A stretch of DNA of 57,196 bases, counting the filler, from Dugesia japonica (taxonomy: Eukaryota): the NCBI GenBank assembly GCA_001938525.1. It is 4 parts of 4 records of this genome, joined end to end, with 100 filler letters (N's around TTAATTAATTAA, not from the genome) between each part and the next. Parts side by side here need not be neighbours in the genome. Positions count along the whole stretch, not along the records: positions 30,269 to 45,629 come from MQRL01614704.1; 3 more parts are not named here. The stretch is one strand, 5' to 3'. Made by a program: the position numbers and the translations under genes. Positions 1 to 57,196 of this stretch are shown here, one piece after another (positions within the stretch are counted from its first letter, which is position 1; each line of letters begins with the position of its first letter). The notes beneath the pieces are model-generated. The model saw only the letters and a list, made by a program, of their open reading frames with translations. It made no database searches and was not told the origin of the DNA.

Positions 1-319
1 AAATAAATAGTTATGTGTTGTTCTTTTTTCTAGCTGTTGTCAATAATTTTACACATCTGAAAAATAAAATTTTTGAAATAAAAATCTAAAAATTAAAATT
101 TTAATTTAAAAATGTTGGAAATCATTATTTGACATATTTTGCGAAAAAAAAATTTTTAAAAAAAATTGTTACATTGATAAAAATTGACATTTTTACTGTT
201 GTCAAAAAATTTGCACATCAGTATATATTTTTTACTTAATATATTTATTAATATATTTATTAAATATAAATTAAAATTAATTAATATTATTCAAACAACA
301 TTATTTCAAATTTCCATAA

Positions 320-2700
320 CTCCTCCCTCCCTAAAAACATTTTCCATCTTTTTAGCCACTTTATTCTCTTGGTTTTCAAACCATTTAGAAACTTGATTTC
401 TACTTCATATGCTGATACAAACCTTACAATCTGGTATGGCAATTCATATAGCAATCCATTTTTCTTTTGTCTTTTTGGTTTAATTCAGACTAATACCTAC
501 ACTCCATCCTTAAAGTATCTGTGTCCTCACTTCCCTTTCTCAAAATTTTCCATTTTCCACACCGCTTTCATCAAATTCTGTCGCACTATATCTTCTTTGT
601 CGGTTCTTCCTTCTGAGAGATCATCCTCTTTTGAATGCCGACCTATCTTCCGAACGAATATGATTTCGAAAAGAAAGAATTTTGTTGACTATTGTATTAT
701 GTGTTTTTTAGCATTAATACTAAATTCTACTCTCAGTAATAATGTTTNNNNNNNNNNNNNNNNNNNNNNNNNNNNNNNNNNNNNNNNNNNNNNNNNNNNN
801 NNNNNNNNNNNNNNNNNNNNNNNNNNNNNNNNNNNNNNNNNNNNNNNNNNNNNNNNNNNNNNNNNNNNNNNNNNNNNNNNNNCCTAGTTTCATTGCAAAT
901 CGCTTGTCTTTCAAACAGTTTATCTTTGTCCGCTATAATGGATTTTGATGTACTAAACCGGTAAATCCATTTGTTCAAAATTATCTTAAAAATCGTGTCT
1001 TCATCCAAACTGCGAATAAGCTGACTTGTTTGCTAAAGCGATCAATAATTACCGCCATATATTTCTTTTCCGACTTGCTCTGTTGCATATAAAATAAATC
1101 CACTACTATTTTTTTAAAGAAATTTTAGTTTCTCTACGGTACAATCTTTTCTTTTGTACGACTTTTTACTACCTTTTTACTACCTCTCACATTTATCAAT
1201 ACTTTTCTAAATGTCTCGCGCATCCCTGGCCATAAATAATCATTTTGTACGTATGAAAATAACTTTTTTCTTCCCACATGGCATAAATTTTCATGAATTT
1301 CCTTCGTCACTTCATCAACTATGTTTGTCACAACTAATAACAAAAATTGATTTCCCCTTTCCACCATTAAAAAATCATCCATTATTTTAATTCGTGCTTC
1401 AGTTTATTACAGTAGTTTTCTTGTTCACTATTTTTAGTTTTCTTCTTTAACCTTCTTCTCGCAATATTGCTATACAGCTTTGTATTTCGAAATATTCTTT
1501 TAAAACTATTCTTTTAAACTGTCGAATCATTGTAAATATATCGATCATATGTTGAATTTCAGTGATATGTTTCACTCTCCCGTTTTCTGCTTTTGCTTCT
1601 ATGTATTTCATTCTGCATTGTGAAGATAAACTCTACTTTATCATTGTTATGTTTTTCGCCTTTCCATACTTGAGATTCAAAATTATACTAGTCCAAATTC
1701 GCCATCCACGTCTAGAATTGTAGACTGATCGGTTTCTTTATGTTGACCATGCTCTCATCTTATTCTTTTGAATTGTTCAATTCCTTTGGAATACACAAAA
1801 AATTATTATTCCTTCAGACCAATACTATAACACCACCTATGATTTAAAATTACGGCTAGAATTGCTGCAAATTAAATATTTTTCTTTAAACGGATATTGG
1901 TGACGGTTATGCTCATGTTTTTCGTAACAATAACATTGCCCCTTCTGGAGTTTCTCCTTGCAAGGTTCTAGAAATCCGTTATGTCTAATTAAATAACATC
2001 TTGCCAAATATTTCTTCGAGACTGTTGGTTTTAGACTCATCGTCATCACTGGGTGGGTGATACTCTCATATGATCTTTTTGCCGGAGAATGATTTAGACG
2101 TACTTTCTGTCTATCCCTTCTACTTTATTTATGTATTGTTTCACTACATTAGCGTAACTCATCTTTTTTGAATTATACTGACATCCNNNNNNNNNNNNNN
2201 NNNNNNNNNNNNNNNNTTATCTTCCTAAATGTTCGCTAAGAATTTTATTTCCGTGATCTTGATATCAGGAGGGGTCATTAATGTTTATTTCAACATTGTA
2301 TTTTTCATTTTCGCCATTTCTAATTATAAAATCAGCTCTGAAAACGATTTTTTAATCATAAATGTGTCTGTGAACCATCTTTTGACTTCCTTCGTTGTAA
2401 ACTCAATCTTTTTAAAAATATTTACAAAGAATTCCTACTTCATCTGACAGTAGTAAATCAAAAATATCTAACAAATTGAAATCGTTAATGACAGATCATT
2501 CATCTATATCCTTGAACCATTTTGAAGCTTCTTCTGCACTTTACTATCATATTTTCTGACATTGAAATTGATCCATTCTTGTGGTTTTTTTGGTAACGCA
2601 TCTAAAATTGCTTTCCATTGATGCTGTTTTCTTGTTACTGCATTCAAATTTCTAGAGTCGTTGCCAGTTACAATATCCTTGAAATTTATCATAAGTAAAA
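320..2700 (-). mobile_element. Degenerate Ty3/Gypsy LTR retrotransposon remnant (gag, integrase, PPT)
   Basis: Integrase zinc-binding region HENLCHVGRKKLFSYVQNDYLWPGM (1134-1382). Decayed CCHC-like knuckle KGQCYCYEKHEH (1837-2049). Minus-strand purine tract GGGAGGGAGGAG at 320-331. Many stops and frameshifts. Confidence 0.75.
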
Positions 2701-3300
2701 AAAAACTAGATAGCTAGAATTAAGGTTTCTAATTCGAATAAATTCGATTCGAATTATTCAAATATTTTCATAAATTTTAAGATTCAGATATTCTGATAAG
2801 TTGAACGTATATTTGAATATCAAATTTAAATATTTTATGAAAAATTAATCCCTAAAAAATAGAAAGTGTCAAAATTCCGAAATTTATGATTACAGTATTT
2901 TGTAGTTCAAAATAAAAACAGAATATTACACATTGAAAAACTTAAGTAAACATCACTAACGATAAAGAAAATCAAATAGTTTCAACGACGTTTGCTTAGA
3001 TTTCTCAATGTGGAATATGAAGATTTTCTTTTGCACTACAATATTTCATTTATAAATAATTATTCGGTGATTCGTAAACTAGTGATTGTTTTTTCCTTGA
3101 TTATTTTTGAATAGTATTTTCATTTTAAAATATAAGTTGCGTGGCAACAGAAATTTTTTTTTGTTTAAAATGATAATTAAAGATATTGTGAACGTAGTTT
3201 ATAATAAAATACTTAATTTCTAATCATTAAATTTAATAGATTTTATCAAAAATTAAATACATATTATTGTTCATAGCAAATGATTATATCGTATAGAAGT

Positions 3301-4620
3301 AGCACAGCCATTCGGAAGTATTTCAGTAGAAATGCTGATCAAGCGTCATGTACAAAATAAATGACTTAAATTTCATGCANAGGATCTACAACATCAGGTC
3401 TTATCAATCATAAGAGATCGAAACATGGAATAGTAACGTAAGACTGAAAATGATTCTAAAATTGAATTATCCTAAACTCTATACAATAAATTAATAGCAA
3501 ATGCGGAAACTTTGTCAAAGTTTAAATATGTTAAAAGACAAAGTTTGAATGAAATAGCTTCCCGATTCGTAGCTAAAGATGGTTTTGCTGTGAAAAGTAT
3601 CACAAAAGGTCTATTTATTATAAAATCAATTGCTAATCGAGATTATTTTGCCATCAAATCCAACTACAAACATGAATTTAGTTATTTTGTTTTTTGAGAA
3701 AATTAAAATGGAAAAAATATTATAATCACGAATGAAAACCACAGCAATAAACTCTGTAGCATAACTCTCGATGAGTGGACTAGTGTAGCAAATAAACTAT
3801 ACTTTAATATTAACTTGCACTCAAAATCTAATTATATAAATCTTGTACTTGTAAGAATTCCTGGGAAATGTGATGCCAAAGAAACACAAATAATTTTTGC
3901 GAAACATATACTGAGTACAAAATTGATTTTGGAACTGATATTGTTCAACAAGCGATGTCTCCTCTTTAATGGTAAAAAATTGGAAAAGACGGTCTAGCTG
4001 AGCTTTCTATTTGACTTAACCACGAATCTACCTCGCTGTTTTAGATATTTTTATAAATCTAATTCGGAATATAATGCTGATGTTAGTGAACTTAATACTT
4101 TTTTGGACGACGACAATAGGGTTATTAATGAATATATGATTGAAAAGAATTGTTAATACAACGATGATGAATTATTTGATATACATGTGCAATAAATAGT
4201 GAATAAAAGCTATAAAAATGTTGCTAAAGTAAATCGAAAAGTAGTTCAATTTTTAAGAAAGTCACCACTGAAAAACTCAGTTTTACATGTCAAAGAAAAT
4301 TTTGGAAAAGAACTTTCTTTAATACTATATATTGGAAGCCATGATAAAAAAAATTCGTGAAGTTATCTAAATGTAAACTTGCTATAACTGATTTAAATGC
4401 AGCTGAAATGTGTAATGACAAACATTTGAAGTTTTAGAAGGCATTATCGCCATTAAAATTGGTAGACGAAGCATAAGGTAAAACAGATGCAACAAAGTTA
4501 TCAAGTGAACTTGTATTTATTTTCATGCTAGTTAAACTTTAATCAATTCCTTTAGTCAATTTCTGAAGAAGACAAAGTCGAAATAAAGAATTATCATCAA
4601 AAACAAAAATAAACTAAATT
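3301..4620 (+). mobile_element. Degenerate hAT transposase remnant
   Basis: Fragments in shifting frames: BED-like TSGLINHKRSKHGI, SLNEIASRFVAKDGF, ITLDEWTS (first catalytic Asp context) and FLRKSPLKN. Confidence 0.7.
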
Positions 4621-5172
4621 TTAATCNNNNNNNNNNNNNNNNNNNNNNNNNNNNNNNNNNNNNNNNNNNNNNNNNNCTTTTATTTTAAATGAATTCTAAA
4701 AAACGATCAATGGTTACGTCCAACAATTATTCTCGCAATAATTGTAATTGCAAAACTAGATAAAGTCTATTAGTTAAATTCAAAATGTCACAACTCTCCA
4801 TAAATTTTTATTGATTATTACAAGTTTTTTATTAAAATGAAAAATNNNNNNNNNNNNNNNNNNNNNNNNNNNNNNNNNNNNNNNNNNNNNNNNNNNNNNN
4901 NNNNNNNNNNNNNNNNNNATTTTTCTTTTTAAAATATTTTATATATCATAATTTTATAAAATAATATTTATAATTTTATAATTTTACATGATAAAAAATA
5001 TCGATTTACCTTTTAAAATATTTTATATATCATAATTTCACAAAACAATTTTTATACTTTTATAATTTTACATAATATAAAATATCGATCTTGATTTTAA
5101 AATTCTTAATTTCATAAAATAATTTTTTATAATTTTAAAAATTTATCTTTACTTTTTTCAATAATATTTGAA

Positions 5173-7676
5173 TTAAGAATGTTTGAGTTTCTGGAAACTT
5201 TCTTGATACTCTTCATTCCATTGTATATCTTTCACATGTCCCTTAGTAGCCTCATATAATGGTTGCGCAATTTGAGCAAAGTTAAAAACAAATTTACGGT
5301 AGTAATTTGCCAAGCCAAGAAATGACCGTAATTGTTTGGTGCACTTAGGAATTTCCGCTTCAATAATTTTCTTAATCATACCATTATTAGCACTTATTCC
5401 CTCTTTTGATATTTTATGACCTAAAAAACTATATTCGGTTTTATACAGACTAAACTTCTTTGGATTGTGTCTTAATCCAGCTTTTGTATTCAATTAAAAA
5501 CCTCCTCTAGGTTTCTATCGTGTTCTGTTACTATTGTCCCGTAAACCAAGACATCGTCTAAGCACGCCGCGACTCCGTTATAAAGGATATTCTCAAATAA
5601 TACATGCATGAGACTTTGAAAAGTCACTGGAGCTGTTGACAACCCGAGCGGCATTCGGTTATAGCAATACTGGCGCTTCTTTGTCGAAAATGCTGTTTTC
5701 AATTGTGATGATTCATCCAAACATACTTGATAATAAGCTTCTCCTAAATCTAACGACGAAAAATTGGAAGCTCCTGCCAATGTATCGAAAATACGGATCT
5801 GCCATGGGGAAACTAACTTTCTCTGTAATCTCATTAATCTCCCTATAGTCCTGAAACATCATAATCGTTCCGTCCTTCTCTCCCACAACTACCAGTGCGA
5901 GTTGCATGGACTATGACATTTCTTAATTATACCCATTTTCAACAACTTCGAGAACATATCATCCACTTTAGATTCCATTTGCATCGCCATTCGTCTTGGA
6001 TTTTGACTTATAGGAGTCCTTACTGTTTTTAAACAATTTGTTACCAGATTTGTACATCCTTTATTGAACTCCGACGCTATAAAAATAGTTCCATTCAATT
6101 CTAATTTTGTGAACTTTGACAAATTATTGGATCCAAAAATATTAAAAACCCTTTGTCCTCTTTCTTATTCCCAATATATGAAACTTAAGACTTCCGAATC
6201 TATTGAATTCATTGCGACTCTCGATAAAAGCTTGAATCCAAAAGCTGAAATAATATTCATATCCCCAACAAAACTCGAATTTATATCTTTAACTACCGTA
6301 ATCTGGATATTCTTAATCATTCCATTCCAACTAACCAAAGCTTTAAACTCTCCTAAACATGTTATTGCTTNNNNNNNNNATGCTCCTCTAAGAGATATGT
6401 CTGATTGCCGTAAGATAGGATTTCCGCACATTCTCCACTTATCTTCTGACATCATTGTTACTGCTGCACCCGCCACATCTCTGTCATTTAAATTATGATT
6501 TTGTCTATTTGTGTTTTGATCATATATAATAGCTCCAGTCTCTTGCTCTTGAAAATCTCTGCTTTCATCAAGTTTCATATCGTAATAACTATATGCTAGA
6601 TCATCTGAATTATTTTCTTTGTGAATACACTGAACCTTTTTCTTGTGTTATTTTGCAATAAGCTACAATTATTAAAAAAAATGATTGTCCTTACCATATA
6701 TCGAGCAACACTTATTCAATGGACAGTTGTTTCTGACATGACCGGACTCATCACAACAATAACATTCCCTGGGTTTAAGTCGTCGTAATTCGGGCTCAGG
6801 TAACCTTTTCGCTATGTTTTATACTCTTGCTATATGCTTCATAGAAACCATAGGTCTTTGGGGCTTATCGTATTTGTTCGACCTCTCAATAGGTTGTTTT
6901 CTCTCTGAATCCTGCAGTCCTCTATTTGAGTTGGAATACTGCCTCCCTTGATTATTTACCAATCATTTGATTACCTGTAGTATAATGTGTCAAATTGGCC
7001 TTTTAATACCTTTTACTGCTGCGTATGTCAGCCTTTGCTCTTTTTTGCTATCTTCAATTGCAATAACTTCTGACGTTTCTTCAATACTCATTGAATTTTC
7101 GAAATTTATCGTCAATTTCTCAATTTCTTCTAAGGACATATCTGGGTTCATTGCGATTGATTCCTTTACTTTCCCGGAGTACATTCGTTTTGAAATTATA
7201 CCCTTCCCGATCATGTCTTCTGTTTGCTTCACCGACAAAACTTCTCTTACCAATTTCCTAATAGCAAAATTTTCATAACTTTCATTTGATCGTTGATTAA
7301 CTTGGCTCAAATCGTCAATCTTTTGCAAATATGTTTTTGACTTGATGTACTTTGAACTGGGCAAATTTCTTGTATCTTCATCTGACGGAATCTTTATTTT
7401 TTCTTTAAAGGCTTTCCATAATTCCTACGCGTCACCGTTCAGCAATAGATCAAATGCTGCACATAAATTTAAAGAATTTATGGTTTCAAAATCTTCAATT
7501 GATTGTAACCACTCTTTCGCATCTTCTTTCTTGTCGTCAAAAAACTTTTTGATTATTGGATAAATTGATTCTCGAACATTCTTTGGCAACGATTCCACAA
7601 TTTTCATCCGCTGCTGACCCTTTGTAAGAACTGTGATTTCGGCATGGTCGCTAGTTACAATACTATCTCGACTCAT
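5173..7676 (-). mobile_element. Degenerate Ty3/Gypsy gag-protease-RT fragment
   Basis: Gag fragments 6990-7676. CCHC knuckle CYCCDESGHVRNNC at about 6721-6770. Protease-like AGAAVTMMS. RT motifs SLDLGEAYYQ, KTAFST, RMPLGL, CLDDVLVYG, FLGHKIS and LRSFLGLANYYRKFV. Confidence 0.9.
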
Positions 7677-7941
7677 TAAATATATATACGCTTTTTTGAA
7701 TATTTAAACAACAATATTATCTTATTGTTACTACAATAAATGCTTATTTTCCTTAATTTTCATGAATTTTTTATAACTAAATAATAAGAAATAATATCAA
7801 ATGATATTCATCATTTAACCAAAGAAAATTAGTTTGACTTTCTTATTTTAATTATTTATTTAATTATTTCATAACTTAAAATGTATTTTTTTAATCTTTT
7901 AAAAAATTCTCATGATGAAATATAACAAAAAGAGTTCTTGC

Positions 7942-8236
7942 CGTAATTTTGGAGTTGTAAGAGCATGTAATGGTCCAATCTTATTTTTAGTATTGTTTTT
8001 TTTCTGCAATAGCTGTGGAATTAAAGGGAACTGCAATGATGTTACAACATTGTTAGTACAAGTAATATTCATATCACATATTTCTGAGCCATTTTTAATA
8101 GCACTTGGTGAATTTGCGAACTTAACGATTATTGGATCAGTAGAACCAGATGGAACATATCCGTTAAAATTTTGGATCGCCAAAGCTGCTTCATATCTTT
8201 GATCAAAGCGTATGAAACCAACACCTTTTGAATTAC
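7942..8236 (-). CDS. elav: ELAV/Hu RNA-binding protein exon (RRM2 C-half and hinge)
   Basis: Acceptor ttag at 8240-8237, phase 1. Encodes [42 protein letters not shown]. The 3' boundary is tentative (GC donor at 7941). Confidence 0.85.
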
Positions 8237-9742
8237 CTAATATTACAAAAAATATCACGTTTATAAACTTTTAAATTAGATATATTTAAAATTTAATGCT
8301 TTTTTGTTCTCTGACTCTGAGAAGCATCTACTTATTGAAAATAATTATCATATAAAAATAAAATGAAGTTAAAAATCAAATTTTATGAAATAAAAATTAA
8401 AGAAAACTAATTTATCTAAGCACATGCTTTACAAAGATATGTGAAACAATATCAAATAATTGCTTTTTTTAATAAAAATGAAAATTAAATGTTAACATAA
8501 ATAAGCTCAATGTTTAGAAAAACCTGTTCAATTCAAAAATTTGACCGCCTAAAGTTTTGACTTCATACGAATGCCAATTTTCTGTAAAGAAATATTCCTT
8601 TAAAACAATAATTTTCTAAAACGAAATAATTGAAGAAGTAAATAAAACAAATTTAAAATTTTTAACAAGAATTAAACTTCATCATTATTTTGTTTTCATA
8701 AGAGTTATATTGAATTGTTAACTCTTGATAAATTATAAGTTCTTACTTAATTATACCTTTAAACTATACACATTTAAAGATAGATTTATAAACAATATTT
8801 TTTTATTAAAAATTATATTTAATTGAAACTGAAGACAAATACAATTAAGTCACCTTTACACTTGAGAAATATTTAAAAATAATTGAACCTAATAATAAAT
8901 ATACCAAATTAAAAATTTAATATATTCAATTTTATAATGCCCGTTTATTTTGTTTAATGAATAAAATATTTTGGATTTTCAATGTTACTATTTTATCAAT
9001 AAAATCAAAGCAATAAATATTTATACTACTAGCATTCACACTGTGACTCAGCTAATAAAAACGAAATAAAAACCATCTTCCAAAATATAAAATTTAACAA
9101 TGGATAAATAATTTATGAGAAATATTTTTAATTTTCGGCAGCCGAATAACTTAGGCCAATGAAGATTATATTTAGAAAATGAAATGAAAGTGAACTTATT
9201 TACATATATTACTTTATTAAATTAAAATATTAAATTTTTATTAACCAAAATATTATTTTATTAATTTTGTTAGTTCTAAGAAATGTGTTTTGAAAATTAA
9301 ATTTACACATTTTCAAAATTTGTTATAATTAATTATAGAACAAATGAAAATACAATAAATTAAGCATCACACAGCTGGAATGTCACCACACACCTGTGGC
9401 TATTCTCGGTTTTTGCATTGAGTTAACGTTTAAAAATAACGTTTTAAAATAATGAAAGTTCTTTACAAAGTCTTCAAGTGAATATTTGACGTTTCATATT
9501 TCGTTCTTTTAATTTAACATACAATAATTGCACATTATAAATTATATAGCAATTGACATGTTAATTATATGACATTTATATCAATTCGTACTTAGTATTC
9601 AATTTATTTTTAAAAATGTTGAATTATATAATTTGAAAAAAGAGAAAACAATGAAATTCTTAAACTGAAATAAATAAAATATTCAGATAATTTTTATTTT
9701 TTAAATAACTGATATTGAATAAAATTATATAAAGTAAAACAC

Positions 9743-9896
9743 CTGTATTGGTATCATTTAGTATGCGAGACGTGATGATTTTTCCACACTGACAGAATAA
9801 TAGCTCTAAATCTTTATTACTGAAATTTTTTGGTAGTCCAGAAACATATAGATTGGCACCTTTGATTGAATCTGAGCTTGGTCGGGCAAGAGATAC
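9743..9896 (-). CDS. elav: ELAV/Hu exon (end of RRM1, RRM2 N-half), 154 nt
   Basis: Bounded by cag and gt. Encodes [23 protein letters not shown]...IITSRIL. Phases are compatible with both neighbouring exons. Confidence 0.92.
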
Positions 9897-10970
9897 CTGA
9901 ATTTTATTAGCCACAACACACAATCACCATGACGAATAAATAAAAATTCTAAGTCTAATATAAACATCAAAGTGAACAAAACATTTTTTTAAAAATCATT
10001 AATATAAGAACTTTATGCATCTCAGAGACATTAAATAAATTTCACTCATAACACAATCTATTAATTACTTCTTATTGTAGTAATTTAATTTTTAAATACA
10101 AATTATCAGCATATTCGACTATTTTTTGTTTATCATATTTTTTATAATTTAAATAATATAAATTACCTGCTAAAATAATTTTTAAAAAAATTGATTTAAA
10201 AGCTCCTTTGAATTTTAGTTTCTTATTTGAAAGAAAATTTTGTTACAATTTCCTTTAATTTCAACTTACCTTGTTACGAAAATTTATAATTGTCTCGCAA
10301 CGATTAAGAGTAAGTTTATTATTACGATAGTGTAATACCAAAATTAATGCTTATGTTATGCTAAAAATGTCCATGTGCTTCATCGAACGCTGACAATGAA
10401 AATGCCAAAGTAAATAAATATTTTTGCATTATAAGATTTGGGAAAATATGTGCTAATTTTGATGAGATTCACCATTAAACTGTATTAAAAATGTTGGGTA
10501 GACTCGTTTCAGATAATGTTGTATAAGAGCTAACTATTAATAAAATAATATACTATCAATTAATTCTGCCTCTTAATCCTATTTTCGTATTTCTAGTTAT
10601 TATTCATTTATGGGTAAAATTTTATTTCAATAAACTTAAAACAAAATAATTTATACAAAGGCTTAAAAATAGAATTTAAAAATAAATTTACAATAAATTC
10701 AAAACAAAAATTACATAATTAAGATTTAAAAGATAATATTTACAGGATTTACAGAAATAAAAATGATAGGACTTTTATAAATAGAACAATTAAATTTATA
10801 AATATAAACATACACTAAAAATTAAAAATTAACAAATATCAGCGTATAACATTACTTCACGTCAATTAATAAAATGAAATCTAATAACGTTAATAAGTTA
10901 TGCCTGCTACATTAAAAAATAATTTTATTAATAAAATAACGAAATTTTAAAATTTTATTTATATCACAAT

Positions 10971-11352
10971 CAGTGGCGTCACTGGGGTTGGTGTCACCCA
11001 GTTCGGTTAACTCTTGGTGTCATCCCTCTCTATGTACTTTCACTATTGACCTCTTCAGAGTGTTTCATTGTTCCTGTACTGGACCATACAAAATACATAA
11101 TAACTATAGTAATCTTTGTAAAATAAGTCCAGAAGTTATTAAGGACATAGGAAAATACAAATCGGCACCATGTGGACCGTAGCTGTTCTGCTCATTAATT
11201 TAAGTTAAATAATTTAAATGTGAATGGTTATGAAATTCAATTATGCCGACAAGTCTGAGCTCTGTCTGCTCTGAATTTGAAATTTAAAAAAATTTTATTT
11301 TTACATTTTGATGTCACTCGGTGCAGTCCGCACCCCCTTACTGACGCCCCTG
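10971..11352. mobile_element. hAT-type MITE in ELAV intron
   Basis: TIRs CAGTGGCGTCA / TGACGCCCCTG. 8-bp TSD ATCACAAT / ATCACCAT. Confidence 0.85.
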
Positions 11353-12578
11353 ATCACCATATTAAAACCAACACAATTAAAATATATAGTATATTTATTT
11401 GTTTTAAACGATAAAGGACCACCAATTTGACAATCTCGATTTCATGTTGAGAATTTATCATACATTGTTTCGTTAATTTATGATTATGATAACGTTAGGA
11501 TGACGTCTAATATTCGCAAATTGAAGATGGACAAAATAGACGAATTATGACTTAATAAAATTACTAGACAAATTAGAATACACCAATATTCGATTATTAT
11601 GATTGGGAGCTTGAATAGCGTTATGAATAAATGTATTATTTTTAATAATGAAGAATTCTAAGTATGACCGAGAATTCTAATTTTACTAACAATGATGAAT
11701 AAACATTCAATTTCAGCTAAATTTAATATATATTCTGCCTACGCAATTTATTTTTAATTTTTTTACATTTTGTAAAATATCTTTCAACGAGTAACGTGGT
11801 GGAAAATAGTAATTATTAAGGATATTAGCGCTTAACTAAAGGTATATAGCGGAACTAACAACAATGATATNNNNNNNNNNNNNNNNNNNNNNNNNNNNNN
11901 NNNNNNNNNNNNNNNNNNNNNNNNNNNNNNNNNNNNNNNNNNNNNNNNNNNNNNNNNNNNNNNGAAAACAGAATTATTTAGTGTTAACAGATATATGGGT
12001 CATATAATTATAAATGACATCCAATGAACGCTTCTCAAATGAAAGAGAGAGATAGAGAGCTCGCAACCAATTAGTAACCTTTAGTAAACTGAAATTAATT
12101 GATATATAATTCAAATATCTGAACCAAAAGTTAGGAGATGACCCAAAATCGATAAAACGCCAGTTTATCTGAGTATATAAATAATGTTTCGATGTCTCTT
12201 GGTGTCGATTAAATTAATGAAAATTTTGATAAGTATTCAATTTGAATATTGTAAACCATAGTTATTTGAATAAACTTTCTTTGTTGATATTAGTGAAATT
12301 TATTTAGAATTATTTACATTAGGATGACTGAGAACAAACAAAATTCAACGCAGTTAAATTTTTTAAGTACCACATTGGAGGATTGTAGAATCAAAAATCC
12401 ACTTATTCTGATGGCAGAAATACTACGTAACCAGACAAATTTGTCAATAGATACAAGATTGTATGTCGATTTTTCATATTCAGCGGAAAGAATCCTCCAA
12501 AATGGTAGCCCAATAATTATGAGGAAATTTTGAGGCAGTTATATTTTCAATTATCGCACCATAGTATTTTCAAAAAAT

Positions 12579-13492
12579 TATTTCTTATTTATTGCTTTTG
12601 AAACATTATCAAGTCTGTAAGTTCACTATGTCTTTGATGGTTATTTGAATAANAAATAATTATTTGAGAAATTATTCGTTTTGTCACGAAGGGGNCAAGC
12701 CAAAAAAACGCATTGTAGAAGTGGCGAACAGCAAACCAAATTTTCCGTGGAGCTGTTTTCTGATCCACAAGAAGAGATTTGAAAGTGAAGTTATCTAGGC
12801 TAATGACTATGATTATAATTACATAGATTATGATTAAATAGTCAGTGTAAAATTACTTTCGACTGATGTTTCTCCCCTTTCTGAAATAGAAACTACATAA
12901 CATCAAATCCAAAAATTCCAAAACAATTGGAAAATATCTAATATTGTTTTTCATATATGTTTTTAGTGGTTTTTACTTAAAACAAAAAAGATATATTGCA
13001 AACTGAATAGNNNNNNNNNNNNNNNNNNNNNNNNNNNNNNNNNNNNNNNNNNNNNNNNNNTATTTCTTATTTATTGCTTTTGAAACATTATCAAGTCTGT
13101 AAGTTCACTATGTCTTTGATGGTTATTTGAATAACAAATAATTATTTGAGAAATTATTCGTTTTGTCACGAAGGGGCCAAGCCAAAAAAACGCATTGTAG
13201 AAGTGGCGAACAGCAAACCAAATTTTCCGTGGAGCTGTTTTCTGATCCACANGAAGAGATTTGAAANTGAAGTTATCTAGGCTAACGACTATGATTATAA
13301 TTACATAGATTATGATTAAATAGTCAGTGTAAAATTACTTTCGACTGAGGTTTCTCCCCTTTCTGAAATAGAAACTACATAACATCAAATCCAAAAATTC
13401 CAAAACAATTGGAAAATTTCTAATATTGTTTTTCATATATGTTTTTAGTGGTTTTTACTTAAAACAAAAAAGATATATTGCAAACTGAATAG
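12579..13492. repeat. Near-identical ~430-bp direct duplication flanking an N gap (probably an assembly overlap)
   Basis: 12579-13010 matches 13061-13492 almost perfectly, separated by 50 N. Confidence 0.8.
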
Positions 13493-13733
13493 TTTGCCAT
13501 TCGTTTAATTATTTTACCAAAATCACGTAAAATTTCTTTGTAAAATAAAATTTTAATGATTCGTGGATAGTTAAATAATTTTATTTGATAAAATTTCAGT
13601 AGTAAATATAAAAATCATATTAGTAAATAAATTAACATTTGTAAATATTTTTTTAAGGAAAGTGCCATTTATGCAATTAAAACCAACAAGATGTAAAAAA
13701 ATCATTGAAAATACAACACTAAAGTTTAAACTA

Positions 13734-15030
13734 TTAGGTAGTTGCATTAATTCTCACTGTTTGTTTTAATTAACTAACTTATTNNNNNNNNNNNNNNNNN
13801 NNNNNNNNNNNNNNNNNNNNNNNNNNNNNNNNNNNNNNNNNNNNNNNNNNNNNNNNNNNNNNNATTTAGTTAAGTTGTACAGCAAACGAAAACCGATCCA
13901 TTTAATATGACTAGTTTTATTCCAAAAAACGCACATTTGCGAGAGGCGTTGCTTTTTTGTTTTTATCTCAAAAGAAGTGCTGCAGAAAGTCATAGGATGC
14001 TTTCAGAAGCTTATGGCAACTATGCTCTGTCTGAAACATGCTGTCAAGAATGGTTTCGACCATTCAAAACAGGTGACTTTAATTTGCAGGATAAACAATG
14101 CCTAGTAAAGCCAAAGCGCTTTTCAGATGAAGATTTGGAAAAGGTGTTGATGAAAGATCGATCCGAAACAATTGAAACAATGTCAAAAATCATTCATATA
14201 AATAAATCTACCATAAGCAGACGATTAAAAGCCATGGGATACAAAAAGAAAGTCGGTAAGTGGTTGCCTCATCAATTGAAAGAAGCATATATCGCAAAAC
14301 AATTAGANNNNNNNNNNNNNNNNNNNNNNNNNNNNNNNNNNNNNNNNNNNNNNNNNNNCATTGTTACTTGTGATGAAAAATGGATTTCTTATGAAAATCC
14401 GAAACAAAGAAAATAATGGGTGAATCCTGGTCAACCCAGAAAATCAACACCAAAACTAGACTTGTATGGAAACCAGGTGATGTTATCCATTTTTTGGTAT
14501 CATAAGGGGATTATTTATTTTGAGCTTCTGAACAAACGTGAAAAGGTTGATGATCAGCGTTATCAACGACAATTAATAAAATTGAGGCAAGCCTTGCACG
14601 AAAAACGACCAGACTATTCCAATAGACATGAGACGGTGTTGTTAAAGCATGATAATACTCGATCACACATTTCGATTTTAGTGACGAATACGATAGCAGA
14701 ANTCGGATGGGAAGTTTTACTTCACCCACCATACTCACCAGACATCGCACCAAGTGATTACAATCTTTTTCGCTCAATGCAAAATGGCCTTTGTGAACAA
14801 CACTTAAACAATCATTATGATGTCCAGAAATGGCTTGACTATTGGGTAAATTCCAAGGAAGAAAAATTTTTATCGTTGAATTCATTTGTTGCCAGAAAGG
14901 TGGGAAAATGTTGTTAGCAATGNNNNNNNNNNNNNNNNNNNNNNNNNNNNNNNNNNNAAATGTATTTGGAGTTTTTTTTTACATTTCTTCTTATTATTAA
15001 AAAACAGCGAGAATTAATGCAACTACCTAA
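13734..15030 (+). mobile_element. Full-length mariner element (about 1.3 kb) with inactivated transposase
   Basis: About 30-bp TIRs TTAGGTAGTTGCATTAATTCTC(A/G)CTGTTT with TA on both sides. Transposase at 13907-14920 has WLPHQL, IVTCDEKW, HDN and YSPDIAPSDYNLF. In-frame stop at 14414-14416 and a late frameshift. Confidence 0.95.
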
Positions 15031-15117
15031 TATAATTAATATGTTAATTTAATTTAAATAGATACAAAAAAATTAATTTTCAAAAGGAATTTTATAATAA
15101 ATTACTGTAGATATTCA

Positions 15118-15282
<165 letters not shown>

Positions 15283-15391
15283 TTAAAACATTTGTATCCT
15301 AAAATCATTCTTATTATTTGACACGCAGATTTAGTAATCACGCTAATCAAAAATCTAATTAATAAGACAAAACAGAATTATGTATAACATA

Positions 15392-17520
15392 ACTCTCCTC
15401 TCACAAAACTAAACTAAGCTACTCGATCCTTCTCAGTTTTGTTCCTTCTTGGCCGCTCAATTTGATCTGATGGGGTGATACAAACTTAGTGATTTTGAAA
15501 GGACCATCATATTGGAAATCATTTTTCTTCCGGTTTCGGAGTTCTTTCCTGATCAATACTATGTTTCGGATTTTAAAATTACGTTGACTTCGTTTATCAT
15601 TTTCGAAACTGGCCATTCTTTTTATCAGCAACCTCTAAATTTTTCCTGACGTCCTTTGTAATTTCGGTATCTAGTAGGTTTTGATAATTCTTTCCTGAAT
15701 GTTTGTTTATCTTGTAACCAAATACGATTTCAAAATGCGAGAATTTCGACAAAATTTTTTGAATTGCGTTAATAATAAACTCAACCCTCAGAAGTAACTC
15801 ATGGCAGTTTGTGTGTTCACAACATCCTTTTAAAGAAGTAATGATCATGTCACGAATGGTTCTTATTTCTCTTTTTACCAGATCGTTAGACCAATGTTGG
15901 TATGGAGAACTGAAATTATGTCTGATCATCAAATCTTTCCATCTCTCTTGAAACCACGTGCTCTCAAAATTATTTTTCTCTGTCAGTCAAAATATGTATT
16001 GATCTTCCAAATTTACATATCCAATTTACTGTTCAAAATTATTTTGAAAGTTTATTGACCATCTAACTTAGAAAATGCGTTCAAACTCACCAACTTCCTA
16101 AAACGATCAATGATGGCAACCAAATACTTTTTCTATGAAAGCCACATCTATCACAATCTGTTCATGGAAAAGCGAGCTTCTTTTTGAAATCAATACTTCT
16201 TTTGCACAAATTTGATCTATTTTCTCCTAGTACAAACAATACAAATATGAACAATGATCTTTTAAATAATTGAAAATCTAAATGAATATTTGTTACGGAC
16301 TCTTGTACAAATTTTTATGGTAATAAAATAATATTTTCATCATCTCTTCTTAAAACTAGCAAATCTTTCACTACATTAAGACTGTTTCTCCTGGAAAACA
16401 GAATAGTCTTTTATAAAAGTTCTGACAACTCATCATTTTCTCCTGTTAAAATTCCCTGAACACATTAATAACTGGATCTAAGTTCTGTTCCCAATGTATT
16501 CTCTCCAACTGACCAATATCTTCATGTACCACGTTAATATNNNNNNNNNNNNNNNNNNNTATCACCGTGATTTGTCTGGTACTGCCCATGTGTAATATCA
16601 GAAATCATCGACAACTCAGCAGCATTACCATGCTCATCGCCTTTTTTGTACTTCAACTCAAAGTTGAATTCAGATTATTTCGCTAACCATGTCTGAAATT
16701 GAGAACTTACCGGAATCTTCTAAGTATTCATAAAAACTAAGGCTTTGTGATTTGTGCATTTTCCATAGAGATATTGTTAAAAATTTAAAACAAATTCGTA
16801 TAAGGCTATCAACTCCTTTCTTGTTACANNNNNNNNNNNNNNNNNNNNNNNNNNNNNNNNNNNNNNNNNNNNNNNNNNNNNNNNNNNNNNNNNNNNNNNN
16901 NNNNNNNGACATTAATTTAGTACTCCTCCAATGGTATCAAAACAAGCATGTGTATCAAGCACAAAACTCGACTCTTCCTAGGAATATCTAATATTGGCGC
17001 ATTGTATAATCTTCCTTTATATTTTGAAAACTTTATTGACACCGATCGATCCATTGTAAACCCTATCACTGTCTGAAATGGCAACATATAATGGTGCTGC
17101 AAGTTGTGCATATCCGTAAATAAATCTTCGATAATAATTTGTTAATCACAAGGAAGAACGCAAATAAGAGGTTCTGCTTTTAAAGTTTCTTCAATTTTCT
17201 TTTTATTCGTTCTTACTCCATCGGCACTCACTGTGTGTTGTTGATGAAATTTACATTTCTCCGGCTTTACATTCAAACCAGCACTACTAATACGTTGGAA
17301 AATTTCCTCCAATATATTGCCGTGTTTCTTTTCCCTAGGGCTATAAATCATAATATCATCAAGATAAACCAGTACACCGTTGAAAAGAAGGCCTTCTAAT
17401 AATTCATGCATTAATTTCTGAAATGTTTCTGATGATGTTGCTAATCAAAAAGGCAAACGATTGAAAAGCATATGATTGAAACCACACTGGCCTTTTTTAA
17501 TACTATAAGCTGAAACCAAT
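15392..17520 (-). mobile_element. Degenerate Ty3/Gypsy pol (RT, RNase H, integrase) fragment
   Basis: YLDDIMIYS (17142-17411). Integrase SSPYQHWSN and SHFEIVFG. GPY/F motif YDGPFKI. Purine tract near 15393-15403. Confidence 0.85.
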
Positions 17521-18567
17521 CTTGACTTTTCTGACACAAATCTATTGTTGAAAAATATTTATTTGTAATTTCATAAATTTTTAAATAAACAATCATTCGC
17601 TACAAAAATAATTAAATTAATCTTTAACTACACATAATTCTTTTACCAACACTTGAATTTAATTTACTTCAATTTCTTGATTAATTTGTGACTTCAATTT
17701 TAAAATAAAAAATTTCAACAAAACAATCTCCAATCAAAGCACAAAACTTTCAATTCGCTTTTCAAAACTCCTTCACAACATTAGTATATTNTTAATATAT
17801 TATATTAATATATTAAATTTATATTTTATATTTTAAGGTATACCAACTTTACAGAATATATTTAAATTTATTTGATACCATGAAATTTTCAAATTTGTTT
17901 CGTTTAATTTTTCTCGTTATTTCAAATTCTAAAATAAAGTATTACCTCTATGAATCTATAAATATTTATCTTTAAAATCTTTAAAGATATTATTACATTA
18001 ATTAAATATTCGTTATGATATGCAATCTTGATCAAGTAATAAGAATATTTAAAGTAAATAGAAAATTGTTAATAAACAACGAAGTAAAAGTTTATTAAAA
18101 TGCACATATTGAATTATTGTGTCAAGTAAATGACAATTATTATTTTCAATTGTAATTTTATATCCGCATTAAAATTTCTTAATGATTTAAAGGATGTCAA
18201 TAAACATCAATAAATAATTATTTTATATACAGGCACGTTATTTTATAAAACGTAATAAAATTAAAATAATTATCAAATATTTGATAGATCATTAATTGAA
18301 ATATAGTGAATAATGTTCACATTAATTACAAACCTGTCCCTTTTATCTGTTGACTTGAAATAATCAATATATATTTAGTTGAAAGCTATAAATATAATAT
18401 TACCGATTTTCTTAGACAATAGTAATTTGACTGGCATTAATAATCCNNNNNNNNNNNNNNNNNNNNNNNNNNNNNNTATTAGTTTGTATGAAAGCAACAA
18501 AACCCTGTAATACTCATTATAATTTATGGACTATTTGACCTTGTATTGTGATGCCACTACTCTAGTA

Positions 18568-18990
18568 CAGGGGTCTCAAACACACGACCCGCAATGCTTC
18601 ATTGTGACTGTCAAAAGATTACTTGTTTAATTATCTTTGCTCTGTAAATTTTAAAGATAACTACAGAATCTAATTTTAAATGAGGCTTTAGTTTATATAT
18701 ATTTTCATAATTATTTTTATTTCTCAATAAATTCAAAATGATGAAATATTTTAGAAAATACAGTAAATTTTAATAAATTCGTTATAAATTATCTTTGAAA
18801 GATTTAACTAACAAATGTCATTTAATATAATTATATTATATTATAATACGGTTTATTAGTAATACTATTACTAATAGTGTTGTATACAGTGAAACAAATT
18901 GTTACAGTGAGTTACAGTATTATTTCGCCCCGCTAACTAACGAATTTGGTCTAATGCGGCCCGAGAGATCATTTTAGTTTGATGTTCCTG
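18568..18990. mobile_element. hAT/Charlie-type MITE
   Basis: Ends CAGGGGTCTCAAAC / GTTTGATGTTCCTG. Subterminal GCGGCCC-like motifs. 8-bp TSD CTCTAGTA / CTTTAGTA. Confidence 0.8.
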
Positions 18991-20282
18991 CTTTAGTAAT
19001 GATGAAATTTGTTGACTACTGAAAAGTTAATCTCAATTCGAATTATCAGGAAAACTAGATAAAAATTTGAACAAAATAATTGCTACGTCTATTAAGATAA
19101 TAGCATAAAACCATAAAATACTTATATTCTGAAGTGTATTATATTCTTTTTTCATCAATGATTGGAAGCATCTATCTTCCTTGCTTCATACTTCACTTGT
19201 CTTTTTGAAAAAATCACTTTTCCGGAAATCTCTGATTATATCTGAGTAGCTGTTGATTTTTGAAAGTTTTACTTGATGAAATACAAGTGAACTGTAAAGT
19301 CAAGAGTGAATTAAGAAAATAAATACAGCCTTTTATCACATATGAAACCATTATGTTTTTTCGCTCGAGCAATTAATATCCAACGATAATATTTATTAGC
19401 TTTAAATGTAAAACTATAATATGAAAAATTCAAGTTTTAATAGTAATAGGATGCTAGCACACTGCCTCACCAATCCCCCGTGTGCAAAGAGTAAGTTATG
19501 AATTCCAATGTATAAAGGTGATGAGTAAATTGTTTAAGTGATTAAATAACTTTGGCTCGTACTGTTTGTGTGCAAAATTGGAATTTTTTCGATTTTTTCA
19601 ACTTTTGAAATGTTTAACGAATTTTTTCGAAATTTTAAATTTTGCGCCAATTTTTTATTTTAAATTTATTTTATAATTATTTACATTTATATAGGGATTT
19701 TTTCCTTGTTTATATTTTCTTATTTAATTTATAGTAAGCAGAAGATTTTTAAATTTCATGAAAAAATTTATAAATAGCAAATAATAATTATAAATTATAA
19801 ATAAGAAATAGTAATTATAAATACATAAACACAACATATAACACATAAGTAGGTAGATAGTAGCGCACTGTACCACCCTTCCCCCATTCAATGTCAGTGA
19901 TCTAGTATACTTGATTCTCATTGGACAGTGATATAGTATACTTGATTCTGATTGGTCGAAATTTTTCATTACTTCATAGGTTTTATATTTTATTTTTTGA
20001 AATAAATTTCAATTTTCTTAGGTTNNNNNNNNNNNNNNNNNNNNNNNNNNNNNNNNNNNNNNNNNNNNNNNNNNNNNNNNNNNNNNNNNNNNNNNNNNNN
20101 NNNNNNNNNNNNNNNNNNNNNNNNNNNNNNNNNNNNNNNNNNNNNNNNNNTTAAGAATTTTATTTAAAAATTAGGAATTTTATTTAAAAATTAAGAATTA
20201 TAGCCGTCTTATATTCAGTTTAATCGCATTAAACTTTGTTTGAATAATTCAGACTGAATAAACTCATTTTTGTTTTCATTTT

Positions 20283-20323
20283 TTGTCTGATGATGACGGT
20301 TGATCCGTCGAAATATTTAACAA
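20283..20323 (+). ncRNA. Minimal type-I hammerhead ribozyme in a Penelope-like pLTR
   Basis: TTGT-CTGATGA-T-GACGG ttgat CCGTC-GAAA-TATT-TA-ACAA. Both core boxes, stem II and stem I (TTGT/ACAA) are present, overlapping AATAAA. Confidence 0.65.
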
Positions 20324-20692
20324 TAAAGTTTTATTTTAAATGGCGTTACTTATTTTTTATTAAACATTTGCCATCGTATTTTGCAAATTAAAGTAAATTA
20401 AACAAAATTTTTGAACAAAAATTATGAATAGTTTAAAGATTATTTAAAATATTTTTATACACAATTTATTGTAGATTTTTAGAAATGACAATGTTTCAAT
20501 TTTTTTAATTATTTTTTTTGTTTAAACGANCAGATAGGAAATTAAAAGGTAAGATAGTACTGTCTCATGAACTTGTATCGTAAAATAATTCCTTCCCTAT
20601 TAAAATCGCGATTAAAGATCCAATAGGTAGATAGTAGCGCACTAGAACACCCCCTCCCCTCCCACCCTTAGACAAAGAACTTTTAGAACAAA

Positions 20693-20792
20693 NNNNNNNN
20701 NNNNNNNNNNNNNNNNNNNNNNNNNNNNNNNNNNNNTTAATTAATTAANNNNNNNNNNNNNNNNNNNNNNNNNNNNNNNNNNNNNNNNNNNN
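20693..20792. other. Artificial scaffold linker (N44-TTAATTAATTAA-N44)
   Basis: The same 100-nt construct, with stops in all six frames, occurs three times in the window. Confidence 0.95.
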
Positions 20793-20819
20793 CTCTCTCT
20801 CTCTCTCAATAATTATTAT

Positions 20820-21450
20820 ATCCACTGCATAAAATTTTAAAATCAGAAAACCCTATCGAAATTATAAATTTTCTTCGATTTTCAAAAATATTACTATTTC
20901 GACTCTGCTTTTGTACTCTTGCAGAGATGACGAGATGTCATATGGTGTTACACACATTACATTTAAATTGATGAACTAGATCAGAGCACAAGCCTAAAGG
21001 TGTTATAGATTTCTTATTGAACATATTTACAACCTTATGAGATTGAAATACAACTTTTATATTTGAAATATTCTTAAGAGCATTTTCAATTGAAAGTTTG
21101 AATTTTTTAAAGCCTTCAGAAAATAGTAATGACAAAAATAACTTTCGGATTTATTTCTACAACCTCACTTTCTGTAACCTCATACATCGACACAGGACAA
21201 ATCACTATTAAGTTTATTCAAAGTTTCATAAACTAATTTGTCCACAAACAATTATTAATACTTATTATTATGAAGTAAGTCAATTAGAATTTTGTCTGCT
21301 TTGATAAAAGTAGAATAGAGAAACCAAGAACGATGAATTAGTCTTTTATCATATTACTTATATATTTAATATCATAAAAACCAACCGGTATCAGCTTTCT
21401 TTCTATATATTTCTGTTTTTTAGGAAGTTCTGTTTCTTTCGTTTAATAAG
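20820..21450 (-). mobile_element. Penelope-like element remnant (RT C-terminus and GIY-YIG endonuclease)
   Basis: YRKKADTG and KRLIHRS (RT thumb). KSITPLGLCSDLVHQFKCNVCN...SRHL matches the linker and start of the PLE GIY-YIG domain. Confidence 0.7.
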
Positions 21451-21776
21451 CATATCAAGAATAGTGAATAGTTGAATTGCTCTCTTTTTTAACCGTAACG
21501 CCTATATTTAGATACAAGTTATTCATATACTCCAAAATCAAATGTACTTGGGAGCGATTTTCAAAAACAAATATATAAATATATATAAAATATACAAAAT
21601 ATAGCAAAATATAGTACAATAGGTCGAAATGCGTATAATAATAATACGTAAAATAAGTATTATAATAATATGTGTAATAATAGGGAAAATGCACCAAACA
21701 TTATTATTATTATTATGTAAAAAACTATGGTAAATGTTTAATATAAAATAAGTATAGCCATTTAAAAAAAACTTTA

Positions 21777-21817
21777 TTGTTACATATTTTGACGGATCAT
21801 CCGTCATCATCAGACAA
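21777..21817 (-). ncRNA. Second hammerhead copy (core GAAA mutated to AAAA), in an inverted pLTR copy
   Basis: Minus strand reads TTGT-CTGATGA-T-GACGGA tga TCCGTC-AAAA-TAT-GTA-ACAA-TAAA. Flank 21760-21905 is homologous to the inverse of 20190-20345. Confidence 0.55.
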
Positions 21818-22239
21818 ATGCAAAAATGAGTTTATTCAGACTATATTATTTAAACAAAGATATAAGCAATTATACTGAATATAAGATGCGTAAAATTCTT
21901 AATTTTTTAAATTTAACAATTTTTCAATAAAACATTTTTTCTCTATAATAATATTTTATTAAAATTACTGTTTTATACCTATAAAATCCATGTTGTTTTT
22001 CAAAAATAAATAAAAGTTTTTAATTTGAAATTATAAATAAATTTTTTCAAAACATATAAATAATAAAAAATTGAAAATTATTTTAGAAACTACAATACAA
22101 AACCTATAAAAAACATGAAAATATATTAAAATTTCAAAAATTGAAACATTGTTTTTATATCTAAAATATTTATAAAAGTTTTAATCAATTTAGTCGAAAG
22201 AGCTGTTTGAACTGCTTGATTATTAATTTTAATTCACTT

Positions 22240-24431
22240 GTGTCTCGTTTAACCAATTTTTATGCATTTTTCTCATCATTACACGTTAGCTCCTTTGATT
22301 GTGTTTTACGTTGATCGGCATGTTGTGCCATATTTTACCATATTTCGTATATTTTACCCTGTTTTCACCTATTTTACTCTATTTTTCCGTATTTTCTTTA
22401 TATTTATGTAATAAGTTTCGAATGTTAACAATAACAATTAGTTTATTTTATAGTATAAAGGAGACTTCATCACAGAATATATAAGGGTCATAACAGATAA
22501 TAATGTTATGTTTAAATTATATGTATCCTTTTCAATAAAATCTATATCATTCATCATTATTTATCTGCATCTCAGCTTGCTTCTCTGGTTGTTTCTTTTA
22601 CCTCGGTTTCATCGGTTCCATTTTTATTTAGATAACCAGATAGCTAATAATCAGTTACATTGTTATTAAAATCAATTTTTTGGCTATAATTTATACATTA
22701 TTATAAGGTTTTGTTATTGAAAATATAAGTTTCAACATTGGAATATAATAGTTCATTGTTGAAAGTACTAGCCTTATCATTGAAAAACTATGAACTTATC
22801 ATGGAAAATGTGAGTTTTATTATTGGAAATATGGGTTTGGAAATAGAAATTACTAGAGTAAATCTACTAACTAATTACATTAAATTCATTCTATACATAC
22901 AGTTATTTAATATGTTTAATTTATACACTTTTTGTCATGTTTCCTCTATTTTCTTCTATTTTCACTATTTTCCCCATTTTTCATATTTCCGCTCAAATTT
23001 TCTCGTATATTTTATATCTATATTTTCCCATATTTTTCTCTTTTTCTATGAGGTCATAATGCATATTTTCGCTCTTAGTATAGAATTGTTATATGATTCT
23101 TCATTGACCTTAATTTATTAATCTTTAAAGTGTGACATATAATGATAAAAGGAGGCATTGAGACTGGGTTAAAACTGGTAGAACATACTTCTTATTAAAA
23201 ATAATACAACCATTTAGGTAAATTTTAATCAACTATCTGCTCTTCTGTTTCTTTGCTTGCTCATTGGTTTCCTCCGTTTCTTTTCCTTCTACATATCTAA
23301 TTATTAGATATATTGTTAGTAAAATCAATACAGTAATCCCCCGGTTTGCGTTCTGCGAAATTGGCCGTATATCGAATATTCGTATAGAGAACTCAATATT
23401 TGTATGACATTCCATTAAAAATAAATAGATACGTTCCAGTGAATAAAATTATTCGTAAAAGGAGATCTATTTTAGTATAGGTTCGTATTAAAAATAGATA
23501 GATGCATACATAAACCTTGTTCCATGAAACCATACCTATTTTTATAAAACAATATGATAAGGAAAAAATCAAAGAAATTATTTATTTTAAGTTTTCATAC
23601 GTATAACGAATTTTATATTTATAACTCATGTTCGTAATTTCGAAATTTTGTAAAACGAGCTTTCGTAAAGCGGGAGATTACTGTATACAGACTATAACGT
23701 ATACATTATTATTTGGTTTTATATGAAAAAAATCATTGTTTGCCATGTGAATTCTAATATCCATACGGTAAAATAGTCACTTCATCAATGAAATATTTGA
23801 TTCGTCTTACAATATATACGAGTTATCATAGAAAATAATGGTTTCACTGTTGAAAATACACGTATAAAATAACAAAAAATGGTAACTTCATTAAAAATAC
23901 TGCCTTTATCATTGAAAATAATAGACTTATCATAGACAAAATTTGAGTTTTACCAGGGAAATTTTGAATCAGTCATAGAAAATACTTACTAGAATAAATT
24001 TATTCATTAATTACATTAAATTCGTTTTATACATGCAATTATTTTATCCATTTAATATACTAATTTGAACACTTTTTGTCTCTTTTTGTTCATTTGTTTC
24101 TTATTTTATACCATGTTCCCAATTCTTTTGTATTTAGCTATATTTTCTCTATTTTCCCATTATTTTTCCATATTTCTCGCTATTTTTTCTATATTTTTTT
24201 GTAAAGAATTGCCATATGTTTTTACATAGAACATGCTTCATTAATCTTTAGAGTGACATTTAGAGATAAACGACATTAGACTGAGTTAGGACTGGTATGA
24301 CATATTTCATATTTAAAATAATATATCAATTTTCATTATATTATCATCATTTGTTTGTTCTTCTGTATCCTAGCTTACTTATTGGTTTCATCGGTTTCTT
24401 TTCTTTCTAATACCTAATATTCAATTTCATT
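22240..24431. repeat. Diverged ~600-bp tandem repeat (2-3 units)
   Basis: 22720-23330 aligns by eye to 23850-24430, with a partial unit at 22240-22650. Shared blocks include ctaattacattaaattc, gagactgggttaaaactggta and ggtttcatcggtt. Confidence 0.6.
23331..23683. mobile_element. Tigger/pogo-type MITE
   Basis: TIRs CAGTAATCCCCCGGTTTGCG / CGTAAAGCGGGAGATTACTG, with TA duplication on both sides. Confidence 0.85.
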
Positions 24432-27400
24432 NNNNNNNNNNNNNNNNNNNNNNNNNNNNNNNNNNNNNNNNNNNNNNNNNNNNNNNNNNNNNNNNNNNNN
24501 NNNNNNNNNNNNNNNNNNNNNNNNNNNNNNNNNNNNNNNNNNNNNNNNNNNNNNNNNNNNNNNNNNNNNNNNNNNNNNNNNNNNNNNNNNNNNGAAAACA
24601 TGGAAAACATAGATTTTCAATTAATAATATTCAAGTAAGTAATACCTAGTCATTATTTTTATCCAAATCAGGTTTTACTTTTTTTATTTAGTAAGTTTCT
24701 TTGAATTAAGTTAGAAAAATGATAAGTACGAGTAAGAACGGATAAGAACAAGAGGAAGTTAATACATTTGATTATTCAACTCAATAAAATATGTACCAAA
24801 TTCTATAAATTTCCTTAGATTTTATAACATCTCCACTAATCACTCAATTGAACCATTAAATTACGTGAATTATGCTCACAATTTTATGAAAAATTTTAAT
24901 ATGACATCATTTAACAATGACACAAACTATTCGAAAATTGCTTTAAATTTTATGATATTATAATGAAAAAAATTATCCCAATTACATGCATTAAGGTCAA
25001 ATACTAAGAATTATAATCTAGGCATTATGAATAATCTGACAAATGTATTGAAATCAGGTAGGATTTTTCGATTTTATTTAATGTTTCCCTTTTATTTTAA
25101 TTATTAATATTATGTTTAATTTTCACTTAATTTAATTTGCGAAATTTGAATTTCATTGACTTTAATTATGATTGTATTGCTTTACTATCAATTAATTTGC
25201 CGACTTTTACTTAATGATGAATTAAATTTAATATGATTAATTTAATAAATACAATTAATTTATTAAAATTTTTAATGTTTTGAATTTTAATTTTATATGA
25301 TGACGTATAAATGTATGTGTTGACTATGAATTTTAAACTTCTTCAGGGAGCGACTAATATTAATCACTTGTTTTTCATTTATTTTAATAGGAATAAGGTT
25401 TGATCATTTTTAACCCTATTATTCTTGCTCGTCGTAAAATTCTTTATCTAAAGGATACTTTGATGGTAAAAATCGGGTATAAAAAANTTTGGGTTCAAAT
25501 CCACTGATTGACCATTTATATTGCACTTGTTTTTCAATTTATTACATTGATAATAAATATTGATAGTTTTTATCCATATTAATATTGATCATTGAAAAAC
25601 TTTTTTAGGATAGATGATTCCGTGGTAAGAACCTTTCTTTTACAGCTAATCAGTGCTGGGTACGAATCCAGTGCTTAGTTTGTTTTTTAATTTTATTTCA
25701 TCAAGGATCAAATATTGGTGATTTTTAACCATGTTTTTCATACTCATCGTAAAATACTTTATTGAATGATACCTATTGCCATAAATTTGGAGACACTTTT
25801 TTATTTTTTCGAAAAAGTCACCAAATCTAGGAGAACAGCTGTATATCTTCGTTTATAAGCATTTTTGCTGAGACGATATTATAAGTTTTTCTAGTCACTT
25901 TTTACTCCTGAGTTAAATGATACCAAATTTGAAGCCATATTGGTTATGAAAACCGATGAAAACTTGAAAATAATTCACTTTACTAGAAAAAATACGAGTA
26001 AAAGTTATGTAATTGAACATAAATTTGTTCACCGATAAAAAAGCTTGAAAAATTCTCAATCACTTACATTATAATTTTCACACACCGCAGTGGAGGTGAT
26101 CTTGTAAACCTCTATCTGCATACTACTTATTTATTATTCAAACTTTAGATCTCTACNTGTCATTCACGTTCGTTTTTACCAAGCCACTATACTTACATTA
26201 GTAAAGTAAATGAATAAATGGTAGATATTAAAGAGACTAATTAATTCACAAAAAAAGAATGTTGAATAAAATCTCTTAAGTTTTCTCAGATTTCTATGCA
26301 GAGGATAACTTTTTTGATTTTTGCAAAATACTACAATCAAGTAAGTGTGATAAATGTTTATCTTAAAGAGATTTACCTACTGATGTATAAATCATGAAGA
26401 TCGGACAAAATATTTATTTGTATAGAAATTTTTATTTTTGTTATCTTTGTTTATGATGCAACTATGAAAGTCTATGATAAAATCAAATTATACAGTGAAC
26501 CATTAGCAAAGTTCAATGAAGCGACTAGCGATTTCTTGTAATATAATTTTTTGATGGTATGTCAATATGAAAGTTTAGTCTTTTACATCACAAAAAAACT
26601 CACTTTGAAATATATCGATCATCGGTGACTAGCACAAGATATTTTATTATCCATGAAATAATTATTATTCTTTTATAATCTGGTAATTTTATGTATTTCT
26701 TTCTCATACAGAAAATAAAAAAAGTATTTACATATAAATGTTTATTTAATAAAATTGAATATTTATGCAAAAACATTAAAACACATTAAATAATATTAAC
26801 AAAAACCGAACAGAACAAAACTTTATAATTAGTAGTTTATTACTTTATCATTGCTTCAAAAACAATAGAAAATATTTCATTATTTTACGACAATAAAATC
26901 GTTTAATTTGCAAGTTAAACTTTGAAATTAAAATTATAAATAATTATACTTTTTGAGTAATTGTTGANATTTTGAAAAAAGTCAATTAATTTCTTATAAT
27001 ATTTTTAATGAGAAAAACTTTATTTTTATTTTTAAAATTGCTGATAAATCCAAACGTTTTGTTTTTGTTGTTTTTTTTTCTAAAAAATTAATAATTAAAG
27101 ACTATTAATCAAAATAAAACTGATTTCCATCAGTTCTATGTGACATCACACACTTGAAAAACAAATAACAGAAATTCAAATGATTTTAATAGAAGTTTTC
27201 CTTCATTCATAATATAATCAAATATAATCTTTGTCTATTAATTATTCCGGTTTTTATGATTGATTTTTTTAATGGATGAAACATTCATTTGAAAAAAAAG
27301 ATATTTTCAGGTTGACATTTTCAAAAGATATTGGAAAATGNNNNNNNNNNNNNNNNNNNNNNNNNNNNNNNNNNNNNNNNNNNNNNNNNNNNNNNNNNNN

Positions 27401-28040
27401 NNNNNNNNNNNNNNNNNNNNNNNNNNNNNNNNNNNNNNNNNNNNNNNNNNNNNAATTTAAAATAATTTCAAATAAGTAATAATTTATTGAATAGATTAAA
27501 AATTTAAATTAATTGATGAAGTTAAAATTTAAAAGTTAAATGTTTTTTATTTTAAAAATTAAAAAGATTTTTAAAAAATTAATGTTACATTCACAATGTA
27601 AATAAAAAATTTCCGATACAAAATATTATTAAATAAAGTATACAATGTAAATTTATCTTAAAATAATATTTAAATTATTTTAATAAATTGAAAATATTCT
27701 TGAAAATTTTATTTTTTTTCAAAAACTTAAATTGTAAAAAAATTTCTGTTTTTTAGTAACATTTTACATAAAATGTTGTAATAAAATATTAATAATAACA
27801 AGACGATAAAGGAAATTATCTTGGCAAACTTTTCAAGTAAGAAAAATAATATTTTAAAAGTAATTAGATGAAAACTAATTTTCTAAAATAAAAATCTAAA
27901 TTTTGAAGGTTTAATATAAAATATTATTTGAAAATTAAATATTATTTTATATGTTGACTTTTTCATATATATTTAACAAAATAAATTATTATCTCAAAAA
28001 ACAAATGTCACCAAAACTAAATATTATAATTAATGTATAT

Positions 28041-28042
<2 letters not shown>

Positions 28043-28106
<64 letters not shown>
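28043..28106. repeat. (AAT)n microsatellite
   Basis: Perfect AAT run ending at a gap. Confidence 0.95.
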
Positions 28107-28810
28107 NNNNNNNNNNNNNNNNNNNNNNNNNNNNNNNNNNNNNNNNNNNNNNNNNNNNNNNNNNNNNNNNNNNNNNNNNNNNNNNNNNNNNNNNNNNNNN
28201 NNNNNNNNNNNNNNNNNNNNNNNNNNNNNNNNNNNNNNNNNNNNNNNNNNNNNNNNNNNNNNNNNNNNNNNNNNNNNNNNNNNNTCAATGGATTTTTTCA
28301 AAACTAGAGATGTTGGAATAAAACAAAAGATTAAAAAAATAAGCTCATTGTTAAAAAAATTAATTCTCTACTACATTTTATGTTCAATCTGATAAATAAT
28401 TTGTTTCACGAAGATTTCTTAATCCCATAATATTAGTACCGGATTTAAGTTATGAATTAGGATTAATGTGATTTTTATCTTAAAATGTTTATTCTAATAT
28501 TACAGATGAAAATGATACGGATTTATTTAATATAAATTGTATCGAGAAACCTAAACCTAAAGATATGGAATTATTTTTTTGATTTCAAACCAATTTCATG
28601 TGAAATTAAAACTATTACTGCAAAATATTTAAAAAAATCGGATTAGAAATCAAAAAAAAATTTAAATAATGCACATTTGCATTAAATTATGGTTAAAAAA
28701 CTAGATTTAAAATTTGAATCTCTTTTAAACAAAATTATAGGATCTTCGTCTAAATTTTACAAAATAAGGAAATATACTAGAGAGAAATAGATTAATATAA
28801 TGGTATAACC

Positions 28811-28880
28811 CAGTGGTTCCCAAACCTTTTTGGTTTACAGCGTCCGTAATATATCAAAGTTTTCCACGGCAACCTAAATT
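28811..28880 (+). mobile_element. Isolated hAT/Charlie-type terminus
   Basis: CAGTGGTTCCCAAACCTTTT end motif. No partner TIR found. Confidence 0.5.
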
Positions 28881-29082
28881 CAAATAATGACCTATTATTA
28901 TGCAAGATTTTAAATTTATTTATCTCTCCCAGTTATTCAATCTTCTTCACTTCACTGAGCTTTACTAAGGAAAGCCTAACAAAGCTTCTCAACTTCTTCA
29001 TCGATGATCTATCTCACTCTTGATACTCCATCAAGAGAAACAGTCTTAGGAATCTTTTTGAATACGACCGTTTTATCATTAC

Positions 29083-29144
<62 letters not shown>

Positions 29145-29194
29145 NNNNNNNNNNNNNNNNNNNNNNNNNNNNNNNNNNNNNNNNNNNNNNNNNN

Positions 29195-29256
<62 letters not shown>
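29083..29256. repeat. (TAT)n microsatellite
   Basis: Perfect TAT run spanning a gap. Confidence 0.95.
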
Positions 29257-29259
<3 letters not shown>

Positions 29260-30168
29260 TATATAAATCATTATCATAAAACATGCATTCACATCGACCG
29301 CAAATATGAAAGTTTTTAATAAAACCTTTAAAATTTACTATAAATTTTATCACTTTTATATTTTAACATTGAAAGATAATGAGTGAAAGATTAAACGTAA
29401 GAGAATTATTTTCTCTAAGTCCCAAGACAGACTCTCATTTCTCCATGGTAATTTTATAGATTAGTATTAATATGTTAAAAGAATTTATTGAAATTTCTAT
29501 AATAAATTTTGTTTTAATTAGAATGATTTAATACGATTTGTTAAACCGGAAACAGTTTATGATACAATTAAAACAGCAAATTGTTAGTATCAAACATCGA
29601 TTAATCAAAATGAAATTATCTCATAAGTCTACCATGAAACAAATTGTTTGTGATTGAGTCCAGTAGAACCATCTATTAATGTTTTTAATTAACATTTTAT
29701 TTTGATATTTTCTTTATATTTTTACTTATGTATATAAGTTGTGATATTAAAATTTTTTATTGGATTTTCAATTTAAATGATTAATATTTCTTGTTGAAAA
29801 ATTTGTTTTAAATTCAATAATAGATGCGGTTTCATTATTAAATAAATTTTTCTATTCATTTCTCTATTTACAATCGTTTTTCAATCATTGACAGTTTGAT
29901 TTGAATAGATTTTTACTAATTATTGTTTCAGTCATCAATAAAAACTTTTTCTAAACTTTTTCTAAATAAAATCCTGCATAAAATTTTAAAATAAAACTAA
30001 ATTTAAACTTATAAACTCTTGTAATTTAAATATAATTAAATTTCAAAAACTAAATCACTATTTTTTTTATATTTTATTATAAATGGATATTTTGGTTATA
30101 AAATAAATAACTAATTTAAACCAAAAAAATATATATATTTAAACAAAGATTTAATTTTTCTAAATTTT

Positions 30169-30268
30169 NNNNNNNNNNNNNNNNNNNNNNNNNNNNNNNN
30201 NNNNNNNNNNNNTTAATTAATTAANNNNNNNNNNNNNNNNNNNNNNNNNNNNNNNNNNNNNNNNNNNN
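30169..30268. other. Artificial scaffold linker
   Basis: N44-TTAATTAATTAA-N44. Confidence 0.95.
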
Positions 30269-30670
30269 AAACATATGTCCAAATGGGTAAATTTCCACAA
30301 ACAATAAAAGGCATTGGTTTCAATGTAGTTTTAGGACCATGTTTGACTCCAACTCTGAAAAACGGTGAATTTTCAATTAACTGCTTAAAATAATCGGCAT
30401 TTTTGCGTCTAAAGTAACTTCCTAATCAATTATAATTGATTTATTGACTTAATTATCGAAACAGAATTCACTTTGCATATGAATAAGTGAGAATGATCCA
30501 ACTTCGAGACCTGATGAGAATATCTTCATAAAAAGGGACTTTCCTGCATTTGATGCCCCATCAAGTAGAATGCAAGTGGTTTTGCCGGATTGTAGCAATA
30601 GTAAAAGACCAATTGCACAAATACGATAATGCAAGGGATTAGTTTCCCCCCGTAAAATTGAGATTGTGTT
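30269..30670 (-). pseudogene. SF3 helicase, parvovirus NS1 / papillomavirus E1-like (endogenous viral element)
   Basis: Walker A GKTTCILLDGASNAGKSLF. Past two stops and a frameshift it continues SEFCFDN*VNKSIIID*E (Walker B), DYFKQL, RVGVKHG (B') and MPFIVCGN (C). Truncated by the contig end. Confidence 0.8.
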
Positions 30671-30820
30671 TTTTAATAAAATTATTAATAATGATAGTAA
30701 ATTGCTTATTAAAATAAAAAGTATTACTACTAACAAAATCTTCAATAAAGTAAGAAAGTTTTTCATAAACTATAAAAGTATTCAAATCCATAAAAATGAT
30801 AAAAAAGACTAAAACTGATT

Positions 30821-31084
30821 ATTATATATTAAAAACTAAAGAACAATTGATACAACAGTAACCTAGCAAATCAGAATCAACTAAATTTTTGATTATTCAT
30901 ATTTTTTTATATTAGAATAAAGACTAATTGATAGTTCACACTTACATTGAGGGCACGTCAGGCGTCCATATAAACTGGTAGATGATTTATACATGGTTTT
31001 TCGGTAATTCTCATTTTGACTTGCTTCATTTGATCCCGATATGAATTGGATAGCTTCGTTGTTTTCCGCTAAAATATATTGCAT
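30821..31084 (-). pseudogene. Small C4 zinc-ribbon-like ORF with one internal stop
   Basis: ...LTCPQCKCEL...KKYE*SKNLVDSDLLGYCCINCSLVFNI. A second CxxC appears in frame after the TAA at 30893-30895. Confidence 0.45.
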
Positions 31085-31093
31085 TAATTGTTA

Positions 31094-31588
31094 TTATAGA
31101 TAATTGAATATTACTGGTATTATATATGTTAAAAAATATAAATTATCGTGAAAATAATGAATTTGAAGCCGTCTTTCTAATGCTTCTCGAGTTGATTGCA
31201 ATAAATCGTATGGATATATTAATGAAACATCGTTAACACAGATTATTCGAGGCATACGTTTTGGTATTCTAGCTGTCGAATATTTAATGTCAATCATGCT
31301 TTCATATTCACAATCATATAAGTGAATAAGCTCGGTGACTGGCCATTTACGGAAATCAATGTCATCAATAACAATTCCGTTATTATTCTCAGTAATTAGA
31401 TTGAAACTCTGCCTATTTGTAACTAAACAGGGTTTAGTAAAGTGTGCTAATGCGAAGCTGGTTTTACCGATACCAGATTTGCCAACGAATACATGGGTAA
31501 CATCATCGTATACATCGAAAAAAGGATGTTTAAATTTGTAATGATGTGGAGTAATAATCTCACCATATTCGGATTTTAAATTTTCCAT
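31094..31588 (-). CDS. rep: CRESS-DNA-virus-type Rep, SF3 helicase domain
   Basis: Walker A GKSGIGKT, Walker B GIVIDDIDF, B' IDIKYS, motif C RIICVN and Arg finger ALERRL. Confidence 0.88.
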   Translation of the reverse strand: MENLKSEYGEIITPHHYKFKHPFFDVYDDVTHVFVGKSGIGKTSFALAHFTKPCLVTNRQSFNLITENNNGIVIDDIDFRKWPVTELIHLYDCEYESMIDIKYSTARIPKRMPRIICVNDVSLIYPYDLLQSTREALERRLQIHYFHDNLYFLTYIIPVIFNYL

Positions 31589-31898
31589 TATACATTTTTT
31601 TTAGTTATATAAGTGAACGGATCTCGCTTTTTTAAAAGATTTATTGCTTCATTCAAATTTTCACAATTTAATAAATTATTCCAAATATCTATTTTATTTG
31701 TCTTACATTTGCATGGTATGCCATAATTATTCTGTATGCCACCATGAACTCGAGTATGTTCTTTAGTAACATAATCGAGTATTCTTTGCTTATCATTTTC
31801 ATGTATTGGCGTACAAAAAGGAACCATTAAACGATTTCGAGCTACAGTAAAGTGGATGCTCTCTTTAAACTCGAAATACAACTGCAAATGGCGGTAAC
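31588..31898 (-). CDS. rep: CRESS-type Rep exon 2 (HUH endonuclease motifs II and III)
   Basis: After acceptor tttag (31900-31899): (G)YRHLQLYFEF (motif II) and ILDYVTKE (motif III YxxK). Joins the helicase frame by a -1 shift in an A8 run at 31595-31602. Confidence 0.8.
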
Positions 31899-31942
31899 CT
31901 AAATAATATTTATTTTTTTTATTATTATTAATATAATTTTAC

Positions 31943-32186
31943 CTGATGGAGACATTTCCTCTTGACCGAGAGCATATTGGATGCCGTTTTGTTGGAACAA
32001 TTCACTATATCTTCCAGCATTTGCACTATATTGTTTATACGATAATGATACGTGCCAATTTCTATGACGGCTGTTTGTGGAGCATTTAAATCGGAGATGT
32101 GATTCAACGTCTGGGTACTCATTATTTTTATGAGGTGAACCAGAATCTTCATGTTTTGTATCCAATTCTTTTCTGGGCTCATTCAA
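31943..32186 (-). CDS. rep: CRESS-type Rep exon 1 (motif I region)
   Basis: RHRNWHVSL (position of RNWCFTL motif I) and YALGQEEMSPS-G, then donor G|gtaaaa at 31942. Confidence 0.75.
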
Positions 32187-32360
32187 TAAGAAATATATAA
32201 GAAATTCAATAAGAAATATTTCTAATTGTTTTATTTTTTTAAAATTAAATAAAACTGATAGAGATAGAGTATATCATGATTTATTTTCAAATGTATATTC
32301 AAATAAACTCGATTTTTATTTTATATTTTGTAATCATTGGAAAAATAAACATACATTATT

Positions 32361-33441
32361 TTATTTAAATAGAGAAACAGAACAAGTTTTAACAACAGAT
32401 GAATTTCGATCTTCAAACTTTTAAATTTAATTTATGTAAACACTTTCTAAGCTTGCTTAATATATACAAGTATATATACGATTAATTGTTTTATTAATTG
32501 TTGTTTTTACTATACTGTAATTACTATAAATACTTGTTTTACATGTTTTTGGATTTTCATTTGCATCTCTTAATGAAATTGAATTTGTTACAATTAATCT
32601 TCCATATAAAATAAATATATATTTAAGGTTTAGTGGATTTTCAATAATAATAATAAACTCTTTGGTTGAAAAATAATCTCGATCTTTACCTCGATCATGA
32701 TCACTGATTGAATCATTATATTCTTCAACTCTTATTTTTAAGTTTTTTATATTATAAATTATTTTAAACCATTTATTTTCTTTTATATGAATTTTATTTA
32801 TATATATTTTTTTATTTATATTCTCTTGAAAATTAATTCTATTAAAAAAATTATTAAATTGATTTATCATTTTTTTTATTTAAATAGAGAAAGAGAACAA
32901 GTTTTAACCACAGATGAATTATTTGAAATCTGATTTAAATCATCATTTCAATCATTTAGTTTTCATTTGTTTTACTTTTACATTTATTATCAAACTTTTT
33001 TTCAATTGATAAATTTTTGTAACTCAGACTCTTAATCAATAAATTATTATTATTAATATCAGTTGTGATGATTTTTTCAATTGATAAAATTTGTGAATTT
33101 TTATGCAATTTACCAATTGATATGTTTTTTGAAAAATTATTTTCATTTATAATATCATCCCTCAATTGTAATTCCTTTTGTTGATATTATTTTTTCATTA
33201 TCACCTCCAAATAAAATTCGCGTAGCTTGCTCTCCAAGGAATGAAATTATTAAATTTATTACTGAAAAAGTTTCTTCAACACAATTAATTGTTTTATTAA
33301 TTGGTGTAATTAATATACTGTAATTACTAATTACTATAAATACTTGTTTTACATGTTTTTGGATTTTCATTTACATCTCTTAATGAAATTGAATTTGTTA
33401 CAATTAATTTTCCATAAAAAATAAATCTATATTTAAGGTTT
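32361..33441 (-). other. Duplicated decayed ORF modules of unknown function with a repeated upstream motif
   Basis: 32480-32630 is duplicated at 33283-33441 (LKY.FI.YG.LIVTNSISLRD.NENPKTCK). A 45-bp motif is repeated at 32361-32405 and 32877-32920. Confidence 0.5.
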
Positions 33442-35784
33442 TGTTGGGGTGAAACACCCGATAATGGTGATAATATCTTCAGGGACTCAAAAGTGGGGTG
33501 CCAAGAGGAGATAAGACTTGGAAAATTAAAAACAAGCAACAATAATTACCAATTCATCAATAATTTGTGGATCAATAATAAGAAGAGGACCCGGGGAAAA
33601 AAATTATAAACGAAAAATATTATAATAAGCCAGAGGTGAATAATTATAATTAAGAAAATTATAATTTAATATCTGAAAATCGGAAGTTGTCATGAAAATA
33701 TAATGTAAAATTAACTAGAAAAATTAATTAATTTATTTTGAAAAAGAGAAATTAATTGATAAAAATCAGTTTAAGAAGAATATCTGTACTCAGAAAAGTC
33801 GGAAGAAGATCAGGAAAGAAAAATCAGAAAGATAAAATCACGATGCAATTGAATTTCACAATGGAAAAGTCATACCACTTTCAAGAAGGTCGGGAAGATG
33901 TTCTGAAGAATAGGCCAATAAGGGGTTTTAAAACAAACAAAAGACATGGAAAACACGAAGTGTCTTAAAAATAGGCACCAATAATGAATTAGAAAATCTT
34001 AGAATATTTTAGAATTTTACAAATGGCTCCATTCAGAAGTGGTTTACCAAAAACAAAAATAACTAACCAACGAGAAAGCAGTCGGGGTGCACGAAGAAAG
34101 GTATAAAAGGTCCCCAAAATTTAGACGGAAAAACAACAATTTTCTAATTAATTGAACTATTGAAACTGTTAATAAAAATTTGGGAAAAGAATCGTGAAAT
34201 CATTTGGAGAAAGATAGAAGTAATAGAACTTATAATATCACCCGGACTAATTTTTATAGGAAAAAGGACAAGGAAAACATTTATTCAGTCTGATTCGGAT
34301 CTATATTTTGCTTTTAAGAAAACCCGTTGCAGAAATTCAACTTCTAATTCTAAATAGTGAGTAGTGTANTTATTTAAGTTATGGTTATCTACTTAATTAT
34401 TTCAAAAACAATAAAATTATTTATGTGTATTTTATGTTTGATTTGAATTATAATTAGAAAACAAAAAATCAACATTGAATAATCTTGAGTTAACCAATTA
34501 CACGCAGTTAGTTTCACTAATAATCCGAGGCTTTTCTGTTAAACATCAATGCAGGATAGCTTTTCCCGAGACATCAATCTAAAATTTTTTTCATTAAGAA
34601 ATTCATCTCGTTAAACCACAGTATGTGTCATGTTAAACGCAGAAACAATTGCTATCCTGAAAATATTTTCTTATGTGGTTTGAAAATATCGATTGATAAT
34701 CGAGTATTATCAGACCACTCAAGTACACATAAGGAGTAGGTGTGTCTGATAGATGCACTGAATTGGATTCTCTGAGTCACATCTGAAATTAGGTTATTAT
34801 TTGACAATTTAATACAAAGTATAATGGAATCTCTATCTGCAGTGTCTTGGTTAATAGTATAGAATGATTTCATTAAAAAATAAAATGCCAACCATGAATA
34901 TTTAATAATGTAGTGATCCCCGGTCAACTGGAATATTTCGGAGAAATTTAGGGCTTTGGATTTTATAGATTATTATTCGTACTATGATCTAACGGATGTA
35001 ATAGAAAAGATGAGTCTTAGTCCAGATATTCAGGCTATCTACATTAACTAATTATTGTTGGGACCATGAGAAGAATCCTCCCCATAAAATGTTGTGATCA
35101 ATTGGTTGATTGTCCAGTTTTGTTTTTGTTGATCAGGATTATTTAACCCCTTTTGTAATTTGATATGATTTTGAAAAATAATATTTGTGTGGACTTAGTT
35201 GATAAATCTTACGAGGAGTACAGACTCATTAGGTTTTTACTACTAAAATTATTATTATTAATTATTGAAATAGGGAATAACTTGGTATTATTGTTATTAT
35301 CTTTTATTATTATTATTTTATGTGTAGGAGAATTTGTTGAGCCCGGAAGTTGGGACAACCGGGTTGTATGTTGTGTTGAACAACGGTGCATCCGTAATAG
35401 AGAAAGTGGCGGTAATGATGATAATACAGAACCGACCACCAATAACGAAAATTAATTATACTTGATGTTCCTCAGTTGTTCTTTTTGTTGATAATAAAAT
35501 TGCATTTGTCCTGAATTGAGTCTTCATTAGTTAATGGATAGGTTCATTTGGATTAGTTAAGTTATCTTCGTTATTTGATATTCAAATTTAAGTCATTCGC
35601 CACTCTCAGTAAACTTAATTTAGATTTTTGCTTTTTATTAACCGACTCATTAATTAAACTAAATGTTAAACCATTTCTTCTCTTTCTAGTGCATTCATTA
35701 CTCAACCGTGTAGTCATATCCACTAAAAAAATACGTGAAACCAGCAAAGACATCGAGATGTTTTGGGAGTTATATAGATTAGCG
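33442..35784 (+). mobile_element. Partial third copy (C) of the LTR-like multi-ORF element
   Basis: Starts TGTTGGGGTGAAAC like copies A and B. Has GTATAAAAGGTCCCC TATA, CCGTTGCA and a GTGAGT donor-like site. ORF-c homolog ctag|(V)HSLLNRVVISTKKIRETSKDIEMFWELYRLA at 35690-35784 is cut by hAT sequence. Confidence 0.75.
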
Positions 35785-37638
35785 TAAATAAAGTGGGAGT
35801 ATTAATTTCTGAACTTGAAGAAATTACAAACGAAAAAGGATCTCGAATCCAGCCCAACTCGGGTTTCTTCAAAATTTTGAATCGTTTAGAAATGTTCTCC
35901 ATTAGCCCTGTGAGATGGTTAATAATCATATTCTTTGTTTCTTGAAATTGATATTATTACTAATAAAAAACTCAGGCATACATAGAAATAATTCAATATT
36001 GTTTTTTTCAATTTCACCTTTCCAAAAAATAAATTTTTAAAAAGCCTCTATTATATCACCAAGAACTAGTATATTTGTTTCTCTTCCTTGTAATCTCAAA
36101 TTCAAATAATTAAAATTTTTAAATATGTCAACAAGATAACAAATATTTAGAATCTATTTTTTGTTTACAAATAATTGAGAAAGATGGGGGATTTTATGTG
36201 ATAAAAACAATCAAACCTCATCTTTGAGATCAAAAAAACATCGAAATATTCTACCACGATAAAGTCATCTTACTTCGTTTTGTAAAAGAAGAGTTTTATA
36301 ACTAGAACCAATCTCGTAGCAAAGTATAGTAAAAATTCTGCTATTTAAGCTTCTACTTTTTAAAAAGTTAATCACATTAGCTGCATCATTTAATACTGAA
36401 CATAGATCTTCCTGCATTTCTTTCGCTATTAATGCTACTCGCTATTAATGTATCATACAATGATTGAAAACTATATCTGGTGCAATTTGTTTTATTATAC
36501 CTTTCAGCCATTTTTTATCTTTGGTTAGTGCAGCTGCACCATCAGTACAAATAGAAACACAATTGGACCATGAAAGTTTATTTTGTTTAAAAAAGTTATC
36601 AAGAAGCTCAAAAATTTTCTCACCATTTGTTCTTTCCATCAGAGCCTTGCAAAATAGGAATTCTTCACAAATATCACCTGCGAAGCAGTATATTACGTAT
36701 AAAATGATTTAAGCAAATTTTAAGATATCTGTAGAATCATTTAATTGTATTGCACAAACTTTACTATCATACAAACGACTAAGCAAAATTGATTTTAAAT
36801 TAATGGCGATACTAGTAATACGCCGTTAAACTGTGTCTTTTTTCCTCCATGTATAATCGACACCATTTTTATTGCAGCACGGAGAACTAGAGATTCTCCA
36901 ATGATGTGTGGCTTTTTATTTTTTCCTATTAGATACGATACTTCCAAAGATGCCTTTAAAGTTTTTTGTGTAACTATTGTATTTTATTTGGCTTTCTATA
37001 TTACTGGCACGTCTTTCATAATAAGATTTATCCTTATTAATTAAGTCCAGATTATTCGATTCTAAATGTCTCTTCATTTTAACTGGCTTCATACTTTCGC
37101 TGGCTAGTTTTTCAGAACATATTACACACAATGGACGTTGCTCATCAACAGTGTAAGTAAATCCATATTTGATATAATTCTCTAGACATTTCCTAGATCT
37201 TTTCGATCCTTTCACATTATAAGATGTTGACACTTCTTTAGACATTTCTGATTGAATCCCCTTTGAAGTATCAGTGTTTAAACTCTCCAACAATATTTTT
37301 CGACCTTTGCCGGGGTTTACAGATTCAGAATCAACATTTTCACTTTCGTTAGTTTTTGAACGANTTGTTCTCACTACCCATTTATCCATAATTAGTGTTT
37401 TTTAATCAAAATAAAGAAAATAATTTACAATAAATGATTATTAATGATTATTATTAAATATTAATGATTAATATAAGATAATTCAGTACAATTTCTATCA
37501 TATTTTTCTGATTCCTAAGTCGGTTAGATGTCCAATGACCAATCTGGTCTGTTTAACGTTAATTAATGTACCATGATAAAGTTAATTTTTTTGCGACCCT
37601 GCAAAACAAGTTAACGACCCATACTTTGCACATCACGG
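35785..37638 (-). mobile_element. hAT Charlie/Buster-type (ZBED5/SCAND3-like) transposon, decayed and 3'-truncated
   Basis: RPLCVICSEKLASESMKPVKMKRHL, ICTDGAAAL, NHCMIH and WIRDPF. 5' terminus CCGTGATGTGCAAAGTATGGGTCG at 37638. Confidence 0.88.
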
Positions 37639-37806
37639 ATCTAATCTAATATCTAATCTAGTACCAGGACCTGTACAATTATGTTTAAACAAATGTATTT
37701 CACCAGTATATTTTTCATATGTAAATGGCTTTACAAATTTAGAATTTTGAAGATCACCTCCATAAGAGTATTTAACTATTTTCTTAGATGCTTTGACCGC
37801 TGACAT
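37639..37806 (-). pseudogene. Parvovirus-type phospholipase A2 N-terminal fragment (Polinton/adintovirus PLA2X-like)
   Basis: MSAVKASKKIVKYSYGGDLQ...GEIHLFKHNCTGPGTRLDIRLD matches the HLPGxNYxGPGTxL Ca-binding loop. Cut by the hAT before the catalytic HD. Confidence 0.7.
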
Positions 37807-37822
37807 TTTCTATTAATGCAAT

Positions 37823-39090
37823 TTAAACACTTACATTTCTCATTTCAATATGTTTTTCTTCAAGCATTATCAAATATATGTATCCTGTACAATTTGTTTT
37901 TTTGGTTTTATCTAAAGTTACATCTACATTGTTTATATTTAATTTATCATCTTGCGCACTTACATCCATACAAAATATTCGATATAAATTTCCGAAATCC
38001 CTTAATGATAATTGTGGTGATTGATAAAAATCTTTACAACATTTTATNNNNNNNNNNNNNNNNNNNNNNNNNNNNNNNNNNNNNNNNNNNAATTCCCATC
38101 GATTTACTGGATAATGTGTATTATTTAATTGAATTTTAATTGATTTTATATAATTTTTAGTAGTAACTCCGGTTATTGCTGATGCTACTACTGAAGCGGT
38201 TACTGAAAGAAATAAATTATTATTTTTGTTAATTTTATTTTTGGATCTTTTATTACTATTAAAATATACCGAGGTTTATATGCCAAATGCCTTAAGTTTA
38301 AAGAATAAACATCTCCTGTTCCCATGTTGTTGATGTTATTCTATTTAAATAACTTACTAAAATCGTTTTATTTGAATTCATTCTTTCTAAATAACTAAGT
38401 TCCATTCGATGATTTAATGCCCACTCTGGAATATGTAATTCTATAGTTAGCAATTTTAAATTATCTTTTGTATCATCTCCTGCTGATCCGAAAAATAATA
38501 AATTATCATCTATTTGTCCATTAAAAATTTATTCTATAAAAACATTGTATAATAATCGATTATAATTTAGCATAAATTCAAATAAATGTTTTAATTCAAA
38601 ATATCCCTCAAATTTTTTCACTGTATTATAGTTTTTCTTTCTTTTAAAAAAATCCAATATTTGCATCACATCCTGATGTATCAGTACTACCTTGATTTTC
38701 ATCGGAAATCCATCCTGTTACTTGACCATTTTCATTTTTATGTTTCTGATGTTAATACTAAATTTAACATTGTTGAAATTGTTCCTGGATCAGTTATACA
38801 TTCTACTTCTGTTGATCCTAATTTTAATCGCATTGAGTTAAATAAAGATGGAAACCAATTATTTTCTAATGTTATTTTTGCTTCATCAGAAAATTCTATT
38901 TCTATTCTATAATATAATTTTGCATTACAAATTCAAATGAATTTGATGATTGAAAAACTATATCGCCAGATTTCATTAAATTTGATATTGTTCCTGGTGA
39001 TGGTGAAATTTTTAACATAACATTTTTAAATACTGCATGAGAAAAATCTAAATTATTCTCTAAATCTAATTTACTGATTTTCTTTTTTTT
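37823..39090 (-). pseudogene. Polinton/Maverick (adintovirus)-type double jelly-roll major capsid protein, decayed
   Basis: Read manually across frames: ITLENNWFPSLFNSMRLKLGSTEVECITDPGTIST, FELKHLFEFMLNYNRLLYN, and C-terminal LYRIFCMDVSAQDDKL...VDV. Span is about 420 codons, directly upstream of the PLA2. Confidence 0.7.
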
Positions 39091-39952
39091 ATAAAATTTA
39101 TTTATATTGCAGCAAAAAAAATTATAAACTTTTTTTTCAAATTCGCATAGCGCGATTTTTCAATTTTTTAAAATCAAACTTTAAAATTAACAATCCAAAA
39201 CCAAAATTAATATTTATAATAAAATTTTTTTATAAATAAAAATTATTTATTTTATTTATAATAAAATTTCTGAAAGGTCTAAAAAATATAATTAATAATG
39301 AAACTATAATTAATGAATCTATAATTAATGAAACTATAGCTCCAATTATAAATGATATAAAGATCCACATCAAAAAATTCGTTTTTTCTTTTGTGTTTAT
39401 TTTTTTAAATTGCTCAACCTTATCGAAATATACTTTTTTATTAAAACTCGATTTTATTGTCGGCTTTAATGTAATTATTTTTTTTCAATATATTCTTTAT
39501 TATATATTTTATTTGAAATTAATTCATTGTGATAAGTATTTTTTTCTAATTTTATTTCTTGTATTTTTATATCTGCTTCTATTATTGCTTTTTTTAAAAT
39601 ATGATAATCATGTATATATATATATATATATAAAATTTTTTAATTGTTCTTTTATTGACAATTTTTTTTATAATTTCTAATAAAATTATTTCATCTTTTT
39701 CAATCACTACTTCTGATAATATATTATTCATTTTATATATACGAAATTTAAATAGTTTGTTTTTTATTTTCTTCATTTATTTTTTCATCATTTAATAATT
39801 TTTATATGTATTTTTTGATTTTTTCAATTGTTCTTTTCTACTTAAATTTATTACACCCATTGTTTTTCTGATACTTTTTCATTTAATCTTTCTTCATGTT
39901 TTCTTTTCTGCTGGTATATATATTTCAAAATCACCAATTTTTTTAACGTATA

Positions 39953-41231
39953 CAGTGAAACCTCTCTAAGTTAAAAGTCATTGTGTATAAATTATTTTTC
40001 AAGTTACCGAGTTTTTTAACTTAGAGAAAATAAGTCAAAATTTGTGTCATATTTCTTGAAAAGTTATTGTACATTCTAATTTCTAAATTACAATTAACTA
40101 CCGATCCACCGTATTGCATCCAAGATGGTCACACGACGTGTAAAATCACTCACATAAGTGCATGAATCTGCTTCTAAGACCAATTTCTGACGCAAAATTT
40201 GCAATAGAAAATTTTATCTTGGAATTTTGTATTATTCTTTGATCAAGCGGTTGAGCGTCAAAGGTCATATTTGGCGGAAAGAACAGTTGAATATCTTGAT
40301 GGGATGCTACATTGTCAATAACTAGGAGAATGTGTCGCTTTTCTATCTTTATTTTCTTGTCGACGTCTTTCAGCCATTCTGTGAATATTTTGCTTGGTCT
40401 CCACGCTTTTTTGTTATTACGCCAAATGACCAGAAGTTTCTCAACATCTATGCAAGAAAATCTGAATGCACGTGGATATGCTGCGTGGCCGATCATAAGG
40501 GCTTGAGTTTTTCTTCAACAGTAAGAGCAACAAGAAAAGTCGAATAATAATTTATGCTTAATTTGACTTATGTTAATATTACCTGTCATACTTGACTCTA
40601 GAAGGATAGAGATACGATCTTTGGACTGTTTTGTACCTTTTCTGTCTTCACCTCGCTCTGTAATGGATCTATTAGGAGTTGGACGAAAGAATAGAGCCAT
40701 TTATTCGGTATTAAAGAAGTTTTTTTGATCAAATTTATCAATAATTAAGGTGATTATCTTTTTGTGGAACTCTACGGCACCATGTCCAAGTCTTCAGCAT
40801 CACCACATAACGCTCAGAAATCTATGTTGTTCCTCTTACGAAACTTCTTGAGCCACCCATTGCTCCCTTTGGAAATCGGTGATCCCCAGTGCAATGGCCA
40901 TCTTTGAAGCCTTCTCTCTAAACATGGAACCATAGATTGGAATGTTTTTCTTGTGACACATTGTAAAGAAATTTAAAACTTTCGTGTTTAGTTCATTTTT
41001 ATCATTTGCTTGGAGTTTGCGTTTTCTACATGAGTCACAATTGTTTTGCCATAAAGAAGTGATCTCATCACGATTATTCTCGATAACTGTGGCGGTTCCA
41101 TTTGACACTCCAAAGTGTTTTGCGAGGTCTGCTCCTTTGTGCCCTTTGTCAAGGAAATCCAAAATGGATTTCTTTTGATCGATTTTTAGTTCTACTAGTG
41201 ACTTCCGTTGTTTTTTAGTGGATGTGTACAT
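39953..41231 (-). mobile_element. Tigger/pogo DNA transposon remnant
   Basis: TA|CAGTGAAACCTCTCTAAGTT terminus. psq and CENP-B HTH (40836-41231). DDE pieces KQSKDRISILL, LLVIDNVASH and FFPPNMTFDAQPLDQ. Confidence 0.88.
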
Positions 41232-41849
41232 AGCAAAAGTGAAAGCAGATGTGGAGATGAAATATTGATACTCGGTACTAGTCTACAACGGTTTATCAAT
41301 TTATAAAAGTTTTAAACCGCTAGAATTAATTGTAAAAATGCAATCTACAATTTAACAATCTAAAATAAAATTGTAAATTGCTAGATTAAAATAAACAGTT
41401 TATAAAACTATAATTTAAAATTCAAATTATAATAATGATAATTCAATAAATTGCAATAAAATATTATAAGAACAACTAAAATAGCTTACGCAATGCCACA
41501 ATAATTTTTTTACTAGAGTTTTATGGGTATTAGTCTGGTATTCTTGTCTAATATTTATAGTAAAACTGGTTTTGCCTTTTAAATTCAAATTGTAAACATT
41601 AATAATAATAATTAAAATTACCTATTTTGTGTCAATATTATCAGCCTTTAAAATTTAAAAACCTTATTTGGTGTCAATATTATTAATTTTTAAAGTCCAA
41701 CAACCTTTAAAATTCAAATTGCAATTATTGCCAAATTTAATAATCAAAATTACCTATTCTGCGTCCTTGGAAATTGAAATAATAAAACATTTTATTAATT
41801 TTTATAAATTGGTGAAAAAATTTAATTTAATAGACAGACTTGAACACAA

Positions 41850-42600
41850 AACATACGAAAAATCAGATAATTCATCAATTTTTTCATCAAAGTGGAAGTA
41901 TAAACAATCATTCAGAAGGATGATACCAACGTACAATTATCCTATTACAGAAATTGATAGCAATATAGAAGAACTCAAAAATAAACTTTTAGAAACTTAC
42001 AAATATATTAAGAATATCAAATCTAAAAGTAATGAAAACGAAATTATTAAAGAAATAAAGAATTTGAAATCAANNNNNNNNNNNNNNNNNNNNNNNNNNN
42101 NNNNNNNNNNNNNNNNNNNNNNNNNNNNNNNNNNNNNNNNNNNNNNNNNNNNNNNNNNNNNNNNNNNNNNNNNNNNNNNNNNNNNNNNNNNNNNNNNNNN
42201 NNNNNNNNNNNNNNNNNNNNNNNNNNNNNNNNNNNNNNNNNNNNNNNNNNNAATAAAATCGTTATTTTTAGCAGTTAAATGTCACGAACCAGTTCCATCA
42301 TCTATGTACTGTGTTCCTAAAGATCTTAAAACAAAAATAAAAGGAATACCTATTGTCAATGCTTCGAATATTCCATCTACATCATTATGCAAATTTATGG
42401 AAGATTGTTATAGACCATTATTGAATTTTGTTCCAGGACATTTGAAAAATAGTTATGAGTTTGTTGAACGAATTAGAAATTATGACTGGAATAACGATGA
42501 TCAATTTGGTTCATTGGATCAATTCCCATTGAAGTACTGGAAAATGTCATCGATATTGTAAGAGATTTCTTTGAGAGATATAAAGAACATATAGGTATAA
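41850..42600 (+). mobile_element. Penelope-like reverse transcriptase N-terminal fragment
   Basis: PSSMYCVPKDLK...IPIVNASNIPS...LCKF...PLL...HLKNSYEF...FGSLD follows the PLE RT pattern. Confidence 0.75.
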
Positions 42601-42639
42601 TAATCACAACTGGCTTCATCATATTAAATATTTGAATTG

Positions 42640-43757
42640 TCATTCGTTTCTTCTAGTCTTTGAAAAGCTTCTTTCTGAATATTAGATCTTTTTTGCCGCT
42701 TGACAAAATCGAGATATATGTCCGGATTTCTTACAATTTTTCCATAGCAATGGTTTGTTACAATTACGAGTAATATGATCTTTCCTATCGCAATTATAAC
42801 CTTTTATTTCTTGTTTGATCTTTTGAACTGCATACTTTGGAGAATCTGTTTCTTAGTTTCTTTCCAAATACTTGATACGATTTTCAAGCACAATTATTTT
42901 TCGTTTTAATATTTCCATTTCTTGCCATTTTTTTGTGTTAACATGATTGCTAATAATTCGCAATTTATCATTATGTTGAGTTTTATTTTCCTTTTTCATA
43001 AAATTAAAAGCGTCTTCCTGAGTGTTTAATTTCATAATTTCCGTGGCTCTAGCTGCCAAACAATTATTAACCCCTTTCAAAAATATTGATAAGAGAGTCT
43101 TTTCTCTATCAAATTCATCATAATCTGGAATTTCAAGAAATTCCAGCAACTCTGATAGCAGTTAAATAATGTTTAAGAGTCATATCTTCCTGCTTCAAGG
43201 ATAAAACATTAATTATTGAAATTACCTTGGTTAACCTAATTTGATATAATTCAAATAACTTTGTCTTCAGCCATTTATAATTTGATTTTTTTAGATTTAA
43301 ACTCTGGAATTGTTTGGAATTCAAAAAATGCTTCTTCTTCTAAACTTTTCAATAACTTCTCTGAGCGTTCTGTTGGATCCCCGATTTTTTGTATTTCGGC
43401 AAATTTTTCGAATTCGGTAATATGATTAGAAATATTTTCTCCAATTGTAAATTTCTTCGAAAACATCTTTTTTTATTTAACCAGTCGATAAGTTCCTCCA
43501 CAAATGATCGTGACGCCATTTTATTGTAATTGTTTGAAGAAATGTGGGTTTACTAAAATTTATTTAAAATCTGCACTAATTAATTAATATTATTTAAACA
43601 CATATCATAGAAACAAAACATCATTCGCTATATAAATATTTAATTTTTCAAATTTTCAAACAAAACATCATTCGCTATTAAACTATTTAATTTTTAATTT
43701 TACAAATTTTGAAAATAAAAATATTTGTTAAAAAAATTTTGTATATTATCTATGACA
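42640..43757 (-). mobile_element. Ty3/Gypsy 5' portion (LTR, PBS-like site, decayed gag)
   Basis: Putative LTR starting TGTCATAG at 43757. TGGCGTCACG PBS-like site at 43518-43509. Gag fragments. Two decayed knuckles, YNCDRKDHITRNC and NCKKSGHISRFC. Confidence 0.7.
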
Positions 43758-44169
43758 TTCTTTACAAATTAACAAGACCTATTCAAATACATCGAAACAT
43801 AAAAGAAAAAATTTAAAAAATAAAAAGAAAGGATTAAAAAAATTAATGAAAGAGAAAAGAAAAAGAAGAAAAAGAGAAAAAAATTAAATTTTCCAAAAAA
43901 AAAATAACAAGAAATTAAGGAAAATCTTTTTGGTCAATTCTTTTTGTTTTTAAAACTTGTTAACTGTTTCTCATTTTAATTGTTGATAATTAATATTTGG
44001 GGAAATGTGTAAAATTTTATTATTTTAATTATTTAAAAAATTGCATTTTAGAAAATCCATTATACAAATACAAATGACCACTTATATAGAACATTTTACA
44101 GTGAATTAATTAATTTGTGGTCAAAGTTCATTGATACGTTTACATTTGATCACTGATCATTATTTAACA

Positions 44170-45582
44170 ATGAGCGATGATAAATTACAAAGTTTTTTTA
44201 GACTATTAACTGAGCACGATTTTGATGCGAATAAAACAGTTCCAGATGAATTCAAATGTGGGAAATGTATGAAAATTTTAATTGAAGCTTGTCAAACTCG
44301 CTGTGGTTGTAGATTTAGTAAGACTTGTGTTGATGAAATGATGAATAATGGATGTACATTGTGTCATGGAATCACGGGTAATTGTAAAATTGAATTATTG
44401 TCTAAATTTCAGTTGGATAACAAAACAAATAAACAAATATCGAAACTATTAATGAAATATCCAGTGGAAATGTGCTCATACGAATGTGAATTATTAGAAA
44501 TGAGTGAACATTTAATAATATGTGGAAAGAAAAGCTTAAAATGTCAATTTGATAAGTTGGCCTGTGATATGAAGAAAATGACAAATGAAAAATTGATTGA
44601 AGATTTTCCATTAGATAATTTAATCACATCAAAATATTGATTGACATGATTGATAATATTAAAAATGAAGTTAAAGAATTGAAAGAAAATGAATTGAATG
44701 CAAGTTTAGTATTGAAAGATGAAAAATTAAAATCAATAAATGCAGAAATGCTAAATATGAAAGTAATTTCGATGATTGTTAGTAATTAATTATGAAATTG
44801 TTTATTTAGCTAGAGAAATTGAAGATGGAAAAACCTTTGAATGATAATTGCAAAATTAAAATCAGATAACAAGGAAGAATGTCAATTGATAAAGGTGAAC
44901 ATAAAAAAATTTGATGTAATTTGTAATAAGTATAGGCAGCGAAGATAGAACTTGATGAACAAATGAAAACTCTTGAGTATAAAATCAATGAAATCAATTT
45001 GGAGTTGAAGATACTATGCGAAAATAGTAAAATTGAGTTGATAAAAGTCAATTTTTTGTTGAATTGTTGTAAATATATAGAAATATTTCATGAAGTGTGC
45101 AAAGAAACCACCGATAAGTCATTAATTCAAATGGGGATCGGTCAGAAACTAAATCGACTAGAAAGAAATATTGATAACAAAATGAAAGGAATAATTGAAA
45201 TGATGATCGATAATCCTGATAATATTGGTGATATATTTGGGGTGATTATTTTATCTGGAGTGAATATTTTTATGCTCGACTGCATCCGTATAAATTAAGA
45301 TTGCACATTTATCCGTATGGTGATACATTGGAGATTTGCATATGCAATTATGATGATGTGATAAATCAATATTTGTCGTTTCCATTCACAGCTGATGTAA
45401 CAATAAAAGTCTTTAATAAAAATAAACGAGGGGCGAGCAAAAGTATCAAAAAATCTTGCCGAATAAATAAACCTGAAAATAATTCATACAATGCAAGTGA
45501 TTTATTTATTTATCCATATTCGACATTGAGAAAAAGAGGAAAATTGGAATCAAATTGTTTTATTATTGAATCCTGTGTTTAA
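44170..45582 (+). pseudogene. TRAF: TRAF-family gene (RING, TRAF zinc finger, coiled coil, MATH), disrupted
   Basis: RING-like CGKCMKILIEACQTRCGCRFSKTC. Zinc-finger CSYECELLEMSEHLIIC. Coiled coil. MATH-like HIYPYGD...LSFPFTADVTIKV. Stops and frameshifts, and several Cys are lost. Confidence 0.78.
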
Positions 45583-45629
45583 TTGAAATAATTTTAATTA
45601 TTATTATAATAATTATTATTTATAAAAAT

Positions 45630-45729
45630 NNNNNNNNNNNNNNNNNNNNNNNNNNNNNNNNNNNNNNNNNNNNTTAATTAATTAANNNNNNNNNNNNNNN
45701 NNNNNNNNNNNNNNNNNNNNNNNNNNNNN
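45630..45729. other. Artificial scaffold linker
   Basis: N44-TTAATTAATTAA-N44. Confidence 0.95.
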
Positions 45730-45887
45730 GTGGTAGGTTTTCAGTTTACGGTGGTTGACCTTACTCTTAATGGAAGGTACACACCGATAAACCTTTATAT
45801 TCGGGTTCAATAATTTTTCCTTTCTTGTTATCGTTAAAATAAAGAAACTACACTTTTGAATACAGACATTTTATTTTATGAAACTAT

Positions 45888-46270
45888 TTAGAGCAAATCC
45901 AGCGCCCCTGGATCTAACCACTGGTTTGGTTCTGTTACCACGAAGTTGAAAACTGCGATGTCGTCATCGTCATCCCATTGTGTTACAGATGGGTTACCTA
46001 TTCGACGGGACAGGTCAGCAATATATTGCTTTAAGAACTCTATTTTCCGCATTAACAGCTGTTTGGTTTCGGTTTCCAAAGCTTTAGTTTGAGCCGCCAG
46101 ATCATTTTGCTTTTTTACAATTAAATCGAATTTTTTAATCAATTGATCCCGTTGATCCAAATGTCTCATAAGGGCCCTGTCTGTTTTACGTTTTAGGTGC
46201 CGTTCAACAAGCAAGCGGCGCATAATTCTATGGCACCTCCGGATGCTATTGGGGAAGTTACTTCGTGGCA
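45888..46270 (-). CDS. Element ORF-d, copy A (orphan basic/coiled-coil protein with acidic tail; terminal exon)
   Basis: Homology to copy B starts at acceptor ttcag|TG CCA CGA. 383 nt in both copies with no indels. AATAAA at 45875-45870. Confidence 0.7.
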
Positions 46271-46397
46271 CTGAATGAAAATCCATTAACAGAGAAACAA
46301 TAACAGTTATTATAATCAATTTTATCAGGTATTCAATGATGTAAAAAACTGAAACTAAGATTAAGATGTACAAATTTTTATTTATAGGAAATAAGAT

Positions 46398-46765
46398 TCA
46401 AACACGTGGATTGGGTTTGGCCTGGGTGGCCTTATCAATCAAGAGGGGGGCTAAAGGAGTCGCTGCTCTCAGCTTCAACACATTTTCCATCAAACTATTC
46501 TCCCGCTCCTGATAAGACTGAATAATCTTGGTGAAAGTTTCAACCTGGGACTTCCACACCCTCTCTTGATTCTCGGTGGCGTCCATCTCTGCTTTGAAAG
46601 CTAAACATTTTCGCTTGTATCGCTTTACTTTAGAGTCAGCCGCGGCGATCTCCGCTTCCCATCGCCTTTTGGCTAATCTATAAAGATCCCATGTGAGATC
46701 GAGATCTTCACTTGTCTCACGTAACTTTTTATGGGGAGCTTGAGACTTGTTTAGAGAAGAATGCA
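46398..46765 (-). CDS. Element ORF-c, copy A (orphan coiled-coil protein; terminal exon)
   Basis: Acceptor tttcag|TG CAT. 368 nt in both A and B. Homolog present in copy C. AATAAA at 46382-46377. Confidence 0.7.
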
Positions 46766-47025
46766 CTGAAAGATAAATAGGTAAAAGATGATACACATTA
46801 TCAGATGTTACTAAGCATTTGGGGTTCCTCAAATGGATAATGAACGAGGGTTCTACGATTAATTTTATTACAAATAGCATCCTGTATTATTATTATGTTA
46901 TTTTCCAAGAAATCTACTAAACGCGATTGCAAATTATTATTATTGGCAGAAATTTATTTACAAGAAGAATTGGAAATGACTACAATTCGAACACCTATTT
47001 ATTATGACAAACAACTACAAAGGAG

Positions 47026-47380
47026 TCATGAAGGATTAGTATTATTGTCGGTGTTGGGGGCAGTATTCTCGACATCAGTTATCCATTCGGCTCTCGGACT
47101 CCTCAGAGGAGATTAGCGATGAACGCTTGTATTGCAGGAGCTGGGGGAAGAGTGGTAGATTGGTAGGTGAAAGCGGTCGCTAGAGTGTGATCCAGCCCCA
47201 TCCATGTCTGATAACGCTGCCGTTCTCCGAAGTCATTAATACGGGCGACGATTGATTCGACCGGTGGTAGGTTTGACCGTCCACCAAGATACCGGCATCC
47301 TAATTATGCGGGTTGTGATATCGACGCAGAGTTATTCAATGAGTTCTCCTATCGACAACACGTATCCATATAGAGTCCAT
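47026..47380 (-). pseudogene. Element ORF-b, copy A (two stops and a frameshift)
   Basis: MDSIWIRVVDRRTH*ITLRRYHNPHN*DAGILV...DFGERQRYQTWMG, homologous to 51225-51578. Confidence 0.75.
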
Positions 47381-47522
47381 ACCTAAGAACAAAATAGGGC
47401 TATAAAAATTTAGATTATGCTGCATTAAGACATAACGGACGAATTATAAAAAATAAGAACTATAATATTTTATTCCATGGTATATTTAAACACCCAGATA
47501 TTCGTAATGCTAAGGGAAGTAA

Positions 47523-47705
47523 TTACTCCGCGTCTGAATCTACCTTCCCCTCCATGGGAAACATCTCGGTAAAACAGCGNAAGTCTGTTTCATCCGGATG
47601 TTCTATCCTACCATGGGTTATAAAGTGAGCTATTAATTGTTTTCTGCGAACCGCTGATCTCTGTCGTGCTATCTTTCGCAGAGCCCTACACAATTCGGCA
47701 GGCAT
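47523..47705 (-). CDS. Element ORF-a, copy A (60-aa basic orphan protein)
   Basis: MPAELCRALRKI...GRIEHPDETD.RCFTEMFP is conserved with 51711-51905. Acceptor tttag 3 nt upstream of the ATG. Confidence 0.65.
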   Translation of the reverse strand: MPAELCRALRKIARQRSAVRRKQLIAHFITHGRIEHPDETDXRCFTEMFPMEGKVDSDAE

Positions 47706-47799
47706 GAGCTAAATATAAGAATAACGTAATTTAATAACATCATTCATGATTTAGTTCCTTAAGAAAAATCCGGATCGGCATTACTTTCAGGTAATGCGG

Positions 47800-48260
47800 G
47801 TGGTATTAATAATAATAATGATAATAATCAGAATATGGATAATAATACTGATACTAAGAATAATATGGAAAATGGTATTAGCAACCCTAGTGGTAATAAT
47901 AACCCTTGCAAATTAATATTAATATAATCATAATCTTAAGAGTTATAGTAACACTCATAAAATAATAATGATGATAATAATAACGATAATAATAATAATA
48001 ATAATAATGATATTAGCGATCACAGCAATAATATTAATAATAATAATGATCGTCATAATGATAATAACCATAATAGTACTAGCCATAGTAGTGAGGTTAA
48101 TGATAATAGTAATAATGTGGACAATAATAATAATAATANNAATAATAATAATAATAGCAATATTAATGATAGAGATAGTAATAATAATAATAATAATAAT
48201 GGTAATATTAATAAACTTAATAATAATAGGATTTGTAGTAAAATTCAGACAAGGATTGAG
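47800..48260. repeat. (ATA)n-derived low-complexity tract inside element copy A
   Basis: Degenerate ATA/ATG triplets. Equivalent tracts occur at 52050-52600 (B) and about 35220-35320 (C). Confidence 0.8.
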
Positions 48261-50196
48261 AGAAATTACTCTCATTAATTACTTAATTTAATATAGTTAT
48301 ACTCCTTTATAACTTGATTTGCCGCAATTATGGGTTACCCAGCAACGCAAAAATAAGTTGATCGGTGATTCCGGCTGAGTAGTTGTGTAGATTAGTGGTG
48401 TGTGGGGTTTGGTGACTCAGCAGAACTTTTATGTGGTTATAAATAAATGTCGAAAAATTGGTTTGGCTTTTTTGTGTTAATAATCATGACGAGAATGTAA
48501 AACGACAATTTCATTGGTGATTATTTTACGTGATAATACGAGGGAATTTTCCCTATCAACGGTAAGAACACGAGATGAATTGTCTACTAAATGTGCATAA
48601 TGCAGAATAAGGCAATTCTATTTAATTTAGCATACGAACTCAACTACCTGAATCTAAAAATAAATTGAATACATATATAATTATGCTATAAAATTAACTA
48701 GAAAAATTAGCAAAATTTAACTCCAAATGTGGATTTATTTATAATGATTTACATACTAAATTTGTAAGAAAAATTTAACAACAACTAAGACAACACATGA
48801 TTACTTTTCTAAATATTTTCGTTTTCTGCAACGGAATAAAATTCGCTAATAGACGTTATTCTTTTATGCGATTACTGGGATTCCGGTTCTTCTTCTTGCT
48901 AAATCAATGGTTTTAGTAGTTTCTAGATTTAGTTGGAAAGCGTCTGCAATTACAATTTCCTCCTTGATTTATAATTAACTGTTTCGATTCACAAAGTTGT
49001 TTATAGTGGTTAATACACCGAAATCGAGATAATAAATTTTTTGTAGTTGGTTTTTTCGCTTAAAAACAGGGGTCCTTTTATACGATTTCTGAGACACCCC
49101 AACTTGTCTGGCATTGGCCAGTTATTTTTAATTTGAATTATTTGAATTTTTTTGGATCTGGTGCCAATCTTCCAAGAATTCTGGAGTTCTGATCGGTAGT
49201 TATTTTTAGACTGGCACATGATATCTGTGTCTTTGTTTTATTTATTTTTCAGGTCTGCCATTGGTCCAAACTTCGAACCNNNNNNNNNNNNNNNNNNNNN
49301 NNNNNNNNNNNNNNNNNNNNNNNNNNNNNNNNNNNNNNNNNNNNNNNNNNNNNNNNNNNNNNNNNNNNNNNNNNNNNNNNNNNNNNNNNNNNNNGTTATG
49401 GGCATAAAATGAATTTTCGTTCCAATTTTAATTAATTTTCGTTTAAAATTAATTGGTATACTTTTGTAATTGTTTCTTCTTTTTTATTAATTATTTTCTT
49501 CATTAATTTATTTAATTTTTGATTATTATAATTANNNNNNNNNNNNNNNNNNNNNNNNNNNNNNNNNNNNNNNNNNNNNNNNNNATTTTGTCAAAGTCAA
49601 ATTCCAATGCCCTGGCAGATACTCTTCTCGGATTTTCTTGAACCCTTTTCGTACACTCAACAGGAGCAAGGTTATGGGCATAAAATGAATTTTCGTTCCA
49701 ATTTTAATTAATTTTCGTTTAAAATTAATTGGTATACTTTTGTAATTGTTTCTTCTTTTTTATTAATTATTTTCTTCATTAATTTATTTAATTTTTGATT
49801 ATTATAATTAATCCTCTTTATTTTAGTCCTCTGAACTTCCAGTTTCATTTNNNNNNNNNNNNNNNNNNNTTTCTTGTTTGATTTTCCATACCCGCTTTTC
49901 TTTTATATGTTTCTTCCTGTAAATTTATTTCTAGTTTGGCATTGAATATTTTACGATCCTCTTTGATTTTATTTATTTATTTATTTTAATTCACTGAGTG
50001 TTTCACCCCAACAAATCACTCCCCGCTTAATTAAAATTCCGTGATAGGTCTTCAGTTTATGGCGGTTGACCCCTCTCTTAATGGGAGGTGCGCACCCATA
50101 AACATTTGTATTTGGGTTCATTTTTCCCTACGATTTTCAGTGAAGAAGGAAAGTACAATATTGATTAGATATCTTTTATTTCATAAACAAAAGAAA

Positions 50197-50579
50197 TTAT
50201 ATTAAATCCAGCGACCCAGGATCCAACCACTGGGTCGTGTCGCTTACGGAAAAGTTGAAGGCGGCGATATCGTCACCATTGTCCCATTGCATTAAAGTTG
50301 GATTGTTTATCTGGTGGGAGAGGTCGGCTATATATTGTTTAAGGAATTCTATCTTTCTTAACAATACTTGTTTGTTCTCCGCCTCGAGTGCTTGGGTTTG
50401 CGATGCTAAATCATTCTGTTTTCTGATGATTAGGTCCAATTTCTTTATGAGTTGATCACGTTGGGCTAAATGTTTGAGAATGGCCCTATCTGTTTTACGT
50501 TTTAAGTGCCTCTCAATAAGTAGGCGACGCATAATGCGGTGGCATCTTCGGATGTTGTTGGGGAAACTAATTCGTGGCA
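50197..50579 (-). CDS. Element ORF-d, copy B
   Basis: tttag|TG CCA CGA. VPRISFPNNIRRCHRIMRRLLIERHLKRKTDRA...QWLDPGSLDLI. AATAAA at 50180-50175. Confidence 0.7.
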
Positions 50580-50705
50580 CTAAATAAAGGAACATTAACA
50601 AAGGAAATAATGAACTTTATCGTTATCGAATTTATTAGAAGATCAATGATATAAAACAGAGACCAAGACTAGGGTATACAAAATTTTATTTACAGGATAG
50701 AATGT

Positions 50706-51073
50706 TTAACCACGAGAGGTGGGTTTCGTCTGGGTGCCCTTATCAATCATAAGAGGCTCCAGGTAGGATTTTGCCTTAAGAAGCAGGATATCTTTGACCA
50801 GTTTATTCTCACGGTCATGGCTGGACCGGATGATTTCGGCGAACGACTCCACCTGCACCTTCCCCACTCTCTCTAGGTCCTGGACAGCTTTCATCTCTTC
50901 TCGGACGTTAGTACACTTGGTTTTATAACGTTTTACTTTAGCGTTGGCTGTGGCTGTCTCCGCTTCCCATCACCTTTTCGCTAGTCTGTAAAGATCCCAT
51001 GTGAGATCGAGATCTTCACTTGTCTCACGTAACTTTTTAAGGGGAGCTTGAGATTTGTTCAGAGAAGAATGCA
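50706..51073 (-). pseudogene. Element ORF-c, copy B (single CGA>TGA stop)
   Basis: ttcag|TG CAT. Same length as copy A. TGA at 50972-50970 where A has CGA. Confidence 0.7.
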
Positions 51074-51224
51074 CTGAATATTATTATGGTTAAATATGAC
51101 AATTACAAGGTCTATTGGATTAACATTAACAAAACGAAAGCTGATCTTGTGCAACGAAAGAAACATAATACAGGAAGACAAAACTTTAAACACCTATTTA
51201 TTTATTTTAAACAACAGACAAAAT

Positions 51225-51578
51225 TTAGGTAGCAGGATTAATATTGTTGATATAAGGGGCCGTATTTTCACTGTCTATGATACCAGACGGTTCCCTAACC
51301 CCCCAAAGAAGGTTAGTTATAAACGCCTGTACTGCAGGAGCTGGAGGTGGAGCGGGTGCTTGGTAGAAGGAGGTCGCAAGAGTGCGATATGGGCCTGTCC
51401 AATTCTGATATCGCTGCCTCTCGCCAAAATCTCTTATCCGAGAGATAATTGACTCTACTGGAGGTAAGTTAGTCCTATCGACTAGGATTCCCGCGTCCCG
51501 ATTGTGGGGATTATGATGCCGGCGGAAAATGATTCGTCGTGTTTTCCTATCTATGACTCTCTCCCATATCGATTCCAT
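51225..51578 (-). CDS. Element ORF-b, copy B (117-aa orphan protein)
   Basis: Intact ATG-to-stop ORF with acceptor tatag 2 nt upstream. Homolog in copy A. AATAAA at 51202-51197. Confidence 0.7.
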   Translation of the reverse strand: MESIWERVIDRKTRRIIFRRHHNPHNRDAGILVDRTNLPPVESIISRIRDFGERQRYQNWTGPYRTLATSFYQAPAPPPAPAVQAFITNLLWGVREPSGIIDSENTAPYINNINPAT

Positions 51579-51710
51579 ATCTATAATTAACAGAAAAGTG
51601 GTTTATAACGTATAACTCTTAAATTACACAATAATAAACACGAGAATAAACAATTAGATTTAATCCGGTTGCACATTTATTTTATAACTAACAATAAGTC
51701 ACAGATTACA

Positions 51711-51905
51711 CTAGGTCGGCGGACTCTCCACATCTAAATCCACGGAAGGCACTATGGGGAACATTTCTACGAAACAGAAAAGATCCGCCTCGTCCGGGTG
51801 TTCCACTTTTCCCTTACTTAGCAGATGGGCGATGAACTGTCTCAAGCGAACAGTTTGCCGACGTCGTTTTATCCCTCTAAGAGTTCGGTACAACTCGGTT
51901 GGCAT
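51711..51905 (-). CDS. Element ORF-a, copy B (64 aa)
   Basis: MPTELYRTLRGI...GKVEHPDEADLFCFVEMFP. Acceptor tttag 3 nt upstream. AATAAA at 51681-51676. Confidence 0.65.
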   Translation of the reverse strand: MPTELYRTLRGIKRRRQTVRLRQFIAHLLSKGKVEHPDEADLFCFVEMFPIVPSVDLDVESPPT

Positions 51906-53379
51906 AGACTAAATGAAAGAGAAAATCAATTTTAGATCCTGATTCCCGTTTCGGAATTAAACAAAAACATTCTCACGACCGGATATTAACAACGGGAGGA
52001 TTAGTCCGGCAACACTATATTACTCTATTGAGGTAATTGTAACTTACACTCGTTGATCGTTATCAAGGGTCCTGATAATATTTTTATTCTTTGACATAAG
52101 AGTATTAACGATATACTCGGCATTTTCCGAACCTATTAATGATAGTAATTGCCAGGAGCATGTTAATAAATATCATGACGCCAGTATGAATTATAATATC
52201 AAGGATGCTGTTACGCATAGTAATCGTAATATTAGCAATAACAGGTTAATAATATCTTTAATAATAATTTGGACAATAATTGTAACAATACCGGTAAAGA
52301 CAATATTAGCAATGGTTGACTAATTTTGAAGTTATTGATAATCAAGGTAACAATTATTATTAATCCTGATGGCAAATGCGATAACGATAATAATCTTAAT
52401 CATAATGATAATCGCAATAGTATAAATAATAAGAATAAGATAATAAAAATACTAATAATAATGATGATATTAATAACAATAATGATAATAATACTATTAA
52501 TAGTGTTGGTAATGATAGAAAGAATAATGATGATAATAATCATAGGCCAAAGTCTTTATGGTATTGATAATATTATCCGAAAAAGAAGTAAGTCCGTTTA
52601 TTTTAGAATAACGTCAATACTGTGAAAAATAAATTTTTAAATCTTCGCCCTACGGTTACCTTGGTTATTCAACAATTTGTATCTGCCAAAGGAAAAACGT
52701 GCGGTGATGATACCTGTGTGTATAGGGTGATGAGTCAACTATCTCTATCGAAAATCCATTTTTAATGTAAAAGTTGTGTGTAGAAAAACGGAGTGTTTGA
52801 AATTTAGTGATTTTATATTTGCAAACGATGACATATTGTAACAAAATTTGTGATCCTAATTCTAGTGAGTGTTCGGGATAGGGTGTGTTCCAACTCTCGT
52901 GGTTTATGTCATAATAGGTCATTCTATTGATCGATGAAAATTTTGGAGAGGAATTTACACTCTTATTCATACATAATTGTTAGAGAAAATTTAAAGAACA
53001 TTAAATGTTTATATTTATTAATTCTAATCATATAAAATACTCACAACAGATAATAATAAACATCTCACTTACTAATAATTCCGGATAAATGCAACGGGAA
53101 TGGTATGGATAATGAAATTTGACTCGATTGCTTTTTCTTCCTGGCTGACAACTGGCACTTTTATTTTCTAGAATCACTTAGTAATTTTGATTAATAAGGT
53201 AATAGTTCAATAACTAGAATATTGGATTTTCTGTTGACTAGACTTTTGTTCCTGTGTTAATAATTTCGCAAAATGTTCGGTAATTCTCTGACAATTATAA
53301 ATGGTAAGAAATTTGTTGTTTAAAATTTTGTTCTTGAAAAAAGTTGTGTTTTTTAAGAGTTTTTCTCTTCTAAATTTTA

Positions 53380-53590
53380 TAAGGCTTATATAGCCTTTTC
53401 TGACGCATCTCGGCATCCTTGCCATTGGCTGCTATTTTAAATTTGAATTTTCTGTTTCCTATTGGTTCTAACGCCAATTTTTTAAGATTTTTCTCGAGTT
53501 TTGGTGCCACGATTGGCAGCTATTTTTAGAGTGACACATGACAATTGTGTCTTTGTTTTATTTATTTTTTCAGGTCTGCCATTGGTTCAA
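53380..53590 (-). promoter_or_regulatory. Putative LTR U3 promoter (several CCAAT boxes and TATA)
   Basis: Four minus-strand CCAAT motifs upstream of TATATAAG (about 53392-53385). Equivalent TATAAAAGG in copy A (about 49082) and copy C (about 34102). Confidence 0.5.
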
Positions 53591-54059
53591 ACTTCAAACC
53601 CCTACAGTGGTTCTCCTGATGAGGTTGGGGTTTTGACGTGCCCAATTTTCAATGCCTTGGCTGAGACCCTTCTCGGATTTTCTTGAGCCCTTTTCGTACA
53701 CTCGACAGGAGCAAAGTTATGGGCAAAAAATGAATTTTAGCCCTAATTTTAATTAATTTTTGTTTAAAATTAATTGATATTCTTTGGTAATTGTTTCTTC
53801 TTTTATTAATTATTTACTTCATTAATTTATTTAATTTTTCCGATTATTATAATAAATACCTTTCATTTTAATCCTCTGAATTTCCAGTTTCATTTAACAG
53901 CGTGCTCCTGATTTTTTTCTTGCTTGATTTTCCATAACCGCTTTTCTTATATATGTTTCTTTCCGTAATTTTATTTCTTGTTTGGTATTGAATGATTTAC
54001 GGTCCCCTTTGATTTTGTTTTCCATTTCACTGGGAGTTTCACCCCAACAATATTATCAA

Positions 54060-54877
54060 TTTTGATATTAAATCTTACTTTGCACTTTATAAGCTTTTAT
54101 CTAAGCACTCATAATTAGTGATTAGTTCCTATATAGATATTTAAGTAATATGATTCATTTTATAGTTTTTAATATTATTAGTATCGTATTATTATTGCTT
54201 GGAACTTTGGTAGTTATTTATATAATTATAATTGAATCTTGTTATTTCTCTTTGACTCATCAATGTAACGTTCATACCCCTGAAGCCACGATACTCCAAA
54301 GAAATTTTGTTTCGAAAGATGGATACCATATAGTTCCGCTGAATTCGAGAATGATGGATAGTGATGCAGGAGAATGCATCGCAAAAATTCTTGCAGCTAC
54401 TAGGTTTCATCCCCCAGACGTAAATTTCAATCAGAAAGATGAAAAATCGATTAGTAGAGAAGAAAAGAAAATACATCAAAAGCCTAGAAGCCCAACAATA
54501 AACACCCACAAAACGACAATTTCAAGTGGGAGATCAAGTATTTAAAAAAAGACAATGAACGATACTGAAGTCCATAGAAGATCGCGGAGAAGATACCTTA
54601 TGCGAAGAACAAATGGTAAAGCTGGAAATGAACGTTGAAAAGCTTTAAAAAAATCGAGGTGGATGTAATGATTAAAAATAACAATTAAAAGTTTAAAGAA
54701 AATTTCAGAAAACATTTAAAGAATTTAAATGTTTAGAAACGTTGTTTAAATATTCAGATTTTAAAAAAAGATTTACAAACAAATCAGTGTCAAATTGAAA
54801 TAAATCTGCCTCAGAATTAGTAATCAAATATTTTTAAAATATTGATTTTAATTTTACAAAAATATTTTCATTTTACA
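54060..54877 (+). mobile_element. Ty3/Gypsy integrase remnant, PPT and probable 3' LTR
   Basis: HQCN and FQVGDQV integrase remnants. Purine tract GAGGTGGA followed by TGTAA at 54664. TTACA candidate ends at 54858 and 54877. Confidence 0.55.
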
Positions 54878-55224
54878 TATAAATAAATAAATTTTAATAT
54901 TATATTTATAATCCAACCTGGTTTTTAAATTAACGTCAAAGCAATGATAAAAAATTAATTAAAACAAATTTCATAAAAACATCTAAAATTAATTTTTTGC
55001 ATTCTAGAGAAAATAAAATATCATTTATTCATGAAAAATCAATAAAATGATAATCCTGTACAAATCACTAAATTAAAAAATTATTTAAAATTTCCATGAA
55101 ATTTAAAGACTTAAATGATGTAAAACGCGCATTTCTAAAAGTCAAATATAAAATGCAAACTCAACACAGTTCCCAGTAAAGAATATAAAATATCATTTAT
55201 TTTCAATCACAAAAGTTAAATTAA

Positions 55225-55421
55225 TTAAAGAAATTCAAAACCTCTAAAATTTAAAATATTTGCAGCCTCTGAAAACGCAGGGTGTCGAGCACCATCCATT
55301 TCTGGCGCAAAAACATTATCACTTAAAACTTGATGCCGTTGACCTCCAACTTGAGCATTACATTCTGCGCATTTAGCAATTTGAGTAGCGCCTCCACATT
55401 CTCCAATTACATAAAAATGCC
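55225..55421 (-). CDS. ZNFX1: ZNFX1-like protein, terminal exon (RZ-type zinc finger)
   Basis: tttag|GG CAT gives GHFYVIGECGGATQIAKCAECNAQVGGQRHQVLSDNVFAPEMDGARHPAFSEAANILNF...stop, matching the characteristic ZNFX1 C-terminus (GH.Y.IG.CGGA...C..C...IGG..H...EMDGA). Not in the ORF track. Confidence 0.85.
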
Positions 55422-57196
55422 CTAAATTTTACAGTTCACTTTTAATATTTTTAACGAGAAAACTTTATTATAATTATAATTTATTTATTATCATAATATG
55501 TTGATGTGGAAAATTTTTAATAAAATGATGTAATTCTCGTTAATTTCAAATCTTTCTTAATATTTTATCGTATAATTATTTCTTCTCTATAATTTGTTGT
55601 TCAATATTTCTTATTCCAAAATCGTATTCGTTTTGTCGAATTTATTTCAGTTGTCTACGTCAAAATTGAAAATCTCGTATTTAAAGTTTGATCATTATAT
55701 TTCTCTTCACTTCATCATCTGAATAGATATTAAAATATCAACATTTCTTTATCTATCTCTATATTCCAGTAATTCTCTATCTAAAGACCAACTATTCAGA
55801 GATGTCCTCATCTATTCCATGGATTTGGACAAAATCTATTTATGTGGTCTCCATCTATTTAGATCTTTCATGTTTTATTGAAAATTTGGAACTGGCATGG
55901 TTTCTGTATTTGCAATTAGTTGACAATTTAATTTTATTATTACATATTATTCTGCAGTATTATTTATTATCTTTCATTTTAAACAATTAATTGTTTTGGA
56001 TATTCAAAATTTGTTTGTTGCTAAAATCATATCTTTACAAAAAGATTTCTTACACCAGTGATTCCCAGCCTTTTTCATGTTNNNNNNNNNNNNNNNNNNN
56101 NNNNNNNNNNNNNNNNNNNNNNNNNNNNNNNNNNNNNNNNNNNNNNNNNNNNNNNNNNNNNNNNNNNNNNNNNNNNNNNNNNNNNNNNNNNNNNNNNNNN
56201 NNNNNNNNNNNNNNNNNNNNNNNNNNNNCTATTTTTAAAAATCATACTCATTTAAACAACACAAGATACAATAATGTCAGTTCCAAACAGGAAGGATCTG
56301 AAGATATGAAGACCACATGAAGAAATTTTGTACAAAACTACAATGTAATCTATGAAATCAACAAGGATATCTTTGAACAAATGATCTTGAGATAGAGAAC
56401 TACTGGAATAAATAAAAAAATATTAATGCTTTAATTTCTATTGAGATGTTGAAGACCACAACGATGAAAAGAAAAATATAATAATCAATCTTTAAATACG
56501 AGATTTTCAGTAAAATACTAAATATACTANAATACTTCAGAATATCTTTCAATATGTTTACTATCGACTATATTTTTAGTTTTGAAATCTTTATCAATTT
56601 GATTAAAACAAAAACTGCATATCAGAGCCTACATTTTAATTCGAACTTTAAATTTTTTACTAACGGCATTGTTTTTCTCGAATCCTATTTGTCAAATTAT
56701 TTAGTCCAACTCATTACATCATGTAAGTATGANNNNNNNNNNNNNNNNNNNNNNNNNNNNNNNNNNNNNNNNNNNNNNNNNNCAGGTGTGAATATTTCCT
56801 TTACTAGAACAAATCAAGAAATTTTCAAAAAGGTACAGTAAAACTTCGTAGATAAAAGATTAATCATGAAAATAATCATTATAAGTTAAATGAAATAGTT
56901 AAAGAAATAGTAAACAATTCGTTAGCTTCGAAAAATCACAAAATTACAACTGAAACAAATCTTGATTTAAAAAAAATCATTTGAATATTTTACTTGAATG
57001 ATAGCAATTTCTAAACATCGCATAATAATAGTTATCAGTCCTGCTAAGGGATTAGAGAAGATTTAATTTTTGTTGATTTTAGGTATTTTCCTCTGGCAAA
57101 GATTTTATCTTAGTCAAGAACAGTTCATTTAATATAAAAGCTTTGATCAAAAATTTGGTTTTATTTATTGATATTGGATAACAATTCGATATTTCG

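Follow-up and report, generated by a model that had tools for sequence, protein, structure and literature searches.

The window analysed here, a 57,196-nt stretch of Dugesia japonica DNA joined from several contigs, contains a truncated, frameshifted Rep gene copy interrupted by a genuine 44-nt intron, and this copy probably derives from a hairpin-ended single-stranded DNA (ssDNA) virus of planarians related to the element PEVE. It lies on contig MQRL01614704.1 (C614704), which starts at position 30269. The copy is a transcribed fossil and not a functional gene, being both 5'-truncated and frameshifted. Its intron, called i3 below, is a real spliceosomal intron that splits a Gly codon immediately ahead of HUH motif II. 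The capsid gene and terminus of the element are absent from the window; such features are known from relatives.

Structure and transcription of the Rep copy

The predicted protein combines an HUH nuclease with an SF3 helicase in the arrangement of Cressdnaviricota (motifs I-III, Walker A and B, motif C and an Arg finger; Table 1). A preliminary description of the locus had treated motif III, Walker A and B, motif C and the Arg finger as intact. Each motif is present in the window copy, but they are spread over three ORFs, and a frame change between motif III and Walker A leaves the nuclease and helicase domains out of frame with each other. Nor is the gene itself intact: its 5' part has been replaced and its reading frame changes. 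It also continues past position 31094, where the described interval ended, through a second, predicted GT..AG intron (i4) into a last exon. Two other accounts of the frame change were considered and rejected. An assembly error is ruled out by run X7, which has even, DNA-like coverage and is identical to the window over 1222 nt, including i3 and the frame change; an extra intron near 31600-31590 is ruled out because paralogs read through this region in frame. When the separate pieces of the window were searched against Pfam, the Rep parts gave sub-threshold matches only.

Table 1. Features of the Rep copy and its surroundings, in window positions
Feature	Position	Strand	Remarks
Multicopy repeat, unrelated to Rep	32194..32296	.	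Stands in place of the Rep unit's 5' part, break at about 32190; about two dozen contigs match it alone, at 85-92%
Upstream exon remnant	31943..32182	-	Contains motif I; dual-coding, with overlapping +1 frame; first ATG at 32182
HUH motif I	32063-32043	-	
Intron i3, 44 nt	31899..31942	-	GT..AG, phase 1; separates HUH motif I from motif II
Middle exon	31115..31898	-	Motifs II and III, Walker A and B, motif C, Arg finger; frame-disrupted
HUH motif II	31896-31879	-	
HUH motif III	31776-31762	-	
Frame change, A-rich run	31588..31602 (about)	-	Divides nuclease part from helicase part; X7 agrees
Walker A	31483-31460	-	
Walker B	31375-31361	-	
Motif C	31246-31232	-	
Arg finger	31177-31166	-	
Intron i4, 46 nt	31069..31114	-	GT..AG, phase 0; after the helicase; predicted from conservation
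Last exon	30893..31068	-	Rep tail to 30958; overlapping 58-codon frame with conserved CxxC to 30893
Second, free-standing NS1/E1-type SF3 helicase gene	30270..30812	-	Two frame changes and one stop; cut by the contig end

Both ends of the gene carry overlapping frames. In the upstream exon, which is dual-coding, dN/dS is 0.30 for the Rep frame and 0.55 for the +1 frame, and 14 of 15 copies have no stop in the latter; an atlas lookup of this overlapping frame returned no assignment. At the 3' end, the position of i4 is shared by 10 of the 14 rows from the window's subfamily; in a sister subfamily, 4 of 6 rows have the stretch two codons further upstream. In 10 of 14 intron-bearing rows the CxxC frame overlapping the Rep tail is open. 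Because this frame often lacks a Met of its own ahead of the motif, its product would need a phase-1 donor, and we speculate that it is reached by joining one such as i3.

Splicing of i3 was predicted by the preliminary description, which proposed an RNA check across 31943/31898. The exact joint is found in a 457-nt contig of run X1, otherwise identical to the window, and again, with no mismatch, in a 151-nt contig of run X4 from a different study; both runs are RNA by guess only, with a depth at the joint of 6 and 2, respectively. X7 contains no joint, and run X2 yields unspliced contigs spanning both i3 and i4. Three raw RNA runs, each searched to 6-25%, showed no exon coverage at the i3 junction, and among runs recorded as RNA none was listed as containing the stretch. 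We assign the joints to the window locus because the closest paralog recovered shares only 84% (40 of 806 candidates scored), a figure on which a processed, intronless twin was also rejected as their source. Together with the paralog comparison below, these data support i3 as a spliceosomal intron at the predicted positions, and they indicate that the window copy is likely spliced at low level. The companion claim that its size is typical of the host is loosely supported, with 9 of 11 junctions in host chaperonin genes giving GT..AG introns of 38-54 nt by a heuristic pick. Separately, one X1 contig jumps 424 nt (window 30741-31166) with five other letters in between, and probably represents a deleted paralog.

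The spliced X1 contig reaches 32266, placing its start inside the upstream repeat. The window copy is likely read from this repeat; its first ATG opens the overlapping frame, and it could not yield a full Rep. Such a transcript could be taken as a sign that the locus was domesticated, as the preliminary description had suggested among other options, with the host expressing and splicing it for a purpose of its own (for example, a truncated overlapping-frame product or a source of antiviral small RNA). Splicing in two likely RNA runs, a transcript that begins in a host repeat and a first ATG that opens the overlapping frame all accord with this idea, but we consider it highly improbable: the copy is truncated and frameshifted, its second helicase is broken, transcript depth is low with no cover in the three raw RNA runs, and the intron is common to 13 other copies and therefore predates the locus.

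The remainder of the window holds other genes and repeats. Repeated coiled-coil ORFs about 4.3 kb apart (45700-46900, 50000-51900 and 53385-53594), which form a repeat family, match DNA beside Rep copies at four other loci (L064, L065, L038 and L049). A host RRM gene with a long intron occupies 7900-9900 on the minus strand (RRM_1 match; ELAV-like by eye). Translations inspected by eye suggest gypsy-type reverse transcriptase fragments, a mariner transposase, hAT- and pogo-like fragments and TRAF-like ORFs at 5173-7700, 13874-14917, 17142-17444, 36916-37401, 40146-41282 and 44110-45582. COX1 contigs from this assembly make sense only if AAA is translated as Asn, as in the flatworm/echinoderm code; taken with the homology to PEVE, this makes a planarian host likely.

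Intron gain and loss among paralogs

The 854-Mb genome of the host contains at least 584 candidates for the helicase piece, of which 150 were scored. From the better matches we took 97 loci, 53 of them with a recognizable motif II, a pattern that misses some lineages such as L096. Alignment of these paralogs, suggested in the preliminary description as a measure of intron conservation, showed that 14 of the 53 carry, at the window's codon, an insert 41-46 nt long with GT..AG ends. Inserts also bounded by GT..AG were present four codons upstream in 17 (i2; 52-55 nt) and inside motif I in 7 (i1; 52-56 nt). Thirteen copies read through, including one (L056) that is without its upstream part and groups among the i1 copies, and two were unclassified. 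One protein in the Logan collection (P0002) reads through an i2-type intron in frame, indicating that the family and i2 are present in other runs.

The GT and AG ends of i3 are kept in 14 of 14 copies and its interiors are 0.685 alike, versus 0.66 when shuffled; the exon flanks are 0.80 alike. Left unspliced, 13 of the 14 copies would encounter a stop codon. Invariant ends around interiors at the shuffle level argue that selection has maintained the ends. The low G+C content of the window's i3 interior (5%) and its lack of conservation are what would be expected had an AT-rich insertion broken a dead gene by chance, an account to which we give almost no weight given that the ends recur at the same codon in every one of these copies, at nearly constant length, and that two runs skip the segment exactly.

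A tree of 47 of the 53 copies together with the PEVE Rep (six short rows omitted) confines each intron to its own subfamily. Ten i3 rows form one group (support 97/96) with the intronless L060 inside it, five intronless rows branch outside this group, and the deepest lineage is without an intron in this region. DNA trees also nest L060 within the i3 group, on the upstream side (support 99); they leave the intronless L061, L046 and L048 unplaced, and in these trees both gain and an older presence with losses are compatible with the data. An additional upstream intron is found in seven of eight aligned copies and is exactly missing in L057. The sisters L057 and L060 are each precisely devoid of a different intron, the upstream one in the former and the motif II one in the latter. 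The simplest reading, we infer, is three independent gains in the nuclease domain accompanied by occasional exact losses. Under this reading, an ancestor of the window's subfamily would have acquired i3 at a CAG|G site, selection would have preserved its ends, introns would have entered two further sites in sister lineages, and individual lineages would have lost introns exactly.

Sequence divergence between copies bears on when this occurred. Between copies, exon 2 has a pS of 0.76 and a pN of 0.14 (60 of 105 pairs, gap-free alignable); its dN/dS is left uncorrected because pS is saturated. The large excess of pS over pN implies that the copies diverged under purifying selection, as working genes, before they broke. 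Since i3 is common to copies with near-saturated synonymous sites, it predates the insertion in the window and consequently does not indicate that the host adopted this locus. Intron gain is seldom caught with intronless sisters available, and here three sister lineages have introns at three different sites of one conserved nuclease domain, all within about 40 codons. With L057 and L060 each lacking a different intron, models of gain and of RNA-mediated loss become testable in one genome.

Element layout and the case for a virus

The full layout of a related element is preserved on a 6.2-kb contig, L057, between inverted repeats. Rep, with the overlapping frame, shares one strand with a helicase of 235 codons; the other strand encodes a PLA2-bearing ORF and a 446-codon ORF, with the genes directed outward from the centre. 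Pfam identifies the PLA2 domain in a relative (PF08398, E 3.6e-11) and assigns the second helicase to the NS1/E1 type (PPV_E1_C, E 2.1e-06). This helicase is a separate ORF with no fused nuclease, and the initiator is of CRESS type. In three relatives from other subfamilies (L070, L099 and L123) it is the capsid gene, not Rep, that precedes the second helicase, showing that gene order is variable.

The 446-codon ORF is likely a parvovirus-type capsid gene. Its top match in a language-model atlas is a densovirus/parvovirus capsid (0.96; recognition value low), its PDB profile match is VP2 (E 0.005), and for a poor structural model (pLDDT 34) all 45 of the 45 Foldseek matches listed are parvovirus capsids. 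Protein searches with this ORF and with the second helicase returned no match at E 0.001. In the genome the capsid ORF has 97 matches, and a capsid match occurs in 13 of the 97 loci examined. Between the PLA2 and capsid ORFs of L057 lies a 43-nt, AT-rich GT..AG segment in phase 0 (L057:4460-4502), which likely marks a spliced VP1 by analogy with densoviruses, in which VP genes can be split.

The termini are long palindromes with two short arms, predicted to fold into a T shape, with stems of 61 and 86 bp. At the helicase end, one arm order is found in three copies and the other in two, with compensating base changes; the two orders sit in different subclades and so may be fixed by lineage.

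A virus-derived transposable element, spreading in the genome by its own Rep and acquiring introns during endogenous life, would account for the abundance of candidates in one genome, for near-identical copies in the i2 subfamily and for contigs with several copies. The planarian element PIVE is treated as a virus-like transposable element in the available portion of PMC3198968. We nevertheless consider this reading unlikely, because capsid ORFs remain open over more than 400 codons in several subfamilies, element ends are cut at differing points with no common terminus seen, and synonymous sites in the window's subfamily are near saturation between copies. At L053, L054, L055 and L056, a single contig holds two or three Rep copies that have diverged (72-83% alike) and are arranged in tandem or inverted, as insertion clusters. 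Many copies, relatives with capsid and PLA2 ORFs, and near-saturated synonymous sites support the earlier suggestion that the family has long been resident, as a virus, in this animal lineage.

Our favored reading, a hairpin-ended hybrid ssDNA virus, can be extended to a model of its life cycle. The virus would replicate in the nucleus by rolling hairpin, with the CRESS-type Rep nicking the hairpin and serving as both nickase and helicase. The detached NS1-type helicase would package DNA, by analogy with AAV, in which Rep40/52 is the DNA packaging helicase. Viral transcripts would be spliced by the host spliceosome to give full Rep and probably further products. Viral lineages would have gained and lost introns while still replicating, and their genomes would then have integrated many times at random break points and decayed.

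More tentatively, we propose that planarians host unclassified linear, hairpin-ended ssDNA viruses that bridge Cressdnaviricota and Parvoviridae. In these viruses a CRESS Rep would resolve parvovirus-type telomeres and an NS1-type helicase would package the genome into a parvovirus-type capsid, Rep would repeatedly gain and lose host-sized introns and splice NS2-like products, and hundreds of fossils would record this history. It counts against the virus reading in general that the family is known here from integrated genomic copies and that an IMG/VR scan gave three pattern matches and no relative. The family would provide PEVE-like elements with a likely capsid and replication mode, and it suggests that linear genomes with hairpin ends can rely on a Rep of CRESS type, which is relevant to how parvoviruses arose. 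Split genes of this kind are overlooked by ORF-based virus searches.

Comparison with known systems

Among 379 candidates, the sole named match to Rep was that of PEVE (30% identity, E 5.9e-31), and the best PDB profile match was likewise a Rep (E 1.4e-4). A profile built from ten Reps recovered 2451 proteins at E 0.001; among the best 20, names were informative only for PEVE and a single CRESS-DNA virus cluster, the latter's Rep being a named neighbour. PEVE and PIVE, both known from planarians, have Rep-like ORFs and inverted repeats (PMC3198968). PEVE resembles the elements studied here in its homologous Rep, second NS1/E1-type helicase, terminal inverted repeats and planarian host, as far as the available portion of that report describes it. 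In that portion, an intron, a capsid and a T-hairpin are not described for PEVE. Its Rep differs in belonging to another lineage, pairing in a quick tree with L096 from the present genome (support 99) apart from the group of the window's subfamily (97), and in having no intron at the i3 site. The second helicase falls in the same Pfam family as that of the PEVE small segment, with no direct match in a protein search. Motif I is absent from the recorded PEVE Rep (P0001) and from a 92% relative (P0158), both of which start with a Met four residues ahead of the motif II Gly. PEVE may have an unannotated upstream exon, judging from this start, and the recorded Rep may lack its first exon.

A literature search outside subscription journals and Repbase showed neither an account of the full gene layout nor one of an intron in any PEVE-like Rep; the available portions of PMC6186406, PMC9241645 and bioRxiv 10.64898/2025.12.11.693146 contain nothing on the PEVE-related Rep family. 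A pairing of a circovirus/nanovirus-like Rep with a parvovirus-like capsid is described for NIH-CQV (PMC4419787) and is shared with the planarian elements; the available portion of that report does not mention a second helicase or Rep introns.

Like the genes described here, the Rep genes of mastreviruses, genomoviruses and cruciviruses are split by a spliceosomal intron. The intron of mastreviruses and genomoviruses lies between the nuclease and helicase. Those groups have one intron, whereas here i3 falls between motifs I and II, up to three introns are present, and the site varies between sister lineages. Spliced Reps are described for 36 cruciviruses, mostly with the helicase motifs in the second exon (PMC7468197, available portion).

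A Helitron- or Replitron-type HUH transposon, as the preliminary description had also envisaged, is not supported for the family. Helitrons have an SF1 helicase and Replitrons have none, and to our knowledge neither carries capsid genes, PLA2 genes or hairpin telomeres. They resemble the present family in having an HUH nuclease and many genomic copies, but here Rep has SF3 motifs, and relatives carry linked capsid and PLA2 ORFs.

Further parallels are with Parvoviridae, including ambisense densoviruses and AAV. PLA2, a capsid, genes on both strands, an NS2 overlap and T-shaped hairpins are traits of that family; the planarian elements share PLA2, the likely capsid, genes on both strands and T-shaped terminal hairpins, and their overlapping frame resembles NS2. 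They differ in their CRESS-type initiator, in an NS1-type helicase without a nuclease and in genes that run outward from the centre. Judged from integrated copies, relatives of the window copy end in inverted repeats with T-hairpins, as in the linear genomes of Parvoviridae and unlike the circular genomes with a stem-loop origin that characterize Cressdnaviricota, and their nuclease and SF3 helicase are not fused in an NS1 as in Parvoviridae. Because the family departs from a defining trait of each group (circularity in the one, a fused NS1 in the other), we regard it as parvovirus-like with a CRESS initiator and file it in neither.

Follow-up and report, generated by a model that had tools for sequence, protein, structure and literature searches.

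The locus described here raises the question of what a repeated, LTR-retrotransposon-like unit in an AT-rich animal genome can be, if it has no gag or pol and carries four small open reading frames. Non-autonomous LTR elements are usually treated as non-coding passengers. The window, i.e. the whole 57,196-nt stretch of Dugesia japonica DNA that was analysed (assembly GCA_001938525.1), contains three units, A, B and C, with a unit size of 4.0-4.3 kb in A and B (Table 1). They are defined by a common start, TGTTGGGGTGAAAC, which has exactly three exact occurrences within the window, at 54049 (-), 50013 (-) and 33442 (+). The same 14-nt start in three units with different flanks indicates direct terminal repeats that begin with TG. 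Units A and B lie head-to-tail, and the purine tract AAGCGGGGAG (50028-50019) ends 5 nt before the start of A. Every unit has two to four CCAAT boxes upstream of a TATA box (at 49082 in A, 53392 in B and 34102 in C, where the CCAAT boxes are at 33915 and 33978). The GC content of the ORFs is 43-51%, compared with 25-27% in the spacers and 26.4% in the whole window, and an ORF and Pfam profile search of the units returned no gag/pol-like ORF or match. The initial annotation had described most of these features, and the positions and counts given here bear it out.

Table 1. Features of the three units; positions count along the whole window.
Feature	Position	Strand	Description
Unit B	50014..54049	-	complete 4036-nt repeat unit: 5' LTR and internal region up to purine tract
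Unit A	45730..50013	-	begins as the probable 3' LTR of B, then different subfamily; ends at N gap
Unit C	33442..36050	+	third subfamily, truncated; right end approximate
U3-like promoter of B	53385..54049	-	terminal TGTTGGGGTGAAAC; CCAAT 53585/53516/53465/53428; TATA 53392
U3-like promoter of A	49075..50013	-	CCAAT 49264, 49117; TATA 49082; gaps and artefactual duplicate 49395-49534
Predicted leader exon of B	53073..53367	-	no ATG; CCGTTGCA 53097; donor TTA/GTAAGT 53072; splicing predicted
Predicted leader exon of A	48805..49057	-	no ATG; CCGTTGCA 48834; weak donor AAA/GTAATC 48804; splicing predicted
Imperfect (ATT)n tract of B	52380..52560	-	~850 nt past TATA; no conserved protein shown
Imperfect (ATT)n tract of A	47800..48260	-	
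ORF-a of B	51711..51905	-	64 aa, basic; acceptor AG ends 51909; AATAAA 51681
ORF-a of A	47523..47705	-	60 aa; acceptor 47709; AATAAA 47474
ORF-b of B	51225..51578	-	117 aa, Pro-rich C half; acceptor 51581; AATAAA 51206
ORF-b of A	47026..47380	-	broken: stops and frameshifts; acceptor 47383; AATAAA 47003
ORF-c of B	50706..51073	-	exon starts TG; in-frame stop after 33 codons; ends KGTQT; acceptor 51074; AATAAA 50690
ORF-c of A	46398..46765	-	121 codons, coiled-coil-like, ends KATQA; acceptor 46766; AATAAA 46382
ORF-d of B	50197..50579	-	126 codons; basic at N-terminus, then a single long helix and an acidic tail; acceptor 50580; AATAAA 50180
ORF-d of A	45888..46270	-	126 codons; acceptor 46271; AATAAA 45875
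Conserved 81-nt 3' block of B	50041..50121	-	81.5% identity to A; may be a hairpin or the relic of an integrase tail
Conserved 81-nt 3' block of A	45730..45810	-	abuts gap
Polypurine-tract-like AAGCGGGGAG	50019..50028	-	5 nt before A terminus; one junction only

In an alignment of A with B, the first 483 columns are 87% identical and the next 114, which reach the TATA box, 70%. Beyond it the identity is 60-67%, which is chance level (63-69% in shuffled controls). This drop after the first ~530 nt fits recombination between two subfamilies, and points to a recombinant LTR-internal-LTR-internal structure rather than to the TRIM-like tandem array previously proposed; the 3' LTR of B would have recombined with the 5' LTR of an A-type element near 49190. 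A and B are thus not similar over their whole length. Unit C contains the terminus, the CCAAT and TATA boxes, an ATG-free leader, an ATT tract, an acceptor at 35689 and a decayed ORF-c, but ORFs a, b and d and the 3' end are absent; it shares with A and B only the first 14-18 nt, the boxes, an 8-mer, the ATT tract and the decayed ORF. Evidence for an LTR pair is that non-coding DNA of A and B is still 87% identical at a divergence that has saturated synonymous sites and left C at chance level. Positions 49395-49534, which lie between N gaps and are a 100% copy of 49671-49810, are an assembly artefact.

Public contigs contain many diverged copies of the element. In run X3, whose kind is unrecorded, 7791 contigs matched, many of them through low-complexity partial matches, and 30 of 30 bins were covered. 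Depth at the listed ORF-d sites was 627-3645, compared with 10-20 for exact-match pieces; summed contig depth is not a copy number. One X3 contig with 29 differences links ORF-d to the 3' block, and another with 59 differences links the ATT tract to ORF-a. A joint at 53203-54051 in the same run was set aside as a marker of the LTR end, as it has only 21 letters on one side. The sequences support an element that is multicopy and dispersed, the evidence for dispersal being copy C and the diverged contigs. C begins inside the second copy of a duplicated module, but the clean interruption described in the initial annotation is visible on one side only, since the remainder of the module occurs nowhere else in the window. 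Copy number favours the mobility claimed there; no target-site duplication was found (A ends in a gap and C is truncated). No helper element was identified. There is no TGG for a tRNA primer-binding site (PBS) between the TATA box and the donor in A or B, and none is conserved later in these decayed copies; nor could the CA at the LTR 3' end be placed, A/B identity being at chance past the TATA box.

The ORFs of A and B were compared codon by codon. ORF-d aligns without gaps, as the initial annotation had seen, with 93 of 126 residues identical (74%; ~70% had been estimated) and differences by codon position of 27/16/63, in line with the third-position changes it had noted. The pS/pN values between A and B are 0.81/0.14 for ORF-d, 0.82/0.27 for ORF-a and 0.57/0.20 for ORF-c, and two blocks of ORF-b differ by 10/6/24 and 6/5/20 across the codon positions. 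Together these sequence comparisons support purifying selection on ORFs a-d. With the diverged contigs and the A/B terminal identity, they uphold the original proposal of a multicopy, gag-pol-less LTR-like element with selected ORFs.

The arrangement of predicted processing signals around these ORFs, i.e. leader, acceptors and poly(A) signals, went unremarked in the initial annotation; it is what is new here and the most unusual feature of the element. The three leaders cannot be aligned with one another and all three lack ATG (shuffle P values of 0.032, 0.047 and 0.017, which are optimistic because the leader boundary was picked after inspecting the sequence). ATG-free 290-nt windows number 16 of 1722, of which three are these leaders. 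The 8-mer CCGTTGCA is confined to the three leaders, with one copy in each, 17-25 nt upstream of the donor, and is found nowhere else in the window; a common GC-rich 8-mer arose in 0 of 20000 shuffles, and any common 8-mer in 2741. In C it lies at 34324 and the donor, ATA/GTGAGT, at 34357 (+ strand). This donor is the sole GTRAGT in C, that of B is the first GTRAGT after the TATA box, and that of A is non-consensus. All 8 ORF copies, as well as C, have a YAG acceptor at the same position, and AATAAA follows the stop codon by 13-49 nt in 8 of 8 ORF copies (background, 1425 of 10543 51-nt windows). The stop-to-acceptor spacers are 126-260 nt long, with the poly(A) signal ahead of the acceptor. 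The TATA box and first acceptor are 1373, 1483 and 1587 nt apart, a layout common to the three subfamilies, and each unit looks like one transcription unit. No splice joint was found in the 6-25% of each of three raw RNA runs that was searched, at a likeness of at least 82%; the runs covered 4, 14 and 8 of 30 bins, nearly all by partial matches to the ATT tract.

ORFs c and d open AG/TG and the leader donor is preceded by A, so that splicing would supply the start codon. ORF-c has no in-frame ATG before codon 60 and its best conserved part is the first 47 codons; in B, stops lie just upstream. In both copies of ORF-d an in-frame ATG lies five codons ahead of the acceptor, and ORF-d might thus start without splicing.

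The functions proposed for the proteins are drawn from composition and short motifs. ORF-d is predicted to form a single helix (residues 7-89, pLDDT 80), with 12 K/R in its first 35 residues; its last 34 have 6-8 D/E and lack K/R. This architecture resembles a bZIP, although profile searches gave no bZIP match, only weak coiled-coil hits below the cut-off. The likeliest role of ORF-d is that of a bZIP-like activator or an RNA/DNA-binding regulator of the element. For ORF-c, the likeliest reading is an oligomeric protein that attaches to the dynein light chain LC8 via its C-terminal KxTQT-like motif. The N-terminus of ORF-b has what we take to be a WW-like look, without Pfam support, and its single-sequence fold was unusable (pLDDT 39.5). 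Homologues of ORFs a-d were found in none of the libraries searched, a result that carries little weight since the libraries are mostly microbial; one of the ORF-c searches took in longer proteins only. A match of ORF-d to a 2917-aa repeat-rich protein was rejected as the sum of 11 short stretches. Pfam and PHROGs returned weak coiled-coil matches only (best E of 1.8e-4), and Rfam five matches, all under the gathering score. DNA patterns of the element had no match in metagenome and viral contigs and no relatives in IMG/VR. No description of such an element family was found in the accessible parts of the literature.

The explanation we favour, at roughly an even chance, is a non-autonomous Gypsy-type LTR family with a ~4-kb unit that keeps its own small regulatory proteins. 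Such a family would have spread as this unit on the Gag-Pol of another element. The LTR promoter would give one pre-mRNA, its leader donor would be spliced to one of the four acceptors, and each mRNA would end at its own poly(A) site. The start codon of ORFs c and d would probably combine the last A of the leader with the TG of the exon; failing that, a coding exon further upstream, shared and of the same phase, would provide it. The genome would be an unspliced RNA that reads past all four poly(A) sites and is packaged and copied by a helper Gypsy element, with the plus strand primed at the purine tract and integration through the conserved terminus.

The main rival, which we consider unlikely though it deserves serious weight, holds that the units are relics left by internal deletion of a larger autonomous element, Burro-like or complex Gypsy. 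The initial annotation had offered both options, and the sequences separate them only in part. The promoter, leader and accessory cassette would be real, but selection would have acted in the parent, whose gag-pol lay either downstream of ORF-d or in the stretch that separates the donor from ORF-a. One reading of the 3' block gives ...VNRHKLKTYH just ahead of the purine tract, which to our eye recalls a Gypsy integrase tail. Its changes mostly alter amino acids (by eye) and 11 of 15 are transitions, which suits a cis-element better than a coding one. A hairpin in the block keeps 16 of 16 predicted pairs in both copies (one two-sided and three one-sided changes), but its folding is not significant (z of -0.4 to -1.7), and with only two sequences we do not claim it. 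The donor-to-ORF-a stretch shows no trace of gag/pol and no conserved protein, its best scores coming from the ATT tract. Subfamilies with saturated synonymous sites keep the same compact layout and spacer lengths, and the two linking X3 contigs show the ORF-d/3'-block and ATT-tract/ORF-a junctions in further diverged copies; both argue against this rival. Burro does have upstream accessory ORFs and tandem repeats (PMC6431247).

An improbable alternative treats the entire 4-kb unit as a single giant LTR that contains the genes in R-U5 and closes with the CA of the 3' block; A, B and C would then be LTRs, solo or recombined, from a very large element. The block ends CCTATCA in B and CCTACCA in A, where 5 of 8 letters loosely match the start in inverted orientation (judged by eye). 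The unit contains no PBS, and Ogre LTRs reach several kb (PMC6431247). After the CA, however, come 28 nt that end in the purine tract and a new terminus. No PBS follows, and this arrangement is what an internal 3' end looks like. Quite improbable is an operon of the four ORFs resolved by spliced-leader trans-splicing instead of cis-splicing to the element's own leader. The spacers are under the 300-nt flatworm operon threshold, and flatworm spliced leaders end in AUG (PMC12582326), which would be in frame with ORF-a. From the acceptors of b, c and d, the leader-AUG frame closes after 4-25 codons and the conserved frame is the third phase; moreover, the element has its own ATG-free leader and donor. 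We give least credence of all to a reading outside the retroelements: a small DNA virus or satellite that became endogenous, used a single promoter with alternative splicing and polyadenylation, and integrated head to tail. Small DNA viruses have a similar layout, PBS and RT-related sequence are both missing, and the window contains other virus-like Rep/helicase relics. The unit nevertheless has no Rep, helicase or capsid ORF and no IMG/VR relatives, and the TG terminus common to three subfamilies with different flanks and the purine tract at the junction speak against it as well.

The adenovirus major late unit and parvovirus B19 use one promoter and a shared leader, with alternative acceptors paired with alternative poly(A) sites. 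These are DNA viruses with replication and capsid genes, and the resemblance is one of working mode, not of membership. Among retroelements, TRIM/LARD elements such as the cestode ta-TRIM share the TG-started terminal repeat, the lack of gag-pol and the many copies (PMC4558846). The distance from polypurine tract to 3' LTR is 3 nt in ta-TRIM and 5 nt here, and our element sits at the 4-kb TRIM/LARD border; the same source describes TRIM/LARD as non-coding cis sequences only, whereas here there are four selected ORFs and no PBS was found (PMC4558846). Burro/GYPSM1, a giant planarian Gypsy element compared by description only, likewise combines accessory ORFs and tandem repeats in an AT-rich animal, but its ~25-kb interior and ~5000-aa polyprotein with known domains are absent here (PMC6431247). 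Drosophila MDG1-group elements have selected small accessory ORFs, sORF1 and sORF2, and an internal poly(A) site that ends a short transcript after sORF1; they are autonomous and unspliced, with two sORFs as against four ORFs each with an acceptor and a poly(A) site (PMC11952523). CERV, from the Gypsy element Cer1 of C. elegans, is an orphan regulatory protein of helical build that is produced from a spliced mRNA, but it is a single protein, partly shared with Gag, of an autonomous element (PMC10309623).

More tentatively, the units may represent a long-lived satellite retroelement lineage that lost gag-pol and evolved a regulatory cassette of four genes. The cassette would be expressed in the manner of a DNA-virus late unit, with a single LTR promoter and a single ATG-free leader serving four modules, each of an acceptor and a poly(A) site, and with start codons created where the exons are joined. 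The orphan proteins of the lineage, one a transactivator-like coiled coil and another a coiled coil that binds LC8, would steer the element's own expression or exploit helper particles. Such a virus-like gene layout is unexpected in a parasitic, non-autonomous element, and poses in 4 kb the general question of how full-length genomic RNA is made despite four internal poly(A) sites. If true, four orphan proteins selected until synonymous saturation would make this lineage the equivalent, among retroelements, of satellite viruses that have regulators of their own. Elements of this kind escape domain-based repeat annotation, and even if the units are only deletion relics, the cassette would still point to an undescribed complex Gypsy lineage.

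The window has a GC content of 26.4% and numerous assembly gaps. TGTTGGGGTGAAAC occurs three times within it, at 54049 (-), 50013 (-) and 33442 (+). Unit B, a 4036-nt copy of the LTR-like element, is directly continuous with unit A, which is terminated by an N gap; the final bases of B are AAGCGGGGAG-TGATT, followed by the TG of A. All three units contain CCAAT boxes and a TATA motif, the latter ~660 nt from the start when the gaps in A are allowed for, and ORF and profile searches revealed no gag- or pol-like ORF in A, B or C. These results bear out the initial annotation, which had described two head-to-tail units and an inverted third with a shared start, a purine tract abutting the internal repeat start, CCAAT and TATA motifs in the repeat, and no gag/pol. 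Its proposal that C cleanly interrupts a duplicated module held in part: C starts within the second copy of the module, the remainder of which was not found elsewhere in the window. The units are likely members of the LTR class, with no PBS or TSD found for them, nor an LTR 3' end or helper element (A ends at the N gap).

Alignment of A with B revealed a step in identity. The two share 86.6, 87.6 and 87.8% over 134, 259 and 90 columns, 70.2% over the following 114 columns, and 60-67% from the leader (the predicted exon from TATA to donor) onward, where shuffled controls give 63-69%. Synonymous sites of ORFs a and d are saturated between A and B. C and B are only 64% identical over their first 440 nt, which indicates that the start DNA is not conserved between subfamilies. 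In the simplest reading of these alignments, the first ~530 nt of A would be the 3' LTR that belongs to B, now aged by some 13%, and would be joined near 49190 to a distant subfamily's 5' LTR; the purine tract would then be a polypurine tract at its usual location. The lower divergence of ORF-c codons 1-47 (pS 0.30 versus 0.73 in the rest) is another sign of mosaicism. Of the tandem array proposed earlier, the head-to-tail placement of B and A stands, while the step in identity points to a recombinant of two subfamilies.

A and B carry four small ORFs, a to d, all of which bear the mark of selection. ORF-d, previously judged by eye to be kept at about 70% amino acid identity, is identical at 93 of 126 residues between the copies (pS 0.81, pN 0.14), and shifted frames showed no comparable synonymous excess. 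ORF-a (33/59 identical; pS 0.82, pN 0.27) and ORF-c (78/120; pS 0.57, pN 0.20) were compared in the same pair, and the stop positions of ORFs c and d align. ORF-b, unbroken in B and disrupted in A, has two blocks that vary mainly at third positions, and ORF-c of B contains one stop. The disrupted ORF-b and this stop show that the present copies are decaying and that selection acted earlier.

A pyrimidine-rich YAG lies upstream of every ORF in both copies. In ORFs a and b the ATG follows this acceptor by 2-3 nt. The exons of ORFs c and d begin with TG, and it is their third phase that stays open and conserved; the first in-frame ATG of ORF-c does not come before codon 60, with stops directly upstream in B, and the ORF-d exon has none before codon 16, an ATG lying five codons 5' of its acceptor in A and B. 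All three leaders, running to a donor-like site, lack ATG though they are mutually unalignable. They have in common a single 8-mer, CCGTTGCA, absent elsewhere in the window, and in each the base preceding the donor GT is A, so that splicing to the TG of c or d would create an ATG. A second donor-like sequence, GGTAACC, is found on the - strand at 48339 (A) and 52660 (B), ~740 nt past TATA, and could be either a second splice donor or a decayed primer-binding site. A shared coding exon ending there would be an alternative source of starts for c and d. The equivalent in C is a GTGATC site at 811 nt. AATAAA occurs 13-49 nt past the stop in 8/8 ORF copies (the distance for A's ORF-b was taken from a position displaced by one base), against 1425 of 10543 background windows. 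An imperfect (ATT)n tract is present in all three units (47800-48260, 52380-52560 and 35230-35320), reading as poly-Ile/Leu on the element strand and as Asn/Asp-rich on the opposite strand.

Four of 24 listed public runs were compared with 49870-54200, the unit B region. Run X3 gave 7791 matching contigs covering 30/30 bins: 258 at at least 99% likeness, 877 at 95-99%, 3026 at 90-95% and 3630 below 90%. Depth at the listed ORF-d sites was 627-3645 versus 10-20 for exact pieces, many matches being partial or low-complexity and depth not equating to copy number. Among the eight pieces listed (7857 more exist), one with 29 differences joins ORF-d and the 3' block, and a second, with 59 differences, joins the ATT tract and ORF-a. 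One X3 contig omits ORFs a and b at a weak joint, 51216-52479, with 21 letters on its short side. A shorter subfamily without these ORFs may exist; unit C lacks both too. The RNA runs X4, X5 and X8 covered 4, 14 and 8 of 30 bins, and 98-99% of their matching reads continue unlike the element stretch; a depth of ~9 in one ORF-c bin of X5 comes from partial reads. No splice joint was found in these RNA runs over 49870-54200, and the splicing model is thus unconfirmed.

Sequence, profile and fold libraries, mostly microbial, returned no homologue or fold match for ORFs a-d. Structure prediction gives ORF-d a single helix spanning residues 7-89 and a tail without order. Its long helix, basic start and acidic end suggest a bZIP-like activator. 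ORF-c terminates in DKGTQT in B and DKATQA in A; B fits the LC8 motif (K/R)XTQT (PMC7182775), and A deviates at the final position.

Units and other features of the window
Feature	Position	Strand	Remark
Unit B	54049-50014	-	
Unit A	50013-45730	-	
Unit C	33442-~36050	+	
Circular ssDNA virus Rep-like relic	31094-32180	-	split over frames
SF3 helicase fragment	30449-30766	-	weak PPV_E1_C match, E 0.01
TRAF6-like RING + zinc-finger ORF, then coiled-coil pieces	44170-44640	+	E 9e-9
Decayed Gypsy-like gag/pol pieces	600-8400, 14900-17200, 42600-43480	-	labels by eye
Mariner-, hAT-, pogo/Tigger-like transposase ORF pieces	13907-14917, 36200-37389, 40146-41231	+, -, -	by eye
Tandem ~515-nt AT-rich module	32356-33441		137-aa ORF on -; second copy cut by C

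The Rep-like relic contains what we take to be HUH-like HLQ and YxxK motifs (31588-31938), followed by a Walker A sequence (GKSGIGKT) and a Walker B sequence (IVIDD); its helicase part had no match in Pfam, PHROGs, PDB or IMG/VR. The adjoining SF3 fragment looks parvovirus-NS1-like by eye. The TRAF6-like gene, apparently intronless and broken downstream, marks an animal host, and the base composition and repeats would fit a planarian-like one. By eye, the separate Gypsy relic ending near 15400 has a similar purine tract, a short TTA spacer and a terminal TGT, and the piece at 43470 has a PBS-like start, TGGCGTCACGA; no link between the Gypsy pieces and the 4-kb unit was seen in the window. The hAT-like piece sits where unit C breaks off. 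The 137-aa module ORF had no Pfam or PHROGs match. Duplicates beside N gaps at 49395-49534 (100%) and 12579-13492 (98.4%) are probably scaffolding artefacts.

TRIMs and LARDs retain only cis sequences (PMC4558846), whereas these units carry selected ORFs. Burro elements have accessory ORFs, as here, plus giant polyproteins (PMC6431247), of which none lies in these units. MDG1 elements likewise have selected small ORFs and an internal poly(A) site (one), but are unspliced and autonomous (PMC11952523). Cer1 produces a single spliced regulator (PMC10309623), versus four ORFs with acceptors here, and non-autonomous DNA transposons retaining one accessory gene are known (PMC13547354). We consider it improbable that the whole 4-kb unit is one giant LTR. 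A spliced-leader-resolved operon has less to recommend it still, since the flatworm leader ends in AUG (PMC12582326) and, counting from the acceptors, such a leader would not bring ORFs b, c and d into frame. The available parts of PMC11410931, 10.64898/2025.12.11.693146 and PMC13524379 hold nothing on the 4-kb family, and no description of the four-ORF acceptor/poly(A) layout was found in the literature searched, which took in neither the Repbase and Dfam libraries nor the first Burro publication with its supplements.

That these units are deletion relics of a larger element is conceivable, if rather unlikely; the account to which we give least credence is a DNA-virus relic. The multicopy units combine defined termini, promoter motifs, a leader, acceptors, poly(A) signals and ORFs that bear the mark of selection, and the feature is real. 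We put even chances on its being a non-autonomous LTR element that carries an accessory cassette in the style of a virus. In such an element, one transcription unit would be resolved by alternative splicing and polyadenylation, and read-through would provide a full-length genome RNA. In retroviruses, U1 at the donor suppresses poly(A) sites; U1 at an unused donor could perhaps silence the internal sites here. A helper Gypsy element would mobilise the family, and the proteins that it encodes may have regulatory roles.

Follow-up and report, generated by a model that had tools for sequence, protein, structure and literature searches.

Four orphan genes in a repeated unit of Dugesia japonica, and a model for their expression from one shared leader

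The window analysed here, a stretch of 57,196 nucleotides of Dugesia japonica (assembly GCA_001938525.1), contains reading frames for unrecognised proteins, each preceded by a splice acceptor-like AG and followed by AATAAA, which raises the question of how such proteins are expressed and what kind of unit carries them. The initial annotation proposed one promoter with alternative terminal exons. This is still the best model and its candidate donor is supported, but it had missed both a start codon split as A/TG (the slash marking the splice junction) and the mobile unit, and junction reads number none. The reading favoured here, at a probability of about one half and from sequence features, is an LTR-type unit free of gag and pol, with four genes that would be spliced from one ATG-free leader to alternative last exons, each with its own poly(A) signal.

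The repeated unit and its modules

The frames, a to d, lie in a repeated unit of about 4 kb in an AT-rich genome, likely an LTR-type mobile element without gag and pol. Its layout is a TG start, a CCAAT/TATA promoter, an ATG-free leader, an 8-mer, a donor-like GT, four ORF modules, a purine tract, and a second head (Table 1). Two diverged copies, B and A, are adjacent on the minus strand with four ORFs each; a third, C, on the plus strand, has a corresponding head with partly different cargo. The 14-nt TG start is identical in all three copies, inside three different flanks and in both orientations, while 0.19 matches are expected by chance at two mismatches. Synonymous sites between A and B are saturated, lesions are present in every copy, and in the predicted first intron region B and A have no similarity outside the ATT/AAT tract. 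At 43-51% GC the ORFs are richer than five further coding stretches in the window, which have 28-36%.

Table 1. Features of the three copies, with positions along the window
Feature	Position	Strand	Details
Copy B head, LTR-like, 960 nt	53090..54049	-	TG start; CCAAT boxes (repeat family); TATA 53392; ends at 8-mer finishing in CA; right end putative
Copy B predicted shared non-coding leader	53073..53392	-	ATG-free; last base A; ATG-free run 53408-53063
Copy B candidate splice donor A/GTAAGT	53067..53072	-	best of 20 GTs; 6/6 to consensus; 17 nt after 8-mer
Copy B predicted first intron, lineage-specific	51911..53066	-	ATT/AAT tract 52387-52540; 101-codon ORF 52668-52970
Copy B ORF a, 64 aa	51711..51910	-	acceptor 51910-51909; ATG 51905; AATAAA 51681
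Copy B ORF b, 117 aa	51225..51582	-	acceptor 51582-51581; ATG 51578; AATAAA 51206
Copy B ORF c	50706..51075	-	AG/TG acceptor; one in-frame stop 50972; AATAAA 50690
Copy B ORF d, 126 codons	50197..50581	-	AG/TG acceptor; AATAAA 50180
Possible stem-loop in tail, common to B and A	50055..50103	-	16 pairs; 1 changed on both sides, 3 on one side
Purine tract, PPT-like	50019..50028	-	9/10 purines; 5 nt before repeated head; one copy only
Second head copy directly after B, 3'-LTR-like	49395..50013	-	N-gapped; 86.5% over 133 columns and 87.3% over 259 columns to B head
Copy A promoter, ATG-free leader, 8-mer	48805..49279	-	TATA 49082; ATG-free 49114-48798; 8-mer 48834-48827
Copy A ORF a, 60 aa	47523..47710	-	ATG 47705; AATAAA 47474
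Copy A ORF b, broken	47026..47384	-	three stops; at least 2 frameshifts; AATAAA 47003
Copy A ORF c, 121 codons after AG/TG	46398..46767	-	AATAAA 46382
Copy A ORF d, 126 codons	45888..46272	-	AG/TG acceptor; AATAAA 45875
Copy C head	33442..34362	+	same 14-nt start; TATA 34102; ATG-free leader; 8-mer 34324-34331; candidate donor A/GTGAGT at 34357
Copy C ORF x, 96 aa	35165..35455	+	hydrophobic middle; AG about 29 nt before ATG; AATAAA 37 nt after stop
Copy C ORF c start	35688..35800	+	AG/TG; broken after 31 codons; cut off by DNA-transposon-like insert

All eight acceptor AGs lie on the minus strand where the initial annotation had placed them, and all pass a filter demanding YAG, 10 or more pyrimidines among 18 nt, and 15 nt free of AG; of the 2518 minus-strand AGs, 13% pass it. 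Every ORF has the claimed AATAAA after its stop, at 12-48 nt where about 10-50 nt had been given: 29, 18, 15, and 16 nt for a to d in B, and 48, 22, 15, and 12 nt in A. Such a signal is found in 14-16% of 10501 56-nt windows per strand and in 3-13% of spacer shuffles; its chance at four independent positions is 3e-5, and the antisense control gave one in eight. The distances from AATAAA to the next AG (100, 132, 110, 91, 237, and 111 nt) lie close to the earlier figures of 90-125 nt and one spacer of about 235 nt. AATAAA occurs also within ORF c of copy B (50807) and within the leader/intron, and several copies in the head, together with the four module poly(A) signals, are an obstacle to full-length RNA. 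The step in similarity between A and B, described as exact at each AG, is in 10-nt bins clear for b and c, weak for d, and absent for a.

ORFs b, c, and d open in phase 1, as described, and ORF a in phase 0. Six of the eight frames are open and two are broken, ORF c of B by its stop and ORF b of A by stops and frameshifts. ORFs a and b have an ATG 2-3 nt after the AG. The absence of an ATG from the conserved start of c and d held for c in copies B and C, with none in frame upstream; ORF c of A has one 39 codons up, and ORF d in both copies has one six codons upstream of its first full codon, a rival start that counts against the leader model. AG/TG is in frame at all five c and d starts (B, A, and C), and TG follows 3.6% of acceptor-like AGs. 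The initial annotation also placed two exons in copy C. The one at 35690 is a real homologue of ORF c (tblastn E 1.5e-9), but the one at 35328 is doubtful: it falls within the 96-codon ORF x, which has an acceptor-like AG upstream of its ATG, no similarity detected to ORF a or b, and no PHROG family. The 35328 site probably lies midway along an ORF unrelated to the four.

Selection on four unrecognised proteins

The proposed dN/dS check gave purifying selection, with a pN/pS of 0.23 over 392 codon pairs (pS 0.75, pN 0.175), values of 0.07-0.35 per ORF, and bootstrap upper bounds of at most 0.50. Differences between A and B number 98/63/198 by codon position. Lesions are limited to one ORF per copy, as expected of independent genes, and in ORF c the first shared Met comes about 60 codons after the best-conserved part (111 of 120 nt). 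The two heads of B differ by 13%, yet its ORFs have one stop, three being expected at 6% per copy (P 0.17), a point against the favoured reading. As a rule, elements that are not autonomous are passengers without coding capacity. Here four proteins have been kept under strong selection across lineages with saturated silent sites, so they must have been of use to the element or its helper.

As the initial annotation held, the proteins are unrecognised: no homologue of ORFs b, c, or d was found in any collection searched, including a 5.8-billion set (near lengths only). Metagenomes and prokaryote genomes gave no relative, the atlas none for ORFs b and d, and Pfam and PDB sequences none for the ORFs. 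A profile of ORF d against 1.84 billion returned one repeat-rich protein of 2917 aa over 33 columns, rejected as chance, and weak PHROG matches on the helical part of ORF c (best E 2e-4) were taken as coiled-coil noise. The element or its combination of features is undescribed in the literature searched; the S. mediterranea repeat library or Repbase may list it as an unclassified repeat.

ORF a has an Arg-rich N half and an acidic C half, ORF c a long helix, and ORF d a basic region, a heptad helix, and an acidic-aromatic tail; going by composition only, a guess is that they probably act as accessory regulators. AlphaFold predicts one 83-residue helix for ORF d, whose model has no Foldseek match at E 0.001 or better, and its model of ORF b is unusable (pLDDT 39.5). 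The hallmark of bZIP proteins is an N-x7-R/K basic motif at a fixed distance from the zipper. ORF d was rejected as a bZIP: heptads are present, but the motif is absent by eye and there is no Pfam bZIP match.

A leader that would complete the start codon

In the favoured reading, one promoter would make the RNA, and splicing would join one ATG-free leader to any of four alternative last exons, every one closed by a poly(A) signal of its own. The leader's predicted last base, A, together with an AG/TG acceptor would build the AUG of c and d, which may go without an ATG because the splice would supply the A of A/TG. ORFs a and b would bring their own AUG just inside the exon, and translation of every mRNA would start at the junction. 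Terminal-exon definition requires acceptor use, and RNA left unspliced would accordingly run past the internal poly(A) sites; a helper retroelement would copy it.

The predicted leader is 316-358 nt long across copies and ATG is absent from it in all three; by length, the ATG-free runs of B and A rank third and sixth of 972 minus-strand intervals and that of C fourth of 886. The three leaders are pairwise 63-67% identical, against 60-68% for shuffles, and so are no more alike than chance. Common to them is a GC-rich 8-mer, found only in the three copies and in 0 of 2000 shuffles. A/GT follows it at 17, 22, and 25 nt in B, A, and C, and is the top-scoring donor in B and C: the GTAAGT at 53072 named in the initial annotation is indeed the best of its region, and the site in C is the best of 19 GTs. 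The candidate in A (A/GTAATC at 48804) is uncertain, at 4/6 to consensus and outside its five best GTs, and counts against the leader model. An A preceding GT is common in AT-rich DNA, which weakens the donor argument. In A and C the 8-mer ends in CAG and could thus be an acceptor instead of the head end. An antisense Asn-rich ORF in the intron was dropped, its frames being broken and no sequence shared.

RNA was compared with copy B only, from runs X1, X2, X3, and X6 (4 of 24 runs). X1 has 1241 contigs on unit B, with 43, 109, 408, and 681 at identities of 99% or more, 95-99%, 90-95%, and below 90%. They cover 28 of 30 bins, with up to 12 at one ORF c site, and from this spread many variants of the unit therefore exist. 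X1 contigs on the ATT tract and the AT-rich head may not belong to the family, and X1 may be another strain or species. Three raw runs placed 147, 986, and 245 reads on copy B, mostly on the ATT tract, with 0, 3, and 0 at least 95% alike; they are thus uninformative on splicing. None of the runs compared contained this copy itself. Among the nine joints listed for copy B none links the leader to an ORF, which counts against the leader model.

The nature of the unit and its relatives

An LTR element has a polypurine tract, and here one stands at 50028-50019 before the head copy, in one copy only; its GGGGAG core occurs six times in the window. About 390 nt of the head repeat directly after B at 87%, the remainder lying in N gaps or copy A. 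These gaps hide the end of the second head, any target-site duplication, and the join of B to A, and no copy has both flanks. The TG start is exact in all three copies; the right end of the head, and with it the CA, is placed by one 8-mer alone. No longer inverted repeat was seen at the ends. Neither TGG nor a conserved sequence follows the 8-mer in the three copies, a result that depends on the putative LTR end, and with no primer-binding site found the unit is not classed here among LTR retrotransposons. Self-priming does not rise above the level of shuffles (473, 59, and 359 of 500). The 3.07-kb inner part has neither room nor an ORF for gag or pol, and a to d have no significant Pfam match. 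Support for the tail stem-loop is weak, from two sequences only, with a z of -0.18 for the wider region. A test for hammerhead ribozymes of Penelope-like, Terminon, or retrozyme type gave no Rfam match in 29000-57196 beyond three chance hits (E 1-4), and a hammerhead at the B-A junction was rejected, its core-like words being neither canonical nor kept in A.

More tentatively, and at rather less than even odds, the units may form a class of small retroelements that need a helper, or be satellites of some giant flatworm retrovirus, lacking gag and pol but with swappable selected accessory genes in a miniature adenovirus late unit. The leader's last base would complete the AUG, so that only correctly spliced RNAs would be translated, and unspliced RNA would be the genome. 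The same leader-to-exon expression might instead be that of an integrated DNA virus or a giant element of which the unit is one piece, which is unlikely. The architecture matches the adenovirus late unit in the partial account available (PMC9499273), the GC content of the ORFs is unlike that of other window genes, no primer-binding site was found, and Pfam gives weak Rep-like and SF3-helicase-like matches (E 0.054 and 0.01) to fragments at 1.2-3 kb from copy C. The unit itself, however, has no viral hallmark gene, and the Rep-like ORF (31% GC) is on the opposite strand and absent beside A and B; viral contigs gave no locus, two scans counting one and three candidate stretches and both zero loci, and a purine tract with a TG-starting direct copy of the head behind it speaks for an LTR-type unit.

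Five of the six AATAAA-to-AG spacers measure 91-132 nt, like those of flatworm operons, and one long RNA, cleaved at every poly(A) site, could receive a trans-spliced leader at each AG. This is quite unlikely, since the earlier argument that a flatworm leader ending in AUG fits the frame of a only was borne out: phase-0 reading is open for a (65 and 61 codons) but for only 9/16, 4/4, and 25/25 codons in b, c, and d, and the best-conserved part of c would be left without a start. With the G-ending leader of some other phylum, the only start on offer would be GUG, and in cis the leader is itself followed by a donor-like site. Slightly less likely still is that the ORFs form a tandem family of host or domesticated genes, using alternative last exons and selected in place; this would suit the adjacency of A and B and the three of four ORFs kept intact in B despite its diverged heads, but the start is identical in three unrelated flanks and both orientations, every copy has lesions, C has other cargo, and variant contigs are many. 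Very improbable is that a common coding exon further upstream is spliced to each of the ORFs, or that they follow one another as exons of a single gene. The common phase of b, c, and d is what such exons would have, but each ORF ends in a stop and AATAAA, a is in phase 0, the leader is ATG-free throughout, ORF b of A decayed while its c and d stayed open, and B and A have no exon in common in the intron.

The split start codon, internal poly(A), and shared-leader alternative exons are each known already; if the leader model holds, what is new is their joining within 4 kb, a directly testable case of splicing as a translation switch together with a poly(A) switch. The ORFs also represent four novel families of orphan proteins, whose expression is clearly mapped out in the model. 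Among known systems, planarian giant Gypsy elements (Burro), non-autonomous LTR elements, and Retand elements with extra ORFs, as far as the partial texts available describe them (PMC6431247; PMC11963269), resemble the unit by description in AT-rich host type, accessory ORFs, and tandem-repeat tracts, but Burro exceeds 30 kb with a polyprotein and the extra ORFs of Retand are antisense. Flatworm and nematode operons have a similar distance of about 100 nt from poly(A) signal to next acceptor, with a median spacing of 99 bp in S. mansoni (PMC12582326) and a peak near 100 bp in M. lignano (PMC8629364); flatworm spliced leaders, however, end in ATG (PMC12582326), for which the frames of b, c, and d are unfit. 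The adenovirus major late unit has one promoter, a shared non-coding leader, and alternative acceptors and poly(A) sites in the portion of the source available (PMC9499273), the same signals that are predicted here from sequence only. There, in a DNA virus, the poly(A) families number five and each is served by several acceptors, whereas the planarian unit has one acceptor per poly(A) site in 4 kb of integrated DNA, with no sequence similarity found. In MDG1-group elements (412, mdg1, Stalker, blood), small accessory ORFs are selected and an internal poly(A) site follows sORF1 (bioRxiv 2025.03.14.642691, in part), much as in this unit; they are reported there as unspliced, with two sORFs before gag-pol, in contrast to four acceptor-led modules and no gag-pol. 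In Drosophila gypsy and the springer subclade, according to the sections available, an LTR-promoted leader is spliced to the downstream env ORF and the start codon is assembled at the junction (PMC2585583; bioRxiv 2023.08.03.551782), as proposed here. The gypsy start is AT/G, with env as its one target and gag-pol present; the unit described here lacks gag-pol, and its predicted start is A/TG, at two of four orphan ORFs that each have their own AATAAA.

Four ORFs and their signals

The cassette consists of four minus-strand ORFs, a to d, in two diverged versions, copies B and A, which are 68-72% alike. As stated in the initial annotation, each ORF is preceded by an acceptor-like AG and followed by a stop and an AATAAA signal; the AGs pass, in 8/8 cases, a filter that 13% of 2518 AGs pass, and AATAAA lies 12-48 nt past the stop in all eight ORFs, compared with 14-16% of 56-nt stretches in the background and with 1/8 ORFs in the opposite-strand control. 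The accompanying claim that similarity between the copies begins exactly at the AG applies clearly to ORFs b and c and weakly to d, and does not apply to a.

Across 392 codon pairs, with codons containing stops or N left out and ORF b entering as three gap-free pieces (86 of about 117 codons), pS is 0.75, which is saturated, and pN is 0.175; differences at codon positions 1, 2, and 3 number 98, 63, and 198. Lesions are confined to one ORF per copy (b only in copy A, a single stop in c in copy B), which fits separate genes rather than exons of one protein. The GC content of the cassette ORFs is 43-51%, while that of five other coding stretches is 28-36%. That ORFs a-d are real, selected, modular genes is close to certain. 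The 5' part of ORF c is identical between B and A at 111/120 nt while silent sites elsewhere are saturated, and gene conversion or an overlapping RNA or DNA signal are candidate causes of a run of 51 identical bases in it.

No relative of b, c, or d was found among viral contigs, metagenomes, prokaryote genomes, large protein sets, or, for b and d, the atlas; the search for ORF a covered Pfam, PHROGs, and PDB only. ORF d is predicted to form a single helix of 83 residues that carries a heptad repeat, with a basic N half (+12) and an acidic C half (-6); ORF a has the same polarity (+8, then -7), and the structure prediction for ORF b was unusable. Regulatory roles for these proteins are a guess.

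The repeated unit and its surroundings

The cassette occupies the 3' half of a unit of 4.0-4.3 kb. Copies B, A, and C, the last being a plus-strand partial relative, share an identical 14-nt start, for which 0.19 matches are expected when two mismatches are allowed; the sequence then turns AT-rich and goes on to repeated CCAAT boxes and a TATA box, all of which lie in the LTR-like head. The inner part of B is closed by a purine tract 5 nt ahead of a second head, which is 87% identical to B's own, and the two heads are far closer than the saturated A/B silent sites. Copy A joins on across a 115-N gap. The simplest reading of the layout would be head, inner part, purine tract, and head, with copy A adjoining either truly or by scaffolding. 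An exact 140-nt duplicate in the second head is probably an assembly artefact. Sequencing run X1, a set of contigs probably derived from DNA (5% of words), gave 1241 records on unit B, in every identity band and 28/30 bins, with coverage thinnest over the intron and over the 3' half of ORF b. The unit appears to belong to a family with many variants, part of the X1 records lying on low-complexity sequence.

Copy C has the shared head and the start of ORF c and is truncated by a DNA-transposon-like insert, which by its motifs is probably of hAT type, with weak Pfam support. Since ORFs a and b are not detectable in copy C, which has its own hydrophobic ORF, the cargo of the unit looks modular. 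The exon that the initial annotation placed at 35328 in this copy is doubtful, its AG lying inside that hydrophobic ORF. The ORF in B's intron, for which no PHROG match was found, is possibly a fifth, lineage-specific module. The ATT/AAT-rich tracts preceding the first acceptor read as rich in Ile and Leu on the sense strand and in Asn on the antisense strand, with broken frames.

Measured over 2-kb bins, the GC content of the window is 18-41%, and CpG is close to its expected frequency. Pieces of transposons crowd the window, surrounding ELAV-like exons and a TRAF-like gene. Such composition and content suggest a triclad flatworm as the probable host. The decayed elements include RT fragments (RVT_1 E 3e-15) and a mariner (HTH_48 E 1e-14), and also pieces that are probably hAT-, pogo-, and RT-like, as judged by motifs only. 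A MATH_TRAF domain, like that of the TRAF-like gene, is reported for Burro elements too (PMC6431247). The SF3-helicase-like fragment recalls, by its description, the planarian PIVE/PEVE elements of PMC3198968.

Coordinates of features in the window
Feature	Position	Strand	Remarks
Cassette copy B	51910-50197	minus	
Cassette copy A	47710-45888	minus	
14-nt start, three copies	54049; 50013; 33442	minus; minus; plus	
51 identical bases, ORF c	50989-51039 (B)		also matching part of A
140-nt duplicate	49395-49534 / 49671-49810		flanks N gap
Intron ORF of B, 101 codons	52668-52970	minus	AATAAA at 52602; absent from A
ATT/AAT-rich tracts, three copies	52387-52540; 47807-48228; about 35230-35320		
139-codon ORF	54126-54545	plus	directly outside B's start; no Pfam match
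Copy C hydrophobic ORF, 96 aa	35165-35455	plus	own acceptor-like AG and AATAAA
Rolling-circle Rep-like ORF, split	31094-32273	minus	P-loop; Gemini_AL1_M E 0.054 (weak Pfam); 1.2 kb away from copy C, which is on the other strand
SF3-helicase-like fragment	30300-30770	minus	PPV_E1_C E 0.01 (Pfam)
TRAF-like gene	44110-45582	plus	MATH domain E 4e-7; stop-broken; just past gap after copy A
Two ELAV-like RRM gene exons	7903-8237; 9742-9897	minus	ordinary GT-AG sites
Decayed elements	5173-7703; 13874-14917; 15597-17444; 35830-37640; 40146-41282; 41659-42561		
Tandem duplicate	12579-13492		432 nt, 98% identical

Predicted leader splicing and split start codons

Past the TATA box, similarity among the three copies does not exceed that of shuffled sequences, yet each is free of ATG over a run of 345, 316, and 358 nt in B, A, and C, these runs ranking 3 and 6 of 972 intervals and 4 of 886. 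Each copy has one GC-rich 8-mer ending in CA, found nowhere else in the window, and a GT preceded by A lies 17-25 nt beyond it in all three. This GT is the best donor of 20 GTs in B and of 19 in C; that of copy A is weak and outside the top five.

The ATG lies 3 nt past the AG in ORF a and 2 nt past it in ORF b. ORFs c and d start with AG/TG (the slash marking the predicted junction) in 5/5 cases, the TG completing a codon; among acceptor-like AGs, just 3.6% have TG directly after them. If a leader whose last base is A were spliced to the c or d acceptor, an A/TG start codon would result, and this would account at once for the phase 1 common to b, c, and d, for the lack of an ATG, and for a leader devoid of ATG. 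This predicted split start is strongest for ORF c, where the most conserved part (the 111/120 nt) comes before any shared Met and no in-frame ATG lies upstream in B or C; it is weaker for ORF d, which has an in-frame ATG 6 codons upstream in both copies, the four intervening codons not being conserved. The initial annotation proposed one promoter with alternative terminal exons and a shared leader, and offered an operon resolved by trans-splicing as the alternative. The poly(A)-to-acceptor spacing fits such an operon, as described in passages of PMC12582326 and PMC8629364, but the ORF frames do not. A shared cis leader with predicted split start codons is considered likely. Full-length RNA might extend past the four poly(A) signals if, being unspliced, it left the terminal exons undefined. 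Among known systems, MDG1 elements yield a short internally polyadenylated RNA plus full-length RNA (bioRxiv 2025.03.14.642691), and adenovirus fiber RNA passes by seven poly(A) sites (PMC9499273).

Comparison with known systems

A primer-binding site was sought past the 8-mer in three copies and not found, and gag-pol is absent from the unit; the unit is therefore not classed as an LTR retrotransposon. An LTR-type carrier is moderately probable, and the whole model (shared leader, split starts, LTR-type carrier, and selected genes) is given a probability of about 0.52. The literature search returned no description of the element, which the repeat library of the planarian genome paper and Repbase, both outside that search, may list unnamed. 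The cassette, as modelled, would work like the adenovirus late unit (PMC9499273). Internal polyadenylation, as predicted for the cassette, is described for MDG1 sORF1 in bioRxiv 2025.03.14.642691, and gypsy env, in passages of PMC2585583 and bioRxiv 2023.08.03.551782, has a split start codon such as that predicted for ORFs c and d.
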